IMG/VR virus record: IMGVR_UViG_3300035156_000206
Location: 124,001 to 188,000 of that record
Reading direction: 5' to 3' (one strand)
Length of the DNA stretch: 64,000 nt
Part shown: positions 1 to 64,000 of the stretch, one piece after another
Layout: each line of letters starts with the position of its first letter
Numbering within the stretch: position 1 is the first letter of the stretch
Notes under the pieces: generated by a model
Told to the model about the DNA's origin: nothing
Seen by the model: only the letters and a program-made list of their open reading frames with translations
The model's database searches: none
Made by a program: the position numbers and the translations under genes

Positions 1-1
1 G

Positions 2-553
2 CGTAAGACCACTACTCCAAAGGTCATCCAGAACTTCTTGAAAGAGATCGTATCACGCATCCTTCGCGGCGAAGACTGGGACGAAATCAATGATCAGATC
101 ATTGAATATCGTGACCATGTTGTCACCAAGATGGATTTGCTGGATATTGGACTTCCTAAGGGTTGCAACAAGATGGAGGAGTATGCTCTCAAGAAGGCAG
201 CTGGCAGGGACTCAACAGGGAAGAAGTACACTATTCCTGGACACGTTGCTGCTGCACTGCACTACAACGAGGCGCTGAAGATATATGGCGACTTGGAGAG
301 CCCAGAGATTGTTTCAGAGATGAAGGTGAAGGTGTTCTACTTGGACAAGCCCGTAAATGGTTTCAAGAGCATTGCACTGCCAACAGATCTGGATCGAGCT
401 CCTGATTGGTTTACAGAGAACTTCAATATCAACCGTGGCGATCACGCACAACGATTGATTGACAATAATCTAGGCCACATCTTTAAAGCGATCGGCAAAG
501 AAGTACCAACAAGACAAACACTGCTGTTTAACAGCCTCTACAGCTTCGAATAG
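2..553 (+). CDS. Family B DNA polymerase (T4 gp43-like), C-terminal part; 5'-truncated by the window
   Basis: Frame is open from base 2 (RKTTTPKVIQNFLKE..., the KxxTP thumb motif); contains PGHVAAALHYN and KVKVFYL; followed by a clamp gene. Confidence 0.85.
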   Translation, partial: RKTTTPKVIQNFLKEIVSRILRGEDWDEINDQIIEYRDHVVTKMDLLDIGLPKGCNKMEEYALKKAAGRDSTGKKYTIPGHVAAALHYNEALKIYGDLESPEIVSEMKVKVFYLDKPVNGFKSIALPTDLDRAPDWFTENFNINRGDHAQRLIDNNLGHIFKAIGKEVPTRQTLLFNSLYSFE

Positions 554-560
554 GCAACAA

Positions 561-1298
561 ATGAAACAAACAATTAAACTAAGCCCTGACCTGGTTGCAT
601 ATATCAAGAAGGTCCTAAAGACCGCACAAGTCCTAAAGTTTGAGGATATTGTGATTGGTCGTGATATGGTACGTGGGTGCAATCCGGTTCGTACTGCTGT
701 GATTGTCGATCTGGATGTTCCAGAGCTGCCATTCGAAGGCATTGGCATTGGTGGTGTAGGACGACTGTTGACCCGTATGGGTCTGATGGAGAACTACACT
801 GCCGAAGTCGAGCTGGTGAACAACTTCGTGATGAATTTGGAACTGAAGGTCAAGGGAATGTCAGTGAAATATCGCTGTGCGAACCCGAATGCAATCAAGT
901 CTCCAAAGTCTCTCAAGGACGTTGATGGTTGGACAATGGAGCTCAGTCCAGAAGTGATTGCTCAGCTCACCAAGGGCGCGGCTGCAATGGGTTGTGAGAT
1001 CATCACATTCAAAGTGGTCGAAGATGAGTGCTCACTGACTATGGTCGACTCAAACCGCGACTCATACACCCAGGAATTTCAGGGATATATAGAATCACTG
1101 TTCGGTCACGAAGACACTAGTTCGTTCACGTTCCATTATGACTTGCCTACGCTGCTGAACGTGCTGAAGTTCTGTGACAAGCCAAAGAAGGTTGAGGGAC
1201 CAGAAGGCTCCCTCAAAGTAGTAATCGGTCAAGGTGGATCAATGGTTTGCACCTTGAATTCAATCAAAGTCAGTGTCGCTCCGAGGTCAGTATTATGA
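561..1298 (+). CDS. Sliding clamp (T4 gp45-like)
   Basis: 245 aa; KYRCANPNAIKSP motif; directly downstream of the polymerase. Confidence 0.7.
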   Translation: MKQTIKLSPDLVAYIKKVLKTAQVLKFEDIVIGRDMVRGCNPVRTAVIVDLDVPELPFEGIGIGGVGRLLTRMGLMENYTAEVELVNNFVMNLELKVKGMSVKYRCANPNAIKSPKSLKDVDGWTMELSPEVIAQLTKGAAAMGCEIITFKVVEDECSLTMVDSNRDSYTQEFQGYIESLFGHEDTSSFTFHYDLPTLLNVLKFCDKPKKVEGPEGSLKVVIGQGGSMVCTLNSIKVSVAPRSVL

Positions 1299-1492
1299 AC
1301 ATCGCAATGGTATTTCTGGTTTTCTGGGTCAATGGTGCAACTATGCCTACGGCCAAATTCATTCGCAGCTTTCCTGATATGGACTCCTGCACTAAAGCAA
1401 AAGAGATTGGGAAGCGAGACCCTGACCTCAAAGATGGCTTAGCTTGCATACAAATCCTGGGTACCTTGCCTGATGCTGGCGAACCATTCTAA
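1295..1492 (+). CDS. Small hypothetical protein with hydrophobic N-terminus
   Basis: ATGA overlap with the clamp stop codon; starts MNIAMVFLVFW. Confidence 0.6.
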   Translation: MNIAMVFLVFWVNGATMPTAKFIRSFPDMDSCTKAKEIGKRDPDLKDGLACIQILGTLPDAGEPF

Positions 1493-1512
1493 TTACACAG
1501 TAAGGACATACA

Positions 1513-1776
1513 ATGTTTAAATATATGAAATCCATCCCTGAGCGCTTCGTCCGTTGGTTCGAGCGCCGCAAATACAAACACTCAAGCGAGCCTTGGATCT
1601 CGATCATTGGCGACGTTGAAGATGCCAAGAAAGGCCTAAAGCTGGATATGGATTGGAATGATGCGTTCATCCAATACCTACGCCAGAATGGCATCATCGG
1701 CATCTCTGATGAAGAAGTGGTAGCTCGTTGGATCACCACCCTCCACTCACAACTGTTAGATGAGAGTGATGAATAA
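1513..1776 (+). CDS. Hypothetical protein
   Basis: AAGGA RBS; TAATG coupling to the next gene. Confidence 0.7.
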   Translation: MFKYMKSIPERFVRWFERRKYKHSSEPWISIIGDVEDAKKGLKLDMDWNDAFIQYLRQNGIIGISDEEVVARWITTLHSQLLDESDE

Positions 1777-2687
1777 TGGCCAAGAGAGAACATCACTTAG
1801 TTCTTGATGCGTCACACTTGCTGTACCGTGCGTACTACGCCAACCCAAATGAACAGTCTGAAATCATTATGGGTCTGGCGATGCACTCAGCATTTCTGGT
1901 AATGAACAAGTACTACAAGAAGTTCAAGCCGGATCGCATTGTCATGTGCTTCGACCGTAACAACTGGCGCAAGGACTACACCTTGTCAGATGAGTGCTAC
2001 TCAAAGCGCATCTACAAAGGCGAACGCCGCAAGGACCAGACTCCCGCTCAGAAAGAGAAGTACGCGGCTTTCAAGAAACACATTGGAGAGTTTGAGGCAA
2101 TGGTGCGCGACCATACAACGATCACTGTCCTTGCTGAGCCACTTCTGGAAGGCGATGATTGTGTTGCTGGTTGGATTCTTCGCAACCCTGAGCACAAGCA
2201 TACCATCATTTCGGGCGACAAAGACTTCGTCCAAATGCTTCGCTGCGAAGGTGTTGAGTTGATGGATCCAGCTACGGACAAGTACCGTACGACTGAAGAT
2301 CCACACTACTACATCTTCGAGAAACTGTTCCGTGGCGAGCCAAAAGGTACGGACAACGTGCTGTCAGCGTATCCACGTATCCATCACACGAAGATCAAGA
2401 AGGCATATGAGGATCCAATTGCCCTGACTAACCTACGTCAAGCTACGTGGACGGACCATGACGGTCGCATCATGGTCGTTGGAAAGTTGTTGGATGAGAA
2501 TAAGCTGCTGATGGATCTGACTTGCCAGCCAGAAGATATCCAAGACATTATGGATGCAATGGTGGTCAGGGCTATGATGAAGAAGCCTAAGTTCTCACAC
2601 TTCCACTTCATGAAGTTCTTGGGTAAATACGAACTCAAGCGCATTGCAGAGCAGTTGGAGACATTCGTCCCAATGCTATCACGTTAA
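1776..2687 (+). CDS. rnh: RNase H / 5'-3' flap exonuclease (T4 rnh-like)
   Basis: Motifs LVLDASHLLYR, CFD, YKGER, EGDD, SGDKDFVQ, G..TDNV. Confidence 0.9.
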   Translation: MAKREHHLVLDASHLLYRAYYANPNEQSEIIMGLAMHSAFLVMNKYYKKFKPDRIVMCFDRNNWRKDYTLSDECYSKRIYKGERRKDQTPAQKEKYAAFKKHIGEFEAMVRDHTTITVLAEPLLEGDDCVAGWILRNPEHKHTIISGDKDFVQMLRCEGVELMDPATDKYRTTEDPHYYIFEKLFRGEPKGTDNVLSAYPRIHHTKIKKAYEDPIALTNLRQATWTDHDGRIMVVGKLLDENKLLMDLTCQPEDIQDIMDAMVVRAMMKKPKFSHFHFMKFLGKYELKRIAEQLETFVPMLSR

Positions 2688-2697
2688 GGAGAACGGT

Positions 2698-2940
2698 ATG
2701 CCAGGTGTATCTAGAGTAGGTGTTGATTCAGCCAGTTCCAAGATTGTGGAGAATCTGGCACCAACCGTTTTCGTCAACGGATCCCCAATCGCTGTTAAAG
2801 GCGCTAAGGAGCAGAATGGAAAGCGTTTATCAGAAGCAAGTTCTACTGTGTTTGCGCACGGAATTGCTGTAGTACGCGCAGGCGACAAGGACAGTGATCC
2901 GAAGCCCGCATCAGGCAGTTCTGATGTAATTGCAGGCTAG
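2698..2940 (+). CDS. PAAR-like spike tip protein (gp5.4-like)
   Basis: AAGGAG RBS; three PAAR-type repeats (GVSRVGVD, TVFVNGSPIAVKG, STVFAHGIAVVRAGD) ending GSSDVIAG. Confidence 0.8.
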   Translation: MPGVSRVGVDSASSKIVENLAPTVFVNGSPIAVKGAKEQNGKRLSEASSTVFAHGIAVVRAGDKDSDPKPASGSSDVIAG

Positions 2941-2968
2941 CCGTTTGAATCCCCCTGAAAATTTGAAC

Positions 2969-2976
2969 TATAAATA
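2969..2976 (+). promoter_or_regulatory. T4-type late promoter TATAAATA
   Basis: Exact consensus upstream of the ORF at 3034; gp55 is encoded in the window. Confidence 0.8.
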
Positions 2977-3033
2977 AAGACATGAGCGTGCGATTGTTAG
3001 TCGCACATATACAATGAATCTTAGGAGATTTAA

Positions 3034-3432
3034 ATGATTGGTAAGTACCCACACATCGAATGGATTGATCTGAACGGAAACAACGTCGTTACAGAATGCG
3101 CCATTCTCAAAAAAGACCCAGAAGGTAACATCTACTTCTTCACGCTGAACAGCCTCGATCTGATCGACAAAAAGCGTCTGCTGGATATCGTCACGAACCG
3201 CAACGCCAATATGTACGAGCTGTGGGACTTGATGTCGCAGATCACCATGCGCAATGGCGTCAATGCTCTGGTGTACTTCCACCAATTGGCAAAAGTTCTG
3301 ACCCCTTCCGGTCAAGTTATCGAATGCGATCCATCGCGTCGTGGTCTGGCTCTCCAGAACCGCATTGACGTGGTTGACCAAGACCCAGCCGCTGACGTTC
3401 GTCGTGGCCGTGCTGCTGCCCCAGCTGCATAA
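3034..3432 (+). CDS. Hypothetical late protein
   Basis: AGGAG RBS; late promoter upstream and terminator downstream. Confidence 0.8.
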   Translation: MIGKYPHIEWIDLNGNNVVTECAILKKDPEGNIYFFTLNSLDLIDKKRLLDIVTNRNANMYELWDLMSQITMRNGVNALVYFHQLAKVLTPSGQVIECDPSRRGLALQNRIDVVDQDPAADVRRGRAAAPAA

Positions 3433-3460
3433 CGAATCAATCCCATCTTGATTGTTTTTC

Positions 3461-3487
3461 AAAAGGACCTTCGGGTCCTTTCTTTTG
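3461..3487 (+). terminator. Rho-independent terminator
   Basis: aaggacc-TTCG-ggtcctt followed by a T tract. Confidence 0.8.
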
Positions 3488-3506
3488 TCTATACATTCTG
3501 CGCAAT

Positions 3507-3535
3507 AAAAAAGGACGCCTAGGCGTCCTTTTTTT
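3507..3535. terminator. Bidirectional terminator-like palindrome
   Basis: aaaaaaggacgcctaggcgtcctttttt between convergent genes. Confidence 0.75.
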
Positions 3536-3896
3536 ATCCAACTTGGAACTGTATCACAGAACCGTGGACCTTTTCATTTTCCCATCCAGTATTGGGCATT
3601 CCTACAGGCTGGGTGAAGCTAACCCCTGATTGGCGTGCTTCACGGTACGGAGGATTGATAATGTTGTTTAGCACTTTTCCAGATAGTTGGCCTTGCTCTT
3701 CTCTACCATCTCTCGAGTTGACTACAGACACCATAAACACCATCCCACCATTCTGGCCTCGACGAGTAGTGTAGGTTGCGCCTTTCGGCACATCCTCCAT
3801 ACTTTGCGTCCATCCAGCTTGCTTCAGTAAGTTCTCCACATCATAGGCCATTTCCTGGCCCATGCGTGCATCTTCCAACAATTCCAGAATCTTCAT
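3534..3896 (-). CDS. Hypothetical protein, possibly head-internal (MKILELLE N-terminus)
   Basis: AAGGA RBS; last gene of the minus-strand structural unit. Confidence 0.65.
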   Translation of the reverse strand: MKILELLEDARMGQEMAYDVENLLKQAGWTQSMEDVPKGATYTTRRGQNGGMVFMVSVVNSRDGREEQGQLSGKVLNNIINPPYREARQSGVSFTQPVGMPNTGWENEKVHGSVIQFQVG

Positions 3897-3905
3897 CCTG
3901 TTCCT

Positions 3906-5030
3906 TTATTGTGAACGTGCAACCGAGATCGTCAGTGTGTATACAACACGGATCGTACGGTTCGCCGCTTTCAAAATTGGCGAGAAGATGATGTGTGTCA
4001 GAAGACGTTCACGCACGGTTGTTGCATCCGCTGCGTTGTTCTGTACACCAGCCAATTCGCCAGATACTGGAGCTGAGATCGATGTGAAACCAATCAGCTT
4101 GTTGAACAACCAGTTGGTTGGCAATTGTGAAGGCTGTGAGATCGTAATCGCCGAGTTAGGACCTGTTGCAGTACTCGTGATGATCAGGTTACCACCAGCG
4201 TAGATATTGTTCGCTTTGTCTGTCACCGTTGCAGTAGCACCAAGTGTTGCCAACTGAGAGTTGATCAGAGGAATAATGTCGCCGTACGTAACAAACTTGC
4301 TACCAACTGTTCCACCGCTACCAACTGCTGGTGTGGTGAATGTTACTGGCTGCGCGGCACCGCCATTGACAGAGATCGAGAATGTGTACTGACTTGATGC
4401 TGCGAGTCCAGTGTTCGATCCTTTTTCTTTGTTGGAGATGTTAACAACTTGCTTACCTTGGGTGTTGATGTGCTGACGGCCAGAGGTGAACAGGCCCAGT
4501 TCATCAAACATAAATTGCGATTCGGTACCTGTTTGCGGATCATTGTCAGTTGCTTCTTGGCTCGAAGGCTCCAAAGCATTCAATGTCAGGTCAATTGTGA
4601 CAAGCGATACCAGACCTTGTTCCGAACTACGGACACCAGGACCAGAGATATTTGGTACCGCGATCGGATCGTTGGACGGGGAAGCGCCATCGCCTTGACC
4701 GAGCTTGCCACTCTGTTCATCGATTACTTCCGAGTAGGTCTCATTGTAGAGACGTGACTGCCAGCCCGATGGGTCAGGCAGCTGACCATCATTTGCGGTT
4801 TTGTAAGTGATGGTATTACCCACACTAACGGTTGTGCCACCATTGCCGAGAGCAACGCGGTAGATTTGCGCATTTGGCTCATTGGCCAGTGCACGTGCAA
4901 ACACGCGAGCCAAATTTTGTGGGTGGACAGCATTCTGCTCATCTAGCAAAACATTGCCTAAGTCATCGGTGATATGTACGTGGCCGATGATCTTTGCAGT
5001 GGTTGCGTCGTTTTTTGGTTTGCGTTGCAT
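3906..5030 (-). CDS. Baseplate/tail-associated structural protein
   Basis: GHVHITD...N, FDELGLF, LLTHIIFSPILKAANRTIRVVYTL tail-collar-like motifs; AAGGAG RBS. Confidence 0.65.
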   Translation of the reverse strand: MQRKPKNDATTAKIIGHVHITDDLGNVLLDEQNAVHPQNLARVFARALANEPNAQIYRVALGNGGTTVSVGNTITYKTANDGQLPDPSGWQSRLYNETYSEVIDEQSGKLGQGDGASPSNDPIAVPNISGPGVRSSEQGLVSLVTIDLTLNALEPSSQEATDNDPQTGTESQFMFDELGLFTSGRQHINTQGKQVVNISNKEKGSNTGLAASSQYTFSISVNGGAAQPVTFTTPAVGSGGTVGSKFVTYGDIIPLINSQLATLGATATVTDKANNIYAGGNLIITSTATGPNSAITISQPSQLPTNWLFNKLIGFTSISAPVSGELAGVQNNAADATTVRERLLTHIIFSPILKAANRTIRVVYTLTISVARSQ

Positions 5031-5115
5031 TGGGTGAATCTCCTTAGTATAACTGTTTACTTAATTTCAATTCCACATTACGATATGGGAATAATTAATC
5101 TTTTTGGACACCATC

Positions 5116-5907
5116 ATGTATTTACTGCGCTTGTATAACGACACCCACAACGAATTCAATGTTTTCGAAGTGCCTGTGTTGCCAAACGAAAAACAGACGG
5201 TTCTGTCCTTAGCTGGTGATATTTATGATCGTAAGCACTTAATGGAATGGTTGCGTCCACTTGCGGCTCGTTTCAAGGCAGTTGTCGTTGTTCTTGGCAA
5301 CCACGATTACTGGAAAGGCGACGTTGACCGTCTCCAAGTGACTATCAAACAGTGGCAGCGGGATAACCCTATTCCTAACTTGCATGTCCTGTTTGACGAA
5401 GCCGTAGAGATTGATGGTACTGTATTCTTCGGTGGCACAATGTGGACAGATCTGAACAAAAAAGATCCTCTCACGATGATCAGCGACAAGCCATTCAACG
5501 ACTTCAGGATGATACGGTACGAAAATTACATCAAGCGCTGGTCACCAAAGGAGCAGTACCGCCGCCACTACGTGTACCGTCAGAAGCTGTGGAACACCCT
5601 TGCATTACCTGAACATCAAGGTAAACGCTTTGTGGTATTGTCTCATCATGCGCCACACCAGTTGAGTTCAGACCCTCGTCGCACAGACCGTATAGAGAAT
5701 GGCTTCTACACGTCCGATTTGTCCGAACTCATCCTGGATCACCCACAGATCGTTCTTTGGCATCATGGTCATACTCACTACAAGAATTGGTACTACATTG
5801 GTGATACTCCAGTTGCTTGCAACCCTCGTGGATATATTCCCGAGGGGCCTGTTAAAGACTTTGACCCTGAGATGATCATTGACCTGGATGCTATGCCAGT
5901 TCCGTAA
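5116..5907 (+). CDS. Calcineurin-like metallophosphoesterase
   Basis: Motifs DTH, AGDI, LGNHD, SHHAP, HGHTH, CNPRGY. Confidence 0.9.
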   Translation: MYLLRLYNDTHNEFNVFEVPVLPNEKQTVLSLAGDIYDRKHLMEWLRPLAARFKAVVVVLGNHDYWKGDVDRLQVTIKQWQRDNPIPNLHVLFDEAVEIDGTVFFGGTMWTDLNKKDPLTMISDKPFNDFRMIRYENYIKRWSPKEQYRRHYVYRQKLWNTLALPEHQGKRFVVLSHHAPHQLSSDPRRTDRIENGFYTSDLSELILDHPQIVLWHHGHTHYKNWYYIGDTPVACNPRGYIPEGPVKDFDPEMIIDLDAMPVP

Positions 5908-6466
5908 GCCTGTGGATGGTCAAAGCCTTCAATTTGGCCACTTCAGCAATGGTGCTACAGTTCTGCAAATTATGCTTTCCAGAAAGTCTTACACTCTCGA
6001 TCGCTGAAATTTTTGTCATCCACTCTGAGCGGCGTTTAACTACGTTCTCAGCGATATCTTTCATCGGAACGAGAAGTATTTCTCTTTCGATTTCCAGCAG
6101 TGGATATTCATGGTACCGGACTGGCTTTGTGGTTGACAAAAAGTCCAGTGCCTGTTCATACTTCTCGCGGTACACTTCTGCTTGTCCTGGGATGTCAGTG
6201 ATGTGCTTTACTCTGGCATGCCCAGCCGCAATGTCAATTGCACGTGCAGCTTCTTCTTTTCCAGCCTCGAATAGGATCGTCTCTTCAGTTGCTGGACCAA
6301 ACAATCCTGTCGTTTGGTGCAAACGCCATCCGGGCTGAGGCTGTGGATTGGCGTTTGACACTTCAATCCATTCCGTCAGTCCTTCCCCAATGTCTTCCAT
6401 CGGGTAGTCAGTGTCTACAACTTGCAGTACTTTGTTGTGTTTTAATTGTGCGTATCTGTAGTTCAT
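5891..6466 (-). CDS. Tail-fibre assembly/chaperone-like protein
   Basis: PQPQPGW..., IDIAAGHAR...PGQAEVYREK, IESVRL resemble Tfa-like chaperones. Confidence 0.55.
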   Translation of the reverse strand: MNYRYAQLKHNKVLQVVDTDYPMEDIGEGLTEWIEVSNANPQPQPGWRLHQTTGLFGPATEETILFEAGKEEAARAIDIAAGHARVKHITDIPGQAEVYREKYEQALDFLSTTKPVRYHEYPLLEIEREILLVPMKDIAENVVKRRSEWMTKISAIESVRLSGKHNLQNCSTIAEVAKLKALTIHRLTELA

Positions 6467-6699
6467 TAACGTTTCATTTCTAGTTGGCGAGTAACGCTGG
6501 TTGACAACTGGCGCAACATCCCGTGGAATGTTACTGGATCGACTTTGATCTTGCCACAGTTGAAGTCCTTTATGACCTCATCTGGTACACTACTGAAGAT
6601 GAAGGTACCTCTACGGCCCTCCACCTCAATCGACTCCATCAAAAATCCCTGCAGCTTCAAGCATGCTGCAAGGACGATGTCAGTAGTTCTATATTGCAT
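6466..6699 (-). CDS. Hypothetical protein (DUF5659-like)
   Basis: YRTTDIVLAACLKLQGF pattern; AAGGAG RBS. Confidence 0.55.
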   Translation of the reverse strand: MQYRTTDIVLAACLKLQGFLMESIEVEGRRGTFIFSSVPDEVIKDFNCGKIKVDPVTFHGMLRQLSTSVTRQLEMKR

Positions 6700-6709
6700 A
6701 TCATGCTCC

Positions 6710-7204
6710 TTAGATCACTTGAATAGACAGCGATTCAATGATCGTCGCCCCAACAGAGTCTTCCCCGTTGTCTTGTTGCTCAAATGCCAATCGGCTCATA
6801 TTTTCAGAATCAAACCCTTGTTCATCGAATGCTGTCATATCCCAGCCCATTGAGTGCAAGTTGGCATACGTGAGGATTTCCTCGGACAGATTCATGTCAA
6901 TGAACATCTGCAGTTGTTCCGATATTGCTGTCAGAATGCGACTTGGTGATGCAGCATCGGAGAAGTGCGGATAATCCCATTGGTCCGCATCATACGGTCC
7001 AGTATCCCATCCCACTCCTGGAACAACGAAGAACTTATTCGAGTCAGTGGTCATCTCGATGTAGATCTCGTACCGCTCATTGATCGTTGCCCTTACAGGC
7101 TCGGTGTACACATACTCAAGGATAACCTCGTACACCTTGGTGTGGTACGGCTTTACCACACCAACGTATTCAATCAGACTTGCTAGTGGATCACGTTTAC
7201 TCAT
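6710..7204 (-). CDS. Baseplate-associated structural protein
   Basis: KPYHTK motif and GWDxxxxD repeats; overlaps the end of the giant wedge gene. Confidence 0.6.
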   Translation of the reverse strand: MSKRDPLASLIEYVGVVKPYHTKVYEVILEYVYTEPVRATINERYEIYIEMTTDSNKFFVVPGVGWDTGPYDADQWDYPHFSDAASPSRILTAISEQLQMFIDMNLSEEILTYANLHSMGWDMTAFDEQGFDSENMSRLAFEQQDNGEDSVGATIIESLSIQVI

Positions 7205-10200
7205 CGAACTCTCCGTTTACATTCAATGGCGTAGTGCCATTGATTGAGATTGCCGAGGTCTTCATCAGACTTCCGGAGTAGTCAACGTCAATGTTAGCCA
7301 ACGCATCCATCATCACAGCAAAGAACAGTTGGTTGACATGCTTTGCTGGGAACGAATCATACAAATCGTTCATAAACGCTAACAGGTCCACAGTTGTGTT
7401 CATTTTGTGGTTTTCCAGGAAGTAATCGATGTCGATAGGCTCGAAGTCAATCTCCGGACTATTTAGTACTAGAAGTATCGTCTCTAATGCCTCTGTACCA
7501 TCAACGAACGTTTGCCCTGCACCAATACCGAATCGCGTCGAGGTACCATTTACACTATCGTAGATGGTGCGGTCCAATGAAGGCACCGCAATGTCAGCAT
7601 CTGCGATTGTGTGGCCAATGACAGCTTCAGTAACCATATTCCACAGCGAGCGATCAATGTGTTGATCTTGGTTCTGACGGAACATGATCCACTCTGCGTG
7701 AGTTGGCTTCAACATCGATCCATCTGAGCCATTCAACTGGTGACGCAGTGTGTAGTTCTTGCGGATACGCAGAGTGTAACGATTTGGCTCTGAAACAATA
7801 CCTGCTGTTCCAGCTAACACCAGTTGTGACAAACGTGACTCACCATTTACCAGCACTTCATTCATGCAGATTACATATGGACGGTCATTCACGCTCACCA
7901 ACTTCTCCAGTGTCGAAGTAGTGATTGTGCGAGCACTATCGATCGTCTCAGCCATTCCACGAACCCAGAAGTAGTACAGTGGTTCACGTGAGACGCCATT
8001 TACCGCAACGTGATCCATCTTCGTGTGCGGGTATCCAACATACGATTGCTCTGAAGCAGGAGTCAGATCCAAGTCAGCAGGTACGGTAGTCAGCAGACCG
8101 TCAATGATGCCAGTCTTACGGATCACAGTCAGTCGAACACGTGTGCTATCTGCAAATGCTAACATCGTCTCAGGTTCAATATCGATAACGCCACCAGCCA
8201 ATACAGGACCATCCTGTACGAACACGCCATCAGCAAACATTGCGAACTCTGATCCAACTGGCAGACCTGTCGTCAGTGTTGAACCATTGATGTTGATGGT
8301 GTAGTAGTGTTCAACCATTGGTACTACTTTTGTCCAAGCTCCTTTAAAGGTTGCTGGAGATACAGTAATCACACCTTCGCCTGGCATCGTCAGAGGAATA
8401 ACAACACCTGCGCGGTCAGCAACAACTACTGTGGTAAAAGTTGAACCAGCACCAACGGTGTACACTGTCTTCTCTTTCAGTGGATGTGGCAATGTATCTG
8501 CATTGATGACAATGTCATCACCAATTGAAAATCCATGCACTACACCCAAATTCAAGGCAGTAGAACTAACCGTAGCTGTGAATTGAACGCGTGAGCGGCT
8601 GTATACTTCTGAGCGTGGTGTTCCATTCTTGAAGTCCTTTGGCGCAACGGTGCTTTCTACCCACTGGTAAACAGCAGGATCGCTCCACTCTTCCATCTTG
8701 CCCCAGTTGACCAGCTTCTCGTTGGTTGTCAGGTGCAATGCTTTGTACGACACGTAATCAAATGAATTCGTGTCCAGCCACACATTGCCAACTTCAGGCT
8801 TATTCCAGAACTTGGTGGTGCCGTTGGTAATCGCACTTGGCGACAAGTTGTATACCGCAGGATCAGCCTTAGCGTAGGTGTCAACGTACTGCGCCAGAGT
8901 CGCTTGATGGATGCCTGCAATAGGATCCCAAGCTGGCAACTCTTGGACAACAGTTTTTGCTTTCTCGTCGTACACGTGAATCGGTGCCAACGTAGCATAG
9001 TCAACCGCACGAGTAGTGACCCAAACATTGCTCGCAGGAGCAACCATCTGAATCATACCATTTGTCAAGCGGTGGTAATGCACACCTTCAACAAATGTGC
9101 TTACGTGCGGAACGATGACAACTACAGCATTGGCTCCAAAGTTGCCAATCACTTGGATTGACGTATCTGAGATCTCAGTGTAGTCTACATTGACGGTACG
9201 CAGTGCACCATTGATGAATACGTTCAGTGCACCAGAGTTCGGCAAGTAGGTTTGACCAGTCATCGTGATCACACTTCCTACACCAGCAGCGATACCTGTA
9301 GTGCGGCTACGTTCAGCACCAACTGGTTGGTACACAGTGATTACGTCACCAGGTGTGTGGAACGCGATGTAACGGGCACCGATCAGTTGGATGCTAACTT
9401 GTGCGTTTGTCTTTGCTACCGTACCGAACAGTGCATAGCTATCTGACAGGCTTGCGGCCTGTGCAGGGAAGTTAGGCCAACGTGACACATCACTCATTGG
9501 TACTTTAGTGAAGTATGGCTGTACGGTGTTCTCAGGCGTAGCAACGAACTGAATCTTTGCATGGCTGCTGATGGTATCCTGAGGAACCAAGTTCATTGTG
9601 TAGTGCACGTCAGGGCGGTTGTCCCCGAAGTCGAATGCACGGTACGCCCAGAACTCATCCACTGCAGCAGACTGGAAGTGCTTCGAGTTGGTAAATGCTT
9701 CAATGCTTCCTGTGGTACCTTTTGCCTTGATCATTCCTTTATAGAACAGGAACTGCGACTTTGGTGTCACGTTGGTGTTCGTCATGTACGTTGCGTTAGG
9801 TGTATAGCCCAACATGCGACGTGCATAGTTGACGAAATCCGAGTTCTCATTCACCGTGAAGGTATCGTAGTACTTCAGGATGTTCGAAGTCGTGTATTCA
9901 TAGTTCTGTACAAACTTACCATCTTTGAGAACAAATCCGCCGATGTTAGGACGCTTGGTACTATCCTGTTGCTTCTCAAAGTAAGCTTGCAGACGGCTCA
10001 CAGCAACACCCAGGAAGCTATCGAATACCAGAGCATTCGAAATCGTGTATGGGTTGAACATCAACACGTGTTCGTATTCATCGAAGTATGCGTGCACACC
10101 ACCGAACGGGACATTGTCCGGCACCAGCATGAAGTTGTCCGTCTGTGCGCCATCCAAGATCTGGTTGGTTGCTGCAATGTGCGTGATCGTGTCTTGACGC

Positions 10201-13200
10201 AGTGCATGGAAGTTGCGTGTGTCAATACGGTTACCACGGTTGTCATACACGATCGCCATAGCGCTCGAATCTTTCGAGTCGACGGTATTGAACTCTGATA
10301 CCACACCAGTTGGGTGCGTCAGCCAGATGTTGTTGCGGAATGGGTTCATCTCAATTTCACCCACCAGGTTAGCCATACTGTTGGTGCGGCTGACATTGCT
10401 TGCGTTCAGGTACAGTGTATCGATGAAGCTCTCAACTTCGAACTGCCAAGTGATCTGGCGGTTGTTGGAATCATCATACTCCAACACACTGCTGTCATTG
10501 AATACGATACCTTGATCTGTCAGGTACAATGAATAACCATCAACAAAGTCAACCACGTTCTGGATACCAGTAATAGGCACAGCGGTGCTGAACGAACGCA
10601 GGTCACGCTTGTTCACAGAGAAGTGTTTCCACAGAACTGGAGTGTGCTTACCTTCCAGTGAGTAGAATGTGCTTGTCAGCTCAGCCACGCTGTATACACC
10701 TGAACCATTTGTGACCAAGTTGATGTTGTGCCCGATAAGAGCTTCTTCCTTGCTGTTCGCCAGCATGAAGGTGGTGTCATTTACGGGAATGATGAAGTAG
10801 TATGTGAGATCATCAATGGCGTTAGGCAGCAAGCCTTGTACGCCAAGGTCGAATACAACGGGCGAACCAGCTACCCATCCAGACAATTCAATGGTACCAT
10901 TAACCATCGAGAAGGTGTTTGTTGCCAGGTCAGACGTGACGCGGTATTTCTTGACGCCATAGTAGAACGCGGTACGAGCTGCTGGGCAATGTGTTGCCAC
11001 ATCAAACTTCCAGTCTCGTCCTGCACCCATAGGGATCTCACGTGGGCTACCTGCTTGAGCAATCGATGCATATAGAGCATCAACCCAAACATCACGCACG
11101 TGGCGTGCAGTCTTTACCTCAACTGAGTAGTCATTAGGAGTCATCTCAAACAGACCTGAGTCGATTGAGAGTGTATTGTCGATCACAAAACTACCAACGC
11201 TGTAGCACAGCTGGGTGGTCCATGATGTCCAAGCACGCTTGAATTCACTTGCATTCAGGTCCAGAGCGTTGTAACGGAAGAAGTTGACGAACAGTTGGTT
11301 AACACCATCAAACAATTGTGTTACGCCATTGTTGTCTGTATCGCCGTGGAAAATCACATCGCGGTGCGACAGAACTTTGCTCGTGCGGTTACAAACTTCC
11401 AAGCCATTGACAGAAGTGAATTCTTCACCAAATGTGTAGTGCGTGAAGCGAATTGGATCAAGACGGAACATCGAACGCATCTCAGCGTACTTGTAGTCCA
11501 GTGTTTTCTTCCAGGCGCGCTCATGCAGTGCATCCTGACCAAAGTAGAAGTTGTTGCTTGCGATATCCGCAGTTGCTGGCATTACAGTCAGCAGAGCAGG
11601 GTAGTCAGCATACAATTCCACATCTTCAGCACTAGATGGTTCCCAGTATGGAGGGAACAGATCATCTGGACCATAACCATCTACGGTAGTGTGACTGAAT
11701 TGGTTGACCGGTACTTGTGGTACTGGTGCAACGGACCATGGCTCGACAGGCAAGATACCAAAATTGATGTTTGCCCACATATCAGTATTCCAACGACGAC
11801 CTTGAGTAGCACCGTCGTAATGGAAATCCCACCATGTTGGCTTTTGCTCGAAGCCTTGCAGTTTCCATGGCTCCAGATGAGGATATGATGTTCCGTACAG
11901 TGACTGATAAATTGCATCCCAACGTACTTCACCAGTCAAGACTGTCGAGTAGTTCCATGTGAATGCATCAGTGATATCGAAGTCACCACGGTAAGGCGCA
12001 GTGATCCGATTTGCTTTGCAGTATTCTTCGAACTCTGTTTGCATCAAGGCGGCAAATTGTCCAGCATCCACCTCTGGCAGATTGTCGATCCACAGGTCGC
12101 CCTCAGGAACACTATCAGCTAAGCGTTGCTCAATACGCAGCAGAACACTGGCGACAACATCTACCAGGTCAAATTCTTTCCACAGTACGTCAGCAGCCAG
12201 GGTAGTTTCTTCCCAAGCTGAGTTAACATTCTGGTACACCAGCTGAGTGATCGGGTTCAGATACATGGCCCCTGCTGGGTACACACGTGCATCCGGGATT
12301 GATGTGGTTACTGCAATCGCGCTGAAGCGGAACAACTGATCCCTTGTTGCATTGTACCACATTTCGCCTGGTTGAGCATCAAATGCAGACACGTATGGTT
12401 GCTGTACGCCATTTGGATACAGGTTCAGTGTCTTGATGATGTTGGCTTTAGCTACAGCACTGGTGATGCTATTCAGCTCATCCAAACTGCGGTGACCGTC
12501 GTGGTGAACCATTTCCAAGATGCCACGTTTGTCATCACGGATGTATTGTGGTGTCGATTTGCCGCTCATGCGCAGGTACGGCAGGGTGGCGATCCAGTTG
12601 GTGATAGCACCACGGGTCGTTACGCTGCTATCACCATAGATGCGTGACAGTGCAGTATCATTGCGCAGGGTAGTGAGCACTTTGCCTTCAATGAAACCAA
12701 TCAAGTCACCTACAGCACCATTGTCTAGGGAGTTCAGCGAAGCAACGATATTTTGCTCTACGTTCTCACGCACACGCACCAGCAGCTCGTTGTATTGAGT
12801 TGCCGCGAATGCCAGGATCGAAGGCAAGTTAAAGTTGCTGCTGATCAGGGACGAAACAAAATTATCGAATGAGTAGCTGTGCTCTTTAATTGTTCCACCC
12901 AGAGCATAGTTGATATTTTCCTGCAGACGGTACGAATTCGATGGAGTGAGGTTCACGCCATAGATCGAAGGGTCAGCAGGAGGCTGGTTATCGACAATCG
13001 ACTTGAAGTGCAGGAACAGCTCTGAGTAGCTCAGTTGGCGACGGCACTCGTGGTGCGCGTTCTTCATCAGTTGCTGAGGGATCTCATATACGCCATCAGG
13101 GTCTTCGTTGCCAACTGGCATACGGTCTGCATTTACTTTGGTTGGAACATACAGGGCTGCATTGCTCCACACAGAAGCAGTTGTGCCATCATCCGAGTTG

Positions 13201-14963
13201 ATGTAGAAGCGCAGGGTGTCATCTGCAGCGACTAAGTCGATATCAAATGTGAACTCTTTGGTCAGTGTGTTGTGCTTGATGCGGGAACCGAAATCGGCAT
13301 CAACGTCTGCTGTGCTATCTTCCGTAAATGTGACGATGCTTGTCGATTGGTTCAGAGCATTGCCCTTAACATCAACAACATTGAACAGTGGGTACTGATT
13401 GCGAGCGGTCTTGTATTGTTCTTGCTTACGGTATTTGATCAAGCAACGCAGTTCCAGAGGTGCATCGTCATCTTCCGATACACGCACCATGACCATCTCT
13501 TTACCTTGGTCTTCTTCAGCGATGGCATTTGGGTAGATCTCGACAACGTCACCAGCACTGAGTGGTTCAGTAAAACGAATGCGGTAGATTGGAAGTTCCG
13601 TGTAGGTTCCATACTGGCGGCGACCGTTCAAGTAGACGCGAGCTAACCCACCATCAAACAGGTACATTGTGGTTAGTGCAAAATCAGTCTGGCCTTCAAT
13701 CGCAGTGAACTGCTCGCCATTGTTGCCTTGGTACGCTAATGCTGGTTCCATTGTAGGCAGTGGTTGTCCCAGTTCAACCAACATCCAGTGATTGAACAGC
13801 CCTTTCCAATCATCGCCCAAGCTGGTTGTAGCGAATGGCAGAACGGTTCCAGAAGGATTGTCTGTTGTCAGATTGCCATCAACGTGGATGACGGTCACAT
13901 CACCTTCATAGAAGTAATCAACGCTGAGAGCATTCCACTTGCCGTTGTACAGTTCCGATCCTTCGATAGTAAATGGTTGATCCACACTAAGCTTGCTAGT
14001 TTGGTCGCCAGCAACAGTAATCGTGTCGTCATCACGACTTGATGCAACAACAGGCATACGATCAAACAATTCATTACGAGCTGGGCCTGTGGTGTTGATT
14101 TCCCAAGGGAAAGAAGCCGAGCGGCGGTACTGCCACACTTGTGGACGGTATGTGTATTCAGTCAGCTGGATGTTGTCATTGTACTCAATGATTGGCATCT
14201 TGGCTTGCTTGACGAGTGACAGATCGGCAACATCCAGACGGTGGATCCATTTGTTCTGGATAGCCCAATCAGATGTCAGCACGAACATACCTTCCATTTC
14301 ACCTGGCAGTTGTGCGAAGATATATGGAGGGTGAATTGGGTCCGCGATGATGGTCGTGAGGTTTGGGATAGAGATTCGTTGGTCTGCAGCCACGAAGGTG
14401 TTCACAGCATTCAACGCAAACTCAATATCAGCCCACAGAGCCAGCTTATCGTCAGCCGATGGGTAGTGCGAAGCCATCTGGCTCAACTGTGCTTGCAGCT
14501 TCGTCAGTTTGTTTTCAATGACGACGTACTCTGGATCGGTTTCACTTGACCAGTAGTATTCATTGTAGTTGGTAATCTTGTCGAGGTTGATAGGCAGGGC
14601 GTAATTGAACTGCTCAGCATTCTGCCACTCTTGGACACGTGACGTATCAATGCCTAGCTGCTCACAGAGGCGCTTAATATCTTTGTATGTAGTGATTTGG
14701 ACTTCCGAAGCGGCGCTATTTTTGATAGCTGGCTGCAATTGGAATGCCTGGTCATATGTGCTTGGTTCAACAATTTGATCATCCTGTGAGGATGTCTTGC
14801 GTTGTCCAATGGTGCCGATTACGCGCTGAAGTTCCGGCTTTGTGTAGAATCGATTGAATGTGGTCTCTGCTAGCGCCTTGGATAACGGGTTCTGATGGAT
14901 AGCAGGCAGCAGATTGTGCACGTCCGGACGACCCAGCTTGTAATCGCTATTATTTTGTGACAT
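7197..14963 (-). CDS. Very large baseplate wedge protein (gp7-like), 2588 aa
   Basis: Size; position after the gp6-like gene; HLEPWKLQGF and FYKGMIKAKGT motifs; late promoter upstream. Confidence 0.7.
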   Translation of the reverse strand: MSQNNSDYKLGRPDVHNLLPAIHQNPLSKALAETTFNRFYTKPELQRVIGTIGQRKTSSQDDQIVEPSTYDQAFQLQPAIKNSAASEVQITTYKDIKRLCEQLGIDTSRVQEWQNAEQFNYALPINLDKITNYNEYYWSSETDPEYVVIENKLTKLQAQLSQMASHYPSADDKLALWADIEFALNAVNTFVAADQRISIPNLTTIIADPIHPPYIFAQLPGEMEGMFVLTSDWAIQNKWIHRLDVADLSLVKQAKMPIIEYNDNIQLTEYTYRPQVWQYRRSASFPWEINTTGPARNELFDRMPVVASSRDDDTITVAGDQTSKLSVDQPFTIEGSELYNGKWNALSVDYFYEGDVTVIHVDGNLTTDNPSGTVLPFATTSLGDDWKGLFNHWMLVELGQPLPTMEPALAYQGNNGEQFTAIEGQTDFALTTMYLFDGGLARVYLNGRRQYGTYTELPIYRIRFTEPLSAGDVVEIYPNAIAEEDQGKEMVMVRVSEDDDAPLELRCLIKYRKQEQYKTARNQYPLFNVVDVKGNALNQSTSIVTFTEDSTADVDADFGSRIKHNTLTKEFTFDIDLVAADDTLRFYINSDDGTTASVWSNAALYVPTKVNADRMPVGNEDPDGVYEIPQQLMKNAHHECRRQLSYSELFLHFKSIVDNQPPADPSIYGVNLTPSNSYRLQENINYALGGTIKEHSYSFDNFVSSLISSNFNLPSILAFAATQYNELLVRVRENVEQNIVASLNSLDNGAVGDLIGFIEGKVLTTLRNDTALSRIYGDSSVTTRGAITNWIATLPYLRMSGKSTPQYIRDDKRGILEMVHHDGHRSLDELNSITSAVAKANIIKTLNLYPNGVQQPYVSAFDAQPGEMWYNATRDQLFRFSAIAVTTSIPDARVYPAGAMYLNPITQLVYQNVNSAWEETTLAADVLWKEFDLVDVVASVLLRIEQRLADSVPEGDLWIDNLPEVDAGQFAALMQTEFEEYCKANRITAPYRGDFDITDAFTWNYSTVLTGEVRWDAIYQSLYGTSYPHLEPWKLQGFEQKPTWWDFHYDGATQGRRWNTDMWANINFGILPVEPWSVAPVPQVPVNQFSHTTVDGYGPDDLFPPYWEPSSAEDVELYADYPALLTVMPATADIASNNFYFGQDALHERAWKKTLDYKYAEMRSMFRLDPIRFTHYTFGEEFTSVNGLEVCNRTSKVLSHRDVIFHGDTDNNGVTQLFDGVNQLFVNFFRYNALDLNASEFKRAWTSWTTQLCYSVGSFVIDNTLSIDSGLFEMTPNDYSVEVKTARHVRDVWVDALYASIAQAGSPREIPMGAGRDWKFDVATHCPAARTAFYYGVKKYRVTSDLATNTFSMVNGTIELSGWVAGSPVVFDLGVQGLLPNAIDDLTYYFIIPVNDTTFMLANSKEEALIGHNINLVTNGSGVYSVAELTSTFYSLEGKHTPVLWKHFSVNKRDLRSFSTAVPITGIQNVVDFVDGYSLYLTDQGIVFNDSSVLEYDDSNNRQITWQFEVESFIDTLYLNASNVSRTNSMANLVGEIEMNPFRNNIWLTHPTGVVSEFNTVDSKDSSAMAIVYDNRGNRIDTRNFHALRQDTITHIAATNQILDGAQTDNFMLVPDNVPFGGVHAYFDEYEHVLMFNPYTISNALVFDSFLGVAVSRLQAYFEKQQDSTKRPNIGGFVLKDGKFVQNYEYTTSNILKYYDTFTVNENSDFVNYARRMLGYTPNATYMTNTNVTPKSQFLFYKGMIKAKGTTGSIEAFTNSKHFQSAAVDEFWAYRAFDFGDNRPDVHYTMNLVPQDTISSHAKIQFVATPENTVQPYFTKVPMSDVSRWPNFPAQAASLSDSYALFGTVAKTNAQVSIQLIGARYIAFHTPGDVITVYQPVGAERSRTTGIAAGVGSVITMTGQTYLPNSGALNVFINGALRTVNVDYTEISDTSIQVIGNFGANAVVVIVPHVSTFVEGVHYHRLTNGMIQMVAPASNVWVTTRAVDYATLAPIHVYDEKAKTVVQELPAWDPIAGIHQATLAQYVDTYAKADPAVYNLSPSAITNGTTKFWNKPEVGNVWLDTNSFDYVSYKALHLTTNEKLVNWGKMEEWSDPAVYQWVESTVAPKDFKNGTPRSEVYSRSRVQFTATVSSTALNLGVVHGFSIGDDIVINADTLPHPLKEKTVYTVGAGSTFTTVVVADRAGVVIPLTMPGEGVITVSPATFKGAWTKVVPMVEHYYTININGSTLTTGLPVGSEFAMFADGVFVQDGPVLAGGVIDIEPETMLAFADSTRVRLTVIRKTGIIDGLLTTVPADLDLTPASEQSYVGYPHTKMDHVAVNGVSREPLYYFWVRGMAETIDSARTITTSTLEKLVSVNDRPYVICMNEVLVNGESRLSQLVLAGTAGIVSEPNRYTLRIRKNYTLRHQLNGSDGSMLKPTHAEWIMFRQNQDQHIDRSLWNMVTEAVIGHTIADADIAVPSLDRTIYDSVNGTSTRFGIGAGQTFVDGTEALETILLVLNSPEIDFEPIDIDYFLENHKMNTTVDLLAFMNDLYDSFPAKHVNQLFFAVMMDALANIDVDYSGSLMKTSAISINGTTPLNVNGEFDE

Positions 14964-14997
14964 ATGATTCCTTTGTGTATGAGGTACTAATCCATAA

Positions 14998-15005
14998 TAT
15001 TTATA
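14998..15005 (-). promoter_or_regulatory. Late promoter TATAAATA inside a 14-bp inverted repeat
   Basis: Exact consensus on the minus strand; repeat arms at 14987-15000 and 15008-15021. Confidence 0.8.
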
Positions 15006-15046
15006 GCATATTATGGATTAGCCAAAAACAGAATCAAATCAAGCAG

Positions 15047-18000
15047 TTACCGGGCTTGGTTGGTATTCACCGCGTTCAGTGCCGTTGTGATCTCAACATC
15101 ATCGATGTCCACGTCCGCTTGAATGATCTCGTCTTCACTCATATTTACTTGGAACATGTCACCGAAAAAGTGATTAGGGTAGAGAGGTACCAGAACCACT
15201 GAGTTGATATCAGAAGCCAGCTCTTTGTGGATCACGGCTGATAGCTCAGTGAAGTAGAACGATTCACCAAACTCCCAGTACGTGATATCAAAGAAGCTAC
15301 GCACCACATCACGAACCTTCAGTTTGATCTGACTGTCCGTCAGCACCGAGCGTGGGTTCTTAACAACCAGGAACTTTGCTTGGAGCTGTGGTGCTGCTTT
15401 GTCACCAATCACCAACTTGATCTTGCCTGGGTGGAATACCACCGTGTCCGAGATCATTGCGTTGACCAGTAAATCTTTGTAGTCGTTGCGCAACTGCATT
15501 GGAGTTGGAGGAAGTGGCTGTGCGCCGTTTCCTTCTAACCACGTTTGCAGGTTGTTGTAGTAACCCTTCTGAATCACAAATGCATCATTAATGTTCGTTG
15601 GTGATGGATCTACCAAGTGGAACATAGACGTCTGGTGCATCCACATGAAGTTCAGACCAGAACGGCCGCGAGTGCGACGGTACTTACGATCTTGAGCAGA
15701 CACACCTGCCAGTTCTTCCAGTGCTTGCAAAGTCCGAACTGTGCCGGTAGTCGTAACAAACTTCCATGGGGCCGAAGCACTAACGCGCTGGTGGTACACA
15801 AAGCTTGTACGAGTGACTGTGATCAACCCACTAGCAGGACGTGCGCTCAAACGCACAGTCGTTGTCAGATCACCTAATGCCACACCTGGGCTCTCTACCC
15901 AGCTCGTACCAACTCCGGAAACACTGATTTCATTCATTCCACGAACATACGCGAACGGCAGGGTGATGTCAACAGGAACAGACCCCGAAGCAGCAACCGA
16001 AATTGTATAGTCAGGGTCAATCAGTTCACCCACAAGCCCGGTACCACTCAGCTCGGATTGTACTGCATCGTATGCCACAACTTCCAGCTTGTTGATGTTT
16101 TGTAGACCAGATAACTCATCGTACACCACTCCAGACGGTACCATAGTTACAGCAGTCGACAGAGTACGGATACGTGATTCATTGGAAGTATTTGTGTCAG
16201 CCTGATCGTATTTGTTGGTGTTAGCCTTCAACAGGATGATCTTGTCACGCTCTGCCGTCAATGTGTCTTCTGCAACGATTGCTGAACCATTAGCAGCCCA
16301 GAAGCGAGTCGTTGGACTCTCAATCGTCATTTTGGTAGCAGCATTGCTTACGGTCCATCCAATGACATTACCACCATTCATTGTTGCATCAATGAGCATG
16401 ACGTAGTCTGATGTGCCAGCTGTTGATGCTGAATACACACCCGTTGTCGCGTTGTAGATGATATACACAGGATCAGGCCATACATTGTTTTGCAGTACGG
16501 TGGAGATCTGGAGCATCTCATCAGCTGTGAAGGTGCGACGAATATTTTGCACACGGTTGATAAATGCACGTGTGTACGTTCCCGCAGCAGACAGAGTAGG
16601 GATGATGTAGTTGGTGAACAACTTATCGGTATCGACCGGGTCCGTCACACGAACAGCATCGGTATAGTTCTCAAACATCACGATCATATCGTCACCAGCC
16701 AGCTTGACGTTTTCGTACGTCTCACTCGTATCGTGCCAACGTGAATACTTCGACTCGCCAGCATACGTGCGGTTGACAGTGCGCAACTTCAAGATCGTTG
16801 GATCCTTCAGTGGGTACAGATTGTAGTCTGCACCATTGACCATACGGTTCTGAGTGTAGTACACAGATGGAGCAACACGACGGATGTGTTCGATATCTTC
16901 AGATGCCGAAGCATTCTGCAGGTTCGAGATCAGAGATACAGTAAACTGCAACGTCTGTGGTTGACCCAGCTTGTCGATGTAGCGCAGCGAGAATGCCTTG
17001 TCGATAACAGCATTCAGAGGGATCGACAGGTTTTCATTTGCTGACGTGCGATACCAGAAGTCAAACGTTCCTGCTGGGATGTTAGCAAACTCACCATCAC
17101 CAAACACTACACGTACTTGGTCATTGTCGAGAGTTTCCGTCTCAAAGCGGTTGCGACCATTCGTGTAGCTGAAGATCACGTTCTGTGCACTTGTGGTGTC
17201 TACTTCTTCCCATTCGCCTGAGCGTTTGGTACGAATCGATCCATCATTCAGTATTTGCTCTGAGGTGATGTCGATGTTGTTGACCCACAGGTCAGTATCA
17301 TTGATGTTCGATGTTGGGATGTCGATGTATTGGTTTGGTGTCTTGCCGTCGAATGTACTACGTGTCGAAGACAACGTACCTTGTTTGGTAAAGAAGAAGA
17401 AACCAGTTGTAGGCGAATCATTGCCGAAACCATCTGAACCGTACAGCAAAGTCATCCCGCCACCATTCTCAGGACGACGTTCTGTAGGACCATAGCGATC
17501 TACACGCACTGGAACGATTTCCATTGGGTAAGACGTTCCGTCAACGCTTACAGCATATGGAAGAACGCTACGCTGCGTAGGAACGTTGTTAAGCGAGTAC
17601 AATTCAAAGAGAACGTTATCGACTTGAACGCGATCGCCAGGATTGACTGTTCCGATGTTGGACAGCGTGGCCGAGTTCATGATAGTGAGGAACTGTTCTT
17701 TCCACAGCAGGTTATTGGTATCATTCCAACTAACTTGCTTGCCTTTCAGAGGCGTACCGCGGGTATCGTACAGATCTTCAGATGTAGTCAGTGAGGTGAT
17801 CTTCAGCAGACCACGAGCAGGGATGTTACGGGTAGCACGGTACGAGATCAGTTTTGCAAGACGCAGTACGTTTTGCTTACGCTGTGCAACACCAATGAAG
17901 TTCTCGTGCGAGCTTACGTCAACACGGTAGATCAGAAGTTCGCCCAAGTATGCAAAGATCTCGATCATGGCGATGAATTCGCTTGATTCGATGAAGTCGT

Positions 18001-18142
18001 TGAAGCTCTCAGGGAAGTACAGCTTGAGGTAGTCTACGATCGACTGCTTGATCGATGTGTAATCGAATGCTGTGAAGTTGATTTGGTTAAATGCCTCGTA
18101 GGCCTTTTCCCATGCTTCTGCGCGTGATACTAAACGTGCCAT
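15047..18142 (-). CDS. Baseplate wedge subunit (T4 gp6-like)
   Basis: Motifs DYTSIK...FNDFIESS, LAKLISY, VVFGDG, EDIEHIR...TQNRMV..DY. Confidence 0.9.
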   Translation of the reverse strand: MARLVSRAEAWEKAYEAFNQINFTAFDYTSIKQSIVDYLKLYFPESFNDFIESSEFIAMIEIFAYLGELLIYRVDVSSHENFIGVAQRKQNVLRLAKLISYRATRNIPARGLLKITSLTTSEDLYDTRGTPLKGKQVSWNDTNNLLWKEQFLTIMNSATLSNIGTVNPGDRVQVDNVLFELYSLNNVPTQRSVLPYAVSVDGTSYPMEIVPVRVDRYGPTERRPENGGGMTLLYGSDGFGNDSPTTGFFFFTKQGTLSSTRSTFDGKTPNQYIDIPTSNINDTDLWVNNIDITSEQILNDGSIRTKRSGEWEEVDTTSAQNVIFSYTNGRNRFETETLDNDQVRVVFGDGEFANIPAGTFDFWYRTSANENLSIPLNAVIDKAFSLRYIDKLGQPQTLQFTVSLISNLQNASASEDIEHIRRVAPSVYYTQNRMVNGADYNLYPLKDPTILKLRTVNRTYAGESKYSRWHDTSETYENVKLAGDDMIVMFENYTDAVRVTDPVDTDKLFTNYIIPTLSAAGTYTRAFINRVQNIRRTFTADEMLQISTVLQNNVWPDPVYIIYNATTGVYSASTAGTSDYVMLIDATMNGGNVIGWTVSNAATKMTIESPTTRFWAANGSAIVAEDTLTAERDKIILLKANTNKYDQADTNTSNESRIRTLSTAVTMVPSGVVYDELSGLQNINKLEVVAYDAVQSELSGTGLVGELIDPDYTISVAASGSVPVDITLPFAYVRGMNEISVSGVGTSWVESPGVALGDLTTTVRLSARPASGLITVTRTSFVYHQRVSASAPWKFVTTTGTVRTLQALEELAGVSAQDRKYRRTRGRSGLNFMWMHQTSMFHLVDPSPTNINDAFVIQKGYYNNLQTWLEGNGAQPLPPTPMQLRNDYKDLLVNAMISDTVVFHPGKIKLVIGDKAAPQLQAKFLVVKNPRSVLTDSQIKLKVRDVVRSFFDITYWEFGESFYFTELSAVIHKELASDINSVVLVPLYPNHFFGDMFQVNMSEDEIIQADVDIDDVEITTALNAVNTNQAR

Positions 18143-18154
18143 GTGATATCTCTC

Positions 18155-18538
18155 TTATAATTGGGCATCGAATTCGAGGTGTAGGTCAAAGCGATCGACC
18201 ACATTCAACTCGATATACTGCAGAACGGCCGATGCAATGATACCGTTCAATTCGGGTACAGCAAACACATTCAGCTCGATCAGGGTAACACGTGGGTCAT
18301 AGTTGAAGACGTACTCCAACTGTTGACGCACTTCCTGGACGGTCTTTTCGTCTAGCTGCTCGAATAATAGATCTGGGATAGAAGTACCAAAGTTTGACAT
18401 CATCACGCGTTCACCACGTCTGGTATAGATGTGGTTCAGCAAGTCGCGTTTCACAACATCAATGTCAGCAAGTCTGAACGATTGTTTGTTGGAAAGGTAA
18501 CTGGCAGTTGAAAACCCACGGTATAAAGATAAAGCCAT
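18155..18538 (-). CDS. Baseplate wedge subunit gp25-like
   Basis: Motifs TRRGERVMMSNFGT, LLFE, YDPRV. Confidence 0.9.
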   Translation of the reverse strand: MALSLYRGFSTASYLSNKQSFRLADIDVVKRDLLNHIYTRRGERVMMSNFGTSIPDLLFEQLDEKTVQEVRQQLEYVFNYDPRVTLIELNVFAVPELNGIIASAVLQYIELNVVDRFDLHLEFDAQL

Positions 18539-18580
18539 TACTTACTCCTTGTAATGGCTTTATTTATCCTCATTGGCAGA

Positions 18581-19921
18581 TCACCGTCTCCAGTGCTTTC
18601 CACGCGGTATGGAAGTTCCACGTTCTGAAGTCCCAACTGCTGGATCATCATATGGAAATTCTGGTTCATGTGTTGTGTCATCCTTTGTCATCACTCGCGC
18701 GAATGGCTCGTGAGATGGTAGACGGTTTGTGAGCTTTGCTTCTTCTGGTGATGCAGATGCTGCAGCCTGTCCATTCATGTGGATCTGTGATCCTGTCTGT
18801 AGAATATTGCCTGACGCTTTCAAACTCAGCGCTGCACCACTTTGCACATTAACAGCAGCCTCTGCTTTAACCTCGAGCCCTGCATCAGTCTTGATGTTGA
18901 TATTGTCAGTTGCTTGGATGCTAACTTCAGCCTTGGACACCATGTGGATACCTTTGTCGGCGTACATACGAATAGTCTCACCAGCTGTGAAGTTGATGTC
19001 TGTCTCAGCACGGACGGATACACGCTTGCCGTACATATCGATGTTGCCATCATAATCCATCTCTACCCAGTTGTCTCCTTTGGGAGTGCTGATGTAGATA
19101 CGCTCATTCGTGTCATCCATCAAGATCTGGGCACCTGAAGTTGTTCGAACACGGACGCGGCAGTTCTCAGGTCTGTCATCCATCGAGAAGCTATGAAAGC
19201 CTGGTGTAGTCCACGAGTACACTGAACTATCATCACCAGCTTCACCATTCTGGTTTACAGCATAGCCATTCTTCACATCAAACGTTTTACCGTCATTTGA
19301 GGTAAATGGTGTTAATTGGGTTTCGTCAGCCTTGTCGCTCGGGGAAGTATCAACGTGCTCAGCCGTATTGCCTGTTGCCGAATAGTCAGCACCACGAGTG
19401 CGCCATTCGTACCCATTGGCATCCTTGAATGCCTTTTGCATATTGCTGTAGAGCGGCTCGATCGGGTCTTCGTACGAATCGAATGGTCCATCGGGTGTAC
19501 CACTTTTGCCTTTGTAGAAGAAGCGACCATGTGGCAGTGAGCTTACGGCACCTTGGTCGAATACACATCCGAGCCACACACGGTAGTAAGGATCTCCATC
19601 GACACAACAAACAAGAACGGTTGCTCCACGCTTGGGGATACCCCACAGCCCATACGCAACCGGTCCTTTTGATGAGAGGCCTACACTAGGACCACGCTTG
19701 AAATCTGAATTGACCATTCCACCAAGTGGTGAGACGTAGGTAGCCCAAGGTAAATTTTCACCTTGTAAGTCATCTGGGTTGTCGCCCAGCGTAGGACACA
19801 GAATCTTCAAACGACCCATCTGATGAGGATCGTTTGTTGCCATCACGGTACCAAGTGTTATGGAATCCATAGTTGTTTGCTTACCAACTTGTGAATTCCT
19901 GTTATTGAACTGTTTACCCAT
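18581..19921 (-). CDS. Baseplate hub/central spike (gp5/VgrG-like, no lysozyme domain)
   Basis: DPHQMGRLKI and LPWA OB-fold motifs; beta-helix repeats toward the C-terminus. Confidence 0.85.
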   Translation of the reverse strand: MGKQFNNRNSQVGKQTTMDSITLGTVMATNDPHQMGRLKILCPTLGDNPDDLQGENLPWATYVSPLGGMVNSDFKRGPSVGLSSKGPVAYGLWGIPKRGATVLVCCVDGDPYYRVWLGCVFDQGAVSSLPHGRFFYKGKSGTPDGPFDSYEDPIEPLYSNMQKAFKDANGYEWRTRGADYSATGNTAEHVDTSPSDKADETQLTPFTSNDGKTFDVKNGYAVNQNGEAGDDSSVYSWTTPGFHSFSMDDRPENCRVRVRTTSGAQILMDDTNERIYISTPKGDNWVEMDYDGNIDMYGKRVSVRAETDINFTAGETIRMYADKGIHMVSKAEVSIQATDNINIKTDAGLEVKAEAAVNVQSGAALSLKASGNILQTGSQIHMNGQAAASASPEEAKLTNRLPSHEPFARVMTKDDTTHEPEFPYDDPAVGTSERGTSIPRGKHWRR

Positions 19922-22411
19922 TTATACTCTCAGGTGGATGAATTTACGTGCTGCAGGGATCGGGTTCAGTGAAGAGTCGATGTTGAAACTACAGTGAACC
20001 CAACTTGCGGAAGCACTAGTCTCACTGATAACTTGTCTAAAGTCAAGGCCTGAACTCTTCAAGGCGTTGAAAATCTTCTCTGGCGATCCGTATGCTGGGC
20101 AGATAAAGTCAACTGCTACGCCTTGCATGTGGTCACTCGTCTTCGAGCTACCTTTGGTTCCAGCGTTGTATGCAGCACAACGGAATCCACTGGTGATGGT
20201 GATGCTGTGACCTAACAGCGACTGCACGTCTTCCAGCTTCTTAGCTAATGCACACAAGTTGTTCATGATGCGATCTGTCAGGTGAGGAATATTCACTTCG
20301 CGACGAATCAGTTGCTCCAACGTGAATGACTTGCTCAAGAAGGTACGACGAGCCGAAGCCATTGTGATTGGTTGCTTACGCACACTCTGACAATTCAGTA
20401 GTTCTTGTGGAGACAGTGGTGTTGAATTTACGCCCATTTTGGCTTTCTGCTCTGCAGTAACGACAGGAGCTGCTTTTGTAGATTTGTCTACCTTTTTCTC
20501 TGCCTTTTGGTTTCCATCCGGTACACCTGAAGGTGATGAGGTAGATGGTTGTGTATCACGACGAGCTGGTGGAGCCCCGGCACCGGTTGGTGTTACCATC
20601 TCTTCCGTTAATATCGTGATCAGGTCTAACTCTTGATCGAACTTGCCGTCACGGAATACACTCTTGATGGAGATGATCTGGAAGAAGCCTGTGTACCAGA
20701 ACTCCTCAGTGAAATCCTTCTGACCAGCAACGAATTCATTATCGCGGGCAGGCATACGCACATTGACCTTGATCAACGGGATCGTTTCCTTCAGTGCTGT
20801 ACCATTTGGGCTGGACACTTCAAGAGCAGTTGGACTAAATGCCTCTAGCAGCCATGGAATACCTACAATGCGCATCTTCGAGTTGATTGCTTCGATTGCT
20901 GCTTGTCGTGCCATAAACGTACGGAAGTCAGCCGTCTTTGCAGGCTCACGTTTGTTACGCGATGCAGGATCTTGAATCGTGCCAGAGTTTCCAACAATCG
21001 AGTACTTACGCATCACGGTGTTGTCTGTATTCAGAATAGTACCAGCTCCGCTACCTAACGTAGTGATATCACCAGAAGCTCCATGGAAATCACCTGGGAA
21101 GTTGTTTGATGATCCGAATGTCTGGAAGAATGCCTGACCGAGCAACATCTTCATATCGTACTCTAGGATCTCGATGTTCGCACCCGTAAAGATGTAGTCG
21201 AACTCAATCACATAACGATGATCCACATTTGGCAAAATCATCTTGCCTTCATTGTTGCGGTTGTCTTTAATGCTGACTGGTACCTTACATGCCTTGACAA
21301 TGTACGTCACAATAGCGGCATCAATGGTGGTGTCAAGCACTGAGTCAATCTTGAAGATTGTCTTGTATCCTTTGTCAACGTCACGGTTCATGATCTCTGT
21401 GACCTTGGTCGTGCTCATTAGCACGTCCGTGATAGCAGACTCAATGTCGATTCCAATTGGCGTTGCCATCTGAGCTTGGCCGCCACCACCTTGGTTACGA
21501 GTGTTGATATTATCGAGTGGCAGGTTAGCGTACTCATCAGCACACGAGATCACATATTTGATCTGACGACCAATTGGGCTATACTTCGAAGGATCATCAC
21601 TTGCACCCTTATTGGTATTGTTGCGTTCATCCAATTGCTTGATCAGTTCCTTGTATGATTTCTCTGCGTTCTCATTCAATGTCGTTTCAAGTGATGTTAA
21701 CGCTTCCTGCACGGTTCCACCCCTAGCATTCGATTGCTCGAGCTTGGCAAATACTGGAAGGCGAGGAGTGCCGTTGATATGGCCTACAAACTCCATCTGA
21801 TACGTTGACCCAGCAGCTGTAAACTCTCCCGTGATGTCCATCATCAGGAATTGGAATGGGCGCGTCTCTAACAATTGTTGGATATGTGGCTCACCGTCGT
21901 GTCCGTCTGTGTAACCCACAAAAATGGTCTTCAACACAAATGTCAGCCCATTTGGTTCAGATTGCAGAGCATCGCATGCGTGCTTCAGCAGGTTCATGAA
22001 GCGGACGCCTTTTGGTTCCATGATCTCCATCATGCCTTCAACGAAGCTGGCGTGAGGATTGCTGCTGCGAGCAGCAGGGTCAATGATGGTCTCAATTTCC
22101 AGTGCCTGGATCACAAACTCAGCATCCGTCATACCATTGATCAACACCATGTATGCATCTTTGCCGTCTGGCACTCCAGGTGGCTTCTTTGGCATGTACT
22201 TGTCTTCATACGATGCGTGCATCCACGTCTCAATGTCGCTCGACTCCATAGCATAGTTTGCAGCAGCCGTTGTGTTAGCTACCACGAGGATGTGATGGTA
22301 TGAGTACGTGCGGAATTGATGCAACAGGTTCAACTCTTTCTCAACATCAATGATGTCCTGAGGAGTCTTACCGTTGAGGATCCGTTGGTCAGAGTTAAAG
22401 ATTCTTGCCAT
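19922..22411 (-). CDS. Baseplate hub protein with C-terminal M15-family peptidase
   Basis: C-terminal ITSGFRC..YN...SxHxxGxAVD...WVH Zn-peptidase motifs; position before gp5. Confidence 0.75.
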   Translation of the reverse strand: MARIFNSDQRILNGKTPQDIIDVEKELNLLHQFRTYSYHHILVVANTTAAANYAMESSDIETWMHASYEDKYMPKKPPGVPDGKDAYMVLINGMTDAEFVIQALEIETIIDPAARSSNPHASFVEGMMEIMEPKGVRFMNLLKHACDALQSEPNGLTFVLKTIFVGYTDGHDGEPHIQQLLETRPFQFLMMDITGEFTAAGSTYQMEFVGHINGTPRLPVFAKLEQSNARGGTVQEALTSLETTLNENAEKSYKELIKQLDERNNTNKGASDDPSKYSPIGRQIKYVISCADEYANLPLDNINTRNQGGGGQAQMATPIGIDIESAITDVLMSTTKVTEIMNRDVDKGYKTIFKIDSVLDTTIDAAIVTYIVKACKVPVSIKDNRNNEGKMILPNVDHRYVIEFDYIFTGANIEILEYDMKMLLGQAFFQTFGSSNNFPGDFHGASGDITTLGSGAGTILNTDNTVMRKYSIVGNSGTIQDPASRNKREPAKTADFRTFMARQAAIEAINSKMRIVGIPWLLEAFSPTALEVSSPNGTALKETIPLIKVNVRMPARDNEFVAGQKDFTEEFWYTGFFQIISIKSVFRDGKFDQELDLITILTEEMVTPTGAGAPPARRDTQPSTSSPSGVPDGNQKAEKKVDKSTKAAPVVTAEQKAKMGVNSTPLSPQELLNCQSVRKQPITMASARRTFLSKSFTLEQLIRREVNIPHLTDRIMNNLCALAKKLEDVQSLLGHSITITSGFRCAAYNAGTKGSSKTSDHMQGVAVDFICPAYGSPEKIFNALKSSGLDFRQVISETSASASWVHCSFNIDSSLNPIPAARKFIHLRV

Positions 22412-22426
22412 AGTATGATATAATTT

Positions 22427-22720
22427 TTATAAGATGCGGTCTGGAGAAGGAAGGTAAATTACTGCACCTTCGATCAGCTCTTCGCGGTCATCCAAGATTG
22501 TGTTATACTGCAACACAACCCACATATACTGATCACTACCGTAGACGAGCTTTGCAATCGCATCAGCTCGTCCTACTAGATCGCTCGTGATCACTAGACG
22601 GATGTCTGTGTTCGAACGAGGCATGATCTTACGTTCCCACCATCCAAGACGGTTCGGGAATTGTTCAGTTGTGCCACCTTGCACATATCGTGTGCGCTTG
22701 TTGTTTGTCGATGATGCCAT
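22427..22720 (-). CDS. Baseplate wedge gp53/LysM-like protein
   Basis: GRADAIAKLVYG..YMWVVLQYN...IYLP. Confidence 0.8.
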   Translation of the reverse strand: MASSTNNKRTRYVQGGTTEQFPNRLGWWERKIMPRSNTDIRLVITSDLVGRADAIAKLVYGSDQYMWVVLQYNTILDDREELIEGAVIYLPSPDRIL

Positions 22721-22722
22721 GA

Positions 22723-23667
22723 TTAGAATCCTGGTAATTTACCATCACGGTATTTGAAAATGTCGAAGTTTTCAAACTCGCGAGGTGAGTGAGTCTCAAC
22801 CAGAGCTAATGAGATGCTCATGATGATCGGGAATGGCTCACCATCAATAGTTGGTATGTAATCCACATCATTTGGGTAGTTGATGCTCAGGTTCGTAATC
22901 ACCACTGGGATCTTAAAAATGTTGGTGGAACGGTCCAACTGTCCACCTTTCAGTACAGGATCCGAATATGCAGTCAGATACAACACTTCTGGAGGAGCTC
23001 CTAGGAATTGTTTGCCACGTTGCACCGTTTGTGTTCCGTCAGCTACTGCAACGCGCTTGAACGAATCATTACCACCATTGAACATTGGTCGTGCTGATTG
23101 CGGCAGTCCACCGCTCTGATCATTCATCACGCTCAACAGGAATTGTGCTTTCGTCTTGTTACTCGATGTCAACAGCTTCCGCTTCTGATCTTCAGTGAGG
23201 ACAGAGGCACCATTAGTTGCTCCTGGGGTAACCCAACCATTCGATTGAAGTACACCTGCAATGTCATTTGCATTGAGAGGTTCTGTTTTGGACTTATCGC
23301 CTTCAACTGTTCGTTGCCATTCTTCTTTAGTCTTTGCCATCAGCACGTTCTTGCCATTCGCTGTACCAAAACCAAAGTACGGCTTCGTCCAACCACGAAG
23401 AGTGTTACGGATAGCTTGATTCGCCGTCGCTTCCATTGGAGTACGACTGATCAACTTCAGATCACCAATGTCGTATGTGCTAGACTTAGTGCCTTTGTAG
23501 ACGAAGAACGAACCAGGCATATGAATTGGATCCAATGCTTGGTACTCAACCTGAATGTTTTCAGCAATTGTTGGCATCACATTGAACACCACCTCACTGG
23601 TAGGAATCGTTGAGGTGCCGTGACTGTAGCTCTCGAGCCTTACTTTATACTGATTGCTATTGTCCAT
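22723..23667 (-). CDS. Baseplate tube-initiator-like protein (gp48/54-like)
   Basis: GAPPEVLYL, IPVVITNLSINYPNDVDY, ISLALVE. Confidence 0.65.
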   Translation of the reverse strand: MDNSNQYKVRLESYSHGTSTIPTSEVVFNVMPTIAENIQVEYQALDPIHMPGSFFVYKGTKSSTYDIGDLKLISRTPMEATANQAIRNTLRGWTKPYFGFGTANGKNVLMAKTKEEWQRTVEGDKSKTEPLNANDIAGVLQSNGWVTPGATNGASVLTEDQKRKLLTSSNKTKAQFLLSVMNDQSGGLPQSARPMFNGGNDSFKRVAVADGTQTVQRGKQFLGAPPEVLYLTAYSDPVLKGGQLDRSTNIFKIPVVITNLSINYPNDVDYIPTIDGEPFPIIMSISLALVETHSPREFENFDIFKYRDGKLPGF

Positions 23668-24217
23668 GGGCCTCTTTCAACAGGTCGAATGTGGTGGTTA
23701 CTTGTTTGTTATCTGTATACATCAAATGCGAACGGAATGACGTCAAGTCATTGTTCGCAACCGCCCGTTCGCAAACTTGCTGCACACTGTCCAGGTAAGC
23801 TGGTACATACTTCACCAGTGTATCTTTTCCGTATACGGCTTTGCACGTGACAAGTGCCTTCTCCACGATTACAGTTTCACCAAGCACTGCCACAGGCACA
23901 CGACTAAATGAGTGCAGCTTCATTAGGGAGGAAGCGACATCGCGCTCAACTACTACCTTCAGGAAGCTGTAGTCACGGGACAAGGTCTCAATGACTGTGT
24001 TCAACATCGTTTCGTTTGTGCTAGGGGTGCGCATGATTGTGAGGATAGCTTCGGCATTGTGTTCGTCACTCAGCTTCATCATTTCGGCAATCATTGGTAA
24101 ATAGCCGATGTGGAAAGGACTGAATGATCCATACCCGAGGATCACCGATTGGGTATCACCCAAAAAGTGTGACTCCTGGAGTTGTTTATCATTTGATAAG
24201 AAGTTCTTGAAATTCAT
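23657..24217 (-). CDS. Cytidylyltransferase-fold (HIGH superfamily) protein, degenerate motif
   Basis: GYGSFSPFHIGY (HxGH changed to HIGY); preceded by TAAATA. Confidence 0.55.
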   Translation of the reverse strand: MNFKNFLSNDKQLQESHFLGDTQSVILGYGSFSPFHIGYLPMIAEMMKLSDEHNAEAILTIMRTPSTNETMLNTVIETLSRDYSFLKVVVERDVASSLMKLHSFSRVPVAVLGETVIVEKALVTCKAVYGKDTLVKYVPAYLDSVQQVCERAVANNDLTSFRSHLMYTDNKQVTTTFDLLKEAHGQ

Positions 24218-24256
24218 AGTGTCCATTCCGCGTTTCCATCTATTTATCACGACCTG

Positions 24257-24285
24257 TTGCCTTTAATTAGACCATGGTGTAGTAT
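24257..24285 (+). promoter_or_regulatory. Sigma70-type promoter for the gp55 gene
   Basis: TTGCCT-17 bp-TAGTAT. Confidence 0.6.
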
Positions 24286-24393
24286 GTATGCCTATAGGAC
24301 GTCAGGGAAAAGCCCCAGGCGCGACATACTAACATTTGTGATCATATGGCAACATTGACACATAAGCCCAAACTGAGGGCATAAGGAAATAAC

Positions 24394-25014
24394 ATGGCAC
24401 GACCTAAAAAAGTAGTAACAATCGATGAAGTCATTCAAGATGCACCAAACATGGATGATCTGTATGAAGTTGATCCAGAGCAGTTCCTAGCTGCAGCAGT
24501 GCATGGAGATGCAATCGATCCTGAGCTGGCTACTCTGTTGGACGATGAGCCTGAAGTTGAAGAGCCGGTGGTCGAAGAAGAGGTGATGAAGCCAATTAAG
24601 GCCAAGCGCGTCAAGAACTACATCAACAACGCCGACTTGCTGGTACAGTTAGCGATCAGCAATGCAAATGGTGAGATGAGCAAGGAACTGGTCAAAATGT
24701 TCCAGACCCTGTGTGACCGTTACGGCGCCAAGGCAAACTTTGGTGGCTACTCGTACATCGACGATATGAAGGCATATGCAATGTACATGCTCGTGCGCAC
24801 ATGGAAGGCTTTCAAGTGCGAGAAAAGCCAGAACCCATTTGCTTTCTTCACCCAGTGCATCAAGCACAGTTTCATCCAGTGTCTCAACAAGGAACGCAAC
24901 GAGCGTGACATTCGGGACCAGCTACTGATTGATGCTGGTCTGAATCCTTCCTACTCCTTTGGAGGTGGTGATTCAGATAGCTCTGGTGGCGGTGGTGAAG
25001 ACAGCTACGATTGA
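24394..25014 (+). CDS. Late-transcription sigma factor (T4 gp55-like)
   Basis: NYINNADLL, NFGGYSYIDDM, SQNPFAFFTQCIKHSFIQCLNKE; adjacent to gp47/gp46 as in T4. Confidence 0.9.
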   Translation: MARPKKVVTIDEVIQDAPNMDDLYEVDPEQFLAAAVHGDAIDPELATLLDDEPEVEEPVVEEEVMKPIKAKRVKNYINNADLLVQLAISNANGEMSKELVKMFQTLCDRYGAKANFGGYSYIDDMKAYAMYMLVRTWKAFKCEKSQNPFAFFTQCIKHSFIQCLNKERNERDIRDQLLIDAGLNPSYSFGGGDSDSSGGGGEDSYD

Positions 25015-25016
25015 TC

Positions 25017-25040
25017 AAAAGCCCTACGGGGCTTTTTCTT
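25017..25040 (+). terminator. Rho-independent terminator
   Basis: aaaagccc-TACG-gggcttttt. Confidence 0.75.
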
Positions 25041-25077
25041 CGTTTGGATCCAATAAATAGCAGATCTAGGAGATGCT

Positions 25078-25548
25078 ATGATTCTTAACGAACTATTCGA
25101 CACTGCAGCACGTTACCAACTTACGGACGATGGTACTGGCTATTTCAACATCAACGGCAAAGCTTTTGTGGTGGACTTTGCAGTAGAGCCTGACAAGAGC
25201 GTTGAGGTATCGTTCATGCTCCGGGATGGTGAGTACAAAGGTGGTACACCCAAGTACACACATACTGCAACTGGCACGGGTGATGAGCTTGTGGTGTTCA
25301 GCACAGTCATTGCAATCATTAGAGAATATCTGAAACGCACACCAACACACAAGATCGTGTTCACGTCAAAGACGAGTGAGCCTTCACGTGTGAAATTATA
25401 CGATCGGATGGCTCGTACACTGGTACCAGGTTGGCAGTTGTCCACACGGTTTATTAGTGGCGAGAAAATGTATGAATTAGTAGACCCTGCTTTCCACACA
25501 AGAAATACTCCACCGGGTGCAGGGTCTTCAGAAGACGTTCCGTTCTAA
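25078..25548 (+). CDS. Hypothetical late protein (MILNELFD N-terminus)
   Basis: AATAAATA promoter and AGGAG RBS. Confidence 0.75.
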   Translation: MILNELFDTAARYQLTDDGTGYFNINGKAFVVDFAVEPDKSVEVSFMLRDGEYKGGTPKYTHTATGTGDELVVFSTVIAIIREYLKRTPTHKIVFTSKTSEPSRVKLYDRMARTLVPGWQLSTRFISGEKMYELVDPAFHTRNTPPGAGSSEDVPF

Positions 25549-25555
25549 AAAGTTG

Positions 25556-25584
25556 TTGACATCGGTTGTGTTCTAGTCTAGGAT
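25556..25584 (+). promoter_or_regulatory. Sigma70-type promoter for gp47/gp46
   Basis: TTGACA-17 bp-TAGGAT. Confidence 0.7.
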
Positions 25585-25618
25585 GTGGAGCGTACACATA
25601 TCCTGTAACTTGAGACCT

Positions 25619-26719
25619 ATGATCCTAAACAATACACATCCCGAAACAGTTGCTTTGTTCAAGAAATTGAAGAAGGCTGCTGCATTCACTGATATCCACT
25701 TCGGCAAGAAGGGAAACTCAGATCAACACAATCAAGACTGCTTGGATTCTATCACCTGGTTCTGTGAACAGGTGCGTAAGGATCCAACGATCGATCACAT
25801 AGTTGTACCAGGTGACTGGCATGAACTGCGTTCGTCACTCAGCATCAACACGATGGATTACTCTCTCCGTGGTGCTGAACTATTAAGCACTCTCGGTATC
25901 CCAATCATCATCACTATCGGCAACCACGATCTGTTTCACCGTGATAGCCGTACGATGTATTCCACTATCATGTTCAAGCACATCCCCAACATCTATCTGG
26001 TGCCTGAGCCAGTAGTGATGGAGTTGAAGCACGGTCCAACATTGTTTGCACCATTCCTGTTCTCTGATGAGTACCCAGGTCTGGTGAAGCATGCAGCTGT
26101 GCCAGTATGGTGGGGACACTTTGAGTTTAAAGGCTTCGTCATCAGTGGATACAACACGAAGATGGAACACGGTCCAGAACATGGCGACTTCAGTGGACCA
26201 AAGCGGATCTTCAGTGGCCACTTTCACAAGCGCCAAATTCAAGACAACATCGTCTATATCGGCAATGCCTTCCCTATGGATTTCTCTGATGCTGGAGACT
26301 TTGCACGGGGCATGGCAGTGTATGACTACAAACACGATGAGCTGGAGTTTATTGACTGGCCAGGCTGTCCGAAGTACGTTAAGGCAAAGCTGTCACAATT
26401 CCTTGACGAGACCGCTGCCATCCCTGCGAACTCACGTGTGCGTTGCATCATTGATGTGCCGCTGACGTACGAAGAGAGCATTATCATCAAGCAGACATTC
26501 CTGGTTCAGTATGAACTTCGTGAGCTGCGCCTTGAAGAGTCAGATGAGTTGACAGACGTCCTAACCAACACCGAGACAGGGGAGATCATGGAGAACCCAG
26601 AAGGCCGATTGAATACTGTCGATGAGCTGGTTGTTCAGATGCTTGGTGCAATCGACACTCCTAAGATTGATCAGGCCATGCTTGTCAATCTGTACCAAAA
26701 ATTACAATCGGAGGGATGA
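25619..26719 (+). CDS. Recombination nuclease, Mre11/SbcD-like (T4 gp47)
   Basis: Motifs TDIHFG, GDW, GNHD, GHFE, SGHFH, YIGN. Confidence 0.92.
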   Translation: MILNNTHPETVALFKKLKKAAAFTDIHFGKKGNSDQHNQDCLDSITWFCEQVRKDPTIDHIVVPGDWHELRSSLSINTMDYSLRGAELLSTLGIPIIITIGNHDLFHRDSRTMYSTIMFKHIPNIYLVPEPVVMELKHGPTLFAPFLFSDEYPGLVKHAAVPVWWGHFEFKGFVISGYNTKMEHGPEHGDFSGPKRIFSGHFHKRQIQDNIVYIGNAFPMDFSDAGDFARGMAVYDYKHDELEFIDWPGCPKYVKAKLSQFLDETAAIPANSRVRCIIDVPLTYEESIIIKQTFLVQYELRELRLEESDELTDVLTNTETGEIMENPEGRLNTVDELVVQMLGAIDTPKIDQAMLVNLYQKLQSEG

Positions 26720-26720
26720 T

Positions 26721-26897
26721 ATGACATTTGATGACTATGTAGCGGCCGTGGATGTTTGGGTGCTGGAAGTGTTCACCACAGGATTGGACCATGACGATCT
26801 GGAGTACGTTATGGCTATGATGGATATTAAGATGTTACCCGAGTCGTGTGCTGCGGAAGTTGTTAAACAAAGAATGAAAGAGTGTGAAGATGATTGA
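26721..26897 (+). CDS. Small acidic hypothetical protein
   Basis: GGAGGG RBS; fills the gap between gp47 and gp46. Confidence 0.6.
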   Translation: MTFDDYVAAVDVWVLEVFTTGLDHDDLEYVMAMMDIKMLPESCAAEVVKQRMKECEDD

Positions 26898-29394
26898 TAG
26901 TACCGATATGTTAGAATTACTGGAGCTGCGCATGCGCAACTTCCTATCGTATGGCAACAACTATACGATCATCGACCTGACGACACCTGGCACCACTCTG
27001 ATCGTGGGAGAAGACTTGGATAGTGGTACCGGGTCAGCAAACGGTGTTGGTAAGACGACCATCCTCAATGGCATCGTCTATGGCTTATATGATAAGCCAC
27101 TGTCGAAAGAGATCAAGCTCGACCACCTGATCAACAACATCAACAAGAAGAATATGGAAGTGTCTCTGACCTTCCGCAAGCATGGTGATACATTTGTTGT
27201 TACGCGCTTCCGCAAGGGCAAGGACGGCAACACTGTCATCCTGACCAAGAATGGTACCGCTATCACGCGTGACAGCGTAGACCAGACTAACAAGTTCATC
27301 GAGACGGTGATTGGTTACTCATACGACCTGTTCGTCCGCATTGTTGTGTTCTCTGCAGGACACGATGCATTCTTAGACTTGCCTACGTCTGGGGCAAAGA
27401 AGCCTCTTCAATCAGACATCATGGAAGAGCTGTTCGACTTAACGTCACTGACGGAAAAGGCCGAGCGCGCCAAGAAAGAGATCAAGGCCAATGAGCAGCG
27501 CATGGAAGTTATCAAGGCTCAGATTGAACAGATCGAGCGTGAAGCTGAACGCCACGCTGCACAGATTGCAACCACACGCCGGCTAATCGGTGAATGGGAT
27601 GTTACACAGACAGGTAAGATTGCTCGACTCAAGGCTGAACTGGCTACTCTGGAAGGGATCGACTTCGAGAAGGAGCAACGACTCCACAAAGAGTTAGAGG
27701 CAAAGAAGCCGGCTCGCAAGGCATTGTGGGATGCGCGTGATCGTGCAGTCACGTGGGAAGCTTCTCACCAGATGAAGACGCTGCGTGTGATGAAGGATCT
27801 CAAGAAGCTTGATGGGATTGACTTCGACGCACAGTTGGAACTGCATCGTCAGTTGAAGCATGCCACGCAGCGCCACAAAGAGTTAGCCAGCACCTTCAAG
27901 CAGTACTCCAGCTTTGAAGAGACCAATAGTCTCAAGCTGTCATCTCTGGCCAAAGAAATCCAATCAATGGCCGATGTGGACTTTGATGCTGAGAAGGCTA
28001 TCTTTACCCATTTGGCCGATAAGCAAGCATCTCTGAAGACCCTCAACACAGAGTTAGAAGAGATCGTCAGGGTCAAGGGTGAGAACTTAGTCACCTATGA
28101 AAAACTGAACACAGAGTCGAAGCACCTGTTCGATGCTACCTGTCCGTACTGTTTGCAGAACTTTGCAGGTGCTAAGGAGAAGGGTGAGAAGATTGGTGAT
28201 CAGCTAACTGAGCTGCAGGGTGGTCTCAAGAAGCACGACAGTAAGATCACAAAGACCAATAAGGCAATCTCTGCACTGGCTGAAGAGATTGAGGCACTCA
28301 AAGGTAAGGCGATCGTTAAGTCCTTGGCGGATCTGGTCAAGATGCAATCTGATAAAGAGTCACTGGATTGTCGTTATGCTGATGCAAGTGATGCAGTCAA
28401 TCCTCATGCGGTAGCCCTGCAAGAGCTGATGCAATCGGACAAAATTGAATCTGACCAAGTTGAGTTGGACATTGCAGAACTTGCTACAAAGATCAAGGCC
28501 CGTAAGGACTGCATTACTGTGGATGACGCTGATGAGCTCGCTCAGATGAAATCAGATAGCGTCTCATTGAAGGCTCGCTTGGAGGAGCTGACGGAGGAAG
28601 CTAATCCGTACCTCAAGGAGATCAATGCACTTGGTGTGAAGATCAAAGCGACCGATGACATCTTGGAGGTATGTGATCCAATCATTAATCGACTGACCAG
28701 TGAGATCAAGGACATCGAGGATCAGATTACAGTGGATGACATTGAGGACTTGTTGGAGACAAAGAACAACAGTGCCACAATGGAAGCCAGGATCAAGGAG
28801 ATGTCAACAGAGGCCAATCCATACGAGACTACTTTGGCGGAGTTGGAAGCGGTTGAGTTGGATGAGGCAAAGTATGATTTCATCAACGAGATGACTAAGG
28901 TAGTGGATCACCACAAGTTCCTGGTCAAGCTGTTGACAAAATCTGACAGCTTTGTTCGGAAACAACTGATCGCTGAGAATATTCCGTTCCTAAATAAACA
29001 ACTGCGTGAGAATCTGAAGGACTTAGGATTGCCACACCGTGTAGAGTTTACTGATACCATGTCAGCATCGATCTCGCAGTTGGGTCGTCCTTTAGAGTTT
29101 GGTAACCTGTCTCGTGGTCAGAAGGCACGTGTGAACTTGGCACTAGCTTGGGCATTCCACGATGTTCTACAAAGCATGCACGGGCCCGTCAATTTCTGTT
29201 TACTTGATGAGGTGCTTGATGTAGGATTGTGTTCAGTAGGAGTCATTATGGCTGCGAAGATGTTGAAGAACAGAGCGAAGCGTGACAAGTTGACGATGTT
29301 CATCATCTCACACAAGCAGGAAGTGGACAGTATCTTCGATCGTACAATGAAGATTCAGTTGCACAAGGGCTTCTCCAAGATTGCTACAGAGTAA
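26884..29394 (+). CDS. Recombination ATPase, Rad50/SbcC-like (T4 gp46)
   Basis: NFLSYGN, Walker A NGVGKT, CPYC zinc hook, LSRGQ signature, LLDEVLD, ISH. Confidence 0.93.
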   Translation: MKMIDSTDMLELLELRMRNFLSYGNNYTIIDLTTPGTTLIVGEDLDSGTGSANGVGKTTILNGIVYGLYDKPLSKEIKLDHLINNINKKNMEVSLTFRKHGDTFVVTRFRKGKDGNTVILTKNGTAITRDSVDQTNKFIETVIGYSYDLFVRIVVFSAGHDAFLDLPTSGAKKPLQSDIMEELFDLTSLTEKAERAKKEIKANEQRMEVIKAQIEQIEREAERHAAQIATTRRLIGEWDVTQTGKIARLKAELATLEGIDFEKEQRLHKELEAKKPARKALWDARDRAVTWEASHQMKTLRVMKDLKKLDGIDFDAQLELHRQLKHATQRHKELASTFKQYSSFEETNSLKLSSLAKEIQSMADVDFDAEKAIFTHLADKQASLKTLNTELEEIVRVKGENLVTYEKLNTESKHLFDATCPYCLQNFAGAKEKGEKIGDQLTELQGGLKKHDSKITKTNKAISALAEEIEALKGKAIVKSLADLVKMQSDKESLDCRYADASDAVNPHAVALQELMQSDKIESDQVELDIAELATKIKARKDCITVDDADELAQMKSDSVSLKARLEELTEEANPYLKEINALGVKIKATDDILEVCDPIINRLTSEIKDIEDQITVDDIEDLLETKNNSATMEARIKEMSTEANPYETTLAELEAVELDEAKYDFINEMTKVVDHHKFLVKLLTKSDSFVRKQLIAENIPFLNKQLRENLKDLGLPHRVEFTDTMSASISQLGRPLEFGNLSRGQKARVNLALAWAFHDVLQSMHGPVNFCLLDEVLDVGLCSVGVIMAAKMLKNRAKRDKLTMFIISHKQEVDSIFDRTMKIQLHKGFSKIATE

Positions 29395-29400
29395 CCAATA

Positions 29401-29423
29401 GGCGACCTTCGGGTCGCCATTTC
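29401..29423 (+). terminator. Hairpin/terminator
   Basis: ggcgacc-TTCG-ggtcgcc followed by attt. Confidence 0.55.
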
Positions 29424-29438
29424 CCGTAGGAGGAATGT

Positions 29439-29771
29439 ATGACAATGGATCAATCGATGTGGGAAGACGTGCATGAACCGTCCGAGGAAGAGATAGCAAC
29501 AGGAAGACGCCTCCAGGCCGAGGCAAAGGCGAGATGGGATGCATTAACGCCAGAGCAGAAAGCCAAGAAGGAAGAGGAGCGGCAAGCACGATTTCGCGCG
29601 CATTCAGAATTTTATGAACGTTTGGGTTTGAGGTTGATTGTGCCTACAACTATACCTCAAACTGAGCTCATTGTCCAACCAATGGTCGAACCTCAAGGAT
29701 TGGTGTTCGCAATGCGAGCACGATACAATTGGGAGATCCAAAAAGGCGAAACTGATGAAAAACCAGTTTGA
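29439..29771 (+). CDS. Small protein carrying a major-capsid Gol-region-like segment
   Basis: AGGAGG RBS; C-terminal LRLIVPTTIPQTELIVQPMVEPQGLVFAMRARY aligns with the major capsid protein. Confidence 0.7.
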   Translation: MTMDQSMWEDVHEPSEEEIATGRRLQAEAKARWDALTPEQKAKKEEERQARFRAHSEFYERLGLRLIVPTTIPQTELIVQPMVEPQGLVFAMRARYNWEIQKGETDEKPV

Positions 29772-30081
29772 ACAATACTACGATGTCGTGTACGGTATCG
29801 ATTCGGGTGTCAGTGTTTCTCAAGCAATGAAAGAGATCATCAGATGGTCCATGCAGGATCGGACTATTGAAGGTGTCATTGCCAAGAACCCTGATCTGGA
29901 AGGCGCTGACTTGAGTCGTCTAGATACACACCTGATCATTGCAATACTTCGTTCTACCTACATCATCCATAACTATTTGGCGTGTTGGGAGGCCAAAGTT
30001 GATGAGGCTGAGTTAGTATTGATCGGACGAAGCCTTAACCCTAGACAATTGTTACGCGGACTAAAGAGATTTCCTAAATGA
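29755..30081 (+). CDS. Hypothetical protein
   Basis: AAGG RBS; overlaps both neighbours in an operon. Confidence 0.6.
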   Translation: MKNQFEQYYDVVYGIDSGVSVSQAMKEIIRWSMQDRTIEGVIAKNPDLEGADLSRLDTHLIIAILRSTYIIHNYLACWEAKVDEAELVLIGRSLNPRQLLRGLKRFPK

Positions 30082-30374
30082 ACATGTTTGTTATTTGTTT
30101 CCCCTTCAGTGGAGCTAAAGACCAATCTGGTGAATATGCACGTATGGAGTACCTATTCTTTCGGGATGAGGCGCCTGCATTAAAGTGCTTACGTGAGCAG
30201 GATCACAAGGACGGTCATGAGTATTATGAAGTGCCTTGTTTCCATCGTGGCGGATACGTCCGTCGTGAAAAGATCCTTTGGGCGTGGGAACCACAAGATA
30301 TGGTTCAGGCTGAAGACTACGCCAACCACTATGGGCTAAAGTTGATTGAGTTTGACCGTTCGTGGTTAGAATGA
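30078..30374 (+). CDS. Hypothetical protein
   Basis: ATGA overlap with the previous gene. Confidence 0.6.
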   Translation: MNMFVICFPFSGAKDQSGEYARMEYLFFRDEAPALKCLREQDHKDGHEYYEVPCFHRGGYVRREKILWAWEPQDMVQAEDYANHYGLKLIEFDRSWLE

Positions 30375-30445
30375 TCCTAAGCATGTGATATTCCTTTGGT
30401 ATTTGCGGGCCTTAAATAGCCTCAATACCAATACAGGAGTATCAC

Positions 30446-30931
30446 ATGATTATCTTAGGCATCGATCAATCTTACACCAGCTCAGGTTTAGTTGTTGTGG
30501 ACGGCGATAAATTGTTGTACAGTGGCGTCTTTAAGACGCCCAAGGACATGGACATCTTCGAACGCGCTTGGCGCATCGGTGAACATGTACTAGAAAAGAT
30601 AGAAGAATTCGGTGTCGAGGCGGTTGCGATTGAAGGTCTTGCTTTTGGTATGACTGGAAACGCTACGCGAGACCTAGCAGGACTACAGTTTGTGATTGTA
30701 TCGAAGATCCAGTTTGTTGCTGGAAAGCTCGTTGCTGTCATATCACCAAAGTCTCTGAAAGTGTTCGCGACGGCTAATGGTAAGGCAACGAAGAAAGAGA
30801 TGATTGCTGCAGTACCCGAGGATGTAAATTCTATTTTCAAGGGTCAGGGGTATAAACTAACGACAGGTCTTGCTGACTTATCGGATGCTTATTTCCTGGC
30901 GCAATATATCAAGAAGCAGGATACAAATTAA
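30446..30931 (+). CDS. ruvC: RuvC-like Holliday junction resolvase
   Basis: ILGIDQS, AIEG, NGKATK, DLSDAY catalytic motifs; AGGAG RBS; late promoter. Confidence 0.88.
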   Translation: MIILGIDQSYTSSGLVVVDGDKLLYSGVFKTPKDMDIFERAWRIGEHVLEKIEEFGVEAVAIEGLAFGMTGNATRDLAGLQFVIVSKIQFVAGKLVAVISPKSLKVFATANGKATKKEMIAAVPEDVNSIFKGQGYKLTTGLADLSDAYFLAQYIKKQDTN

Positions 30932-30940
30932 GTTGCGAGA

Positions 30941-31192
30941 TGTTGACCCGTGTAGTGCGGGTGAAAACCTTCGGGTATGACATTGTGGACGCAATACGAA
31001 TGATGGATGTGCGCAACATCCGGTACTAGCTCGTATTGTGGGTCCCACTAAATTGGTTATGCAACCGCGAGCGTAGGGATACAAGCAGCGCGAGACCATA
31101 TCCATCTAGCCACTCCTGCGAGTGATAGTTAAACATCTCCTGACCATTGGGGTATGACAGTATGCCTGTCCGGCCCGCACCCACGGTCGATA
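30941..31192 (+). ncRNA. Putative structured non-coding RNA of unknown class
   Basis: Long-range stem 30941-30962/31173-31192; ACC-UUCG-GGU tetraloop; nested stems GCAATACGA/TCGTATTGT, GGATGT/ACATCC, CACTC/GAGTG, GACAG/CTGTC; several G-U pairs; no credible ORF. Confidence 0.55.
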
Positions 31193-31243
31193 GGGGGATT
31201 GTTTCATTGTTTGAATTAATTGATAGTCGGCAATCAAGATAGA

Positions 31244-31434
31244 TTAACTGATCGAATATCTGAGGACGAACGCAGTGAGGACGAAGATGGAGATCAGATG
31301 AGGCGAAGCCGAGTTAAATGATTCAACCGGTTCTTTTGCAGCTAGCTGGATTATGTGTCTGTCGTTACACTCCAGACTTAATATAGATGATTGTGAAACT
31401 CGCTACGCTCGCCATCACAATCATCTATATTAAG
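31244..31434. repeat. ssDNA-type hairpin cluster with a 20-bp perfect inverted repeat (31377-31396/31415-31434)
   Basis: GNA-triloop hairpins closed by tandem GA/GA pairs on both strands; arms CTTAATATAGATGATTGTGA / TCACAATCATCTATATTAAG. Confidence 0.75.
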
Positions 31435-31436
31435 GG

Positions 31437-31631
31437 TTATTTTAATCGGCCGTGTTCTGTGAGTACTTTGGATTCAGCAATATCGTACTCTATTCGAGCC
31501 TTTTCCGATTCAGCTGATGCAACTGCCAACTGAGCTTCCGCTTTCGCCAATGTATCTTCCACAGATGGTTCAGATTGGCTTCCACCACAAGCAACCAAAC
31601 ACAATAGTACTAGAACTGGTAGCGTCTTCAT
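31437..31631 (-). CDS. Small putative lipoprotein
   Basis: MKTLPVLVLLCLVA-CGG lipobox; ATGA overlap with the upstream gene. Confidence 0.65.
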   Translation of the reverse strand: MKTLPVLVLLCLVACGGSQSEPSVEDTLAKAEAQLAVASAESEKARIEYDIAESKVLTEHGRLK

Positions 31632-32350
31632 TGTACTGACTCCAACGATAAGTGTTTGTCCTCAACCGTCTTGGCATAGTCATACAACTTCTCAATATAC
31701 TTGTCACGACGCAGAATTTTGAATGCCAGGTTCTCAACCGAGAACTCACCGTCACGATCCAAGCCCATCTTCCTCATCTCTCGCAATCGGGTTTTTAATT
31801 TCTCGATCGTAGTGAGATTACACACTTTATTATGGATTATCCCGTCGATAGACGATTTCCATTTATCTGCCTTACTGATTACATACGAGTCGTTAATTTC
31901 GGGATTGGATTTCTTAGGCTTGACCAACCACTTGTTCCTCATAATGCTATACACACCTGACGATACATGAGGTTCCTTCTCACCTTGGACATACAACTCA
32001 ACGGGGAAGCCTTTGATCTTGATATCATGCTCAAGGTTCCATAGCTGCTTCTTAGCGTTGAATAGCTCCAAAGCTACCTCTTCATTCTCACAGCGTGACA
32101 AGTCTGCCATGATGTGAAGATCGACGTCTGACTGATCGTGCCACGTATAGTTGGCGAGACTCCCAGTTACAATCATATCAACCACAATTAGTTCACTTGA
32201 GTCCACAAAGTCGATGAACTGTTTTGCAATCGACTTCAGTGCAGTCTTAATCTCGGGCTTCATGACGGTCTCTTCCCATACAGCATGGTTGAGGTGACGC
32301 TTCTCATCAAGAGCGAACGCTGTTTCATTCAGGTATTGTTTAAATTTCAT
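31628..32350 (-). CDS. Pol-beta superfamily nucleotidyltransferase
   Basis: TGSLANY...SDVDLH (GS..DxD), VELYVQ; late promoter; MKFKQYLNE N-terminus. Confidence 0.75.
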   Translation of the reverse strand: MKFKQYLNETAFALDEKRHLNHAVWEETVMKPEIKTALKSIAKQFIDFVDSSELIVVDMIVTGSLANYTWHDQSDVDLHIMADLSRCENEEVALELFNAKKQLWNLEHDIKIKGFPVELYVQGEKEPHVSSGVYSIMRNKWLVKPKKSNPEINDSYVISKADKWKSSIDGIIHNKVCNLTTIEKLKTRLREMRKMGLDRDGEFSVENLAFKILRRDKYIEKLYDYAKTVEDKHLSLESVQ

Positions 32351-32394
32351 TTGGATTATCCTTGTGTGCATCCTATTTATGGTACAGACAAAAG

Positions 32395-32424
32395 AAAAGG
32401 AAGGTTGTTTCCAACCTTCCTTTT
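32395..32424. terminator. Terminator hairpin
   Basis: aaaaggaaggttg-tttc-caaccttcctttt. Confidence 0.7.
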
Positions 32425-32440
32425 GACACTCAGAACATCC

Positions 32441-32635
32441 TCAATACACTGGATGGGCGTTTTTCTTCTCAATCTCGAACCGTTCATCCAAGAACTCTTT
32501 GATCAGAACACGCTCGGCGTATGTACGCCACATCATCTCATCATACGATATTGCACCACGCATGAAGTATACCAGAGAGATCATAGACACAACCAAGCTT
32601 CTGGATTCAGCTCCCATCCTCTGGAGCATCTGCAT
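32441..32635 (-). CDS. Baseplate hub/tail assembly chaperone partner (gp51-like); probably a frameshift extension of the upstream gene
   Basis: Weak RBS; lies in the -1 frame after a T7 run at the end of the gp26-like gene. Confidence 0.6.
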   Translation of the reverse strand: MQMLQRMGAESRSLVVSMISLVYFMRGAISYDEMMWRTYAERVLIKEFLDERFEIEKKNAHPVY

Positions 32636-32664
32636 CTTCTCTTGAGGAGAACCCTGTCTGAGTA

Positions 32665-33492
32665 CTAGATAAAAAAACTAATCGGGTTCAGTGGTGTTGG
32701 GATGACCAACTCTTCACCACAGTCGATACACTTGATTGGCACGTTAAATTCAACGCCCCAGTCTGTGGTTCGGGTAGCTGCTTCTGAAATAGATTGCAGC
32801 CATTGGACAGGAAGCGACTTGAGCCACTCAACAATCATTGCACGATCGGAGGTGTCATCAACACGGTCAATCAAAATGGCTGCAGATGTCAGCAAACGAT
32901 TGAGCATGTCCGAGTGCGATTCACTGTCATCCGCTTGGGCGTGATGAATCTGTTCTGTCTTGTACACTTCGATCACGTCGTCGTATGTTGCAGGCTTGAA
33001 GTACACAACTTGCTTGTTCTCCAGTACATGTTGGTACGAAGATTTGATTGTGGTTGGATTTAACGACTTTGCCCCGCGCAGGAAAATGTCCAGCGCTAAT
33101 TCGTATGTGTGCTGCTCAGCATTTTCACACGTGTGGGTGTACGTGATATCAAATGTTGGACCGTACGACACTTTCTTGATGGCTACCAACAGATAGTCAA
33201 TGTCTTTGGCTGACAGCTCGCCCGGCTTCAGGATGCTTGGAATGCAGCGGCCGAATACTTCCTTGACAGCCTCACCGTTCAGGATCTTGTCGACTGATTT
33301 CATGATCAGCTCATCGATACCTGTCATTGGGTATACATGCACCTCGCCGTTCTTGACATCAGGAGCAAGTTCGCCATTGGTATAGAAGACGCCACCAGAC
33401 GGCAGAGTAAAAGACTCACCTGGGATGCGGACGCGCATCAACAGAGGATTAATTTGGGAAGGGATGCCAGTAGGTGGCAGGATTTGATCCAT
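32665..33492 (-). CDS. Baseplate hub assembly protein (T4 gp26-like)
   Basis: LPSGGVFY, VYPMT..DE, DIDYLLVAIKKVSYG, C-terminal CxxC; next to the tape measure gene. Confidence 0.8.
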   Translation of the reverse strand: MDQILPPTGIPSQINPLLMRVRIPGESFTLPSGGVFYTNGELAPDVKNGEVHVYPMTGIDELIMKSVDKILNGEAVKEVFGRCIPSILKPGELSAKDIDYLLVAIKKVSYGPTFDITYTHTCENAEQHTYELALDIFLRGAKSLNPTTIKSSYQHVLENKQVVYFKPATYDDVIEVYKTEQIHHAQADDSESHSDMLNRLLTSAAILIDRVDDTSDRAMIVEWLKSLPVQWLQSISEAATRTTDWGVEFNVPIKCIDCGEELVIPTPLNPISFFI

Positions 33493-33605
33493 GGAAGGAC
33501 TCCTATATGTTATGAATGACTTACACCATATTTACGACCGTTTAGAATGGCGGGAAAGCCAGGATAGTATTGACAATAAATATAAGCACATTATAGGATA
33601 TCCAC

Positions 33606-36575
33606 ATGGCTACAGGTACACCAATCGCAGGCGGAACAATTGAGCAGTTAGCAGCAGCAATTGCACAGGCTATTAATCAGTCTGGTGGTGCTGGCCGTAA
33701 CTATAACCCAATCACGAACCAAGCATCCAAGCAAGATGATCCAGCAGCTCGTGTGGCGGCAATCCGAACTCACAAGACAGCAATCTCAGCTAATGAGCTG
33801 ATGAAAGAACTGGCTGAGGTCCAACGCAAGTCGATCCGAAGCAGCCAAGACTTAGAGCGTATGCTCGACTTCAACCGCAAGACACTCGGTCAAGCACTGA
33901 ACAAGTACGAGACATTTGCTGAAGCACAGAAGGAAATGGTAAAGGAACTGAACAAGCAGTTGAGTTCCGGTTCTGTTCCAGCAAGTGTAAAAGCATTAGC
34001 CGGATCGATTGACACACTCGAAGACGTCCTGAAGTTTAGTGATGCTGCCAAAGCAGCTGCTGAACTATCGAAGGCGATGAAGGACAGCCAGAAGACTGGT
34101 GAGAACATGGCCACGTTGGCCGAGACTATCTCCGACTTGAAGAAAGCTTTACCAGCAGGAAAGAGCCTGGCGGATGTAGATGCATCTCTGGATGCATTAG
34201 ACAAGCGCATGCAATCATTCCTGACTGCATTCAATGCACAGCAACAAGCAGATGGAAGCTACAAGTACCATGATGCTGCTGGTGCAGAACGCAGCCAAGC
34301 AGACCAAGATAAAATCAACAAGGCATTGCAAGCAATCGTTCAGAAGAGCCAGGTGGCAAAGAATGCTGCTAAGGCCGCTGAAGACCTCGCAATCAATGGA
34401 CACACTGCAGTAATCGAGGCCAATGTACGCTCTATGAAGCGTCTGGATGGAGTTGTAGCAGAAGCTGGCCGTCGCGTCAGTGCATGGGGAGTTAAAGTAA
34501 CATCAGCAGCTTGGGCAATTGACAAGCTGGCGGATGCTGCCGTCCACCTGTACCAATCACTGAAGACTGCAGCAGCAACCGGAACTGAGCGCAGCTTGGG
34601 TGGTGTTGCCGGCCGCGAAATGACAGCGCTGACGACAATGATCAGCAGTGAGACTATTCAAGAAGGCCAAAAGAATTACGCACAGCGTCGTAACATTGCT
34701 GGCCGTGAAGACTACGACAAATCACAGCGTCAAGGAACTTTCGACTTCTTCAAGCTGACAGGTGACTTGGATGAAGCTCACAGACAGTTCGGGTTGACTA
34801 ATGAGTTGATTGGTCGTCACGGTGTCAGCTTCCAGACAGCTATGAAGAGTACCCGCATGCTGATGGGGACGTTCAATGAGCTCACGATGATGACTGGTAT
34901 GACCGTTGGTGAAATCAACGCGATGAACCAAGAGCTCGCATCTGGTAACGACTACCGTCAAACACTTGCAGGACTGAACGAAAAAGAACGCGCTATGGCG
35001 CTTGTTGGACTTGACCTGATGGTTAAAGAGAATGCCATCCGTGGTATCTCGATCCAACAAACCAAAGAGATGTTGAAAGCGACACAAGCTGAGTCAAATC
35101 CATTCAGCCCTAAGTCTCGCATGAAAGCGGCCGCGAAGTTGCGTCTGCTTGGTGCATCACAAGGATTGGATGTTGAATCAGCTGCACGTGTGATTGATGC
35201 AGGTGGTATTGCTCAACGTCGTGCAGAACTGTCTCAATCGGGAATGAGCCCTCAGGCCATTGAAGCTGAGATGAACAAGGTACAGAGACAAGAACAATCT
35301 CTGGGAACCAAGAATAGTAAAGACATGGGTGGACGTGTAACCGCTCAAGGTTTGGCGATTGAAGCTATTGGTGGAAAGATGCCAGAGCTGAAGTCGTACT
35401 TTGATGGTACACGTGACGTTAGTGCAATCGAGGGCAACCAGATGCTTGGTAAAGCCGCGGACGAGTTCAACGTTGGTGTCAATAAGTTCGTTGCTGGTGT
35501 AGGACTGATGGGTGTGAATGGTGCTAAGAATACAGCATCTAACCCTTACGTGCAAGCTATCATCGCTGGTGCCGGATATCTATTGTTCCGAAAAATGGGT
35601 GGACCAGGAATCGCCAAGCTTCTTCCCGGCATTAGTGGATTGCTTAAAAAAGTTCTTCCTGGTGCTAAGGGTGCGGCTGCCGGTGCCACAGGGGCGGCTG
35701 GTGCTCTATCAGGAGCCCGCACGGCCTCTGGAGCCGCAGCTGTAGTCCGAAGCAGCTCCGGTGCACTAATGAATACCGTACGTGCAATCATCCCTGTGCT
35801 TGGAGCAAAAGCAGCAACTGCTGCGGCCGCTATTCCAGCCGCAGCATCATCTGCACGGACAATGGCGGCAGCCGCAGTGGCTGCATCGGCAGCTGCTCGT
35901 CCTATCATCCCTAAGATTCCTACTCAAGTTGGTATGGGTTCAAAGGCACTGGGCGTGCTTGGTAAGTTAGCTACACCGCTTGCCGTATTAGGAACTGGTT
36001 TATCAATATACGGTCACGCAACAAGTGATGAAACAGCGAAAGAAAAGACAGAAGCGATCTCAGGTGATGTGGGTGGATTAGCTGGCGGGTTGGCAGGTGC
36101 TGGTTACGGCGCCGCAATTGGTACAGCAATTTTCCCAGGGGTTGGTACAGCAGTTGGTGGTATTCTGGGTGGACTGATTGGTATGTGGGCTGGTGATAAG
36201 GTAGGCACTGGTGTTGGCATGGGCATCAACGCGACAGGTGTCAACGACCCTTCTCAGCCTGGCGTGACGGGTCCAAGTGTAAATACGCCATCTGATCAAA
36301 CACAGTCAACAGCAGTAGTAGATGCTAACGGTAATGTAACTGGTTACGTTACACCTGACGCACCACAAGCTGTCGATCCTTCAATTATGCTGACACAAGC
36401 TGTAACGCAAATGAATATAACCTTGGGCTCAATTCACACTCTCTTAGCAGCCTCAGCTGGTGAAATGAGTGGATCTAGCGAAGCCGCCCTCGAACAACAG
36501 AAGCGCTTAGCTCGTGCTTTAAAAAATGCTGGCATGGGTAGTGTAGCCCCAGCATCAACAGCATACAATGCTTAA
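33606..36575 (+). CDS. Tape measure protein
   Basis: 989 aa, Ala-rich and helical; C-terminal glycine zipper (GGLAGGLAGAGYGAAIGTAIFPGVGTAVGG); AATAAATA promoter. Confidence 0.75.
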   Translation: MATGTPIAGGTIEQLAAAIAQAINQSGGAGRNYNPITNQASKQDDPAARVAAIRTHKTAISANELMKELAEVQRKSIRSSQDLERMLDFNRKTLGQALNKYETFAEAQKEMVKELNKQLSSGSVPASVKALAGSIDTLEDVLKFSDAAKAAAELSKAMKDSQKTGENMATLAETISDLKKALPAGKSLADVDASLDALDKRMQSFLTAFNAQQQADGSYKYHDAAGAERSQADQDKINKALQAIVQKSQVAKNAAKAAEDLAINGHTAVIEANVRSMKRLDGVVAEAGRRVSAWGVKVTSAAWAIDKLADAAVHLYQSLKTAAATGTERSLGGVAGREMTALTTMISSETIQEGQKNYAQRRNIAGREDYDKSQRQGTFDFFKLTGDLDEAHRQFGLTNELIGRHGVSFQTAMKSTRMLMGTFNELTMMTGMTVGEINAMNQELASGNDYRQTLAGLNEKERAMALVGLDLMVKENAIRGISIQQTKEMLKATQAESNPFSPKSRMKAAAKLRLLGASQGLDVESAARVIDAGGIAQRRAELSQSGMSPQAIEAEMNKVQRQEQSLGTKNSKDMGGRVTAQGLAIEAIGGKMPELKSYFDGTRDVSAIEGNQMLGKAADEFNVGVNKFVAGVGLMGVNGAKNTASNPYVQAIIAGAGYLLFRKMGGPGIAKLLPGISGLLKKVLPGAKGAAAGATGAAGALSGARTASGAAAVVRSSSGALMNTVRAIIPVLGAKAATAAAAIPAAASSARTMAAAAVAASAAARPIIPKIPTQVGMGSKALGVLGKLATPLAVLGTGLSIYGHATSDETAKEKTEAISGDVGGLAGGLAGAGYGAAIGTAIFPGVGTAVGGILGGLIGMWAGDKVGTGVGMGINATGVNDPSQPGVTGPSVNTPSDQTQSTAVVDANGNVTGYVTPDAPQAVDPSIMLTQAVTQMNITLGSIHTLLAASAGEMSGSSEAALEQQKRLARALKNAGMGSVAPASTAYNA

Positions 36576-36587
36576 TCAGGAATAATA

Positions 36588-38282
36588 ATGACAAAATGGA
36601 CTGGCTATTTTAAGGTTGTTCAACCAACAACCGATACAACAACCGTTACCGATAACCAGGCAATGGATGGTACCGAGTATGGAAACTACTCGTGGTATCA
36701 ACGTCTGGTACAAGGTTCGGCATCACGGATCAGCCGCTACAGCGAATATGATGTGATGGATAGCGACGTTGAAGTCGCTCGTGCTTTGGATATCATTGCA
36801 GAGGAGATGACTTCCAACAACGAGAAGACCGACTTGCCAATCAACATCGATGTCCAAGCAGAAGACATCGAACACATGGCTCCAACCACTTTGATGACTC
36901 TCCGTGCCGCTTTGCGCTACTGGAGTTCTGTTCACGACTGGGAAAATCGTCTGTTCAAGATTGCTCGCACTACTGCAAAGTATGGCGACTGCTTCTTCCG
37001 TCGTGGCAAAGATCCTCGTGCTAAGTGGACCTTCATTCATCCGAAGATGGTTGTTGGTGCTGTAGTCGATGAGCAAGATGTTACCAAGATTCTCGCATAC
37101 CAAATCAAAGTCGATATCAACCGTCCTGTGTCAAGCGCTGGACAGATCCCTGTTGGTCAGCAGTATGACAGTGAGATCGTTCCTGCACACGAAATCGTTC
37201 GGTTCTCGCTGAACGATGACATGTCGTCCGTTGCACCTTTCGGTGAATCGATTCTGTCGCCTGTGTATCGTGCACACAAACAAAAAGAGATGCTGGAAGA
37301 CGCGATCATCATTTACCGTACGGTACGTGCTCCTGAACGGCGCGTATTCTACATTGACGTGGGCAAGATGCCACCAGCAATGACCAAGAAGTACCTCGAG
37401 CAAATCAAAAATGAGATTCGGCAGCGTAAGATCCCATCCGCCAATGGTGGACAAACAAACGTCGACTCGGTCTATAATGCCCAATCAATGTCAGAAGACT
37501 TCTACTTCGCACAACGTGCTGACGGTAAAGGTAGTCGTGTAGAGACTCTCCCTGGTGGAGCTGGTCTTGGTGAATTGGCTGACTTGGATCACTTCCTCAA
37601 CAAAGTCTTCCGCGGTCTTCGTATTCCTATCTCTTGGATGAATGAAGCAAACGGTGGTGGTGCAATCTTCAATGATGGCAAGACTGGCCAAGCGTACATC
37701 CAAGAGATTATCTTCGGTAAGTATGTTGCTCGTCTGCAAGGGTACATTGACCGTGTGCTGGATGTTGAATTTAAGAAGTACCTTCGTGACAACCGCATTG
37801 TGGTTGATGAGAGTATGTACAAGCTGCGTTTGCCAGAGTCGACCAACTTTGCAAAGCTGCGCCAAGCTGAAGTAGATGGACAGATGTTGGCTACCTATGC
37901 AAGTGCATCGGAGATCCCACACATGTCGAAGCGTTATGGCTTAGAGCGTTATGCTCAGTGGTCTGAGGATGAGATCCTGGCAAATGAGAAGAAGGTCATG
38001 GAAGAGCGTGGCATCCCAGCTGACGCACCAAACCGCATGCAATTGATCTACGGTGATCCAAATACTACACCAGCGGACTTCTCATTGCCAGGTGGCGGTG
38101 GAGCAATGGGTGGTGGCGGAGCGATGCCTTTAGGTGCTGGTGAAGGTACCGGAGATCCATTAGATCCAGGTGCAGATGCTGACGGCAAAGACACATCGAC
38201 TACTGATTTAGCAGACAAACAAACCACGCGTGATGCGCCGGCTCCTGGCGCAAAACCAGGTGGGGTTGGCGGTAAGCCATAA
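36588..38282 (+). CDS. Portal vertex protein (T4 gp20-like)
   Basis: EDAIIIYRTVRAPERRVFYIDVGKMP, EDFYF, VETLPGG. Confidence 0.95.
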   Translation: MTKWTGYFKVVQPTTDTTTVTDNQAMDGTEYGNYSWYQRLVQGSASRISRYSEYDVMDSDVEVARALDIIAEEMTSNNEKTDLPINIDVQAEDIEHMAPTTLMTLRAALRYWSSVHDWENRLFKIARTTAKYGDCFFRRGKDPRAKWTFIHPKMVVGAVVDEQDVTKILAYQIKVDINRPVSSAGQIPVGQQYDSEIVPAHEIVRFSLNDDMSSVAPFGESILSPVYRAHKQKEMLEDAIIIYRTVRAPERRVFYIDVGKMPPAMTKKYLEQIKNEIRQRKIPSANGGQTNVDSVYNAQSMSEDFYFAQRADGKGSRVETLPGGAGLGELADLDHFLNKVFRGLRIPISWMNEANGGGAIFNDGKTGQAYIQEIIFGKYVARLQGYIDRVLDVEFKKYLRDNRIVVDESMYKLRLPESTNFAKLRQAEVDGQMLATYASASEIPHMSKRYGLERYAQWSEDEILANEKKVMEERGIPADAPNRMQLIYGDPNTTPADFSLPGGGGAMGGGGAMPLGAGEGTGDPLDPGADADGKDTSTTDLADKQTTRDAPAPGAKPGGVGGKP

Positions 38283-38313
38283 ATACTCTAAATCAACATA
38301 AATGGAGTCTGAT

Positions 38314-38964
38314 ATGAATCAACAAATGCTTATCGAAACGTTGGCACCTGGCATGGCAAACATGATCAGTGAGTCAACTCAAGATGGTAAGAATACGTGG
38401 CTTTCAGGCGTCTTCATGCAGGCAGATATTCGTAATCGTAACAATCGAGTCTACCCAATGCGTGAGATCGCTGAAGCGGTCAACAATGCGAATCTCATCA
38501 TTCAAGAGACGAACGGAATCTTCGGAGAGTTGGATCATCCTCAGACGCTGTCTATCAATATGGATCGTGTATCGCATGTGATCACAAGCCTCCGTATGGA
38601 AGGTGCCAACGCAGTCGGCAAGATGAAGATCTTGTGCGGCCAAAATGGTACACCATGTGGTAACATTGCAAAAGCTCTGATCGAGAGTGGCGTCCGCGTT
38701 GGCGTTAGCTCACGTGGTGCTGGTGCAGTGAATGAGAGTGGTGAAGTGAATGGTTTCAATTTTGTGACCATTGATATCGTTGCCACACCTAGTGCACCAG
38801 GTGCGCGTCCTAACTCGTTGATCGAGTCACTGGAAGCAAATGCATCGGGACGCCTGGTTCTGACCCTGGCTGAGCAAATGCAACAAGATGAAGCTGCACA
38901 AAAGTACTTCAAAGCGGAAATCATGCGCTTTGTCAACCTCAACTTATTTGCCAAGAGCAAGTAA
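38314..38964 (+). CDS. Prohead core protease (T4 gp21-like)
   Basis: RNRNNRVYP, GELDHP, GVSSRGAG, DIVATPSAPGA. Confidence 0.95.
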   Translation: MNQQMLIETLAPGMANMISESTQDGKNTWLSGVFMQADIRNRNNRVYPMREIAEAVNNANLIIQETNGIFGELDHPQTLSINMDRVSHVITSLRMEGANAVGKMKILCGQNGTPCGNIAKALIESGVRVGVSSRGAGAVNESGEVNGFNFVTIDIVATPSAPGARPNSLIESLEANASGRLVLTLAEQMQQDEAAQKYFKAEIMRFVNLNLFAKSK

Positions 38965-38986
38965 TCAACACAATTAGGAGATCAAG

Positions 38987-39418
38987 ATGGACTTTAAAGA
39001 ACAACTGGGCACGCTTATCGATGCCATGTTAGCAAACAAGGATGACGAAGCTAAAGCTGCGTTCCACGCCTACTCAGTCGCCAAGACTTCAAAGCTGGTA
39101 GCCGAAGGCGAAATGCCTAAGGGATTCGTTCCGTTCAAGAAAAAGGGCGAGAAGGACGAAGACAAAGACGACAAGTCTGCCAAGAAGGATGACGGCAAGT
39201 CAGACGACAAGGATGAAGATGACAAAAAGGACAAGCCTAAAAAAGGCGTGAACCCTTTTGCCAAGAAGGATGACGACAAGTCTGATGACAAGAAGGACGA
39301 CGACAAAAAGGACGACGACAAAAAGGACGACAAGAAATCGGACAAGAAGGATGACGACAAGTCAGACGACAAGGCCGACAAAAAGTCAAAAAAGGATGAC
39401 AACAAGGACGAAGAGTAA
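38987..39418 (+). CDS. Highly charged prohead core/internal peptide protein (gp67-like)
   Basis: K/D low-complexity repeats (KKDDDK); lies between protease and scaffold; AGGAG RBS. Confidence 0.65.
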   Translation: MDFKEQLGTLIDAMLANKDDEAKAAFHAYSVAKTSKLVAEGEMPKGFVPFKKKGEKDEDKDDKSAKKDDGKSDDKDEDDKKDKPKKGVNPFAKKDDDKSDDKKDDDKKDDDKKDDKKSDKKDDDKSDDKADKKSKKDDNKDEE

Positions 39419-39534
39419 TCATTCGTATTGAAACAACTAACACCTTGGTTTAACAGGGTTAGTTGTTTGTTTAGGTGGTCAGCTTCGGCTGCCGCCTAAA
39501 TATGTTTAATAATCAATGGATTAGGAGATTTAGC

Positions 39535-40455
39535 ATGGATGAATTACTGAAGCAATTGTTCGAATCTGAAGTTCTTTCAGAAGAAACAAAAACTCAACTG
39601 CAAGAAGCGATGGCCTCTCAAATGGCTGACATGATTGCAGAAACCAAAACTGCCACCGAAGAAGCTGTTCGTCTGGAACTGGCTGAGCAATGGGTCACTA
39701 CTCGTGAAACATTGATCGAAGCTATCGACACCAAAGTGTCCGATCTGCTGGAAGCCGAAATCACTGAACTGCACAGCGACATTGCTGCATTCCGTGACCT
39801 GGAAGTTGAATACGCTGGCAAGCTGACAGAAGCAAAACAAGAAATGGCTGTTCAGGTAAAATCTGATATGGCTCAACTGATCGAAAAGCTGGACGCGTTC
39901 CTGGAACTGCGCATCGCTGAAGAGTTCGCTGAACTGAAGACATCAATCGACGAAGCCAAAAAGAATGACTTTGGTCGCCGTGTTGTTGAAGCCTTCATGG
40001 GTGAATACCAAGCCAAGTTTGTCGACGAAAACGAAGTACATGCAAAACTGGAAGAAGCAGAAGCTAAACTGCAAGCTGTTACGGCAAAACTGAACGAAGC
40101 ATCGTCAACACGTGCTAAGCTCGAGCGTACCATCAAGCTGGAAAACCTCCTGTCACCTCTCGCCGGTACGCACCGTCAGCTGATGGAAACTATTCTGTCG
40201 ACTGTCAAAACCAACGAATTGGACAAGGCTTACACCAAGTTCATCGGTCGTGTCATGAAAGAAGATGCTGCTCCAACCAATGCCCAGGAAGACAAAGTAC
40301 TGGCCGAAGGTAAAGAAGTACCTGCTGCTGACAAGGCAACCGTAGTAAAAACCGGCGATTCTTTAACAGAATCCCAAAACCTGAACGCCACTGTTTCTGC
40401 GCTGTCTGACGACGAAAAGCGTAAATTACAGCGTATGGCTGGCATTGCTTACTAA
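39535..40455 (+). CDS. Prohead core scaffold protein (T4 gp22-like)
   Basis: Acidic coiled coil; FGRRVVEAF; directly upstream of the major capsid gene. Confidence 0.85.
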   Translation: MDELLKQLFESEVLSEETKTQLQEAMASQMADMIAETKTATEEAVRLELAEQWVTTRETLIEAIDTKVSDLLEAEITELHSDIAAFRDLEVEYAGKLTEAKQEMAVQVKSDMAQLIEKLDAFLELRIAEEFAELKTSIDEAKKNDFGRRVVEAFMGEYQAKFVDENEVHAKLEEAEAKLQAVTAKLNEASSTRAKLERTIKLENLLSPLAGTHRQLMETILSTVKTNELDKAYTKFIGRVMKEDAAPTNAQEDKVLAEGKEVPAADKATVVKTGDSLTESQNLNATVSALSDDEKRKLQRMAGIAY

Positions 40456-40489
40456 ATAGTAGTATAAGAAACATTTAAGGAGATTCAAG

Positions 40490-41815
40490 ATGGACTTACA
40501 AACAAAATGGGCAGAAGAAAAAGTTGCCTTGCTGGAAGGCCTGGAAGGCAAACAACGCGAGACCGTTGGACAGGTTCTGGAAAATCAACGCAATTACGTT
40601 CTGAACGAAACAGCAGCTGAAGGTTCGACCTCAGCAAGCAACATCGCTGGTTTCCGTAAGATCATGATTCCAATGATTCGTCGTATTATCCCTGGCACTA
40701 TTGCTCAGGAACTCGTTGGTGTTCAGCCAATGGAAGGCCCAGTTGGCCTGGTTTACTCGCTGCGCTTTAAGTACGCCGAGTCAGTTACTACTTCGACTTC
40801 GCCAAACGGTGACATCGTTGCTGGTGACGAAATCTGGGGTAACGCAAACCCAATCCGTCGTTTCTATTCGAGCGGCACTGGCGTAGCACAAGTTGCTGGC
40901 GCTGGCGGTATGGGTGCACCTGCACCAGGCGCAATCACTGGAACAGCAAACGGTAACGCATGGGGTTCGACCCTGGACGCGGCTGCTGGTTGTACAGTTG
41001 GTGGTGCTGGTTCGTTCCTGGAAGGTTCAGGCGGTCGTAAGTCGAGCTTCGAGATCGTTTCGCAAGCTGTTGAAGCTGGTACGCGTAAGCTGCAAACTGG
41101 TTGGACTATCGAAGCAATGCAAGATGCTAAGAACCAACACGGTATCGACATCGAGTCAGAAATGACCAAAACGATCTCTGCACAAATCGTGCAAGAAATC
41201 GACAACGAAATCATCACGGACTTGACAGCTCTGGCTGGCACCGTAGCAACATGGGACGGTGCTCTGCCATCAGCTCCAGGCTACTACCGTCCAACATTCA
41301 TCGGCGATCGCTTCGCGAACCTCGGTGTGATGATCTCGTACGTTGCGAATGAAATCGCTCGTAAGACCCGTCGTGGTCCAGGTAACTTCATCGTTGTTTC
41401 GCCAATGATGTTGACCGTTCTGCAACAGGCTGTTAAGTCCCAGTTCGCACCAGCAGTTCGTGGTTCGTTCAAAGGCCCTAACAACACCCAATTGGTTGGT
41501 ACCCTCAACGGTACAATCAAGGTCTACAGCTACCTGTGGAACCAAACACAATCGACCGACGTTGGTGGTACAGGCGACGACACGATTCTGGTTGGCTACA
41601 AAGGCGGTGACGGTGAATCGGACGCAGGTTACTTCTACTGCCCATACATCCCACTGATGAGCTCAGGCGTTATCACTAACCCTGTGACCTTCCAGCCAGT
41701 CGTATCGCTGATGACTCGTTACGGTAAGACATACTTTACCAACCCAACGACTTCGCTCGGCAACTCGGCTGACTACTACGGTAAGATCAACGTCACTAAC
41801 CTGTCGTTCGCTTAA
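40490..41815 (+). CDS. Major capsid protein (T4 gp23-like)
   Basis: IRRIIPGTIAQELVGVQPM, RKLQTGWTIEAMQD, EIDNEII, GYFYCPYIPL, MTRYG. Confidence 0.97.
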   Translation: MDLQTKWAEEKVALLEGLEGKQRETVGQVLENQRNYVLNETAAEGSTSASNIAGFRKIMIPMIRRIIPGTIAQELVGVQPMEGPVGLVYSLRFKYAESVTTSTSPNGDIVAGDEIWGNANPIRRFYSSGTGVAQVAGAGGMGAPAPGAITGTANGNAWGSTLDAAAGCTVGGAGSFLEGSGGRKSSFEIVSQAVEAGTRKLQTGWTIEAMQDAKNQHGIDIESEMTKTISAQIVQEIDNEIITDLTALAGTVATWDGALPSAPGYYRPTFIGDRFANLGVMISYVANEIARKTRRGPGNFIVVSPMMLTVLQQAVKSQFAPAVRGSFKGPNNTQLVGTLNGTIKVYSYLWNQTQSTDVGGTGDDTILVGYKGGDGESDAGYFYCPYIPLMSSGVITNPVTFQPVVSLMTRYGKTYFTNPTTSLGNSADYYGKINVTNLSFA

Positions 41816-41840
41816 TCGCAGTAACAGTTGGAAAACAAAA

Positions 41841-41874
41841 AGCCCTCTTCGGAGGGCTTTTTTATTGTCTGGTG
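41841..41874 (+). terminator. Terminator; left copy of a 33/34-bp direct repeat
   Basis: agccctc-TTCG-gagggc-T6-attgtctggtg. Confidence 0.85.
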
Positions 41875-41960
41875 GATCCGCTCCGAACAACAGGGCATTC
41901 CAAATCTTACCACAAAAATAACACCCGCGCATAAATATCCACAAATATAAGGAGAACAAT

Positions 41961-42163
41961 ATGGAATTCAGTCGCTGGGCAGAACAAGTTATATCTGGGG
42001 CACTAGATACGGAGGGACACTTTTTTCCTCTGGATTCGCTCCAACAAACGCTAACACGTGATGCTGGAACAGGAAATGTAACAAAAATCGTTGCTACCAA
42101 TGGGACCAACACGTGGACACAAACCATGACGTACACTAGTGGCTTGCTGACAAATATTTCTGG

Positions 42164-42179
<16 letters not shown>
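41961..42179 (+). CDS. Small virion-associated hypothetical protein
   Basis: CATAAATA late promoter; AAGGAG RBS; YD-like [11 protein letters not shown] end. Confidence 0.65.
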
Positions 42180-43233
<1,054 letters not shown>

Positions 43234-43234
<1 letters not shown>

Positions 43235-44019
43235 TGACACAACGTAAAGTTGCTTTGATTATTGGCTACGGTCAATCTAATGAGCGTGGCACGGGAGTGG
43301 CACCTCGACTTGCCGGTACAGCAGTTCTTAGTTCTGATACAGCAAACAACGTTCGCCATACGGCCGTCTTTGGACAAGCAAATGTCAGCTTGACCACAAC
43401 TGCACCTTATGTTGAACCTTGTTCGATTTTTCAGAAGGTGGGTGAACACCTGGCTATGGAAACAGGATGGGTAGTGAACGTGGTGAACAAAGCTGTTGGT
43501 GGAACTGCTGCTACAGATTCTTGGTGCGGATGGGATTCAACCAACAACCGCATCAAAACGTCGGGCGAGTCAGGATACGATCCTTCAGGTCTGATTGCTG
43601 CGTTTGTTGCTGCAATTACTAGTGCTGTTGCACAAGGGTATGAAGTTTGGACCATTACCGCAGGACACCAACAAGACATTACTCTAGGTCGCCCAGTGGA
43701 TCAAGTTATTGCTGCATCAGTATACATTCAACAATTAGCAATTGCTGCTGGTGCTACTAAGGTGTTTGTTGGTAAGACCCCACGTTACATTGGTGGCGCT
43801 ACTGAAGCTGAATGGAATACAGGCGGAAAGATCCATCTGATCGCAGCGGGTGTACTCGCAGGTATCCCAGGATCATACGCAGGAGCTGATTTGTCAACCA
43901 ACACTGACACCAAACTGTGCGCAACTGATAACATCCAGTACATTCACTTGAACCACGCTGGAGTTTGTTGGGCAGCAGAGAAGTGGCTGATTGCGATGAA
44001 ACCTGTTTTTAGTGCTTAA
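43234..44019 (+). CDS. SGNH/sialate O-acetylesterase-like hydrolase
   Basis: GYGQSN block I, AVGGT block II, D..xIHLN block V. Confidence 0.65.
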
Positions 44020-44022
44020 ACG

Positions 44023-44055
44023 AGCCCTCTTCGGAGGGCTTTTTATTGTCTGGTG
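44023..44055 (+). terminator. Terminator; right copy of the direct repeat
   Basis: agccctc-TTCG-gagggc-T5-attgtctggtg. Confidence 0.85.
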
Positions 44056-44106
44056 TTTTTGAGAGACTTGATGTACAATCAAACATTGTCTCCACTCTAC
44101 ACAGAT

Positions 44107-44541
44107 ATGACACCAGTTGACCAACAATTTATGAAAGTGCCTGAGATAGGACAAGCAGGCGATTGTGCAAGAGCAGCGATAGCAACCCTGCTAGATCTTC
44201 CTTTAATCGATGTTCCCCACTTTCTCCAAGAAGTATTGGATGGCAAGACGAGCGAAAAAGGATCCCTTGGATTCTACGGCTATATTGATGATTGGCTTGA
44301 GGATCGTGGCTACATTATGCAATGGCAACACAATCCAATATACCACCCAGTGGGCACGTACTGCTACATTAGTGGACCAAGTCCAAATATTGTAGGTGGG
44401 TGGCATGCTTGTGTTGGGCAAATACAAGAGGATCGCACAATCAAACTATTGCACGATCCTCACCCGCTTAAGAAAGGCTTGTTAGAGCCTGAACGCTGGA
44501 AGTTTAGCTTTTTGGTGAAACATCGTCGATCAGTGTCTTGA
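44107..44541 (+). CDS. Hypothetical protein, possibly papain-like (Cys-His-Asp)
   Basis: Q...GDCARAAIA, WHACV, HDPHP. Confidence 0.5.
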   Translation: MTPVDQQFMKVPEIGQAGDCARAAIATLLDLPLIDVPHFLQEVLDGKTSEKGSLGFYGYIDDWLEDRGYIMQWQHNPIYHPVGTYCYISGPSPNIVGGWHACVGQIQEDRTIKLLHDPHPLKKGLLEPERWKFSFLVKHRRSVS

Positions 44542-45538
44542 TGCTTGGCCGGCTATACGGCACGTGGGGCTTCTTCCCATCAAACTGTTCGTAGATGTAG
44601 TGGGTGAACTGGCTTTGCAGCTGTCCATCCACCATACGGGCACCAAAGGCGCCGTACACAGCTTTGAACTTACGGCCAGTCTCGGCATTCTCGTAAGGCA
44701 CCACTGCGATTGAGGACATGAAGTTCTCCAGCTTGCGCAGACTTGGCTTTTCGTAGAACAGCTCGGTGATCCAACCATTGATCTCGATTTCACCACCACT
44801 GCCGATGTTCTTCTGGGTGAAAATCCCCTTCCAGAATGTGGAATCGTGGAACACAAAGGAGGTGAGTATCTGATCCAGTACACCATGCACAACACGCATG
44901 TAACCAGCAGCACCTGTCAAACCAACTGAGTCAAACAGCTTGGCAATGCCATCCGCACTATTCACCAGGCTGTCCCAGTCAGCAACGGTGCCGCCTACTT
45001 CGACTTCTGGGATACCACAACAGAAGGTCATGTAGTTGTAGTACGCCTGTACACCGTCAAGCAATGCAGCACATAGCGCAAGCCTGGATTCTTTTGTCAG
45101 TGTCGACAGCTCAGGCACAAACATTGCTTGGTCCGTAGGCATAAGACTGGTCAGCTGATCCATCACCGAATCGAGATCCATTTGTGTTGGGTCAGTTGTA
45201 GGCACCATGATGGTGACCTTATCATCAGACCGGGTGAACAGTGGACGGCAGGCTTCCGTGTTGGCCTTGATGATCTTGGCAACCTCACACATCACAATGA
45301 ACCAGAGATCCTGAGGGAGGATCAACATCTTCTGGTGGGTTGAGTACGCGGTGCTCAATGTACCCACGAAGCCAAGTGCTGGATACACATCGGCTTCTTC
45401 TGGTGGCATTGCTGTCACCAGCTTGAAGTGATTCTGCTCGGTGTTGAGCTTCACTTCGAGGCTGCTGACGATCTGCAACACTTCCTTCCTGCGACGGATT
45501 GGTGTTGCTTCGAGACTTGCATCGATTACTACTTTCAT
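44504..45538 (-). CDS. DUF4419-like protein
   Basis: AYSTHQKMLILPQDLW, CGIPEVEVGGTVADW, FW...GSGG..INGWIT. Confidence 0.7.
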   Translation of the reverse strand: MKVVIDASLEATPIRRRKEVLQIVSSLEVKLNTEQNHFKLVTAMPPEEADVYPALGFVGTLSTAYSTHQKMLILPQDLWFIVMCEVAKIIKANTEACRPLFTRSDDKVTIMVPTTDPTQMDLDSVMDQLTSLMPTDQAMFVPELSTLTKESRLALCAALLDGVQAYYNYMTFCCGIPEVEVGGTVADWDSLVNSADGIAKLFDSVGLTGAAGYMRVVHGVLDQILTSFVFHDSTFWKGIFTQKNIGSGGEIEINGWITELFYEKPSLRKLENFMSSIAVVPYENAETGRKFKAVYGAFGARMVDGQLQSQFTHYIYEQFDGKKPHVPYSRPSIKTLIDDVSPKS

Positions 45539-45546
45539 GTATGTTC

Positions 45547-45858
45547 CTAACGGTCGTTTACGAATTTGTGGAGACGCTTCTTGGCTTTTGCAGCCTTGAT
45601 CCCTTTCCAACGTTTCACTTCTTTATCTGCCAATCCACTCTTGATCATGTTCTTGATGCCCCACAGACCATAATAGTTCAATGCATCTAACATGGCTTGT
45701 GCAAGACTCTCACCGCCAGGGTTCTTTCGTGCATTTCTTCCAAGGAAGATAATGTACTCCCGCAGCTCGTAAGGAATGCAAAACTTGAGCATCCCCTCGT
45801 GCATGGCCGTGCGGGAGGCATCGATACCTCCCGTAAGCTTAAACTCGATCGTGTTCAT
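45547..45858 (-). CDS. Hypothetical basic protein
   Basis: TAATG coupling to the radical SAM gene. Confidence 0.65.
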   Translation of the reverse strand: MNTIEFKLTGGIDASRTAMHEGMLKFCIPYELREYIIFLGRNARKNPGGESLAQAMLDALNYYGLWGIKNMIKSGLADKEVKRWKGIKAAKAKKRLHKFVNDR

Positions 45859-46787
45859 TACAGTTCGCGTGGAGCGTGTACGATAGGGATGGAACGGCCG
45901 ATGCTTGGCTTAGCCAGTTCAGGATGTTGACGCATCCAGTCTTGGACGAACCAGAGCTGGCCGCAACCGCCGCCGATATCATCTTGACCTGCAGGATCGA
46001 AACAGCGAGTGGAGTAGCCGTAACCATTCAGCAGACTCATGAAGTCTTCGGCCAGCTGACGTTGGCGGATGTTCGCGGCCGCAACAGCTTCATCACGCTC
46101 ACACACGACCGAGATTGTCGCCTGCCATACACCTGGATTGAACAAACGATAGATGCGAGCAGCATCTTCTGGTGACGTATTGTCCGCGTGTGCGCAGTAG
46201 TTGAAGAATGGCATGCGTCCGGTGGCTGCAAACCACTTCTCGCCTTCTTGGCTGATTTCGTACAGATCAAGCTTGGCCTTGAACGGCACCAGCTTGTCAC
46301 GCGCTTCGTCAGTGCTCTCATGAACACTGAACTGGAGGCCGATGTTGGGGAATTCAACCGAGAGGTTGCGAATGGCTTCGTAGTCTGCCTTTGGTGCCGA
46401 TGTGCTAATCAGCAAAGCAAACCGTGGGTACTTCTCGCTGAGCATGCGAATGGCCCCGGACAGTCCCTTGATGTTGAGCAATGGCTCACCCATCGACATG
46501 AACATGATTTGGCACCGTTCGACTTTTTCAGGATCGATATTGCGATCCGCAAACAGGTGGTCAACCTGTGCAACGATCTCTTCAGCGGTCAGTGACCGGA
46601 CAAAGGAGTCGCCGGCGCCACAGAAGCGGCAACCAACTGGACAGCCACTTTGGGTGGAGCAGCAGATCACCGTGCGTGCTTCGTAGGTGGGATATTTGTA
46701 CAGTACTGCTTCAGCAACGGCATTGCCAAAGTCGAACACATACTTGCTGACATTCTCGTCAGTTGAATCAACGCGCTTGACGTCCAT
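45858..46787 (-). CDS. RlmN/Cfr-family radical SAM methyltransferase-like protein lacking the N-terminal domain
   Basis: ICCSTQSGCPVGCRFC, MSMGEP, QFSVH, DIGGGCGQL. Confidence 0.85.
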   Translation of the reverse strand: MDVKRVDSTDENVSKYVFDFGNAVAEAVLYKYPTYEARTVICCSTQSGCPVGCRFCGAGDSFVRSLTAEEIVAQVDHLFADRNIDPEKVERCQIMFMSMGEPLLNIKGLSGAIRMLSEKYPRFALLISTSAPKADYEAIRNLSVEFPNIGLQFSVHESTDEARDKLVPFKAKLDLYEISQEGEKWFAATGRMPFFNYCAHADNTSPEDAARIYRLFNPGVWQATISVVCERDEAVAAANIRQRQLAEDFMSLLNGYGYSTRCFDPAGQDDIGGGCGQLWFVQDWMRQHPELAKPSIGRSIPIVHAPREL

Positions 46788-46817
46788 TTTAGTTACCCTT
46801 CAGTTGAAAGAAAGTTA

Positions 46818-46846
46818 ACTATACTGGGTAACTAAAATATTGTCAA
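46818..46846 (-). promoter_or_regulatory. Sigma70-type promoter for the radical SAM operon
   Basis: TTGACA-17 bp-TATAGT on the minus strand. Confidence 0.75.
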
Positions 46847-46849
46847 CTG

Positions 46850-47017
46850 TTACTCCTTATAATAGCAAAACCATTTACCAAACACCCAGTAGCAGTGTTG
46901 CTCCTTGGACATATCATTAGTATTACCACATCCTGCCCATTTGCAACGAGCAATGCCAGTATTATATCCTGCAGAGGATCTTTTCTGGCACTTGGTGCAG
47001 AACCAATAGTACATCAT
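46850..47017 (-). CDS. 55-aa Cys/aromatic-rich protein (absent from the ORF track)
   Basis: MMYYWFCTKCQKRSSAGYNTGIARCKWAGCGNTNDMSKEQHCYWVFGKWFCYYKE; ATGA overlap with the upstream gene. Confidence 0.55.
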   Translation of the reverse strand: MMYYWFCTKCQKRSSAGYNTGIARCKWAGCGNTNDMSKEQHCYWVFGKWFCYYKE

Positions 47018-47352
47018 AATGCACAGGTACCAGCCACAGGATAGTATTTGCCCCGGCGACTTTGAACAATGCGTACGTTGGTCCTAACTGGCACTTTCGG
47101 CTTCTCCTGGTGATAAGGGATGACAGAGTCTTGCATTGTCAGTTTCATTAAGTTGGATTTCCACACGTACAGCCTCTGTCCCTCGACTGAGATATTGTAG
47201 CCGGCCTCATTCTGATTGTTGAAGTACGCAATACACAGTTTAAGCGGACGCAGTTCACCACTCACTTTAATGCTGTATAACTGCTTGTCCTCAGTATTCC
47301 AAAAGTATCCCGGATACTTGATAGCTACAAACGGTGGCGGCAGTGTAATCAT
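47014..47352 (-). CDS. Hypothetical protein
   Basis: ATGA overlaps at both ends. Confidence 0.65.
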   Translation of the reverse strand: MITLPPPFVAIKYPGYFWNTEDKQLYSIKVSGELRPLKLCIAYFNNQNEAGYNISVEGQRLYVWKSNLMKLTMQDSVIPYHQEKPKVPVRTNVRIVQSRRGKYYPVAGTCAL

Positions 47353-47771
47353 GGCAGGATCCCCAGCATAGCTAATTGCATTTTCAGACGTGTATAATCA
47401 GCCCACACTTTCTTTGGTAAGTCTTCTACCTCTTTTCCAGACATCGCGTCGTACTTAGCAGTCAGAGTCTTGTACAGTTCGATGGTAGGAGCGTACTCTT
47501 TGGTCCGCTCAGCTATTCTGTCCTCTGGTGATACCATCGGAGCGAGCTCGACTGTTGTAGTGACGGTGTAGACGGCTACCTGAGCCATCTTATAATCTTC
47601 GCTGTTGCGGGCTAAGTCGTCACATGCTGCTATTGCAGCTTCGCGGCTCTTGAATGATTTGCCTAGGCATGCTTTAGTTGGATCTTGGGTAAAGCGTTGT
47701 TGCTCCCAGACTGCACCATCATATACATAGCCAAATGGCGGAATGAATATGCCATAACGTACTTGTTTCAT
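47349..47771 (-). CDS. Hypothetical early protein
   Basis: AGGAGG RBS; TTGACA-16 bp-TATGAT promoter at about 47797-47824. Confidence 0.7.
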   Translation of the reverse strand: MKQVRYGIFIPPFGYVYDGAVWEQQRFTQDPTKACLGKSFKSREAAIAACDDLARNSEDYKMAQVAVYTVTTTVELAPMVSPEDRIAERTKEYAPTIELYKTLTAKYDAMSGKEVEDLPKKVWADYTRLKMQLAMLGILP

Positions 47772-47888
47772 GTCACCCTCCTGATTAGATTCGATAATCA
47801 TACAAGGGTCTAGGAATATGTCAACAACTCGTTGTAAATTATTCAGATTTCTGTACAATGCAAAGCATGTCTCTTTAACGGATAAAAT

Positions 47889-48086
47889 ATGGCACACGAC
47901 CACGAACACACAGAACACTATCACACAGACGAAAAGGGTGTACTCGTCAAGTGCTACCACCAATGCAAGGCACTCCTTGCGATGCCATCATTTTGGATTG
48001 GGTCAACAATCAGCTTTCCGCTGGAGCACTTTATCTGGGAAAAACTTCCTGGGTTTAGCCATCTAGCCCATTGGATGGGGATGTAA
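47889..48086 (+). CDS. Small His-rich putative membrane protein
   Basis: MAHDHEHTEHYH followed by a hydrophobic segment; TAATG coupling. Confidence 0.55.
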   Translation: MAHDHEHTEHYHTDEKGVLVKCYHQCKALLAMPSFWIGSTISFPLEHFIWEKLPGFSHLAHWMGM

Positions 48087-48613
48087 TGAGATTCGATCTT
48101 CCTCAAGAGCAATTAAATGATGTCAGGCGGTCAGTGGACGATCCCGACTACTTTACCCAGAAGTTCCTGCACATCCCATTGGTGGACTTAGATGTCGAGG
48201 TTCCAATCACACAAGATCCAAAGTTGGGATGCATGCAATTGTGTGCATACGTCGTCTGGCACTTGATCTTCCGAATGGAGCAGACTGTTGTAGTTATCTC
48301 CCCGACTATGGAACATCGCCAGTCGATGAATACCATAGTCACTGATATGTTAGCTATGATACCAGCATGGTTCAGTGTTAATGTCAGAGAAGGGCTGAAG
48401 ACTCGCATTGTCTTGGGAAACAATTCTCGAGCTGTGTTTGCTGTTGCTTCTTCTGCACCAATCCGTGGTGAAGCTGTGAATACGTTTGTGTTTCCCAAGT
48501 ACGATCAAGTGAAAGAATACATCAAGTTTGAGATGATACAGTACTTGCTTCCAATGTTGTATACACACGCAACTGTAGTGATGTCTGGAACGGACGAGCG
48601 ACTGGATTACTGA
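48086..48613 (+). CDS. Degenerate paralog of the terminase large-subunit ATPase domain
   Basis: Colinear with TerL residues about 18-205, but Walker A is deleted and Walker B DE is changed to PK. Confidence 0.75.
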   Translation: MRFDLPQEQLNDVRRSVDDPDYFTQKFLHIPLVDLDVEVPITQDPKLGCMQLCAYVVWHLIFRMEQTVVVISPTMEHRQSMNTIVTDMLAMIPAWFSVNVREGLKTRIVLGNNSRAVFAVASSAPIRGEAVNTFVFPKYDQVKEYIKFEMIQYLLPMLYTHATVVMSGTDERLDY

Positions 48614-48632
48614 TCCCACTTCTCCAATCAAA

Positions 48633-48660
48633 CAAACCCGCTTCGGCGGGTTTCTTTTTG
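48633..48660 (+). terminator. Rho-independent terminator
   Basis: aaacccgc-TTCG-gcgggttt-ctttttg. Confidence 0.8.
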
Positions 48661-48730
48661 TCCAGTAAATAGCTTACGTTGTTGAAGCCACTATTCATGC
48701 ATAGTTTTTGTGTATCAATTGTCCCAAGGC

Positions 48731-48738
48731 TATAAATA
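48731..48738 (+). promoter_or_regulatory. Late promoter TATAAATA
   Basis: Exact consensus upstream of the ORF at 48770. Confidence 0.75.
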
Positions 48739-48769
48739 ACTTTTATCAACACACATAAGGTTACACTGC

Positions 48770-49084
48770 GTGGATCACTTATCATTTAAAGATTACCTAG
48801 TCTCGAAGGTTCAGCTGAAGAATGCGCTGCACGAGACGCCATACAAGATTGCAACGTACCGCGTCACGAAGTACTGCAAGCTTGAATTGGCAGAGGGAGA
48901 TGAATTGGTATCACTGAAGCCAAACAACGAGCTGATCGTTGAGTGGGTGTATACTGACATGGCGAGCCCAACCATACAGACGGTGGTGCTTATGACCAAA
49001 GAATCTTCCAGCGCCATTGCTGTCAAACGCGATGCTCATAAGCTAACCAAATGGCTCACATCAAATACTGAAGCGGTCGATTAA
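48770..49084 (+). CDS. Hypothetical late protein
   Basis: Late promoter; TAAGG RBS; GTG start; LSFKDYL N-terminus. Confidence 0.65.
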   Translation: MDHLSFKDYLVSKVQLKNALHETPYKIATYRVTKYCKLELAEGDELVSLKPNNELIVEWVYTDMASPTIQTVVLMTKESSSAIAVKRDAHKLTKWLTSNTEAVD

Positions 49085-49794
49085 CGCCCAGCTTTACGTA
49101 CTGTACGAAACACCGCAACAGCACTCTTACGCAGATCGAACTTGTTGTCCGTCGTACGACGGAACAATGCATCTGGAGCACCAAACGTTACACCCAGGCG
49201 ACCACGGCGGATCAGCTCTTGAGTTGCCGTACGGTACTTACCGTCCTCACAAAAGAACAACGCCTGACCATGTTGGGTCAGTTTGTACTTGGTGCCAGAG
49301 AAGAAGAACTGATCTTCTGTATCAACTAGGAACATTGAAGACTTGCGAGTACCTTCTTCGATGCATGTTACCATTGTCGAGGTGATGGTAACGCCACGCT
49401 GTGTTGCTTCTTGCAATCCTTGGCGATATGCTGCCAGAGTCAAGTGGTAGTTCGTATCAATTGGGAACTCTGGAACCATGCTCTCCGGAATGACTAAGTT
49501 CTCGTGGGTGACATCATATGTGTCCATAGGATTCATCCGGGGCACGCGAACATCATCTGGCACTGCGAAGCCATAGTTTGCCAGAATTGCTCGTGCCATC
49601 GATGTAGACTCTACGATGCCCTCACCTGTGCCTGAAGCACCCTTGATAATGAGCATTGGATAGTCCCATCCACTGATCGTGAACTTGTTCTCTGCTACCC
49701 AGGCCTTATCTGCATCTGACACTTTCAGTGTGACCATTCCGCTGGGGAAACGTTTGGCGAAAGTGACACCCAATTTGCATTCCATGTTAGACAT
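49081..49794 (-). CDS. Hypothetical protein
   Basis: AGGAGG RBS before MSNMECK. Confidence 0.7.
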   Translation of the reverse strand: MSNMECKLGVTFAKRFPSGMVTLKVSDADKAWVAENKFTISGWDYPMLIIKGASGTGEGIVESTSMARAILANYGFAVPDDVRVPRMNPMDTYDVTHENLVIPESMVPEFPIDTNYHLTLAAYRQGLQEATQRGVTITSTMVTCIEEGTRKSSMFLVDTEDQFFFSGTKYKLTQHGQALFFCEDGKYRTATQELIRRGRLGVTFGAPDALFRRTTDNKFDLRKSAVAVFRTVRKAGR

Positions 49795-49925
49795 TTTAAG
49801 ACCCTCCTGTTGAGAAATTAAAGAACTAAGTCGATGGGGTGACATTAAAAGTCTTGAACAAAAAAGTAAACAATTATTTTAGATCCCATCGTAAATAAAT
49901 ACAATACATTTTAGGAGTTCCATAC

Positions 49926-52556
49926 ATGGCAACATTCGATACATACGCAGACGCACCATTCCAGATCAAGCGTGAAGGCCAAGAGATTGTCGTGCGACAG
50001 TCCCGCATTAGCCCAACAACAATCCGCATCTCCTGGACACTGCCTTCTGCACTGACATGCAATTTGCCATACTCATACAATGGTGCAATTGTAACCCTCG
50101 CGTCCGACCCAACGGCATTGAGTAAACTGCCCGTAGATGGATCCGTCTATACTGCAGACGCAACGGCAGACTCTGATCTTCACTCTGGCAGCAAGATTGG
50201 CACTGCTAAGGTAGTAGGAGCATTCTATAATGATGTGCTTACAAGCTACGTCGACGTGATGGATGCACCTGAAGGAAAAGCCTTCTATGCTTCTGTGCAT
50301 GCAGTTGACAACGTCAATCGGTATCATACAGATGGTGCACACTCATACTCACTGCCGTACGGTAAAGACATCACTCTAGGTACATCTGGGTACCAAATGA
50401 TCTTCATGGGTGCTAATGGCATCTTTGGTACGACTCCAACTAACCTCGACCCACTGCTGAACTACAATTTCAAGCTGTCTGTTGATGGTACAATGGAAAT
50501 TCCTGTGACGATCTCAGGAGCCGATGCTGACACCTATGACAAGCTGATTACAGCGATCAACACCAAACTGAAGCTGCATGGCGCTGTTGTGCAATCACCA
50601 GAAATGCCTGCTCAAGGTCAATACTGGCTGAATGTCCCTGCTAAAGAACTGAAACAGTGGGATGGAATTAAGTACACAACTATCCCTGGTGTATACTTCG
50701 TAGCTAATGATCCTCTGTCTCCTAATGCTGGAGACTACTGGTACAATCCTACATTAGATCAGCTGAGTGTGTTCAATGCTGGATGGGAAATCAAAGAATT
50801 CCACAATTGGCCTCGTGATCCACGCAACCCGTACTGCAATGATTTCTGGTACGATGGAACTGTCATGCGCAAGTGGAATGGTGGCGCTTGGGTTGTACAA
50901 ACGTTAGTGCACTCAGCAATCGATCCAGCCCTGGCTCCGATCATGACTTGCCACAGCTATTGGGTTCATGATGACAAAGTATATCAGTGGGATGAGAAGA
51001 ATTGCATCTGGGTACTCCAAGTGTCCACACCAACAGCTCCAACTACGCCCACAAGTGGAATGCTCCACCTCGATGCTACCAACCATAAGGTTTACATTTG
51101 GTCTGACATTGATGCCGCGTGGATTGACGTTGGAGCCGTATTCTCTACTATCGACCCTTCGTTAGTAGTCGAGGTTGCACAGAACGTCGTATGGCATGAC
51201 ACAATCGCCAACTTGTTCTTTAACCGCGACGGAACATCATGGGTGCCAGTAAAGTATCTCAAAGGAACGACAAAGCCACAACTGATCACAGATGGTGCAT
51301 TATGGTTCAATAGCACTGACAAGAAGTGGTACAAAATGGCAATGGGTATGTGGATTGTGTTTATCCCAGTCGTAAGCACCGTTACTCCGAACGTTCCACT
51401 GCTAGGTGCTATGTGGTACCAAGCTTCAACTTTTACTCTGTGGAAATTTGATGGGTCTGTATGGGTAAGTGTTCCTTTCTCGACCACGTCTGTCACGCCT
51501 GCTGTTGGCACCGTATGGTACAACACAACAAATGATACTCTGTACACTTGGACAGGAACTATGTGGGCCGTTCGTTTAGCTCCAGCATTGTTCTCGATCA
51601 ATGAGCTAGGTAATATCAAAGTGGAGAGCAGCACCACAGGAAGCAAGTCATCAGCTTGCATTAGCGATCCAGGTACTCTGTGGAATACAGTGTCTCTGAC
51701 GCCAGTTCCACGTCCTCAGCAGCCAATGAAGGGTACGGATCCACTGTCAAGTGTTCCAGCATACCAGCAGGCTGGTGTAGGCACAGACGGAAGTCAGGAC
51801 GAGCGTCGTGCATTAGTATCACGTATCAAGTCAGCATTGGGATACCCAGTGATGCAAGTAGAACTGACAAAGGACCAAATTGACATGGCGATTGACATGG
51901 CTCTGGAGAAATTGCGTGCAATTAGCTCAGCGCCGTACCGTCGCGGATACTTCGCTCTCGATTTGCAACCACGCGTACAGAAATACATCCTGACTAATGA
52001 GACTGTTGGACACAACAAGATCGTGGACGTGCTTTACGTATACCGTCCTTCGGCTTCGTACTTGAGCACTGCTGCAGGCAATGACGTGTATGGTCAGATG
52101 ATGATCCAGAGCCTGTTCACTATGGGCAAGTTTGACCTGCTGAGTCACCACATGATGACTCAATACACAGAAACAATGCGCCAAGTATTTGCTACAGAGA
52201 TCCAACACTCATGGGATGAACATGCCCGTGCGCTGACGATTTACAAAGACCTGCCACGTGCTGAGAAGGTTCTGGTAGATGCAATGGTGGAGCGTACTGA
52301 GCAAGACCTGATGTCAGACCGTTGGACTCGCCCATGGATACAAAAGTACGCTACAGCACAATGCCGCTACATGTTGTCAGAAATTCGCGGTAAGTTCTCT
52401 ACCTTACCAGGTGCTGGTGGTGCAGTAACACTGAATGCTGCTGATCTGCGTAGTGCCGGTGACAAAGAGATTCAAGAATGTATCGAAGACGTCGACAACT
52501 ATGTGGTTGGTGGTAAGACAGAATTTGGTATGGCATCAGACTTCGTTTTAGGATAA
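49926..52556 (+). CDS. Neck protein (gp13-like C-terminus) with large N-terminal Trp-repeat extension
   Basis: C-terminal IKSALGYPVMQVELTKDQI...RGKFSTLPGAGGAVTLNA; about 10 PxxGxxWYN...W repeats. Confidence 0.85.
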   Translation: MATFDTYADAPFQIKREGQEIVVRQSRISPTTIRISWTLPSALTCNLPYSYNGAIVTLASDPTALSKLPVDGSVYTADATADSDLHSGSKIGTAKVVGAFYNDVLTSYVDVMDAPEGKAFYASVHAVDNVNRYHTDGAHSYSLPYGKDITLGTSGYQMIFMGANGIFGTTPTNLDPLLNYNFKLSVDGTMEIPVTISGADADTYDKLITAINTKLKLHGAVVQSPEMPAQGQYWLNVPAKELKQWDGIKYTTIPGVYFVANDPLSPNAGDYWYNPTLDQLSVFNAGWEIKEFHNWPRDPRNPYCNDFWYDGTVMRKWNGGAWVVQTLVHSAIDPALAPIMTCHSYWVHDDKVYQWDEKNCIWVLQVSTPTAPTTPTSGMLHLDATNHKVYIWSDIDAAWIDVGAVFSTIDPSLVVEVAQNVVWHDTIANLFFNRDGTSWVPVKYLKGTTKPQLITDGALWFNSTDKKWYKMAMGMWIVFIPVVSTVTPNVPLLGAMWYQASTFTLWKFDGSVWVSVPFSTTSVTPAVGTVWYNTTNDTLYTWTGTMWAVRLAPALFSINELGNIKVESSTTGSKSSACISDPGTLWNTVSLTPVPRPQQPMKGTDPLSSVPAYQQAGVGTDGSQDERRALVSRIKSALGYPVMQVELTKDQIDMAIDMALEKLRAISSAPYRRGYFALDLQPRVQKYILTNETVGHNKIVDVLYVYRPSASYLSTAAGNDVYGQMMIQSLFTMGKFDLLSHHMMTQYTETMRQVFATEIQHSWDEHARALTIYKDLPRAEKVLVDAMVERTEQDLMSDRWTRPWIQKYATAQCRYMLSEIRGKFSTLPGAGGAVTLNAADLRSAGDKEIQECIEDVDNYVVGGKTEFGMASDFVLG

Positions 52557-52559
52557 CCA

Positions 52560-54107
52560 ATGATTAATGATGAATGCAAAGACTACGGTCTAGGCCCACT
52601 GCGAAACCCAGATTGCACTACGTTTGATCTGGGGAGTAGCGACACCACAGTAATGGATCACTACGGTAATGAGCAGTTGCTCATTGCTGGTGCTGACATT
52701 AACGTGTTCAAGCTGTTGGGCGTTCACGACCAAGGAAAACTAACAGACGTCACTGGACGAGGTATTGCCATCTCCAGTGGTGCGCAACCAACGTACGAAG
52801 CCGCCAATGTGTTCGATCTGAATACATGTGGTGAGTGGCGTTCACTTGCTCGTGGCCCTGAAGTGTTACAGAAAGCCTATATTGGCTACAACTTCGGAGA
52901 CATCAAACTTGCCAATGGCCGCCTTCAGTACGGAGTGGAGACTTACGTCCAATACAATATCGACCGCATCCGCATCCAACAAGGTGAGCAAAAGATCAAC
53001 CGTGCCACTAAAGCTCGCGTGGAACATTCAGTTGATGGTGTAACCTGGCGTGGAGCGGCTGTTATAGCGCTTCCAGACGATGCACAACCGCATACAATCA
53101 CATTCGCGATGTCTGTTCGCGCAAAATATTGGAGACTGCGTCCTCTCGCGTTTAACGGCGGTCCTACCGATTTTTGGACTGTACGCGCTGTTGACTTGAT
53201 TGAGGCTGGTGCCACATCCCTAAGTAACGTGCAGGATGATTGGGGATTGCTAGAAAACCGTGATCGTGAATACTCAAAGACCAGCATCCGTCTGAAGGCT
53301 ACATATGACTTGGTGGACATTCAAACTATGTTGGCTCGCTTCGGCATGGAAACCACAGATGAATTTACATTGCAGTTCCACTTCCTGTCGATGGTAGCAA
53401 TGCTTGGTCGTCCTCTGGTGATTGGTGACATTCTGGAGATCCCTAGTCAAGTGCAGTACGGTGCAGATATGGTACCTGTTAAGAAGTACCTGAGTGTTAC
53501 ACAAACTGCTTGGGCCGTTGGTGGATTTACGCCTGGATGGAAGCCAACGATCCTGAAGGTGGTTGCTGCCCCAATTATGGCTACACAAGAGACGATGGAT
53601 GTTATGGGCGACTTCTCGGGTGCTCGTGATATGACTGGCTTCCTTGATATGGACACTTCGAAGTACAACAATATGGCTGAAGAGCTCACGATGAAGTCAG
53701 ATGCTATGTCGCGTGAGCTGGTACCCGAACGTGGTGAAGACGATACGGGCGCTGCTGTAATTGATCCAGAAGTAATCGAGATTGCCAACTTCAACGGACT
53801 CGATATTGAGAAGTTGTCGCACCCTACTACCAATTTGGGATATGTGCATGATGCGATGCCTCCAGGTGGTGCAGATTACACAGAAGGTGATGTAAGACCA
53901 GCTTCTCCTAAGGATGGTGACTATCACCGTCTGACATACACCAACATTGACGCTGATATCCCAACGCGTCTGTATCGTTGGTCATTGAAGAAGAATAAGT
54001 GGATCTATCTGGAAACAGACGATCGCAAAACAAACACAGTGCACAGCGCAAGGATCAATGAATTCTTGAGCAGCCCAACCCGTTCAAATTTTGGAGACAT
54101 TAAGTAA
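52560..54107 (+). CDS. Neck protein (gp14-like) with discoidin/F5-8-like insertion
   Basis: GLLENRDREYS, LARFG, LGRPLVIGDILEIP; insertion VEHSVDGVTW...AKYWRL. Confidence 0.75.
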   Translation: MINDECKDYGLGPLRNPDCTTFDLGSSDTTVMDHYGNEQLLIAGADINVFKLLGVHDQGKLTDVTGRGIAISSGAQPTYEAANVFDLNTCGEWRSLARGPEVLQKAYIGYNFGDIKLANGRLQYGVETYVQYNIDRIRIQQGEQKINRATKARVEHSVDGVTWRGAAVIALPDDAQPHTITFAMSVRAKYWRLRPLAFNGGPTDFWTVRAVDLIEAGATSLSNVQDDWGLLENRDREYSKTSIRLKATYDLVDIQTMLARFGMETTDEFTLQFHFLSMVAMLGRPLVIGDILEIPSQVQYGADMVPVKKYLSVTQTAWAVGGFTPGWKPTILKVVAAPIMATQETMDVMGDFSGARDMTGFLDMDTSKYNNMAEELTMKSDAMSRELVPERGEDDTGAAVIDPEVIEIANFNGLDIEKLSHPTTNLGYVHDAMPPGGADYTEGDVRPASPKDGDYHRLTYTNIDADIPTRLYRWSLKKNKWIYLETDDRKTNTVHSARINEFLSSPTRSNFGDIK

Positions 54108-54856
54108 TGCTACCATACTACTATGACAACCAGTTCAAGAAATACATCGTCCAATTCATGACGATCTTTTCAGGACTGCAAGTATCAGTCGGAACAGGTG
54201 AGAATGCTCGCCTGATCTCAGTACCAATTCACTTCGCTCAAATGGACCGTGTGGCCGCATCCATTAAAGCTGGTGGAACATCCAACAAACCATTGCGCTT
54301 GCCAGTGATGAGTGTAGACGTTGCAGGCATCCGTCAGGATCCTCTGAGCCACGTTGGTCTCAATCAAACTTACAGCCAGACGTATCTGCCAGAGGGTGGA
54401 TTCTTTGCAGAAGACGTCAAGACCCTGAAACGTCTTCGTCCAGCTGTGTACCAGTTAGATCTCGATCTTGCCATCTGGACAAGCAATACGGACCAGCACT
54501 TCCAGATCATGGAACAGCTTCTGTCAATCTTCAACCCATCACTACAGATCCAAACAAGTGACGATCGTTTCGACTGGACGAAGATTACAACTGTAGAGCT
54601 GAATGGAATCAATGTCAACAGTAACTTCCCTATCGGAACTGCTCAACGCATTGTGATGGCTAACCTTTCATTCTCGTTGCCAGTGTATATGTCTGCACCA
54701 GCAAACCTGAAAGATGAGTTCGTGCGTGACATTTTTGTTCGCTTGGCGGTTGTAGACCAAGCTGATAACCTGGCAGCAGCACTATCTGAGCTGGAAGAGG
54801 AAGATGCACCAGCATTTAAAGTGGCATCTGCAGACGACTTGATTCCACCTGTTTAA
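54107..54856 (+). CDS. Tail sheath stabiliser/terminator (T4 gp15-like)
   Basis: YYYDNQFKKYIVQFMTIFS, RLPVMS, QIMEQLLSIFNPS. Confidence 0.88.
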   Translation: MLPYYYDNQFKKYIVQFMTIFSGLQVSVGTGENARLISVPIHFAQMDRVAASIKAGGTSNKPLRLPVMSVDVAGIRQDPLSHVGLNQTYSQTYLPEGGFFAEDVKTLKRLRPAVYQLDLDLAIWTSNTDQHFQIMEQLLSIFNPSLQIQTSDDRFDWTKITTVELNGINVNSNFPIGTAQRIVMANLSFSLPVYMSAPANLKDEFVRDIFVRLAVVDQADNLAAALSELEEEDAPAFKVASADDLIPPV

Positions 54857-55030
54857 ACGCATTTCATGCGGTGCTCATACGGGGATCGCATGAAAATCTG
54901 CATGTTTCGATCCAGCCCCACTAAATAATAGCATAACACTTGCGTGTATGTAACGGATCGCACCATTATGTATTAAGAGACCGAATGATTTGGTCTACGT
55001 TTTAAAAACCGCAAACTTAGGAGAATTAAT

Positions 55031-57118
55031 ATGGCAAATTTGGTTTCACCAGGCGTATCTGTTACGGTCACTGACGAGTCGTTCTACGTCCCGGCCTCCG
55101 CCCCAACAGTACCACTGATCTTCATTGCCACAGCAGACGAAAAATTACAACCGAATGGCATTACTCCTGCCGCGGGTACGTTCGAATCTAATGTGGTTCG
55201 CACGATCACCTCGCTTCAGCAAAGCACCCAGATGTATGGTATCCCAGTTTTCAAAGAAGACTACACAGGGAAGCCATTGCACGGTGACGCACGTAATGAA
55301 CAAGGTCTGTTAACGCTGAACAAGTTCCTCGGACTTGGTAGCTCAGCCTTCGTTGTTCGTGCCAATGTCAACTTGAATGATGACACAGAAGATGTAGCGG
55401 GTAAGTGGGCTGACAAAATGCAGACTGCAAGCTTCGTGCTGCAGAACTACATCACTTCGTTCCTGGACGAATATAACACATTGAATGGTTACACGCCTTT
55501 TAGCTCAAGCTATAAGACAACTGTGACTCAGTCGGAGTTAGTGTACTTGACTAACAAGGCAACTGCCGAACTGTTCGCACTGTACACATTCAAGAACGCT
55601 AAGGCGGACTTTTTTGACAACAACCTGGGCAATGAAGTAAGCACAGCCGGTAGTCAAGCAGTAAGCTTCGGTGGTAGTATCACTGACGGTACAGCTGCAA
55701 CTGGTCTGGCAGCACAAGTTTACACTGCTACGGTACGTGTAGATGGCGTGAACAAGGCAATCTCGATTAGTGGTTCTGTAGCAACAACGTACAATGCTCT
55801 GATTACAGAAATCAACAACGACCTGGGTCTGTCGGCTACTGCTGTTCTGGCTGATGGGAATATCAAGATCACGAGCGAGACTGTTGGTTCAGCTTCGAAA
55901 GTTCTGATCACTGACACTGACCTGTTTGCTTCGGTCGAAGGTTTTGTTTCACTGTATCTGCCAACAGATGGTTCATTAGCAGATGCCCCACTGCCAGTAT
56001 TTGGTAATGGTTTCAGTCAGCCACCAACCGGTTCGTACTTAGGTTTCGAAGGTATGGCTATGGAATGGGTTGATACTCACCCAACGGATTCTGGTGTTTC
56101 GGAATTCACGGCAGAAGATGCTGCTGAGCTCCTGCTGGATGCTGCTGATGAGTACTCACTGACTGTCGAGTTCCTGAACAAGACAAGCTTGGGTGCAAAC
56201 GATGCTGCTCGTCGTGTTTCGATCGTAACAGCCCTGGCTGCATTGATCAACAGTAACACAGATGTACGTTCGGAGCGTTTCGAGTACAACCTGATCATGT
56301 GCCCTGGCTTCCCAGAAGTCGTTGACGAGATGGTTGCCCTGGCACAAGAGATCGGTGAAGAAGCATTCGTAGTTGCTGACATGCCAATGCTGTTAAGCCC
56401 AGAAGCTGCTGCAACTTGGGGTACTTCGTCTGACCGTGTTCGCGGTACAAACGTTGCGTACTACTACCCAGGTGCTTTGACTTCGAACCTGGACGGTAAG
56501 GATGTGTATTCGTCATCAGTGGCTGTTGCGCTGCGTACGATCACAAACAGCGACAACGTGAGCAAGATTCACTTTGCTCCAGCTGGTCCACGTCGTGGTC
56601 TGGTTACTGGTTTCTCGAAAATGGGTTACCTGACTGGCACACCTGGAACACCAACCACATTCATCGAGACAAACCTGAATGTTGGACAACGTAACAATCT
56701 GTACCAGTACACAAACAACATCAACCCAATTACCGAGATCCCAGGTCGCGGCATTATGGTGATGGGTCAGAAAACATCGGCTGTTGCTGCATCTGCCATG
56801 GACCGTATCAATGTTGTTCGTATGTTGGCTGATCTGCGTCGTAGCCTGCGCAAGACTGCATTCTCGTACCTGTTCGAACCTAACGATCAAATCACTCGTG
56901 ATAATCTGAAGTCGGCAGTTGATGGTGTTCTGTCTAACCTGATGGTTGAGCGTGGCCTGTACGATTACGTCACCGTGTGTGACGCGTCTAACAACGATGG
57001 TGTTCGCATCGACCGTAACGAGCTGTATATCGATATCGCGCTGAAGCCTGTGCGTGCAGTCGAATTCATCTACGTGCCGATCCGTGTGTTGAGCACTGGC
57101 GCTACATTAGCAAATTAA
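55031..57118 (+). CDS. Tail sheath protein (T4 gp18-like)
   Basis: LVSPGVSVTVTDES, FAPAGPRRG, GQKT, DRINVVR, LFEPND, IDRNELYIDI..KP.RAVEFIY. Confidence 0.97.
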   Translation: MANLVSPGVSVTVTDESFYVPASAPTVPLIFIATADEKLQPNGITPAAGTFESNVVRTITSLQQSTQMYGIPVFKEDYTGKPLHGDARNEQGLLTLNKFLGLGSSAFVVRANVNLNDDTEDVAGKWADKMQTASFVLQNYITSFLDEYNTLNGYTPFSSSYKTTVTQSELVYLTNKATAELFALYTFKNAKADFFDNNLGNEVSTAGSQAVSFGGSITDGTAATGLAAQVYTATVRVDGVNKAISISGSVATTYNALITEINNDLGLSATAVLADGNIKITSETVGSASKVLITDTDLFASVEGFVSLYLPTDGSLADAPLPVFGNGFSQPPTGSYLGFEGMAMEWVDTHPTDSGVSEFTAEDAAELLLDAADEYSLTVEFLNKTSLGANDAARRVSIVTALAALINSNTDVRSERFEYNLIMCPGFPEVVDEMVALAQEIGEEAFVVADMPMLLSPEAAATWGTSSDRVRGTNVAYYYPGALTSNLDGKDVYSSSVAVALRTITNSDNVSKIHFAPAGPRRGLVTGFSKMGYLTGTPGTPTTFIETNLNVGQRNNLYQYTNNINPITEIPGRGIMVMGQKTSAVAASAMDRINVVRMLADLRRSLRKTAFSYLFEPNDQITRDNLKSAVDGVLSNLMVERGLYDYVTVCDASNNDGVRIDRNELYIDIALKPVRAVEFIYVPIRVLSTGATLAN

Positions 57119-57182
57119 TTGGCGGGCCCCTTTGGGGGCCCACTAAATACAACAAACGAATTTCGATCGGAAGGATATAGAA

Positions 57183-57776
57183 ATGGCAAATATTAACGAC
57201 ATGGGTCTCCCGTTACCAGGTGGTTCTGGAATGGGCATCTTGCACCCAAAGCTGAAAAAGAACTTCATGGTTCAATTCATCAACATCGGCTTTGTAGGCT
57301 CGCGTGACCTGTCAATGCAAGCAATCTCAGTAACGCGTCCTAAGGTCTCGTTTGCTGAAGTAGAACTACACCGCTACAACTCGATCTCATGGTATGCTGG
57401 TAAGCAATCGTATGAGCCACTGTCGATCGTTATCCAAGATAACTACTCGAACGGTGCAACTCGTATCATCCAGTCACAACTTGAGCGTCAACAAAAACTG
57501 ATTGGTGCTGATAGTGGTCCTTTCCTGGCTACTGCTCCAGATGGTAACACGTACAAATTCGCTGTCAAGCTGACCCAGCTGGATGGTGGTACGCAAGTAC
57601 TGGAAGAGTGGAACTATGAAGGTTGCTTCATCCAAGCAGCCGACTACGATACAGTGGAATACTCATCGAGCGATCCTGTGACGATTACATTGACGATTCG
57701 TTTCGACAATGCGTTCCAAGTGTTTGGTGCTACTCCATCAAGTGGTCAGTCACTGGGCGGTAACGCTCCACGCTAA
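57183..57776 (+). CDS. Tail tube protein (T4 gp19-like)
   Basis: VTRPKVSF, YAGKQSYEP, W.YEGCF, ITLTIRFDNA; follows the sheath gene. Confidence 0.92.
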   Translation: MANINDMGLPLPGGSGMGILHPKLKKNFMVQFINIGFVGSRDLSMQAISVTRPKVSFAEVELHRYNSISWYAGKQSYEPLSIVIQDNYSNGATRIIQSQLERQQKLIGADSGPFLATAPDGNTYKFAVKLTQLDGGTQVLEEWNYEGCFIQAADYDTVEYSSSDPVTITLTIRFDNAFQVFGATPSSGQSLGGNAPR

Positions 57777-57796
57777 TCTGATTAGCAACCTAAGTC

Positions 57797-57824
57797 AAAG
57801 CCGCCTCGTGCGGCTTTTTCTTTT
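57797..57824 (+). terminator. Rho-independent terminator
   Basis: aaagccgc-ctcgt-gcggcttttt. Confidence 0.75.
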
Positions 57825-57868
57825 GGTGGTGGCGGCCATAAATAATACACACGAAAAGGGTCACACAT

Positions 57869-59152
57869 ATGTCATTACTAGACGAGTTCATTAAATCAGG
57901 CATTGGTACTGCAAACCAAACAATCACGGAGACGAGATCCAACACATCACGTAAGCTCCAAGGCTTCGTTATGGGTGCTTTGCCACGGACCAACCGCATC
58001 CCAGGTCCCCTTGGTGGATTCGCGGAGAGTCTGACAGGTAATATCACAGGCAAAGTTGGTGATGGCCTTAAGCAGGTATTCGATGCTGTTGGGGTGCCCT
58101 TTGATACTAAGGTCAAGCTAGTCAACGAGCGTGTGTACAACAACGGTGTGGCAGCAGCTCAAAATGTGTGGCACCAGATCGACTCTGGTGAATATAAAGT
58201 AGGCGATATTGTAGCAGGTGCTCAAGAACCTCTCACATTGCTGAAGTATAGCCATGACACTATGCCACCAGACGATGTGACAGCTCCTCTCGAATCAAAT
58301 GCATCACACCCAACTCCATATGCAATGGACTTGTTCCGCTTGGCACCAAAGCACAAATTCCTATTCGTAGTTGAGTTCGTATTCAATGGTGGTTACGACT
58401 TCATTGGTTCCGGCCAACGCAGCAAGAATGACTTTGCGGTTGTGATTAAAGAGTTTGACCGTCCAAAGGTAAAATACGAGCATGAGCCTGATGTAAACTT
58501 CTACAACTTCCGCTCGTCTGTGGTCAAACGCGTAATACATGACACGCTAACAATTAAGTTCCTGGATGACCGTCAAAATCTTGCCATGACGTTCTTCCAC
58601 AAGTATATGAAGGCGACTCACCCAATTACTTCAGTGGAAGCGGGTAGCGCTGCGTTTTACGAGGATAACGGCATGAATTTCGCTAGCAATATCAACTCGT
58701 CTTCGACTGGAGTGCTAGAGAACAACCTCAAGACCATCCTCAAAGAAATCAAAGTATACCACCTGTATGACTTTGGTGCGATGATGAATGTGCACCACTT
58801 TACCAATCCAAAGATTGTATCGATCGAGCACGACAACTGGGATATGTCTGACTCCAATGGCAGCAGCATCAATTCACAGTTTACCTACGATTCGTGGAAT
58901 ATGGAACTGGGCATTAAAGTTGCAGCCGATGAAGCATCTCTGTTGGGTACATTGTCGAACTCAGGTAAGTATCAACTGCGTCCAATGCAGACTCCTCCAC
59001 CGGGCGATCACGCTGGTGTTAATCAGGATGCTGGACCAGAATCAACAATCCGTGAGTCATTGGGCAACAACGAGCGCCTGGTCACAGCTACTGAGATTGA
59101 ACTGGCAGAAGCTACGCGCCGTGCTGGCGTGAACCCAGGAGACTTATTCTAA
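57869..59152 (+). CDS. Tail-tube-fold paralog (tube initiator/gp54-like)
   Basis: PKHKFLFVVEF, DRPKV, LTIKFLDD, NPKIVSIEHD, FTYD. Confidence 0.7.
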   Translation: MSLLDEFIKSGIGTANQTITETRSNTSRKLQGFVMGALPRTNRIPGPLGGFAESLTGNITGKVGDGLKQVFDAVGVPFDTKVKLVNERVYNNGVAAAQNVWHQIDSGEYKVGDIVAGAQEPLTLLKYSHDTMPPDDVTAPLESNASHPTPYAMDLFRLAPKHKFLFVVEFVFNGGYDFIGSGQRSKNDFAVVIKEFDRPKVKYEHEPDVNFYNFRSSVVKRVIHDTLTIKFLDDRQNLAMTFFHKYMKATHPITSVEAGSAAFYEDNGMNFASNINSSSTGVLENNLKTILKEIKVYHLYDFGAMMNVHHFTNPKIVSIEHDNWDMSDSNGSSINSQFTYDSWNMELGIKVAADEASLLGTLSNSGKYQLRPMQTPPPGDHAGVNQDAGPESTIRESLGNNERLVTATEIELAEATRRAGVNPGDLF

Positions 59153-59586
59153 TGGCATCAAAATTTAACCAAGGCTACTATGCAGCCAAGAATGTGGAGA
59201 AGTATGTTGGCGATCTGGACAAGATCCGATACATGTCATCGTGGGAGTTGAACTTCTTCAAGTTCCTCGATGGCAATCCAAATGTGCTACGTTGGAGCAG
59301 CGAGAACATCGCTATTCCTTACATGAAGCCAACAGACGGACGCATTCACAAGTACTATCCGGACATCTGGATTGAGTACCGTAACCGCGATGGCGAGATC
59401 TTACAGGAAATCCTGGAGATCAAGCCAAAGAGCCAAGTCACTTTAGGCAAACGCCCATCACAATACGAACAACTGCAATGGGCCGTGAACGTATCTAAAT
59501 GGAAAGCAGCACAAGCATTCTGCCAAGCCAAAGGGATTAAGTTCAGGATTTTAACAGAAGACGAGCTCTTCTCAAAGGGGAAGTAA
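59152..59586 (+). CDS. Head completion nuclease (T4 gp4-like)
   Basis: KYVGD..IRYMSSWE, WSSE, YYPD, EIKP, KWKAA, FRILTE. Confidence 0.92.
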   Translation: MASKFNQGYYAAKNVEKYVGDLDKIRYMSSWELNFFKFLDGNPNVLRWSSENIAIPYMKPTDGRIHKYYPDIWIEYRNRDGEILQEILEIKPKSQVTLGKRPSQYEQLQWAVNVSKWKAAQAFCQAKGIKFRILTEDELFSKGK

Positions 59587-59587
59587 C

Positions 59588-60046
59588 ATGGAAACAAAAA
59601 TCGTTGAGGTGCAATTTCAGCACCCTGCAGAACAAATATTCGATCTCGAGCCAGGGTCTACTGTAATTGACCAAGTGGTGACTACGTCTCCTCCCGAAGA
59701 GCAGCCTGTACAGTACGATGACAAGGACCAAGAGATTAATGATCAGCTCCAATTGGTATTCAACGCTGCATATGGCACGTTTGAATCTCAGCGGATGCTA
59801 ACAGAAGGAATGAACCCACAGTTTCAGAACCGTGCAATGGAAGTCGCCGCTCAGTTCCTAAATACAGCCTTGGCTGCAGTGAATGCAAAGAGTCAGTTCA
59901 AGCAGGCCAAAGACAAGATTGTCAAGCCTACCGGGAACGTCAATACCACAACTAACAACCTGATCATGGACCGGGACGATATGTTGAAGATGTTGATGGA
60001 ACAAAAAAAGAACGCAGAACGAATTATCGATCAAGAGGAACAATAA
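59588..60046 (+). CDS. Terminase small subunit (gp16-like)
   Basis: RAMEVAAQFL, TTNNLIMDRDDMLKML; upstream of TerL. Confidence 0.75.
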   Translation: METKIVEVQFQHPAEQIFDLEPGSTVIDQVVTTSPPEEQPVQYDDKDQEINDQLQLVFNAAYGTFESQRMLTEGMNPQFQNRAMEVAAQFLNTALAAVNAKSQFKQAKDKIVKPTGNVNTTTNNLIMDRDDMLKMLMEQKKNAERIIDQEEQ

Positions 60047-60047
60047 C

Positions 60048-60722
60048 ATGCCAGTAGCAGAACAACACATCTTAGTACAAGACACTGACGATCTCTTATT
60101 TGACTCATTCTTATCTGATGGGCCATTTGTAGACCACGTAGGCGAGACAGGGATGGCCTGGAACGCGGGTGTATTCGGTAATGACCAGGTGTCATCCAGT
60201 GGCGGATTGATTGTCAATGGTACTTTATACAGTCACTCATCTACCAATTTCGAACGGATTCAGGGTTATACCGACTTCGCCACTCCTCAGCGATACCAGA
60301 TAAGCTTTGAATTTGTCATTGGCAACCAACCAAATACTACATTCTTTGACTTGTATGGTCCTACTGAGGGAAACGGTCTGTATTCGTACTATGTATCGTT
60401 CCAGCCAGATGCAAACGATACCATGTACTTCTCCATCCAAAATAGTGGCGATGGTGGGTACTCTGCTGGCGACTTACCTTATACACCAGGCCAACACGTA
60501 CTGCGTGTCGAAATCGACAATCTTGCAGGCACCAAGACGGTACTATGGGACGACACAGAAGTCTGTTCTGTGAATGGTGGTAGTTATATCGCAGGTAACA
60601 TGGGCTTTATGATGGACATTGACGACCAAGAATCCGCAATGAGCATTGTTGCAATCAAAATGGGCCCTTTGGGTGAACCAGTGGATCCACCTTTCCTCGA
60701 CCGTCGGATGCTTGTTTTTTAA
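60048..60722 (+). CDS. Acidic beta-sandwich hypothetical protein
   Basis: GAGG RBS; lectin-like HVLRVEID..KTVLWDD pattern. Confidence 0.6.
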   Translation: MPVAEQHILVQDTDDLLFDSFLSDGPFVDHVGETGMAWNAGVFGNDQVSSSGGLIVNGTLYSHSSTNFERIQGYTDFATPQRYQISFEFVIGNQPNTTFFDLYGPTEGNGLYSYYVSFQPDANDTMYFSIQNSGDGGYSAGDLPYTPGQHVLRVEIDNLAGTKTVLWDDTEVCSVNGGSYIAGNMGFMMDIDDQESAMSIVAIKMGPLGEPVDPPFLDRRMLVF

Positions 60723-60771
60723 TATACAACAAATATGGTAACCCTCCGTTACCATCCAGGTATTTCCCAAT

Positions 60772-60804
60772 AAATAGGGCGATTTTGGGATCGCCCTATT
60801 TTTT
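60772..60804 (+). terminator. Terminator hairpin
   Basis: aaatagggcgat-tttggg-atcgccctattttt. Confidence 0.75.
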
Positions 60805-60808
60805 GGCC

Positions 60809-60816
60809 TATAAATA
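60809..60816 (+). promoter_or_regulatory. Late promoter TATAAATA
   Basis: Exact consensus upstream of TerL. Confidence 0.8.
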
Positions 60817-60842
60817 ACCTTACAATATATTATGAGGTTATC

Positions 60843-62375
60843 ATGGCAAGTAATGTCCAGAAAAACGCGTCAGCAGGCGTAGAGTACAATGGCGATAGGA
60901 TGCAAGAGCTCCTGCGCTGTGCAATGAGCGCGTCTTACTTCATCAACAAGTACGTCAAGATTCAGCACCCAATGAAAGGGCAGGTTCCATTTTCATTGTA
61001 TCCGTACCAATTTAAGATGCTCGAGACGATGCAGCACAATCGTAAGACCATCGTACTGTCTGCACGTCAGACTGGTAAATCACAAACCTCAGCAGCGTTT
61101 CTACTCTGGTACGCACTGTTCAATGAAGACAAGACTGTCTTGATTGCATCGAACAAGAACAGCAATGCGCTGGAGATGATCTCTCGTATCCGCTACATGT
61201 ATGAGACGGTCCCTGATTGGCTAAAGTCTGGAATCACTAAAGACGGGTGGAACAAACTGTCTGTAGGCTTTACCAATAAGTCCCGTATCATATCGACGGC
61301 TACTTCCGAATCATCGGGTCGAGGTCTTTCGATCTCCCTGCTGTTTTGTGACGAGTTAGCTTTCGTGAACCGCACAGTACAAGAAGAGTTCTGGAAATCG
61401 ATTTCCCCTACGCTGTCAACAGGTGGTGGTTGTATCATTTCGTCAACACCTAATGGTGAAGGTGACCTGTTTGCTAATCTGTGGCACGGTGCCGAGCTTG
61501 GTGCTACTGGAGCGTTCAAGCCTGTGTATGTAGCATGGGATGAACCACCGGGACGCGATGACTCATTCAAGGAAGAGAAGATTGCGGAACTAGGTATGCT
61601 CGCATGGCGACAGGAATTTGAGTGCGAATTCTTGACATCTGAAGCATTGCTGATCGACCCAATGTTCTTGCAGAACCTAGGAACAATCTGTAAGAAGATT
61701 GAACCTATCAAGCAAGAGATGGGCACAGACTGGTTCGATGTGCTGAAAGCGGATGGTACGTATCTGATGGGTGTAGATCCATCCACGGGTACAGGAAGTG
61801 ACTTTAGTGTCATTCAGGTATTTGAGTTTCCTACTCTAATTCAGGTTGCACAATTCCGATCAAATCTAGTATCATCTCCACAGCTGTATGGTGTGATGAA
61901 ATATATACTAAAAGAGATGGAGAAGATCAACGCAAAATGTTACTTCAGCGTTGAGAACAATGGTGTTGGTGAAGGTGTTATTGCGTTGTACCAGAATGAC
62001 GAGAACATGCCTGAATCAGGTCAGTTCATTTCTGAAGAAGGCAAGAACCGCATTGGTATGTCAACGACTACCCGCTCCAAGCTGAAGGCTTGTCTCAACT
62101 TCAAGTCGCTGCTGGAATCAGGCAAGATCACCATCAAGTCGTCACTGCTTGTAACAGAGCTGAAGATGTTCGCTACAGGCAAAGGTTCATACATTGCTCT
62201 GCCAGGCGGAACGGACGATATGGTTATGGCTTGTATGATTGTGGTGCGTCTGTTAAGCGAGATCGCTTCGTACGAACAAGAGGCTTTTGACAAGCTGTAT
62301 GTGTACTCGGAAGAGGAGATGCAGTTTGGAGATGATGAGGGCAGTATTGAAGAGCCACTCGGAATGATATTCTAA
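60843..62375 (+). CDS. Terminase large subunit (T4 gp17-like)
   Basis: LYPYQ, ARQTGKS, LLFCDELAF, ISSTPNG, QEFECEF, GVDPSTG, ENN, DDMVMA. Confidence 0.97.
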   Translation: MASNVQKNASAGVEYNGDRMQELLRCAMSASYFINKYVKIQHPMKGQVPFSLYPYQFKMLETMQHNRKTIVLSARQTGKSQTSAAFLLWYALFNEDKTVLIASNKNSNALEMISRIRYMYETVPDWLKSGITKDGWNKLSVGFTNKSRIISTATSESSGRGLSISLLFCDELAFVNRTVQEEFWKSISPTLSTGGGCIISSTPNGEGDLFANLWHGAELGATGAFKPVYVAWDEPPGRDDSFKEEKIAELGMLAWRQEFECEFLTSEALLIDPMFLQNLGTICKKIEPIKQEMGTDWFDVLKADGTYLMGVDPSTGTGSDFSVIQVFEFPTLIQVAQFRSNLVSSPQLYGVMKYILKEMEKINAKCYFSVENNGVGEGVIALYQNDENMPESGQFISEEGKNRIGMSTTTRSKLKACLNFKSLLESGKITIKSSLLVTELKMFATGKGSYIALPGGTDDMVMACMIVVRLLSEIASYEQEAFDKLYVYSEEEMQFGDDEGSIEEPLGMIF

Positions 62376-62384
62376 AGGAACAAG

Positions 62385-62921
62385 ATGTTACTAGTCGAAA
62401 TGACACACCTCCAACTGGACGAGATGACCACGTACCAGTTGGACCGAAGCACCCACACAGCGTTTGGAGACACTCGCGAAGCAAGTGCAGGCCGTACCCA
62501 AATTGGTAACATTGAGTTTTCATCCACAACTGCAAAGGGTAAGCAGCAGCTCGTGGTGAAGTCAACTGTAACGGGACCTACAGGAAAAAAGTACACGACC
62601 TTGATCATCTTTAAGAACGTCAAGTTCGAGCCGGAAGACACCCCACAGAACATCACCATACAAGGTGTGGATGGGCAACCTCTCCATATTGACCCATATA
62701 GCACTGGGATGTCTGATGTTCAGGTGCGTTGCGACTGTATGGACTTCTACTGGCGCTTTGCAAACTGGAACTTCAAGCACCACGCACTCTCGGGTGATAA
62801 ACCTCCTCCGTATGTGAAGGTGACAGATCGTCCTCCCGTCAATCCTCTCCAAAAAGCTGGTACGTGTAAGCACCTGTACAAGCTTGTTCAACAGATTCGC
62901 GCTAAGCAACTAATTGGCTAG
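62385..62921 (+). CDS. SWIM-type zinc-finger hypothetical protein
   Basis: VRCDCMDF...TCKHL. Confidence 0.65.
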   Translation: MLLVEMTHLQLDEMTTYQLDRSTHTAFGDTREASAGRTQIGNIEFSSTTAKGKQQLVVKSTVTGPTGKKYTTLIIFKNVKFEPEDTPQNITIQGVDGQPLHIDPYSTGMSDVQVRCDCMDFYWRFANWNFKHHALSGDKPPPYVKVTDRPPVNPLQKAGTCKHLYKLVQQIRAKQLIG

Positions 62922-62977
62922 CAAGTTGTTCCCTAGATGGGTCACACTAAATACAGTGATCTATTTAGGGAACACTA

Positions 62978-64000
62978 ATGAAACTAAAATTCCGCCAAGG
63001 CCTCGTTCGCTGCCAAACAGACAATAATAACAATCCTTTGTTCCTGCAACGCACGGGACATGCTGTTTCTCTGGTCGTATCACCTACCCCAACAATCGTC
63101 ACATTCGCTCACACCGATACAGACTATCTGTACACGGAAGGAAAGAATGTCCCTAGTGCTTGGCTAGGTCCTTTCCTTGCTGATAAAGATTATTGGCTGT
63201 ACTGGGATCTCAATATCATCACAGGACTGCGCACGTTCGGTCACACACTTCGCGCTCCAATCACATCAAGAACTCCTCCAGCACAGCCACTGGTGGATCA
63301 GCACTGGTTTGACTTAAACACAACATCAATGCGTGTGTGGAATGGTAACGTCTGGAATACTGTCATCCGCGTGTTTGCATGTAAGTATGCTCTAGGTACT
63401 GTGTTTGAAACAATGCTGAAGCCTCTGTCGAAGCAATTCACTGGCTCACAAGTGTCTCTTAATGTTCCATGCAAATCGGGAGCACTGATCTTCGATACGG
63501 TTGGAAAGCCCTTGAAGACGTCTACAAATACGTTCTTCACTACTGAAACGGGAGCTGCAGTATCCGGATTCGCAAGTGCCATCAACATCGCATCGTTGTT
63601 CAAGGAAGGTGAGGCTCAAGAAGTTATCCCAGCCTACTCAATGGTATACTTCTCAGGCTTCCACAAGCTCAAGCGTGCCAACAATAATACGTCACCGCTA
63701 ATCCCTGTTGGTATGGTCGAGACGGCGCTGACGCCTGGACAAGTTGGCCAAATGGTAACCGAAGGTTTGGTGGTTAGTGATCAATGGAATTGGACCACTG
63801 TCAACCAGCCTCTGTACATTGGAGTCAATGGGGAACTTACCGTAACACAAATGCAGCCTGATCAAGGTCCAATCGCATTCGTTATGTCACCTGACTCTGT
63901 TATGATCATTCGCACACAGTTATCACGTGGCGATCGAGGTAACGATGGTGTGATTGGTGTAGACGGAGCTGATGGTGCCCCAGGTCCCATTGGACCACAA
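62978..64000 (+). CDS. Virion structural/fibre protein, 3'-truncated (collagen repeat begins at the window end)
   Basis: Open frame MKLKFRQGL...GADGAPGPIGPQ; late promoter; Trp repeat QHWFDLNTTSMRVWNGNVW. Confidence 0.75.
   Translation, partial: MKLKFRQGLVRCQTDNNNNPLFLQRTGHAVSLVVSPTPTIVTFAHTDTDYLYTEGKNVPSAWLGPFLADKDYWLYWDLNIITGLRTFGHTLRAPITSRTPPAQPLVDQHWFDLNTTSMRVWNGNVWNTVIRVFACKYALGTVFETMLKPLSKQFTGSQVSLNVPCKSGALIFDTVGKPLKTSTNTFFTTETGAAVSGFASAINIASLFKEGEAQEVIPAYSMVYFSGFHKLKRANNNTSPLIPVGMVETALTPGQVGQMVTEGLVVSDQWNWTTVNQPLYIGVNGELTVTQMQPDQGPIAFVMSPDSVMIIRTQLSRGDRGNDGVIGVDGADGAPGPIGPQ

Follow-up and report, generated by a model that had tools for sequence, protein, structure and literature searches.

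A stand-alone, diverged copy of the capsid Gol segment in a small orphan gene of an uncultured jumbo phage

What is a short piece of the major capsid protein doing in a gene of its own, behind the recombination genes of a jumbo phage? The question is posed by ORF110, a 110-codon frame in a window of 64,000 nucleotides comprising bases 124001-188000 of a 291,967-bp IMG/VR virus record. Capsid-linked immunity is known from Lit, CapRel, Avs7/8/10, TIR/Thoeris, and Pycsar and CBASS escape mutants, and a sequence-only reading of the locus had taken ORF110 for a captured capsid epitope, fused to an unrelated charged helix, that might serve as a decoy for such defences. Capsid proteins are frequent immune triggers (PMC9712102, PMC12803255, PMC13728456). 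The T4 activator of Lit is Gol, a 29-residue region within the first quarter of the capsid protein gp23 that binds domains II/III of EF-Tu and renders EF-Tu cleavable by Lit; binding inhibits the EF-Tu GTPase and prefers the GDP form, the first ~100 residues of gp23 bind EF-Tu more stably, and Gol is the most conserved gp23 region across T4-related phages (PMC3014915).

The annotated ORF110 frame is the only one of six with positive codon-usage log-odds, and its score of 0.12 is similar to those of its two small neighbours, ORF108 and ORF98, and below those of core genes (0.36-0.54). Its TAGGAG motif and spacing are as at the major capsid protein (MCP) gene and other genes. ORF110 was called independently at 108 aa (JGI) and 110 aa (Logan/ENA), and the Logan/ENA calls include the two neighbours as well. 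A 59-kb Logan contig spans positions 27500-31500 with zero differences, its reads probably from the same sample, so the locus is not an assembly chimera. A biocrust metagenome, probably the source sample, was the sole run found by a run search to contain the window, with no variants at the locus. The hairpin between gp46 and ORF110 was flagged on the minus strand only in a terminator scan; a proper T-run is absent, so a role in RNA stability or weak attenuation is more probable than one in termination. T4-core genes of the genome include those for a gp55-like late sigma factor, gp47-/gp46-like nuclease/ATPase and RuvC, together with portal gp20, prohead protease gp21 and the gp23-type MCP, whose closest cultured counterpart in the relevant segment is that of the Xanthomonas jumbo phage XacN1, followed by those of Pseudomonas, Erwinia, Pectobacterium and E. 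coli jumbo phages.

Table 1. Features of the ORF110 locus and of the parent capsid gene, in positions of the window
Feature	Position	Strand	Basis or remark
gp46/Rad50-like ATPase, upstream slot anchor	26884-29394	+	Pfam AAA_23, SMC_N; conserved in relatives
GC-rich UUCG-tetraloop hairpin	29401-29418	+	Sequence; between gp46 stop codon and ORF110
Ribosome-binding site TAGGAGG	29427-29433	+	5 nt upstream of ORF110 ATG
ORF110, 110-aa orphan protein	29439-29771	+	Best frame by codon usage, independent gene calls, identical independent assembly
Charged helical hairpin, ORF110 residues 16-61	29484-29621	+	AlphaFold2 single-sequence model
Gol-like segment, ORF110 residues 64-105	29628-29753	+	Diverged copy of capsid N-arm end and first P-domain strand
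Gol-like core, ORF110 residues 64-96	29628-29726	+	Includes VQPM at 29673-29684
ORF108, small orphan	29755-30081	+	ATG overlaps ORF110 end by 17 nt
ORF98, third small orphan of cassette	30078-30374	+	ATGA overlap with ORF108
RuvC-like resolvase, downstream slot anchor	30446-30931	+	Pfam RuvC, PHROG 159; after gp46 in 3/4 relatives
Major capsid protein (MCP), gp23 type, parent family	40490-41815	+	Pfam Gp23 2.2e-91; T4 gp23 structures 9e-29
MCP residues 62-103, counterpart of ORF110 residues 64-105	40673-40798	+	BLASTP, Smith-Waterman and profile matches

ORF110 follows the gp47 (Metallophos) and gp46 (AAA_23/SMC_N) homologues and is followed by the RuvC-like gene. Among four relatives, gp46 was found in all and RuvC downstream of it in three (in the fourth it was not found downstream); in those three the gp46-RuvC gap measures 0.4-2.2 kb and holds unrelated cargo that differs in content and length. 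The gap of one relative (G003) carries a lipoprotein-like gene and TnpB/OrfB-like fragments, that of another (G004) a fibre-like 354-aa protein and a Gly-rich 250-aa protein, and that of the third (G002) is almost empty. The overlap between ORF110 and ORF108 suggests translational coupling. ORF108 has only a weak match, to a PHROG of unknown function, and ORF98 matched no Pfam or PHROG family. The three genes together read as a coupled cassette in an accessory slot with fast turnover, and such hypervariability is typical of accessory or counter-defence loci. Just downstream of RuvC, on the opposite strand, lie a 64-aa candidate Lpp/OprI-like alanine-zipper lipoprotein (31437-31631, weak, E = 0.006) and a 247-aa nucleotidyltransferase-domain protein (31628-32371) that share a 4-nt ATGA overlap (31628-31631). 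The largest ORF of the window, of 2,588 aa, is also on the minus strand (7197-14963).

Motifs of the type ATAAATA/CTAAATA/TATAAATA precede several structural genes, that of the capsid among them, by 30-60 nt (positions 40452, 38270-38290, 57840-57850, 60809, 48731 and 2969), as would fit T4-type late promoters recognised by the gp55-like sigma factor (24394-25014). No ATAAATA/CTAAATA-type motif occurs within 100 nt of ORF110, which is co-oriented after gp47/gp46. One CTAAATA lies inside gp46, at 28990. We take this synteny, with the missing late-promoter-like motif, as a hint that ORF110 may be expressed apart from the late capsid burst.

Residues 64-96 of ORF110 align without gaps to MCP residues 63-95, with 16/33 identities (BLASTP against the MCP, E = 1e-5). 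The Smith-Waterman score, 77, was exceeded among 1,962 six-frame ORFs only by those of the MCP itself and a gp24-like paralogue (next score 64), and was attained by 0/5,000 shuffles. The Pfam profile Gp23 (PF07068) gave ORF110 19.9 bits (E = 5.5e-4), below the gathering cut-off of 24.4 bits and with only positions 25-47 of ~376 matched; over the six-frame genome, the Gp23 HMM gave it E = 1.3e-4. An HMM built from 61 distinct MCP N-termini of IMG/VR relatives, hereafter the clade HMM, scored ORF110 at 29.2 bits. With a 36-column Gol-only HMM the score was 31.7 bits (E = 2e-8 across 3,773 genome ORFs), the next best non-MCP score being 13.4 bits for the gp24-like paralogue, with noise below, and hhalign against an MCP alignment returned a probability of 93.8% (E = 1.8e-7). 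Among the 100 ESM Atlas matches listed, 93 were PF07068 (Gp23) clusters, the top-ranked of which were short (63-74 aa); with scores of at most 0.81, we treat these as a lead only. A PDB sequence search with ORF110 gave no significant match.

The conserved N-arm/first-strand signature R..IP..I....VQPM..P.G.V..R..Y is present in ORF110. Judged by an 18-sequence alignment with distant MCPs, the protein keeps every invariant Gol column (P69, V79, Q80, P85 and R93) and four of six nearly invariant ones (R65, P81, M82 and Y96, with R66 and G78, before VQPM, lost); a seventh, E47, falls in the spuriously aligned N-terminal part of ORF110. The HK97-type body (P, A and I domains) is absent, and ORF110 therefore cannot serve as a subunit of the shell. 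The idea that ORF110, ORF108 and ORF98 are the pieces of a broken second capsid gene was ruled out, as the downstream ORFs have no Gp23 similarity.

Alignment to the T4 gp23 structures (PDB 6uzc, 5vf3) places MCP residues 62-95 at gp23 residues 98-131. ORF110 residues 64-96 align with gp23 99-131, ungapped, with 15/33 identities that include VQPM, P, G, VFA, RA and Y, and the two segments are thus equivalent in position. We take the boundaries of the T4 Gol peptide to be about residues 95-123, and mutagenesis by Copeland and Kleanthous in 2005 reportedly identified 13 critical residues in a 20-residue core. Although similar in sequence, T4 Gol is an internal part of a 521-aa late capsid protein, whereas ORF110 is encoded on its own, as a 110-aa protein, in a slot that is non-structural. 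In the unexpanded T4 prohead, residues 66-105 of gp23* form a disordered stretch that faces the scaffold core and later becomes the external N-arm, and residues 106-131 are the first ordered part, ahead of the I-domain linker equivalent to the E-loop (PMC9546572). In this layout, the copied piece takes in the N-arm end together with the first strand of the P-domain. The capsid context here is taken from such published T4 cryo-EM descriptions; an AlphaFold model of the MCP itself, from a 26-sequence alignment, was poor (pLDDT 44.5), with two propeptide helices at low confidence. For ORF110, AlphaFold2 predicted helices at residues 16-34 and 38-61, with pLDDT 80-91 in the hairpin, and a Gol-like tail that is strand-prone and of low confidence in isolation.

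The position of the segment within the protein bears on its origin. Positions 64-105 of the clade HMM align to residues 64-105 of ORF110, that is, at the same offset from the N-terminus. In jumbo-clade capsids (the phage's own MCP, XacN1, Deifobo and CBB) the motif starts at about residue 62-65; outside the clade, the segment starts at ~84 in a rhizobiophage and at 99 in T4, and VQPM lies at about residue 104 in S-PM2. The match of offsets could be a coincidence with a chance of roughly 4-8%. The shared offset favours a truncated 5' paralogue of a capsid gene over an internal epitope placed on an unrelated helix, and ORF110 probably descends, by 5' partial duplication, from the first ~105 codons of a clade-type (XacN1/Rak2-like jumbo) capsid gene. 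Its first 63 residues scored -0.9 bits against the MCP N-terminal HMM, equal to the shuffle median, and show no similarity to the capsid propeptide; the better reading appears to be that they have diverged beyond recognition from the capsid N-terminus. That the similarity to capsid arose by chance or convergence, without common origin, looks close to refuted and essentially excluded: the match is short (33-42 residues) and Gp23 falls short of its curated threshold, but the clade Gol profile separates ORF110 clearly from its runner-up over all genome ORFs, no shuffle matches its score, and the hhalign result and the colinear offset point the same way.

Much of the sequence-only reading thus stands. 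The gene is where and as it was described, and its TAGGAGG site, codon usage and prediction by two gene callers back it; its alignment with the phage's own major capsid exceeds chance, and the profile comparison with gp23 that had been proposed as a check proved significant. Its equivalence to the T4 Gol region (PMC3014915) was borne out by the alignment to gp23 99-131, and the slot after gp46 is indeed non-structural and, among relatives, hypervariable. What does not fit is the captured epitope. The remainder of the protein is modelled as a charged two-helix hairpin, as had been said, but its description as unrelated to capsid is at odds with the offset, which suggests a diverged capsid N-terminus, and a truncated 5' paralogue probably takes the place of an epitope fused to a foreign helix.

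We found no homologue of the whole protein in a word-indexed set of 5.8 billion proteins, by exhaustive phmmer against 1.84 billion protein representatives, by IMG/VR peptide patterns, or by tblastn against 50,697 phage records; these searches returned ORF110 itself, one spurious K/E-rich match, or capsid genes. The tblastn search with ORF110 hit 588 records at 588 places, one each, and the features listed there were capsid genes; with the MCP segment it hit 280 records at 280 places, again one each. An ORF110-like gene was absent from the 36 gp46 loci examined, and four closer relatives, searched as whole records (122-230 kb, capsids 62-73% identical), matched only at their capsid genes. As far as these searches reach, ORF110 is a singleton gene, present in a single copy in its genome, and may be a young gene without a fixed function.

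A survey for short Gol-only ORFs, suggested by the sequence-only reading, disclosed no such family among its best matches and lent the decoy or EF-Tu function no support. With an alignment as query and proteins of 60-190 aa as targets, it gave 909 matches, the best 120 of which were N-terminal capsid fragments (140-179 bits), with no ORF110-like gene among them; three cases on long contigs, all within head modules, were frameshift-split capsid genes (P0104, P0012) or lay at a contig end (P0089). Like ORF110, such split or truncated gp23 genes are short ORFs (100-200 aa) that contain the Gol motif. Unlike ORF110, they have a full propeptide, score 140-179 bits, and sit in a head module followed by the rest of the capsid gene or the contig end; ORF110 is stand-alone, its N-terminus is unrecognisable, and an intact capsid gene is present in the genome besides it. 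In a related phage, the capsid gene is split into overlapping ORFs of 130 and 325 aa in two assemblies (ENA ERZ724087 and Logan SRR3330205; L150:3001-4367, L151:810-2176), a pattern that may reflect a genuine split or frameshift or else a sequencing error common to both.

Other head-protein pieces recur in this genome, outside the window. A second short head-morphogenesis paralogue, of 134 aa (genome 67470-67874, +; L147:971-1375), is a truncated relative of the prohead protease gp21, whose gene lies at window positions 38302-38964; the two share 30% identity over 107 aa (E = 2e-10), and the short form scores 23 bits with Pfam Peptidase_S77, below the cut-off. The histidine of the gp21 'ELDHP' motif aligns to 'IDSGG' in the paralogue, and this loss makes the paralogue probably inactive. 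An acidic, Ala/Pro-rich ORF of ~400 aa (genome 115729-116985, +) contains 'ITEEAAAGSSSATAVAGF...ARRKVPGE', resembling the capsid's '...ETAAAGS...IAGFRK...IRRIIPGT' (putative protease site and start of the N-arm), and the MCP N-terminus profile gives it 13.9-15.4 bits; its product may be a scaffold or internal head protein that undergoes processing. The gp24-like paralogue (genome 119917-121155, +) is a full-length capsid relative (Pfam Gp23, 110 bits) whose Gol motif has drifted to VQPF..S.GLVY and lies far below ORF110 on the Gol profile. Like ORF110, gp24-type vertex proteins are taken to be products of capsid-gene duplication, but they have gone the opposite way: gp24 types keep the whole HK97 fold while the motif drifts (VQPF, 13.4 bits), and ORF110 has kept the motif (31.7 bits) and lost the fold.

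Compared with 26 clade MCPs, ORF110 keeps 11/18 clade-invariant residues within positions 62-95 (the Gol part) and at most 1/12 upstream (1-61; Fisher p = 0.007, in a test biased because the region was defined by where similarity had been found). At third codon positions ORF110 and the MCP are identical at 11/34, which is saturated, or random. Retention of residues against randomised third positions argues for selection on the Gol-like motif. Fold constraints cannot explain that retention, because the HK97 body is gone, but a shared binding interaction can. There was no DNA-level match of the segment to any capsid gene, and no capsid protein among the 1.84 billion representatives reached the 36-bit listing level against ORF110; with the saturated third positions, this indicates that ORF110 is not a recent copy of a sampled capsid gene.

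These data also bear on a rival reading, that ORF110 is a functionless or not-yet-functional relic, a partial capsid duplicate held open by chance in a recombination-prone slot, whose similarity to capsid persists because decay is incomplete or was captured from a capsid lineage not yet sampled. Such an origin would fit its singleton status, a fast-turnover slot with unrelated cargo in each relative (TnpB-like fragments included), the several other partial paralogues in the genome, and the weakly positive codon-usage score. However, the 110-codon frame is intact, has a canonical ribosome-binding site and is apparently coupled to the gene downstream; such uneven retention at saturated synonymous sites is not what uniform neutral decay would leave; and ORF110 clearly outscores the functional gp24-like paralogue on the Gol HMM. 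Taking both sides, we regard a relic as somewhat unlikely.

Our preferred reading, which we hold tentatively, is that ORF110 may be a soluble stand-in, or competitive mimic, for the N-terminal segment of unassembled capsid protein. Under this proposal, a charged two-helix hairpin would bear an exposed copy, 33-42 residues long, of the capsid N-arm end and first strand. The protein would be expressed from the gp47-gp46 transcription unit, with no dependence on the late capsid burst. From the invariants kept in the Gol part and lost upstream, we infer that some binding partner would recognise this linear segment on capsid protein that is newly made and not yet assembled, and that ORF110 would engage this partner in trans and so titrate or pre-occupy it. 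The leading candidate partner would be host EF-Tu, a defence that uses the EF-Tu-capsid-peptide complex (Lit type), or both. Three considerations favour such a partner: the slot is variable, no late-promoter-like motif occurs within 100 nt, and Gol, with EF-Tu, is to our knowledge the one linear capsid peptide documented as a ligand.

A different role, as an accessory of head assembly, is unlikely in our judgement, all its forms taken together. The capsid-like tail would dock on capsid protein, scaffold, prohead protease or portal, by strand complementation or through the core contact of the capsid N-terminal region, and would regulate or time assembly, enter the prohead, or poison the capsid of a co-infecting relative in a dominant-negative manner. 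Candidate scaffold genes lie at window positions 38987-39418 and 39475-40455. The T4 prohead lends this some plausibility, its N-terminal region up to residue 105 pointing toward the scaffolding core and residues 106-131 forming the first ordered strand (PMC9546572), as does the re-use of head pieces elsewhere in the genome, in the probably inactive protease paralogue and the acidic ORF with its copy of the capsid cleavage site and N-arm. Yet ORF110 lies ~7 kb from the head module, behind recombination genes and with no late-promoter-like motif nearby; it is missing from all the relatives that build the same capsid, and is thus dispensable for assembly; and inspection revealed no obvious (L/I)-x-E protease site in it.

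Still less probable is that ORF110 is a host-manipulating EF-Tu ligand whose tail binds EF-Tu-GDP and damps its GTPase, slowing host translation or excluding superinfecting phages. Its place among non-late genes agrees with this, as do the inhibition of the GTPase by Gol on domains II/III and its preference for the GDP form (PMC3014915), but stoichiometric inhibition is implausible for a protein that makes up 6-10% of the E. coli proteome, a figure cited in PMC12803255, and the phage itself needs translation.

A narrower version of the stand-in proposal, which we consider doubtful, makes ORF110 a decoy of the capsid 'pattern': a minimal, non-assembling copy of the N-terminal segment, made before the capsid burst, that would occupy EF-Tu, or an abortive-infection sensor dependent on capsid or EF-Tu, without activating it. 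The prohead protease is another known immune trigger, and by the same logic its truncated paralogue could be a second decoy. ORF110 does lie in a variable accessory region, the gp46-RuvC gap; recurrence across phages or linkage to defence systems was not seen in our surveys, in which ORF110 is a singleton. Since the Gol peptide activates Lit, a faithful mimic would trigger Lit and not blunt it, and the phage would gain only from a binder that does not license cleavage; an early, faithful mimic would harm the phage unless it bound without activation. CapRel and Avs7 recognise folded capsid surfaces and not a linear strand (PMC9712102, PMC12803255), CapRel reading the folded P-domain sheet and spine helix and not the linear N-terminal strand (PMC9712102), and one strand carried by a helical hairpin would probably not mimic such a surface for either.

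The closest parallels to a soluble capsid stand-in each differ from it. Like ORF110, the DNA mimic Ocr and antitoxin mimics such as ICP1 Gp145 are small accessory proteins encoded in variable regions; they imitate a ligand and thereby occupy a host protein (PMC13728456). Unlike ORF110, none of these described mimics imitates a capsid segment, and in the literature searched we found no capsid-derived decoy or capsid-imitating phage countermeasure. Bas11 Gp54, in the account of Zhang 2024 given in PMC13728456, is likewise small and non-structural, and it interacts with CapRel-SJ46, an immune protein that senses capsid; as presented there it is a trigger and, unlike ORF110, not a capsid homologue.

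New here are the colinear N-terminal offset, the uneven retention of residues and the true singleton status of the gene, and their weight is limited to one gene in one uncultured genome. ORF110 is an apparently selectively retained, stand-alone copy of the sole capsid segment known as a linear peptide ligand. As such, it bears on why the Gol segment is the most conserved part of T4-type capsids and on whether phages can buffer capsid sensing. If ORF110 instead proves to be an assembly factor or a relic, it would show jumbo phages recycling pieces of head genes into new small genes.

What the first reader, a model, noticed from the sequence alone, without database searches (positions are those of the whole stretch)
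30382..30448. Recurrent late-promoter-in-a-hairpin translational gate (type example: ruvC)
Seen: CATGTGATATTCCT-TTGGTATT..GGC pairs with GCC..AATACCAA..AGGAGTATCACATG, burying the RBS and AUG, with TAAATA (30413-30418) in the loop. The same design appears at 62927-62974, 18529-18566, 14987-15021 and 60814-60841, and more loosely at 2943-3035, 25039-25072 and 32358-32397. Established: T4 uses this device for a few genes (e, soc, 49, I-TevI), where read-through early mRNA is silenced and the late transcript lacks the 5' arm. Inference: this phage uses it systematically. Its use on ruvC parallels T4 resolvase gene 49 despite the unrelated nuclease fold.
Basis: partly seen in the sequence, partly recalled or inferred. 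Interest (0 to 1): 0.65.

Follow-up and report, generated by a model that had tools for sequence, protein, structure and literature searches.

The report
Late-promoter hairpin gating ruvC translation
A T4-like giant phage hides the ribosome-binding site of its RuvC resolvase gene in a long RNA hairpin whose loop carries the late promoter; this is the known T4 timing trick, kept in all 12 relatives examined, so it is a well-supported new example rather than a new mechanism.

Summary
Window 30382-30448 folds into a 26-pair hairpin (-38.6 kcal/mol, z -7.8). TAAATA (30413-30418) is unpaired in the apical loop, and the AGGAG and AUG of ruvC lie in the 3' arm.

- **The promoter reading holds.** The 292-kb genome is a T4-like jumbo myovirus with a gp55-type late sigma gene. 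TAAATA is 12-fold enriched 22-34 nt upstream of genes.
- **The hairpin is conserved.** All 12 syntenic metagenomic relatives (RuvC 57-80% identical) keep the architecture with different stem sequences. Native folds average -29.8 kcal/mol and arm-swapped chimeras -14.7. There are 36 G·U pairs against 2 A/C mismatches, which points to a sense-strand RNA.
- **Gating is gene-specific.** ruvC is strongly gated in every relative. The capsid, scaffold-position, hub and protease genes are not gated in any.
- **It is recurrent, not systematic.** 15 of 45 TAAATA genes are gated. T4 gives the same fraction, 10 of 30, in the same pipeline, which recovers e, 49, I-TevI, I-TevII and segB. Operon-internal genes score 3%.
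- **It is not late-specific.** Sigma70-like early promoters show the same pattern, 13 of 33.

No RNA data exist, so transcription start sites and differential translation remain inferred.

Verdict: new member of a known kind.

The parts
30382..30448 (+). ruvC gate hairpin. 5' arm 30382-30403, apical stem 30407-30410 with 30419-30422, 3' arm 30424-30448.
   Evidence: MFE -38.6 kcal/mol, z -7.8. Conserved in 12 of 12 relatives with covariation.
30413..30418 (+). TAAATA, the -10 element of a gp55-type late promoter, unpaired in the apical loop. The late start site is inferred at about 30424.
   Evidence: It forms the only fully invariant block in the alignment of the 12 upstream regions. The motif is 12-fold enriched upstream of genes. 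The start site is placed by analogy with T4 and was not measured.
30435..30439 (+). Shine-Dalgarno AGGAG of ruvC, paired with UUCCU of the 5' arm.
   Evidence: the SD region is paired to the 5' arm at 7-9 of 9 positions in all 12 orthologues.
30446..30931 (+). ruvC, a RuvC-family Holliday junction resolvase of 161 aa. Its AUG lies in the stem.
   Evidence: phrog_159 E 6.7e-32. Pfam PF02075 scores 28.1 bits against a cut-off of 22.2.
24394..25014 (+). gp55-like late sigma factor gene.
   Evidence: T4 gp55 matches at E 1.8e-4. phrog_12791 E 3.7e-23 and phrog_234 E 2.1e-20.
25556..25584 (+). Sigma70-like promoter candidate, TTGACA-17-TAGGAT, upstream of sbcD. It is the likely source of read-through transcripts.
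   Evidence: TTGAC-like boxes occur upstream of sbcD in several relatives, and none carries TAAATA there.
25619..29394 (+). sbcD (25619-26719) and sbcC (26890-29394). These are non-late genes upstream of ruvC on the same strand.
   Evidence: phrog_100 and phrog_77. No plus-strand terminator-like site lies between them and ruvC.
60809..60841 (+). TerL gate. TATAAATA 60809-60816 overlaps the 5' arm 60814-60822, and the 3' arm 60833-60841 holds GAGG. A terminator-like hairpin with a T-run lies upstream at about 60771-60807.
   Evidence: ddG 9.0. Conserved in L099 with ddG 10.6. Analogous arm and SD pairings occur in L029, L034 and L035.
62924..62976 (+). Gate of the 1299-aa collagen-repeat protein gene, whose ATG is at 62978. 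TAAATA 62948-62953 is in the loop and AGGGAA is in the 3' arm.
   Evidence: ddG 16.4. Collagen repeat from Pfam.
18529..18566 (-). Gate of the gp25-like baseplate wedge gene (18155-18538). TAAATA 18561-18566 abuts the 5' arm, AAGGAG is in the loop and the AUG is in the 3' arm.
   Evidence: ddG 11.6. The L015 orthologue scores 5.9. PF04965.
14965..15036 (-). Two-level structure before the 2588-aa gene (7197-14963). The inner hairpin 14986-15026 carries TATAAATA 14998-15005. An outer helix, 15030-15036 and 15023-15026 pairing with 14965-14975, masks the SD.
   Evidence: ddG 6.4.

Best explanation
The hairpin at 30382-30448 is a cis-acting RNA switch of the T4 type.

- Transcripts that start upstream contain both arms. 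They most likely come from the sigma70-type promoter before sbcD-sbcC.
- On those transcripts about 26 base pairs bury the AGGAG and the AUG of ruvC, so ribosomes cannot initiate.
- Late in infection, RNA polymerase carrying the phage's gp55-like sigma starts at the TAAATA in the apical loop.
- That late transcript begins in the 3' arm, at about 30424. It lacks the whole 5' arm and has an open RBS.

RuvC resolvase is therefore made only from its own late promoter. The likely benefit is that branched replication and recombination intermediates are not cut before packaging.

The same geometry recurs at about a third of this phage's promoter-proximal genes.

**Shown:** the structure, its conservation and covariation, the promoter motif and its position, the sigma gene, and the gene order.

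**Inferred:** the start sites, the read-through, and the translational effect.
For: **Structure.**
- MFE -38.6 kcal/mol, z -7.8.
- The computed cost of opening the RBS is 21.1 kcal/mol on the long form and 1.9 on the form that starts 5 nt after TAAATA.

**Conservation.**
- All 12 syntenic orthologues keep TAAATA unpaired in the apical loop and the SD paired to the 5' arm, with z -3.6 to -7.7.
- Native folds average -29.8 kcal/mol and arm-swapped chimeras -14.7.
- 22 positions of the 3' arm are paired in at least 8 of 12 sequences. They show a mean of 3.4 pair types, and 20 have both-side changes.

**RNA on the sense strand.**
- 36 of 278 pairs are G·U, against 2 A/C mismatches.
- The sense strand is more stable than the antisense strand in 9 of 12 sequences, Wilcoxon p 0.007.

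**Gene specificity.**
- ddG is 7.7-28.1 for ruvC in all 12 relatives.
- ddG is about 0-5 for the capsid, scaffold-position, hub and protease genes.

**Promoter.**
- TAAATA lies upstream of 49 genes where 4 are expected, usually 22-34 nt from the ATG, and at the same genes in relatives.
- A gp55-like sigma gene is present.

**Context.**
- sbcD and sbcC lack TAAATA in all relatives.
- A sigma70-like promoter candidate lies at 25556-25584, and no plus-strand terminator-like site lies before ruvC.
- Gated sites are 14 of 34 where the upstream gene is co-directional and 1 of 11 where it is divergent, p 0.07.

**Positive control.**
- The same metric recovers T4 e (14.9), I-TevII (13.1), 49 (12.6), I-TevI (12.3), segB (11.5) and 26 (10.9).
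- Those genes are described as this mechanism in PMC3014915 and PMC2988022.
Against: - There is no transcript data. The only public run holding this DNA is a biocrust metagenome DNA run, so neither the late start site nor read-through from sbcCD is observed.
- The late character of TAAATA rests on analogy with T4 and on which genes carry the motif.
- The trend with co-directional context is not significant (p 0.07).
- 17% of genes with no recognised promoter motif but an upstream gap of at least 40 nt also reach ddG 6 or more. RBS-masking hairpins are therefore not unique to TAAATA genes.
- A stem of 22-28 pairs could also be an RNase III substrate.
Confidence: 0.75

Rival explanations
1. The long stem is mainly an RNase III processing or mRNA-stability element. 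It would cut the ruvC message from the sbcCD transcript or protect an RNA end, and RBS masking would be incidental.
For: The stems are 20-28 nearly continuous pairs in all orthologues, which is the length range of RNase III substrates (my own knowledge). Stable hairpins also occur at other intergenic sites in this genome.
Against: - In 12 of 12 orthologues the 3' arm is specifically the SD and AUG segment, and the loop is specifically the promoter. A processing site would not need either.
- The two roles are compatible with each other.
Confidence: 0.1
2. The inverted repeat acts in DNA. It would be either a cruciform or hairpin that presents a single-stranded -10 element to the late polymerase, as in N4 virion-polymerase promoters, or a palindromic operator for a regulator of the late promoter.
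For: TAAATA lies exactly at the centre of the dyad in all 12 orthologues. The early-promoter cassettes also carry sequence-conserved inverted repeats that could be operators.
Against: - 36 G·U pairs against 2 A/C mismatches, and a more stable sense strand. These asymmetries are expected for RNA, not for a DNA cruciform.
- Stem sequences are not conserved (arm swap), so a sequence-specific operator is unlikely.
- Two thirds of TAAATA promoters, including those of the most highly expressed genes, have no dyad.
Confidence: 0.06
3. The hairpin is a transcription terminator or attenuator that ends the sbcCD operon, with the ruvC promoter placed inside it only for compactness.
For: At TerL, gene 25078 and gene 57183, terminator-like hairpins with T-runs do lie immediately upstream of TAAATA.
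Against: - No T-run follows the ruvC stem. The stem runs straight into the coding sequence.
- The terminator scan finds nothing there.
Confidence: 0.04

Closest known systems
T4 gene 49 (endonuclease VII) late promoter and RBS hairpin
   Same: - It also controls a Holliday junction resolvase.
- The late-promoter motif (AATAAATA in T4) is embedded in a hairpin that masks the translation initiation region.
- ddG is 12.6 in the same pipeline.
- The gene lies in a neighbourhood of early and middle nucleotide and recombination genes, with 55, 47 and 46 nearby.
   Different: - The nuclease is unrelated. It is RuvC-family here and endonuclease VII in T4.
- In T4 the promoter lies at the 5' foot of a stem of about 12 pairs. 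Here it lies in the apical loop of a stem of about 26 pairs, and the computed gate is stronger, at ddG 19 and up to 28 in relatives.
T4 e (lysozyme), soc, I-TevI/II/III and segB, and Aeh1 mobE translational hairpins
   Same: Late genes on long early or middle transcripts have a sequestered RBS, and the late promoter starts inside the structure (PMC3014915 and PMC2988022). The metric used here recovers e, I-TevI, I-TevII and segB.
   Different: Those cases were demonstrated experimentally in T-even phages. This one is a distant jumbo lineage known only from metagenomes (capsid protein 62-65% identical to Xanthomonas phage XacN1 and similar phages), and the evidence is comparative only.
T4 gene 25 initiation-region stem
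   Same: The gp25-like wedge gene here (18155-18538) also has a hairpin in its initiation region. PMC3014915 describes a conserved stem at T-even gene 25.
   Different: Here the SD is in the loop and the AUG in the stem, with TAAATA abutting the 5' arm. From my own recollection, which I did not check here, the T4 stem lies between the SD and the AUG and stimulates translation.

Membership tests
T4-type late-promoter/RBS-hairpin translational gate | A stable stem-loop sequesters the SD and/or AUG on transcripts that start upstream. | tested here: met
   RBS opening cost is 21.1 kcal/mol on the long form, and the SD is paired in 12 of 12 orthologues.
T4-type late-promoter/RBS-hairpin translational gate | A gp55-type late promoter (TATAAATA-like -10 element) lies within the structure, upstream of the 3' arm. 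| tested here: met
   TAAATA is at 30413-30418 in the apical loop. Motif enrichment and spacing are, and gene-by-gene conservation is.
T4-type late-promoter/RBS-hairpin translational gate | The phage encodes the gp55 late sigma. | tested here: met
   Window 24394-25014.
T4-type late-promoter/RBS-hairpin translational gate | The late transcript starts downstream of the 5' arm. | not testable with these tools
   No RNA run exists. The result is insensitive to assumed start offsets of 2-11 nt after the motif.
T4-type late-promoter/RBS-hairpin translational gate | The gene is reached by earlier transcripts from upstream. | tested here: inconclusive
   The gene order is co-directional, a sigma70-like site lies before sbcD, and no terminator-like site intervenes. 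Read-through itself was not observed.
T4-type late-promoter/RBS-hairpin translational gate | Long transcripts are translated poorly and short ones well. | not testable with these tools
   This needs reporter or toeprint experiments.
RuvC family (PF02075) | The profile match is above the curated cut-off. | tested here: met
   28.1 bits against a cut-off of 22.2. phrog_159 E 6.7e-32.
Intrinsic terminator | A G+C-rich stem is followed by a T-run. | tested here: not met
   No T-run follows 30448, and the scan finds no site there.
Any Rfam family | A covariance-model match at the gathering score. | tested here: not met
   No matches in the window.

The most novel reading that the evidence does not exclude
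Promoter-keyed translation may be a genome-wide design rule in this phage rather than only an early/late timer. About a third of the first genes behind both late (TAAATA) and early (sigma70-like) promoters have an RBS that pairs with sequence upstream of their own start site. Each such gene would then be translated only from transcripts started at its own promoter and would be insulated from read-through. Some distant relatives may reach the same end with leaderless TerL messages, since TAAATA lies 5-6 nt before the ATG there.
Probability: 0.3. Interest if true: 0.55.

Novelty: new member of a known kind. Interest (0 to 1): 0.4.

Why it matters
- **The trick is old and mobile.** It extends a textbook T4 regulatory device to a distant, uncultured clade of T4-like jumbo phages.
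- **The need looks general.** Two unrelated resolvases, endonuclease VII and RuvC, are held under the same gate. That argues that keeping a junction resolvase silent until late is a strong and recurring requirement.
- **It is a clean computational case.** The 12 covarying orthologues define a cis-regulatory RNA family.
- **It has practical use for annotation.** The hairpin with TAAATA in its loop marks late start sites and late-only genes in genomes known only from metagenomes.

Tried and rejected
**Searches for relatives**
- blastn of the locus against the phage records: no match.
- tblastn with RuvC against the phage records: at most 36% identity, so no useful orthologues.
- RuvC scan of viral contigs: only two distant loci (51% and 34% identity), with no hairpin in front of ruvC.
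- TerL scan of viral contigs: nothing.
Only relatives at 61% identity or less came back, and the 83-86% ones were missed.

**Structure methods**
- RNAalifold on a MAFFT alignment of all 12 upstream regions gave no structure, because the arms are out of register.
- A covariance model built from the 5 closest sequences found only some of the distant orthologues, and also matched minus-strand copies and one unrelated site. I did not use that alignment for pair counts. I used alignment-free arm-swap and AUG-anchored pair counts instead.
- Counting MFE base pairs that span the motif did not discriminate: 10.0 observed against 8.6 +/- 0.7 in permutations. I replaced it with opening energies.

**Other checks**
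- Sequencing runs: one DNA metagenome run only.
- Rfam: no match.
- Crude regex for T4 early promoters: only 6 genes, not informative.

**Not used**
- The large protein representative search, structure prediction and complex prediction were not needed.
- No alternative genetic code was used.

Full report
**Setting.** The window is bases 124001-188000 of a single 291,967-bp virus contig with 48% G+C. The only public run that holds this DNA is a biocrust metagenome. It is a T4-like jumbo myovirus. PHROG scans identify these genes:
- gp23-type major head protein, 40490-41815
- portal, 36588-38282
- tail sheath, 55031-57118
- large terminase, 60843-62375
- SbcD, 25619-26719, and SbcC, 26890-29394
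- RuvC-like resolvase, 30446-30931, which also passes the Pfam PF02075 cut-off

The closest cultured phages by capsid protein are Xanthomonas phages XacN1 and Xoo-sp13 and Stenotrophomonas phages CM1 and RAS14, at 62-65% identity. I called genes with a simple codon-usage caller, which gave 377 genes.

**The observation.**
- The stretch 30375-30460 folds to -38.6 kcal/mol. Dinucleotide shuffles give -15.9 +/- 2.9, so z is -7.76 and none of 200 shuffles folds as well.
- The 5' arm (30382-30403) pairs with 30424-30448. That 3' arm contains AGGAG (30435-30439) and the ATG (30446-30448).
- TAAATA (30413-30418) is unpaired in the apical loop.

**TAAATA as a promoter.**
- Between -60 and -8 of start codons, TAAATA is the most enriched hexamer. 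It occurs before 49 genes where 4.0 are expected.
- It usually sits 22-34 nt before the ATG, and the genes include capsid, protease, sheath-adjacent, terminase and baseplate genes.
- The extended consensus is A-TAAATA followed by a G-poor stretch. This is close to T4's TATAAATA.
- The phage has a gp55-type late sigma gene at 24394-25014. T4 gp55 matches it at E 1.8e-4, and phrog_12791 and phrog_234 match at E 1e-20 to 1e-23.
- A second enriched motif family is a sigma70-type promoter, GTTGACTT...CAGTATAATGA. It clusters at the two genome ends.

**Comparative evidence at ruvC.** A word-based protein search found RuvC relatives at 57-80% identity. I fetched eleven contigs, and all share the order sbcD-sbcC-(small ORFs)-ruvC.
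- Every one has a hairpin of 16-28 pairs in front of ruvC. TAAATA is unpaired in the apical loop, and the SD region is paired to the 5' arm at 7-9 of 9 positions. z-scores run from -3.6 to -7.7.
- The stems differ in sequence. Joining the 5' half of one orthologue to the 3' half of another raises the mean MFE from -29.8 to -14.7 kcal/mol.
- With 3'-arm positions indexed from the AUG, 22 positions are paired in at least 8 of 12 sequences. They carry a mean of 3.4 canonical pair types, and 20 show changes on both sides. These columns are not strict homology columns, and each structure is that sequence's own MFE fold.
- 36 of 278 stem pairs are G·U, and only 2 one-by-one mismatches are A/C. The sense strand folds better than the antisense strand in 9 of 12 sequences, with means -29.8 and -23.5 and Wilcoxon p 0.007. 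This favours a sense-strand RNA over a DNA cruciform.
- TAAATA is the only fully invariant block in the alignment of the upstream regions.

**A quantitative gate score.** For each gene I computed the ensemble free-energy cost of making positions -13 to +4 single-stranded. I did this on a long RNA, with 40-50 nt upstream of the presumed start, and on a short RNA starting 5 nt after TAAATA. The score ddG is the difference between the two costs.
- ruvC scores 21.1 on the long form and 1.9 on the short form, so ddG is 19.2, the highest of the 45 TAAATA genes.
- Across the 45 TAAATA genes the mean ddG is 4.34. Swapping upstream halves among sites gives 2.74 +/- 0.37.
- 15 sites reach ddG 6 or more, against 5.5 +/- 1.9 in permutations, with a maximum of 9.
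- The count is stable for assumed start offsets of 2-11 nt.

**Gene specificity in relatives.**
- ruvC scores 7.7-28.1 in all 12 sequences.
- The capsid gene scores about 0, the gene before it -0.7 to 2.4, the baseplate hub -1.2 to 3.7 and the prohead protease 1.0 to 5.2.
- Genes that lack TAAATA here also lack it in every relative. These include sbcD, sbcC, the portal gene and the sigma gene.
- Gene 25078 is moderately gated (3.3-11.5) and gene 33606 varies (0.2-7.2).

**The other listed sites.**
- 62927-62974: a clear gate, ddG 16.4.
- 60814-60841, before TerL: a clear gate, ddG 9.0.
- 18529-18566: a clear gate on the minus strand, for a gp25-like wedge gene, ddG 11.6.
- 14987-15021: on the minus strand. 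An inner hairpin carries the promoter and a separate outer helix masks the SD, ddG 6.4.
- 25039-25072 and 2943-3035: weak.
- 32358-32397: a terminator-like hairpin upstream of the promoter, not a gate, ddG 3.0.

Two further checks used an 83%-identical TerL relative, L099.
- The TerL gate is kept there, with ddG 10.6.
- A gate of the form CCTCCGC..TAAATA..GCGGAGG, which lies outside the window at window-relative 74608, is also kept at L099:12147.
- More distant TerL loci show the same arm and SD pairing with different sequences, in L029, L034 and L035.

**How systematic the device is.**

| Gene class in this phage | Genes with ddG of 6 or more |
|---|---|
| Late, TAAATA | 15 of 45 (33%) |
| Early, sigma70-like | 12 of 31 (39%) |
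| No motif, upstream gap under 40 nt (operon-internal) | 4 of 157 (3%) |
| No motif, upstream gap of 40 nt or more | 24 of 143 (17%) |

- Fisher tests of the late and early classes against operon-internal genes give p about 5e-8.
- A separate tally of early promoters gave 13 of 33, against 4.2 +/- 1.2 in permutations.
- I ran the same pipeline on the T4 genome as a positive control. It returned e 14.9, I-TevII 13.1, gene 49 12.6, I-TevI 12.3, segB 11.5, gene 26 10.9 and gene 51 10.5. Gene names come from the record's annotation.
- Apart from gene 51, these are the genes described as RBS-hairpin cases in PMC3014915 and PMC2988022. Gene 49 does not appear by name in the passages I read, where the list has '39'.
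- In T4, 10 of 30 TAAATA genes (33%) reach ddG 6 or more, and 2% of operon-internal genes do.

The device is therefore recurrent here at the same rate as in T4. It is not used more systematically, and it is absent from the abundant structural genes.

**Context for read-through.**
- A sigma70-like site, TTGACA-17-TAGGAT, lies at 25556-25584 before sbcD. The scan finds no plus-strand terminator-like site between there and ruvC.
- TTGAC-type boxes occur before sbcD in several relatives.
- Gated TAAATA sites are 14 of 34 where the upstream gene is co-directional and 1 of 11 where it is divergent. The trend fits the model but is not significant (Fisher p 0.07).

**Mechanism.** The best-supported reading is the T4-type gate.
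- Transcripts that enter from upstream carry both arms and cannot be translated at ruvC.
- Polymerase with the late sigma starts about 5-7 nt after TAAATA, inside the 3' side of the structure.
- That yields a leader of about 22 nt with a free SD.

The structure, its selection, the motif, the sigma gene and the gene order are shown. The start sites, the read-through and the translational effect are inferred.

**Rivals.**
- RNase III processing is compatible with the gate and cannot be excluded.
- A DNA-level cruciform or operator is disfavoured by the G·U asymmetry, by the non-conserved stem sequences, and by its absence from most TAAATA promoters.
- An intrinsic terminator is excluded because no T-run follows the stem.
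- No Rfam family matches.

**Comparison and novelty.** This is a new, well-conserved member of a known kind.
- It differs from T4 gene 49 in the nuclease family, in the apical-loop placement of the promoter, and in a longer and stronger stem.
- The point of interest is convergence. Unrelated resolvases sit under the same gate.
- The genome-wide signal at early promoters suggests a broader rule of insulation from read-through, but that remains untested.

**Limits.**
- There are no RNA data.
- All relatives are metagenomic contigs.
- Gene starts come from my own caller or from tblastn anchoring.
- Energies are model predictions.
- Read laying was not used because no informative run exists.

Noticed in passing
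window 30932-31375 (+); L005:1207-1665; L007:10499-10933: The roughly 440 nt just after the ruvC stop codon have no called gene but are about 81% identical at the nucleotide level to two relatives. The indels are not multiples of three. RNAalifold predicts 115 pairs, 14 of them with compensatory changes among only three sequences. This is a candidate structured non-coding RNA. It has no Rfam match, and a covariance model of its first 122 nt finds it only in the closest relatives.
   Followed up: partly
G000:C1 about 480-20000 (minus strand) and 252000-291500; outside the window: A sigma70-like early-promoter cassette is repeated more than 20 times..cAG TTGACaTTTTTCCAAAAGTCAGTATAAT GATTACATCAACTGACGAAAGGAG..ATG. 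Its transcribed leader TCAACTGAC is complementary to GTCAGTTGA over the -35 box. 13 of 33 such genes have a masked RBS on long transcripts. This could be an RNA gate or a palindromic operator.
   Followed up: partly
L020, L021, L024, L025, L033 (TerL starts): In distant TerL relatives, TAAATA or TATAAATA lies only 5-6 nt before the TerL ATG and there is no SD. This suggests leaderless late messages, which would be another way to tie translation to the gene's own promoter.
   Followed up: no
Window-relative -2775, -44957, -46682 and -38993 (outside the window): There may be a third promoter class, TGTTCTGTTC followed by a TAnnnT -10-like box. It also sits inside strong RBS-masking hairpins.
   Followed up: no
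Window 62978 to window-relative about 74600: About 11.6 kb is absent from the 83%-TerL relative L099, between the 178-aa and 246-aa genes. The segment begins with a gated gene for a 1299-aa collagen-repeat protein. It may be a variable tail-fibre module.
   Followed up: partly
L003:1-2267; proteins P0130, P0140, P0231, P0238: Intein or homing-endonuclease domains (LAGLIDADG_3, Hom_end) are inserted in the SbcC orthologue of one relative and in several TerL homologues.
   Followed up: no
G000:C1 ends (1-60 and the last 60 bases): The contig starts with a G-rich run and ends in CGTTGG tandem repeats. This may be an assembly edge or a terminal repeat structure.
   Followed up: no
window 29439-29771 (+); L007:9067-9324: Small ORFs between sbcC and ruvC give a weak match to an N-terminal segment of the Gp23 capsid profile. 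The E-value is 5.5e-4, below the Pfam cut-off.
   Followed up: no

What the first reader, a model, noticed from the sequence alone, without database searches (positions are those of the whole stretch)
30932..31436. Bipartite 500-bp non-coding element: RNA-like fold, G-tract, then DNA-specific hairpins (candidate R-loop origin or new ncRNA/ssDNA element)
Seen: this is the largest ORF-free gap in the window. The 5' half (30941-31192) folds like an RNA, with a long closing stem, a cUUCGg tetraloop, nested stems with G-U pairs and a repeated GGGTATGACA. It ends at a G5 tract (31193-31197) followed by an AT-rich stretch. The 3' half uses DNA-specific folding motifs (see the next finding). Established: ColE1 and T4 origins prime replication from a persistent RNA-DNA hybrid, and in ColE1 this depends on a folded primer RNA, a G-tract and RNase H. 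Inference: a folded primer RNA nucleates an R-loop and the displaced strand folds into primase/helicase loading hairpins. Alternatives are a pac site, or an ncRNA acting with the flanking RuvC or nucleotidyltransferase.
Basis: partly seen in the sequence, partly recalled or inferred. Interest (0 to 1): 0.85.

Follow-up and report, generated by a model that had tools for sequence, protein, structure and literature searches.

The report
Structured RNA plus DNA-hairpin module
The 505-base gap after this jumbo phage's ruvC gene is a conserved non-coding module, seen in 13 related phage contigs: a new folded RNA followed by small hairpins that fold on opposite DNA strands. It looks most like an unusual replication start site, but that is untested.

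Summary
The element is real and is not chance. The window is part of a 292-kb T4-like jumbo-phage contig. Twelve metagenomic relatives keep a 480-720 nt gene-free gap at the same place: after ruvC and before a convergent nucleotidyltransferase gene.

**5' half (30932-31197).** It is more conserved than the flanking genes and folds on the + strand only. It shows many G·U pairs, compensatory changes and a pseudoknot. No Rfam family matches it. I conclude it is a new structured RNA.

The "long closing stem" is not conserved. The G5 tract is one strand of the conserved pseudoknot.

**3' half.** After an AT-rich spacer there is a dyad-symmetric array of one small hairpin type: tandem sheared G·A, two pairs and a GNA or GNNA loop. 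Copies lie on the + strand at the left and on the - strand at the right. The array ends in a 16-22 bp perfect palindrome. The motif occurs 30 times against 0.8 expected. An RNA read from one strand cannot use hairpins that fold on both strands.

**Verdict.** The best reading, at about 0.4, is a transcription-activated origin: a folded RNA plus single-strand initiation hairpins. The main rival, at about 0.3, is a free-standing non-coding RNA gene. Function is untested.

The parts
30446..30931 (+). ruvC-like Holliday-junction resolvase gene. It is the invariant upstream neighbour of the element.
   Evidence: Pfam RuvC and phrog_159. It lies directly upstream in all 13 loci.
30932..31197 (+). 5' domain: structured RNA core of about 266 nt.
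   Evidence: In the alifold of 4 close relatives, 76 pairs are 97% paired, with 39 G·U cells, 0 A·C cells and 9 compensatory pairs. Energy is -68 on the + strand against -50 on the - strand. No Rfam match.
30940..30983 (+). Helix P1: 30940-30950 pairs with 30972-30983. It encloses one or two small hairpins, including the CCUUCGGG site.
   Evidence: U-A changes to C-G in L007. U·G changes to C-G in L009 and L012.
30985..31048 (+). Long hairpin P2: 30985-30999 pairs with 31031-31048. Its apical hairpin is 31004-31010 with 31016-31022.
   Evidence: Three pairs show double changes: C-G to A-U, U-A to C-G and C-G to U-A.
31054..31104 (+). Helix P3 (31054-61 with 31097-104). It encloses hairpin Ha (31066-69 with 31089-92), which has a 19-nt loop.
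   Evidence: G-C changes to A-U in 2 of 4 sequences. The counterpart hairpins in other clades covary strongly.
31156..31197 (+). Hairpin Hd (31156-60 with 31166-70), hairpin He (31171-75 with 31185-89), and a pseudoknot between CCC 31180-82 and the G5 tract 31193-97.
   Evidence: These are shared by all 13 loci. The fourth He pair is C-G, A-U or U·G. One pseudoknot pair is G-C in L007 and C-G in L009/L012. The model built from the other clades hits 31166-31197.
31198..31247 (.). AT-rich spacer with variable sequence.
   Evidence: GC is 0.15-0.40 in 10 of 13 loci, against 0.38-0.53 in the 5' domains. The sequence is not conserved.
31248..31297 (+). Large irregular hairpin. The outer stem is 31248-53 with 31292-97. 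The inner helix (31258-31288) has three tandem sheared G·A blocks alternating with single Watson-Crick pairs. The cap is C-GA-AC[GCA]GT-GA-G.
   Evidence: The isolated pairs covary: G-C/A-U 4:4, A-U/G-C and C-G/U-A. G·A blocks are replaced by Watson-Crick pairs in L054 and L055. The outer stem is fully compensated in other clades.
31300..31313 (+). Small hairpin GGC[GAA]GCC, which contains GCGAAGC.
   Evidence: It is AGC[GAA]GCT in L007. L015 and L055 have longer stems with the same GAA loop.
31339..31348 (.). Short palindrome CAGCTAGCTG near the dyad centre of the hairpin array.
   Evidence: Conserved in clade A. The midpoints of the inner and outer motif pairs coincide to within a few bases in most of the relatives checked, 7 in L017.
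31361..31373 (-). Mini-hairpin that folds on the minus strand: G-GA-GT[GTA]AC-GA-C.
   Evidence: It has the same design as the + strand cap. It is present in most relatives, and the middle loop base varies freely.
31377..31434 (.). Perfect 20-bp palindrome with an 18-nt loop. The loop (31399-31411) reads C-GA-GC[GTA]GC-GA-G on the minus strand.
   Evidence: It is the longest perfect inverted repeat in the window. In 8 relatives the best hairpin of the 3' half has 16-22 bp arms that are all Watson-Crick and unrelated in sequence. It is the terminal hairpin with the conserved loop motif in L007, L009, L012 and L054, and with a related loop in L015 and L055.
31435..31447 (+). T-rich tail after the palindrome, on the + strand only.
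   Evidence: Seen in most relatives. The terminator scan did not call it.
31628..32371 (-). Pol-beta-type nucleotidyltransferase gene. It is the conserved convergent downstream neighbour.
   Evidence: Pfam NTP_transf_2 and phrog_36119. It is syntenic in the ten relatives whose DNA reaches that far.

Best explanation
This is a cis-acting, two-part non-coding module. It is best read as a transcription-activated replication origin of a small clade of T4-like jumbo phages.

**Proposed mechanism**
1. Rightward transcription makes a folded RNA of about 270 nt, closed by a pseudoknot. The transcript is either read through from ruvC or, in some relatives, started from the element's own sigma-70-type promoter.
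2. Transcription then runs into an AT-rich, easily melted spacer.
3. Beyond the spacer is a dyad-symmetric array of one mini-hairpin type: a closing pair, tandem sheared G·A, two pairs and a GNA or GNNA loop. The left copies fold only on the top strand. The right copies fold only on the bottom strand.
4. Once the duplex is opened, each strand would display its own hairpins as single-strand initiation signals for primase or helicase loading. Synthesis would run outward from the centre, near 31335-31345.

**Shown**
- The RNA fold and its strand.
- The AT-rich spacer.
- The hairpin motif, its strand arrangement and its conservation.

**Inferred**
- That the hairpins act as single-stranded DNA.
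- That the RNA opens or primes the site.
- That replication starts here.
For: **Conservation and synteny**
- 13 loci keep the same order and orientation: ruvC, RNA, spacer, hairpin array.
- 80 more distant ruvC loci have neither the element nor a comparable gene-free gap after ruvC.

**The RNA folds on the + strand**
- Clade A: 110 pairs are 97.7% paired, against 32-40% when partners are slid. There are 50 G·U cells and 1 A·C cell.
- Other clades: covariation score 0.67 against 0.10 or less when slid, and 0 of 500 shuffles reach it.

**Promoter and spacer**
- Promoters matching 10 of 12 consensus positions end about 7 nt before the conserved 5' motif in L056 and L017.
- The spacer is AT-rich.

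**Hairpin motif**
- It occurs 30 times in 3.3 kb of 3' halves, against 0.77 in dinucleotide shuffles (maximum 4).
- With one sequence per clade the count is 11 against 0.21.
- The whole window has 0.27 per kb.
- In the eleven loci with copies on both strands, + strand copies always lie left of - strand copies, with symmetric spacing.
- The middle loop base takes all four values. GNNA loops break the RNA GNRA rule (GCCA, GCTA), which fits the DNA mini-hairpin rule (PMC13037366).

**Against a convergent-transcript explanation**
Clade B keeps the - strand copies although its next gene is on the + strand. So they are not simply the 3' UTR of a convergent operon.

**Terminal palindrome**
It has 16-22 bp arms that are all Watson-Crick with no G·U, whereas 13% of 5'-domain pairs are G·U.

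**Literature**
- Mini-hairpins of this type occur at the G4 and St-1 complementary-strand origins and in RSF1010 ssiA (PMC13037366).
- T4 oriF and oriG each consist of a promoter plus an AT-rich unwinding element (PMC3016281).
Against: - There is no experimental or coverage evidence for replication starting here.
- There is no GC-skew extremum at the locus within 64 kb, and the whole genome was not available.
- The site lies between convergent genes. The more active T4 origins lie near points of transcriptional divergence (PMC3016281).
- No T4 or ColE1 precedent explains so elaborate an RNA core. In other clades it has a conserved 17-nt loop and an 8-nt loop.
- T4 R-loop formation needs no specific sequence (PMC3016281).
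- The G tract is paired within the RNA.
- No iterons or initiator gene were identified.
- The window itself has no recognisable promoter for the RNA.
- In clade C the spacer is not AT-rich, at 0.40-0.53 GC.
Confidence: 0.4

Rival explanations
1. It is a free-standing gene for a new large structured non-coding RNA of about 270 nt, or about 500 nt if the 3' hairpins are included. The RNA would act as a protein-binding scaffold, a decoy or a ribozyme. The 3' array would then serve only as its 3' protective or terminator region.
For: - The RNA core has many covarying helices, a pseudoknot and large conserved loops.
- It has its own promoter in L056 and L017.
- A T-rich tail follows the terminal hairpin on the + strand only.
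- The GA hairpin and the GAA hairpin fold on the + strand and adjoin the core.
- Phages are known to carry large RNAs of unknown function, such as GOLLD and ROOL (PMC12286853).
Against: - It does not explain hairpins that fold only on the minus strand, their dyad symmetry, or their retention in clade B where no convergent gene adjoins them.
- Stems of only 2 bp, and GNNA loops with a pyrimidine at the third position, are weak as RNA (PMC13037366).
- The terminal hairpin is unlike this phage's ordinary terminators.
Confidence: 0.3
2. It is an ordinary 3' UTR of ruvC plus a terminator region shared with the convergent operon. On this view it is conserved only for mRNA stability and termination.
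For: - In clades A, B and D the element starts within about 10 nt of the ruvC stop.
- Where a convergent minus-strand gene follows, the terminal hairpin lies within about 0-17 nt of its stop.
- A perfect Watson-Crick stem would suit termination in both directions.
Against: - About 270 nt of covarying helices with conserved loops is far more than a stabiliser needs.
- There is no U tract for the minus strand.
- The terminator scan does not call the hairpin.
- The phage's real terminators are short GC stems with A and T tracts.
- The loop sequence is conserved while the stem is not.
Confidence: 0.08
3. It is a programmed cruciform or break site. The long perfect palindrome would extrude and be cut by the adjacent RuvC-like resolvase or the SbcCD-like nuclease. 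The resulting ends would start recombination-dependent replication or packaging.
For: - The longest perfect palindrome of the window lies next to genes for a junction resolvase and a palindrome-specific nuclease.
- The arms are perfect in most relatives although their sequences differ completely.
Against: - It explains neither the RNA core nor the + strand hairpins.
- L017 and L056 lack a long palindrome, and in L013 and L014 it is short or imperfect.
- The gene adjacency may simply reflect gene order.
Confidence: 0.07
4. It is a packaging (pac) site, or the binding array of some other DNA-binding protein.
For: It has repeated short motifs and is unique within the 64-kb window.
Against: - The terminase gene is 30 kb away.
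- The motifs follow hairpin logic rather than duplex logic. The loop base varies freely, G·A blocks are swapped for Watson-Crick pairs, and stems covary.
Confidence: 0.04

Closest known systems
ColE1-type origin (RNA II pre-primer followed by a primosome assembly hairpin site)
   Same: A promoter lies some hundreds of nt upstream. A folded RNA is transcribed toward the site. A G-rich tract closes the folded part. Hairpins on the displaced strand follow downstream.
   Different: Here the G tract is paired inside an RNA pseudoknot. No antisense RNA I equivalent was seen. Hairpins lie on both strands in a symmetric array. The host is a T4-like jumbo phage, not a plasmid. There is no sequence or Rfam similarity.
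Phage T4 oriF / oriG (promoter plus AT-rich downstream unwinding element, with an R-loop primer)
   Same: A T4-like phage. Transcription runs into an AT-rich segment. The locus is near recombination genes.
   Different: T4 origins are about 100 bp and need no folded RNA or hairpin array, and their R-loops are not sequence-specific (PMC3016281). Here about 270 nt of structured RNA separate the start from the AT-rich part. The locus sits between convergent genes.
Single-strand initiation signals: RSF1010 oriV ssiA/ssiB and the G4 / St-1 complementary-strand origins
   Same: These are strand-specific hairpins capped by C-GNA-G or GNNA mini-hairpins. RSF1010 oriV carries two such signals, ssiA and ssiB (PMC13037366). 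From memory, these lie on opposite strands next to an AT-rich segment.
   Different: The motif here adds tandem sheared G·A pairs and is repeated two or three times. No RepB'-like or other dedicated primase has been linked to it. Nothing is known about priming in this phage.
Large ornate phage-associated RNAs (GOLLD, ROOL)
   Same: These are large, multi-helix RNAs carried by phages, with conserved loops, pseudoknots and unknown function.
   Different: There is no match to their Rfam models. This RNA is much rarer, with 13 loci found. It is tied to a fixed gene neighbourhood and to a DNA-hairpin array.
TnpB / IS607 reRNA (omega RNA) encoded just downstream of a RuvC-domain nuclease gene
   Same: A conserved structured RNA lies downstream of a gene with a RuvC fold (PMC11061315). 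Here the RNA starts at or just after that gene's stop and ends in a pseudoknot followed by variable sequence.
   Different: The protein here is a 161-aa canonical junction resolvase with no extra domains. No target for the variable stretch exists in the window. There are no transposon ends.

Membership tests
Any Rfam 15 RNA family | A covariance-model match at or near the gathering score | tested here: not met
   The whole window gave 0 hits at gathering score. The region searched at E up to 10 gave only a 10.5-bit C/D-box match against a cut-off of 38. Six relatives gave nothing inside the element.
tRNA / tmRNA | ARAGORN detection | tested here: not met
   0 genes in the window.
ColE1-type RNA II origin | A promoter that drives a folded pre-primer RNA toward the origin | tested here: inconclusive
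   Promoters matching 10 of 12 positions lie in L056 and L017. None is seen in the window. The folded RNA is confirmed.
ColE1-type RNA II origin | A free G-rich RNA tract that pairs with template DNA to make a persistent hybrid | tested here: not met
   The G tract 31193-97 pairs with CCC 31180-82 in a pseudoknot kept in all 13 loci. L007 and L009 differ by a G-C to C-G change.
ColE1-type RNA II origin | RNase H processing, and an antisense RNA I regulator | not testable with these tools
   There are no expression or cleavage data.
T4 oriF/oriG-type R-loop origin | A promoter immediately followed by an AT-rich unwinding element within about 100 bp | tested here: not met
   An AT-rich segment exists, but it lies about 270 nt after the RNA start. 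No MotA-type promoter was recognised.
T4 oriF/oriG-type R-loop origin | Location at a switch of transcription strand with a shift in compositional skew | tested here: inconclusive
   A local strand switch exists, but it is convergent. There is no skew extremum on the 64-kb scale. The whole genome was not available.
Single-strand initiation (ssi) signals | Strand-specific hairpins capped by GNA/GNNA mini-hairpins closed by C-G | tested here: met
   The motif occurs 30 times in 13 loci against 0.77 expected. The loop base N varies freely.
Single-strand initiation (ssi) signals | Signals on opposite strands that flank an initiation zone | tested here: met
   In the eleven loci with copies on both strands, + strand copies lie left of - strand copies, and the spacing is dyad-symmetric.
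Single-strand initiation (ssi) signals | Recognition by a primase or helicase loader, and primer synthesis | not testable with these tools
   This needs biochemistry.
Rho-independent terminator | A short GC-rich stem with a small loop, followed by a U tract | tested here: inconclusive
   The terminal hairpin has a 20-bp AT-rich stem and an 18-nt loop. It has a T-rich tail on the + strand only and is not called by the scan.
TnpB/IscB-type RNA-guided nuclease with omega RNA | A large multi-domain RuvC nuclease, plus an RNA whose variable end matches a target | tested here: not met
   The RuvC is a 161-aa canonical resolvase. The 20 nt after the pseudoknot have no second match in the window.
Retron (msr-msd) | An adjacent reverse transcriptase gene | tested here: not met
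   Pfam and PHROG scans found no reverse transcriptase domain in the ten ORFs scanned between 25583 and 36575.

The most novel reading that the evidence does not exclude
The folded RNA is a partner of the small RuvC-like resolvase encoded immediately upstream. On this reading the RNA would direct or regulate a minimal 161-aa junction nuclease. One possible target is the adjacent hairpin and palindrome array. That would be a free-standing analogue, or an evolutionary cousin, of the TnpB/IscB nuclease-plus-RNA arrangement.
Probability: 0.03. Interest if true: 0.95.

Novelty: new variant of a known kind. Interest (0 to 1): 0.7.

Why it matters
**If the origin reading holds.** This would be the first phage origin that joins a ColE1-like folded RNA to RSF1010- or G4-like single-strand initiation hairpins placed symmetrically on both strands. 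It would offer a way to study how T4-like jumbo phages start replication, which is largely unknown.

**If the RNA-only reading holds.** It is a new large structured RNA class with a pseudoknot and big conserved loops. RNAs of that kind have repeatedly turned out to be ribozymes or unusual assemblies.

**In either case.** The hairpin design of a closing pair, tandem sheared G·A, two pairs and a GNA loop is used on both strands. I did not find it among the natural mini-hairpin examples in the one review I consulted, so it may be a new recurring natural module. The element also shows that comparison across metagenomic contigs can find function where single-sequence folding statistics do not.

Tried and rejected
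- **Coding or pseudogene reading.** Every frame has mixed stop codons. The ORF that starts in the conserved 5' motif varies from 17 to 68 aa, loses its start codon in L007, and is absent from clades B and D.
- **Known RNA families, tRNA, tmRNA.** No matches.
- **Similarity to GenBank phages.** None at DNA level. The flanking proteins are below 41% identical to those of cultured phages.
- **IMG/VR.** Only the window's own contig carries the element.
- **Motif scans.** A second motif scan of IMG/VR and a scan of GTDB genomes gave only chance hits.
- **More distant ruvC loci.** 80 loci from JGI metagenomes lack the element. Most have no gap after ruvC. Those with a nucleotidyltransferase gene nearby fill the space with ORFs.
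- **Cyanophage S-CRM01.** Its nucleotidyltransferase homologue has no such neighbour.
- **Covariance model from clades B-D.** It recognises only the hairpin-pseudoknot end of the window's copy, at E = 0.39. So the middle of the RNA differs between clades.
- **Long-range pairings.** Two candidates do not covary convincingly: 31067-79 with loop 31400-12, and 31146-61 with 31357-73.
- **Nucleotidyltransferase.** It has no solved-structure or curated-family match that suggests an RNA link.
- **Guide-like function of the variable spacer.** No second match in the window.
- **Second copies.** None in the window.
- **DNA-parameter folding.** It is uninformative here, because nearest-neighbour rules lack terms for sheared G·A and GNA loops.
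Full report
**Setting**

The window is part of IMGVR_UViG_3300035156_000206, a 291,967-bp viral contig. Its genes identify a T4-like jumbo myovirus. They include baseplate wedge and hub, portal, major head protein, sheath, tube and large terminase.

The finding lies between two converging gene sets.
- On the + strand: an SbcD/SbcC-like pair (25583-29394), three small ORFs and a RuvC-like resolvase (30446-30931).
- On the - strand: a 64-aa lipoprotein-like ORF (31437-31631), a Pol-beta-type nucleotidyltransferase (31628-32371) and a baseplate hub gene.

**Checking the observation**

The gap is the largest gene-free stretch of the window at gene level. All six frames carry mixed stop codons.

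The single-sequence fold of the 5' half is not better than chance: z = -0.6. The z of about -3 for the whole gap comes from one 20-bp perfect hairpin. Folding energy alone therefore proves nothing, and the test had to be comparative.

**Relatives**

Nothing similar exists in GenBank phages at DNA level. In IMG/VR only the window's own contig carries it.

Protein searches with RuvC and with the nucleotidyltransferase found metagenomic relatives in which both genes sit on the same contigs. Fetching those contigs gave 12 further distinct loci. Wherever the contig reaches far enough, a gene-free gap of 480-720 nt lies after ruvC and before the nucleotidyltransferase gene.

The small gene next to the element varies between loci:
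- a lipoprotein-like ORF in the window;
- a 172- or 185-aa ORF in L007 and L009;
- a + strand 75-aa ORF in L013 and L014;
- no gene at all in L015 and L018.

The loci form four groups plus one singleton:
- clade A: the window, L007, L009, L012;
- clade B: L013, L014, L054;
- clade C: L016, L017, L056;
- clade D: L015, L055;
- L018 on its own.

Eighty more distant ruvC loci, at 55% protein identity or less, lack the element. Most have no gap after ruvC.

**The 5' half is a structured RNA on the + strand**

Within clade A the 5' half is 83-86% identical. That compares with 76-78% for ruvC and the nucleotidyltransferase gene at DNA level.

RNAalifold on the four clade A sequences gives 110 pairs.
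- 97.7% of cells are paired, against 32-40% when the partners are slid.
- 13 pairs show compensatory double changes.
- 50 cells are G·U and only 1 is A·C.
- The consensus energy is -96.9 on the + strand and -73.1 on the - strand.

In the other clades two hairpins with large conserved loops covary strongly. One loop is UGGAAUAA and the other is the 17-nt CUAACYNCAUCAAUG. The covariation score is 0.67 against 0.10 or less when slid. No shuffle out of 500 reaches it, and 10 of 15 pairs show double changes.

All 13 loci share the 3' end of this domain.
- It has a small hairpin, then a 5-bp hairpin whose fourth pair is C-G, A-U or U·G.
- Its loop pairs with the downstream G run to form a pseudoknot. 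One pseudoknot pair is G-C in L007 and C-G in L009 and L012.
- A covariance model built only from clades B-D finds this part of the window, but only weakly (31166-31197, E = 0.39). The middle of the RNA therefore differs between clades.

The 'long closing stem' is not conserved, because its 3' strand belongs to the 5-bp hairpin. The G5 tract is a pseudoknot strand.

No conserved ORF lies inside the element. No Rfam family, tRNA or tmRNA matches it.

In L056 and L017 a sigma-70-type promoter ends about 7 nt before the conserved 5' motif GAAAUGUUGA. Its hexamers are TTGCAA or TTGCTA, then 17-18 nt, then TATAAT, matching 10 of 12 consensus positions. In the window no promoter is recognisable. The RNA starts a few bases after the ruvC stop, so it is probably read through from ruvC.

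**The spacer**

After the G run comes a stretch whose sequence is not conserved. It is AT-rich in 10 of 13 loci, at 0.15-0.40 GC over 60 nt. Clade C is the exception.

**The 3' half is an array of one hairpin type on both strands**

*Plus-strand hairpins.* The first structure (31248-31297) is a long irregular hairpin on the + strand.
- Its inner helix alternates single Watson-Crick pairs with three tandem sheared G·A blocks.
- Its cap is C-GCA-G.
- The isolated pairs covary: G-C/A-U 4:4, A-U/G-C and C-G/U-A.
- In L054 and L055 a G·A block is replaced by Watson-Crick pairs.
- The outer stem is fully compensated between clades.

A second + strand hairpin, GGC[GAA]GCC (31300-31313), also covaries.

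*Minus-strand hairpins.* Further right, the conserved + strand word GUCGCUNCGCUCC makes no structure on the + strand. Read on the minus strand it is G-GA-GC[GNA]GC-GA-C, which is the same design as the + strand cap. It occurs at 31361-31373. It occurs again inside the loop of the terminal palindrome, at 31399-31411.

*Motif counts.* I scanned for the strict motif: tandem G·A, two pairs, a GNA or GNNA loop, two pairs, tandem G·A.
- It occurs 30 times in the 3,346 nt of the thirteen 3' halves. In 28 of the 30 a further pair closes it.
- Dinucleotide shuffles give 0.77 on average, with a maximum of 4.
- With one sequence per clade the count is 11 against 0.21.
- The whole 64-kb window has 17 on both strands, three of them in the element.

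*Arrangement.* In the eleven loci with copies on both strands the + strand copies lie to the left and the - strand copies to the right. The midpoints of the inner and outer motif pairs coincide to within a few bases (7 in L017) in the nine relatives and the window checked.

*Loop rule.* The middle loop base takes all four values. The four-base loops include GCCA and GCTA. This is the rule for DNA mini-hairpins (GCGNAGC and GCGNNAGC, N being any base). Their RNA versions are much less stable (PMC13037366).

*Terminal palindrome.* In the window and eight relatives the best hairpin of the 3' half has perfect arms of 16-22 bp with no G·U, although the arm sequences are unrelated. In the window, L007, L009, L012 and L054 it is the terminal hairpin with the conserved loop motif, and L015 and L055 carry a related loop. 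It is the longest perfect inverted repeat of the window. It does not resemble the phage's ordinary terminators.

*Independence from the neighbouring gene.* Clade B keeps the minus-strand hairpins although its next gene is on the + strand. So they are not simply the 3' UTR of a convergent operon.

**Interpretation**

Two statements are well supported.
1. The 5' half is a new structured RNA read from the + strand.
2. The 3' half is built to fold on both strands, which an RNA from one strand cannot exploit.

Mini-hairpins of this kind are known from the primase start sites of phages G4 and St-1, from ssiA of the RSF1010 origin, and from phage N4 hairpin promoters (PMC13037366). T4 origins oriF and oriG consist of a promoter followed by an AT-rich unwinding element in which the transcript forms an R-loop (PMC3016281).

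The most economical reading of the conserved order is a transcription-activated, bidirectional origin. That order is promoter or read-through, folded RNA, AT-rich spacer, + strand hairpins, centre, then - strand hairpins. The G tract is not the R-loop nucleator. The hairpins serve both strands.

I give this reading about 0.4, for these reasons:
- nothing shows that replication starts here;
- the 64-kb skew profile has no extremum at the locus;
- the genes converge rather than diverge;
- the elaborate RNA core is not required by any known origin of this type.

**Rivals**

The main rival, at about 0.3, is a free-standing non-coding RNA gene whose 3' hairpins are only end structures. It explains the RNA core better and the minus-strand hairpins worse.

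Lesser rivals are:
- an ordinary 3' UTR and terminator region (0.08);
- a programmed cruciform or break site for the neighbouring RuvC and SbcCD-like nucleases (0.07);
- a pac site or other duplex binding array (0.04);
- an RNA partner of the small RuvC (0.03). For this last one I found no target for the variable spacer in the window and no extra domains in the protein.

**Novelty**

The element is not in Rfam. A published catalogue of candidate structured RNAs from IMG/VR required at least three IMG/VR copies and reported motifs of 29-151 nt (PMC10690425). This element has one IMG/VR copy, so it is unlikely to be listed there.

I rate it a new variant of known kinds (RNA-activated origin, ssi hairpins, large phage RNA), not a member of any named family.

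Noticed in passing
L011:1-2767: In this relative the SbcC/gp46-like gene upstream of ruvC is over 1,200 aa and carries LAGLIDADG and Hom_end domain hits. That suggests an intein or homing-endonuclease insertion. The window's 836-aa copy (26884-29394) lacks it.
   Followed up: no
window:62922-63297: This is the second largest ORF-free gap (376 nt), just after the large-terminase gene. It begins with a 19-nt imperfect inverted repeat at 62927-62974.
   Followed up: no
window:31437-31631: A 64-aa minus-strand ORF with a lipobox and a weak Lpp/OprI alanine-zipper match. This slot between the element and the nucleotidyltransferase gene holds a different gene, or none, in relatives.
   Followed up: partly
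window:31067-31079 and 31400-31412: The loop of an RNA-core hairpin is 12/13 complementary to the loop of the terminal palindrome. The variable loop base does not covary in L007, L009 or L012, so a kissing contact is unproven.
   Followed up: partly
window:3507-3534, 32395-32424, 41837-41862: The phage's ordinary terminators are short GC stems flanked by A and T tracts, so they look bidirectional. They serve as a useful contrast to the element's 20-bp AT-rich palindrome.
   Followed up: no
L013:4307-4506: The minus-strand mini-hairpin is identical to the plus-strand copy, C-GA-AC[GAA]GT-GA-G. In addition, the 3' half weakly matches its own reverse complement. The array may have arisen by inverted duplication.
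   Followed up: partly
L016:3985-4146, L017:3982-4161: In clade C about 130-180 nt separate ruvC from the RNA. They include a called 53-59 aa ORF that overlaps the ruvC 3' end. In L017 and L056 they also include the RNA's own promoter.
   Followed up: no
window:7197-14963: A 2,588-aa minus-strand ORF matches only a 'virion structural protein' PHROG. No polymerase or other enzymatic domain was detected.
   Followed up: no

What the first reader, a model, noticed from the sequence alone, without database searches (positions are those of the whole stretch)
31244..31434. Hairpins built from tandem sheared G-A pairs and GNA triloops on opposite strands
Seen: the apparent direct repeat TGAGGACGAA x2 is one top-strand hairpin, TATC-T-GA-G-GA-C-GA-AC-[GCA]-GT-GA-G-GA-C-GA-A-GATG. 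It has three tandem GA/GA mismatches alternating with Watson-Crick pairs and is extended by CTGATC/GATCAG. Next comes GA-GGC-[GAA]-GCC-GA. The loop of the 20-bp perfect inverted repeat reads C-GA-GC-[GTA]-GC-GA-G on the bottom strand. Established: GNA triloops (d(GCGAAGC)) and tandem sheared GA pairs are unusually stable in ssDNA and occur in phage ssDNA signals such as G4-type origins and N4 vRNAP promoters. Inference: these are strand-specific ssDNA protein-binding signals, one set per strand, which fits a bidirectional origin. Standard folding programs would miss them.
Basis: partly seen in the sequence, partly recalled or inferred. Interest (0 to 1): 0.8.

Follow-up and report, generated by a model that had tools for sequence, protein, structure and literature searches.

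The report
Conserved GA-hairpin element beside RuvC
The odd hairpins are real and conserved: they end a 500-base gene-free element that occurs once per genome, right after the RuvC gene of a group of uncultured T4-like giant phages, and that looks like a structured RNA followed by strand-specific, DNA-type hairpins, possibly a replication start site.

Summary
All the described features are at the stated coordinates. A fourth hairpin (H3, 31357-31377, bottom strand) was missed. Relatives show many compensatory changes in the pairings, while the tandem G-A pairs and the G-N-A loops stay fixed.

The hairpins are the 3' third of a single-copy, about 505-nt gene-free element (30932-31436). It follows the RuvC-like gene in every syntenic relative found. 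The element has three parts:
- a 5' domain of about 270 nt that folds on the + strand like an RNA;
- an AT-rich linker;
- two homologous hairpin units in inverted orientation, H1+H2 on the + strand and H4+H3 on the - strand.

More distant relatives carry only the + strand unit. The unit stems are almost purely Watson-Crick, and the loops match the GCGNAGC DNA mini-hairpin signature. No Rfam family, reverse transcriptase or Prim-Pol primase was found, and H4 is not a canonical terminator.

My best reading, at modest confidence, is a transcription-coupled (R-loop type) replication initiation site whose displaced strands fold into these hairpins. RNA-only readings remain serious rivals. No transcript or replication data exist, because the phage is uncultured.

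The parts
30446..30931 (+). RuvC-like Holliday junction resolvase gene (context). The element starts directly after its stop codon.
   Evidence: Pfam RuvC E 2e-6 and PHROG 159 E 7e-32. The same gene precedes the element in all relatives.
30932..31198 (+). 5' domain: highly conserved, multi-helix, RNA-like fold on the + strand, including a C(TTCG)G loop at 30966-30973.
   Evidence: It is more conserved than the flanking genes. RNAalifold gives 82 pairs, 8 of them with double changes and 18 cells with one-sided changes through G-U. Consensus energy is -74.3 on the top strand against -54.6 on the bottom, and 41 of 328 cells are G-U. No Rfam hit.
31199..31247 (.). AT-rich linker (GC about 0.28). 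Its sequence varies but its composition is kept in close relatives.
   Evidence: The lowest 40-nt GC of the element lies here. The last 45 nt before the unit have GC 0.20-0.38 in the seven near and middle genomes scored, and 0.33 or below in 4 of the 12 distant ones. This is the indel-rich block.
31248..31297 (+). H1: long hairpin. Outer stem CTGATC/GATCAG, inner stem TATCT/AGATG, three tandem GA/GA steps, apex AC-GCA-GT.
   Evidence: The outer stem becomes GAAACC/GGTTTC in L037. The single G-C between GA steps becomes A-T in L032 and L034. The middle GA/GA step is Watson-Crick in L038.
31298..31314 (+). H2: short hairpin AT-GA-GGC-GAA-GCC-GA-GT, containing GCGAAGC.
   Evidence: GGC/GCC becomes AGC/GCT in L032 and L039, and AT/AT becomes AC/GT in L038. 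GA/GA is unchanged in all 7.
31315..31356 (.). Spacer between the two units. Holds the 10-bp palindrome CAGCTAGCTG (31339-31348).
   Evidence: 34-55 nt, AT 0.59-0.74 in seven genomes.
31357..31377 (-). H3: short hairpin. On the bottom strand it reads GTCTG-GA-GT-GTA-AC-GA-CAGAC.
   Evidence: The outer stems covary (TGGTG/CACCA in L031, GTGGATG/CATCCAC in L032). It is fully Watson-Crick in L034. It forms part of the bottom-strand model hit at 31348-31437.
31377..31434 (-). H4: perfect 20-bp stem. Its 18-nt loop forms C-GA-GC-GTA-GC-GA-G on the bottom strand.
   Evidence: Relatives have unrelated stems of 11-22 bp, nearly all perfect, with the same apex motif. R2 hit on the - strand, E 5.8e-8.
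31437..31631 (-). 64-aa ORF with a lipoprotein-type signal (context). Its stop codon abuts H4.
   Evidence: the translation contains LVAC-GG after a hydrophobic stretch. No Pfam or PHROG hit.

Best explanation
What is there (shown): a single-copy cis element of about 505 nt that follows the RuvC gene. It consists of a + strand RNA-like domain, an AT-rich linker, and two homologous hairpin units in inverted orientation. Each unit is a long hairpin capped by GA-(2 bp)-GNA-(2 bp)-GA, followed by a short GA-flanked GCGNAGC-type mini-hairpin.

How it probably works (inferred): it is a transcription-coupled initiation site for DNA replication.
1. Rightward transcription out of the RuvC operon makes the structured RNA.
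2. That RNA stays hybridised to its template around the AT-rich linker, forming an R-loop as at T4 oriF/oriG or ColE1.
3. The displaced + strand folds into H1 and H2.
4. These compact G-A/GNA-capped DNA hairpins resist single-strand binding protein and re-annealing. They hold the bubble open and offer a branched DNA for loading the phage helicase and primase.
5. In this clade the inverted unit H4+H3 does the same on the - strand for the opposite fork. This resembles ssiA and ssiB of RSF1010.
For: - One locus per genome. The R2 model finds only 31244-31324 (+) and 31348-31437 (-) in 292 kb; the next best hit has E 2.5.
- The element is kept in every syntenic relative, and is better conserved than the flanking proteins.
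- The 5' domain folds on the + strand with RNA-type features: 12.5% G-U cells, one-sided changes, and a C(UUCG)G loop.
- The units behave differently. There are 164 double changes against 10 one-sided ones. Fifteen independent long stems of unrelated sequence are nearly all perfect and Watson-Crick. 48 of 54 loops are GNA and 4 are GNNA, and the closing C-G is present in 21 of 21. This is the GCGNAGC/GCGNNAGC DNA mini-hairpin signature, whose RNA versions are far less stable (PMC13037366).
- The - strand unit is a true inverted homologue of the + strand unit.
- The - strand unit stays with the element even where unrelated + strand ORFs were inserted between it and the - strand genes, in L037 and L039.
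- An AT-rich linker lies just before the + unit.
- Precedents exist: T4 R-loop origins near strand-switch regions (PMC3016281), and two inverted ssi hairpins in RSF1010 oriV (PMC8567376).
Against: - There are no replication or transcript data. No RNA run holding the sequence was listed.
- There is no GC-skew turn at the locus.
- The flanking genes converge, whereas T4 origins sit at divergent switches.
- Known R-loop origins do not need a 270-nt highly conserved RNA fold. That feature fits a stand-alone RNA better.
- Distant relatives carry only the + strand unit.
- No Prim-Pol or Toprim_2 domain was found, although the record is only 84% complete.
- The G-U contrast compares alignments of different depth and construction.
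- Hairpins on the RNA-sense strand are predicted equally well by RNA models.
Confidence: 0.35

Rival explanations
1. One long + strand non-coding RNA of about 400-505 nt whose 3' domain is H1/H2. H4 acts as its 3' terminal or processing hairpin. The bottom-strand look of H3 and H4 is a relic of an inverted duplication. The RNA works as an RNA-protein complex or regulator of unknown role.
For: - The 5' domain has strong RNA signatures and is continuous with the units on the same strand in all clades.
- Distant relatives have only + strand units.
- A T-rich tract follows H4 in the close relatives.
Against: - GA/GA and GNA are conserved in H3 and H4 on the bottom strand across at least 9 genomes whose stems have turned over completely. 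On the + RNA these positions would be tandem U-C mismatches and UNC loops.
- G-U pairs are nearly absent from 15 long stems.
- The loops are GNA rather than GNRA or UNCG.
- H4 is unlike the phage's own terminators, which are GC-rich stems with A and T tracts.
Confidence: 0.2
2. Two convergent transcripts each end in a homologous RNA hairpin unit: the RuvC-operon RNA in H1/H2, and the - strand mRNA in H4/H3. The units bind one protein or protect the 3' ends.
For: - Each unit reads GA/GNA on the RNA-sense strand of the transcription unit that runs into it.
- The - strand gene's stop codon abuts H4 in the window, L032, L034, L038, L133, L134 and L135.
- The - unit co-occurs with the - strand nucleotidyltransferase gene. 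It is present in all near and middle genomes long enough to show it, and absent in the distant clade.
Against: - In L037 and L039, + strand ORFs lie between H4 and the - strand genes, yet the unit is kept.
- The stems and loops carry DNA-type signatures.
- No other gene of the genome carries such a 3' module.
- The nucleotidyltransferase occurs without any unit in other clades, such as L042 and L078.
Confidence: 0.15
3. A DNA-level hairpin or cruciform that serves as a programmed target for the neighbouring recombination nucleases (the SbcCD-like gp47/gp46 pair and RuvC). It would create a break or junction that seeds recombination-dependent replication or concatemer processing.
For: - It is the longest perfect palindrome in the genome.
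- It lies directly after the SbcD-SbcC-RuvC gene block.
- The stems are kept perfect with no intermediates, which suggests the hairpin forms in DNA.
Against: - It does not explain the conserved 5' RNA-like domain or the strand-specific GA/GNA caps.
- Stems of 11-22 bp with 15-18-nt loops extrude poorly.
- Nothing was tested.
Confidence: 0.1
4. Chance similarity, or a decayed acidic coding repeat (GAG GAC GAA = Glu-Asp-Glu; the 33-aa ORF at 31220-31321).
For: - The pattern TGAGGACGAA-N5-TGAGGACGAA occurs in 23 unrelated viral contigs.
- A 33-aa ORF covers H1.
Against: - Those 23 contigs give no hit to the unit model.
- Relatives carry 1-nt indels inside H1 that break the frame.
- Substitutions are compensatory, not synonymous.
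Confidence: 0.01

Closest known systems
RSF1010 (IncQ) oriV single-strand initiation signals ssiA and ssiB
   Same: Two hairpin-forming signals lie close together on opposite strands in inverted orientation. Each is capped by a GNA-type mini-hairpin (CCGAAGG in ssiA). They lie next to an AT-rich stretch (PMC8567376, PMC13037366).
   Different: In RSF1010 they are recognised by the plasmid primase RepB' (Prim-Pol type) and sit beside iterons. Here no Prim-Pol domain was found, there are no iterons in the window, the host genome is a 292-kb T4-like phage, and a large RNA-like domain lies upstream.
DNA mini-hairpins GCGNAGC / GCGNNAGC, as in the phage G4, St-1 and alpha3 complementary-strand origins
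   Same: The same heptamer with a free N and a sheared G-A closure occurs here: GCGAAGC in H2, GCGTAGC in the H4 apex, and GCGCAGC, GCGTAGC or GCGAAGC after the long stem in distant relatives.
   Different: Those origins lie in single-stranded DNA phages and are read by the host primase. Here the genome is double-stranded, so strand exposure must come from transcription, unwinding or replication.
R-loop origins: T4 oriF/oriG and ColE1 RNA II with downstream primosome assembly hairpins
   Same: A transcript is proposed to prime or open the origin, and hairpins lie on the displaced, RNA-sense strand. T4 origins also lie at transcription strand switches (PMC3016281). The ColE1 comparison rests on my own knowledge, not on a paper read here.
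   Different: T4 origins share no sequence motif or conserved RNA fold and sit at divergent switches. Here the switch is convergent and the RNA domain is strongly conserved.
Phage N4 virion RNA polymerase hairpin promoters
   Same: A 5-7 bp DNA hairpin with a GGA or GAA triloop built on GCGGAGC-type sequence (PMC13037366).
   Different: N4 has several such promoters near one genome end and a giant T7-like polymerase in the virion. Here there is one locus only and no T7-like polymerase hit, although that search was inconclusive because its control did not ring. The 2588-aa ORF matches a virion structural family. A promoter on the + strand would transcribe antisense to the + strand fold.
Large structured phage-associated non-coding RNAs (GOLLD, ROOL and similar)
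   Same: The 5' domain is a long, multi-helix non-coding region that is more conserved than the neighbouring proteins.
   Different: No Rfam family matches in the window or in 11 relatives. None of those RNAs is known to end in inverted GA/GNA hairpin units.

Membership tests
DNA mini-hairpin motif (GCGNAGC / GCGNNAGC) | Heptamer or octamer G-C-G-N(N)-A-G-C with any N | tested here: met
   48 of 54 loops are GNA and 4 are GNNA across 20 genomes (my count). The closing C-G is present in 21 of 21.
DNA mini-hairpin motif (GCGNAGC / GCGNNAGC) | Exceptional thermal and nuclease stability as DNA, much lower as RNA | not testable with these tools
   ViennaRNA DNA parameters leave the GA rod open. Oligo melting or NMR is needed.
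Single-strand initiation signals (RSF1010 ssiA/ssiB type) | Two hairpin signals on opposite strands in inverted orientation | tested here: met
   The + strand unit model hits the - strand neighbour in six genomes, with E down to 2.8e-11. This is not met in the distant clade, which has one unit only.
Single-strand initiation signals (RSF1010 ssiA/ssiB type) | Cognate primase of Prim-Pol type, and iterons beside the signals | tested here: not met
   PF09250 and PF13155 give no hit in the 84%-complete genome. There are no iterons in 30932-31436.
Single-strand initiation signals (RSF1010 ssiA/ssiB type) | Priming of DNA synthesis on the single-stranded template | not testable with these tools
   Needs a biochemical priming assay.
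Replication origin (general) | Turn of cumulative GC skew, or divergent gene orientation, at the site | tested here: not met
   The skew follows gene strand. Its global minimum is at 22 kb and its maximum at 238 kb, not at 155 kb. The genes converge at the site. This is a weak test for T4-like phages.
Intrinsic (bidirectional) terminator | GC-rich stem, loop of 3-8 nt, U tract (A and T tracts on both sides if bidirectional) | tested here: not met
   The scan calls no terminator at H4. H4 has an AT-rich stem, an 18-nt loop and no T tract on the - side. The genome's other long hairpins are canonical terminators.
Phage N4-type hairpin promoter | Several copies, plus a T7-like virion RNA polymerase | tested here: inconclusive
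   There is a single locus. PF00940 gives no hit, but the control did not ring. The 2588-aa ORF matches a virion structural protein family.
Retron (msr-msd with reverse transcriptase) | Reverse transcriptase gene next to the structured RNA | tested here: not met
   PF00078 gives no hit in the genome. The neighbours are RuvC and a nucleotidyltransferase.
Any Rfam 15 RNA family | Covariance-model score at or near the gathering threshold | tested here: not met
   No hit at gathering score. Only chance-level hits at E above 1 in the window and 11 relatives. No tRNA or tmRNA.
Protein-coding sequence (33-aa ORF 31220-31321) | Reading frame kept in relatives | tested here: not met
   1-nt indels inside H1 in L032, L034 and L038. 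Changes are compensatory.

The most novel reading that the evidence does not exclude
This is a previously undescribed kind of phage replication origin. A conserved structured RNA is coupled to hyperstable G-A/GNA-capped DNA hairpins that form on the strands it displaces. One unit would give unidirectional initiation and two inverted units bidirectional initiation. That would bring the priming logic of single-stranded DNA phages and IncQ plasmids into T4-like giant phages.
Probability: 0.3. Interest if true: 0.85.

Novelty: new variant of a known kind. Interest (0 to 1): 0.68.

Why it matters
Origins and large non-coding RNAs of giant T4-like phages are almost unknown, because most of these phages are uncultured.

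This element is sharply defined, occurs once per genome, and is better conserved than the proteins around it. It joins two things normally seen apart: an RNA-type fold, and the GCGNAGC / tandem G-A hairpins known from single-stranded DNA origins.

If it is an origin, it gives a sequence-level handle for finding replication start sites in metagenomic phage genomes. It would also be a natural case where DNA mini-hairpins act inside a double-stranded genome.

If it is purely RNA, it is a new large structured RNA family with an unusual G-A-rich terminal module.

Either way it can be tested with simple oligo, probing and mapping experiments.

Tried and rejected
- Known RNA families: Rfam at gathering and permissive thresholds on the window and 11 relatives gave nothing. 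No tRNA or tmRNA.
- Cultured relatives: nucleotide search of cultured phages gave no match. Their RuvC proteins are below 37% identical.
- Exact-pattern scans of viral contigs: the inverted-repeat arms and a conserved 19-mer gave nothing. The 23 hits to the TGAGGACGAA pair have no unit.
- Transcript evidence: no RNA run was listed. Laying the three DNA runs showed only the source contig and fragments of relatives, with no joints.
- GC skew: no turn at the locus.
- Enzyme searches in the genome: no hit for reverse transcriptase, Prim-Pol or Toprim_2. The T7-like polymerase search was inconclusive.
- Solved structures for the neighbouring nucleotidyltransferase: none.
- Long-range pairing of H1/H2 with the complementary H3/H4 loops: rejected. 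The window and L031 keep the local hairpins but not the complementarity (GA-AC-GCA-GT-GA against GA-GT-GTA-AC-GA).
- Hammerhead core and kink-turn readings of H1: rejected by eye. There is no three-way junction, no A14 equivalent and no 3-nt bulge.
- Canonical terminator: rejected.
- Coding: rejected.
- RNAalifold on the distant-clade 5' region failed because the alignment is too divergent. Homology of the 5' domains between clades rests only on shared blocks seen by eye.

Full report
**Setting**

The window is bases 124001-188000 of a 292-kb viral record, 84% complete. Its genes are T4-like:
- SbcD- and SbcC-like gp47/gp46, a RuvC-like resolvase and a baseplate hub;
- portal, major head protein, tail sheath and terminase.

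The finding lies in a gene-free gap at 30932-31436. The gap sits between the RuvC-like gene (30446-30931, +) and a 64-aa lipoprotein-like ORF (31437-31631, -), so the flanking genes converge.

**The observation**

- TGAGGACGAA occurs only at 31261 and 31276 in the whole genome.
- The 20-bp inverted repeat is the genome's longest perfect one with a loop up to 40 nt.

I name the hairpins as follows:
- H1, 31248-31297, + strand;
- H2, 31298-31314, + strand;
- H4, 31377-31434, with its apex on the bottom strand.

**Relatives**

Cultured phages have nothing close. Proteins 57-80% identical to the RuvC gene led to metagenomic contigs with the same gene order. All of them keep a gap of more than 500 nt after RuvC.

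The gap is better conserved than the genes around it. A wider metagenome scan gave 80 loci with RuvC at 55% identity or less.

**The hairpins are real**

On seven genomes the H1+H2 pairing has 11 pairs with changes on both sides. Shuffles give 4.7 +/- 1.5 (0 of 500 reach the observed value), and slid controls give 1-3.
- The outer stem CTGATC/GATCAG becomes GAAACC/GGTTTC in L037.
- The lone G-C between two GA steps becomes A-T in L032 and L034.
- The middle GA/GA step becomes Watson-Crick in L038.
- GGC/GCC of H2 becomes AGC/GCT.

The GA/GA steps next to the stems never change. With 21 units, 25 of 28 pairs show double changes, and the covariation score is 0.63 against 0.17 in shuffles.

A 1-nt indel inside H1 in several relatives rules out coding.

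**One set per strand**

A covariance model built only from the + strand H1+H2 hits the - strand of the neighbouring H4+H3 over its full length in six genomes (alignments). The refined model gives E values from 2.8e-11 to 1.5e-5 for five of them and 5.8e-8 in the window.

So H4+H3 is an inverted, diverged copy of H1+H2. Each unit is a long hairpin with the apex GA-(2 bp)-GNA-(2 bp)-GA, followed by a short GA-flanked mini-hairpin. The arrangement was confirmed by model in L133 and L134 and by eye in L135.

Local hairpins are conserved, but long-range complementarity between the units is not.

**Distribution**

- In the whole genome the unit model finds only these two copies; the next best hit has E 2.5.
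- The simple motif is at chance level genome-wide, but 3 of its 5 hits fall in 31267-31411.
- Downstream of RuvC in about 80 loci the motif occurs 29 times on the top strand and 17 times on the bottom strand in 52.8 kb. In a control region upstream it occurs 2 and 6 times in 51.4 kb.
- Thirteen more distant genomes carry one unit, always on the RuvC strand, 200-430 nt after RuvC (854 nt in L107). In most it is followed directly by the 3' end of a small - strand gene and then the baseplate hub gene.
- The single + strand unit is therefore the widespread form. The inverted second unit marks the clade that also has a nucleotidyltransferase gene inserted before the hub gene.

**The upstream domain**

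Positions 30932-31198 fold on the + strand.
- RNAalifold gives 82 pairs, 8 with double changes, and 18 cells changed on one side through G-U.
- Consensus energy is -74.3 on the top strand against -54.6 on the bottom, and 41 of 328 cells are G-U.
- The domain contains a C(UUCG)G loop.
- Distant clades have their own conserved blocks and covarying stems in the same place.
- No Rfam family matches anywhere.
- An AT-rich linker (GC 0.20-0.38) precedes the + unit in the close clades and in some distant ones.

**RNA or DNA for the units?**

Three features set the units apart from the 5' domain.

1. *Stem evolution.* Fifteen independent long stems of 11-22 bp share no sequence. Nearly all are perfect, and they are essentially all Watson-Crick. 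In the units, double changes outnumber one-sided changes 164 to 10. In the 5' domain the numbers are 10 and 18. This points to a constraint that does not tolerate G-T, or to DNA-level homogenisation of the two arms.
2. *Loops.* 48 of 54 loops are GNA, 4 are GNNA, and the closing pair is C-G in 21 of 21. This is the GCGNAGC/GCGNNAGC DNA mini-hairpin, known from the G4 origin, RSF1010 ssiA and N4 promoters. Its RNA form is much less stable (PMC13037366).
3. *Bottom-strand conservation.* H3 and H4 keep GA and GNA on the bottom strand in at least nine genomes. They do so even in L037 and L039, where unrelated + strand ORFs separate H4 from the - strand genes.

Caveats: the alignments compared differ in depth and in how they were made. 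Also, hairpins on the RNA-sense strand are predicted by RNA models too.

**H4 is not a terminator**

The phage's own terminators are GC-rich stems flanked by A and T tracts; at least ten appear among the longest inverted repeats, and one lies at 32395-32424. H4 and its relatives lack these features.

**Interpretation**

I commit, at 0.35, to a transcription-coupled initiation site.
- The structured + RNA forms an R-loop around the AT-rich linker.
- The displaced + strand folds into H1 and H2.
- These hairpins hold the bubble open and offer a branched DNA for helicase and primase loading.
- The inverted unit serves the other strand.

Shown: the anatomy, the conservation, the strand specificity, the single copy, and the DNA-type signatures.

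Inferred: R-loop formation, strand displacement, protein loading, and any replication role.

Against the model:
- no skew turn at the locus;
- convergent genes, whereas T4 origins sit at divergent switches;
- no Prim-Pol or Toprim_2 hit;
- one unit only in distant clades;
- a 5' fold far more elaborate than known primer RNAs.

The rivals are a single long non-coding RNA (0.20), two convergent RNAs with homologous 3' modules (0.15), a nuclease target for recombination-dependent replication (0.10), and chance or decayed coding (0.01).

**Novelty**

Each ingredient is known. New are the combination, the host (double-stranded T4-like giant phages), the fixed position after RuvC and the inverted duplication. 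No database family covers any of it. I rate it a new variant of a known kind, with interest 0.68.

Noticed in passing
window 31628-32371 (-); L032, L034, L037, L039, L133-L135: A 237-270-aa Pol-beta-type nucleotidyltransferase (PF01909, PHROG 36119 of unknown function) lies between the element and the baseplate hub gene. This holds in every genome that has the inverted bottom-strand unit and whose contig reaches that far. It is absent in the distant clade with one unit, and present without any unit in L042 and L078.
   Followed up: partly
L030:1-3267: In one close relative the SbcC-like gene product is 1201 aa instead of about 836 aa and carries LAGLIDADG/Hom_end hits. This suggests an intein or homing-endonuclease insertion.
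   Followed up: no
L077:2975-3090; L104:2960-3100: In distant relatives the end of RuvC and the start of the gap hold about eight spaced copies of YAGAC(A), which look like iterons. Part of this stretch is coding (the RuvC C-terminal tail).
   Followed up: no
L070, L071, L083, L087, L104 and others, about 60-100 nt after RuvC: A conserved block TGAAACAAACAG..AAATAGAAACGCC opens the distant-clade non-coding region. AAATAGAAAC could be a promoter-like element. It is followed by a covarying hairpin with the conserved loop ATACCCT(A)ACT.
   Followed up: no
window 31339-31348: A perfect 10-bp palindrome, CAGCTAGCTG, lies in the spacer between the two units. L032 keeps it intact and L034 has CAGCAAGCTG (one change in the central dinucleotide); it is absent in L031.
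   Followed up: no
window 31437-31631 (-): A 64-aa ORF with a lipoprotein-type signal (MKTLPVLVLLCLVAC-GG). At this position relatives have unrelated ORFs of 172-185 aa, so the site next to H4 is a hot spot for gene replacement.
   Followed up: partly
genome-wide, e.g. window 32395-32424, 3507-3534, 18529-18563: The phage's other long perfect inverted repeats are classic bidirectional terminators: A tract, GC-rich stem, 3-8-nt loop, T tract.
   Followed up: partly
L134:2650-2700: In this relative the H4-type stem is AGAAAAAGCG/CGCTTTTTCT, which resembles a bidirectional terminator, yet it still carries the bottom-strand GA-GC-GGA-GC-GA apex.
   Followed up: no
L007-L029: The pattern TGAGGACGAA-N5-TGAGGACGAA occurs in 23 unrelated viral contigs, sometimes as 3 copies at a 15-nt period. 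These are probably acidic peptide repeats. None matches the unit model.
   Followed up: partly
L082:2990-3062: A tRNA gene (58.6 bits) lies about 1.8 kb downstream of the element in one distant relative.
   Followed up: no
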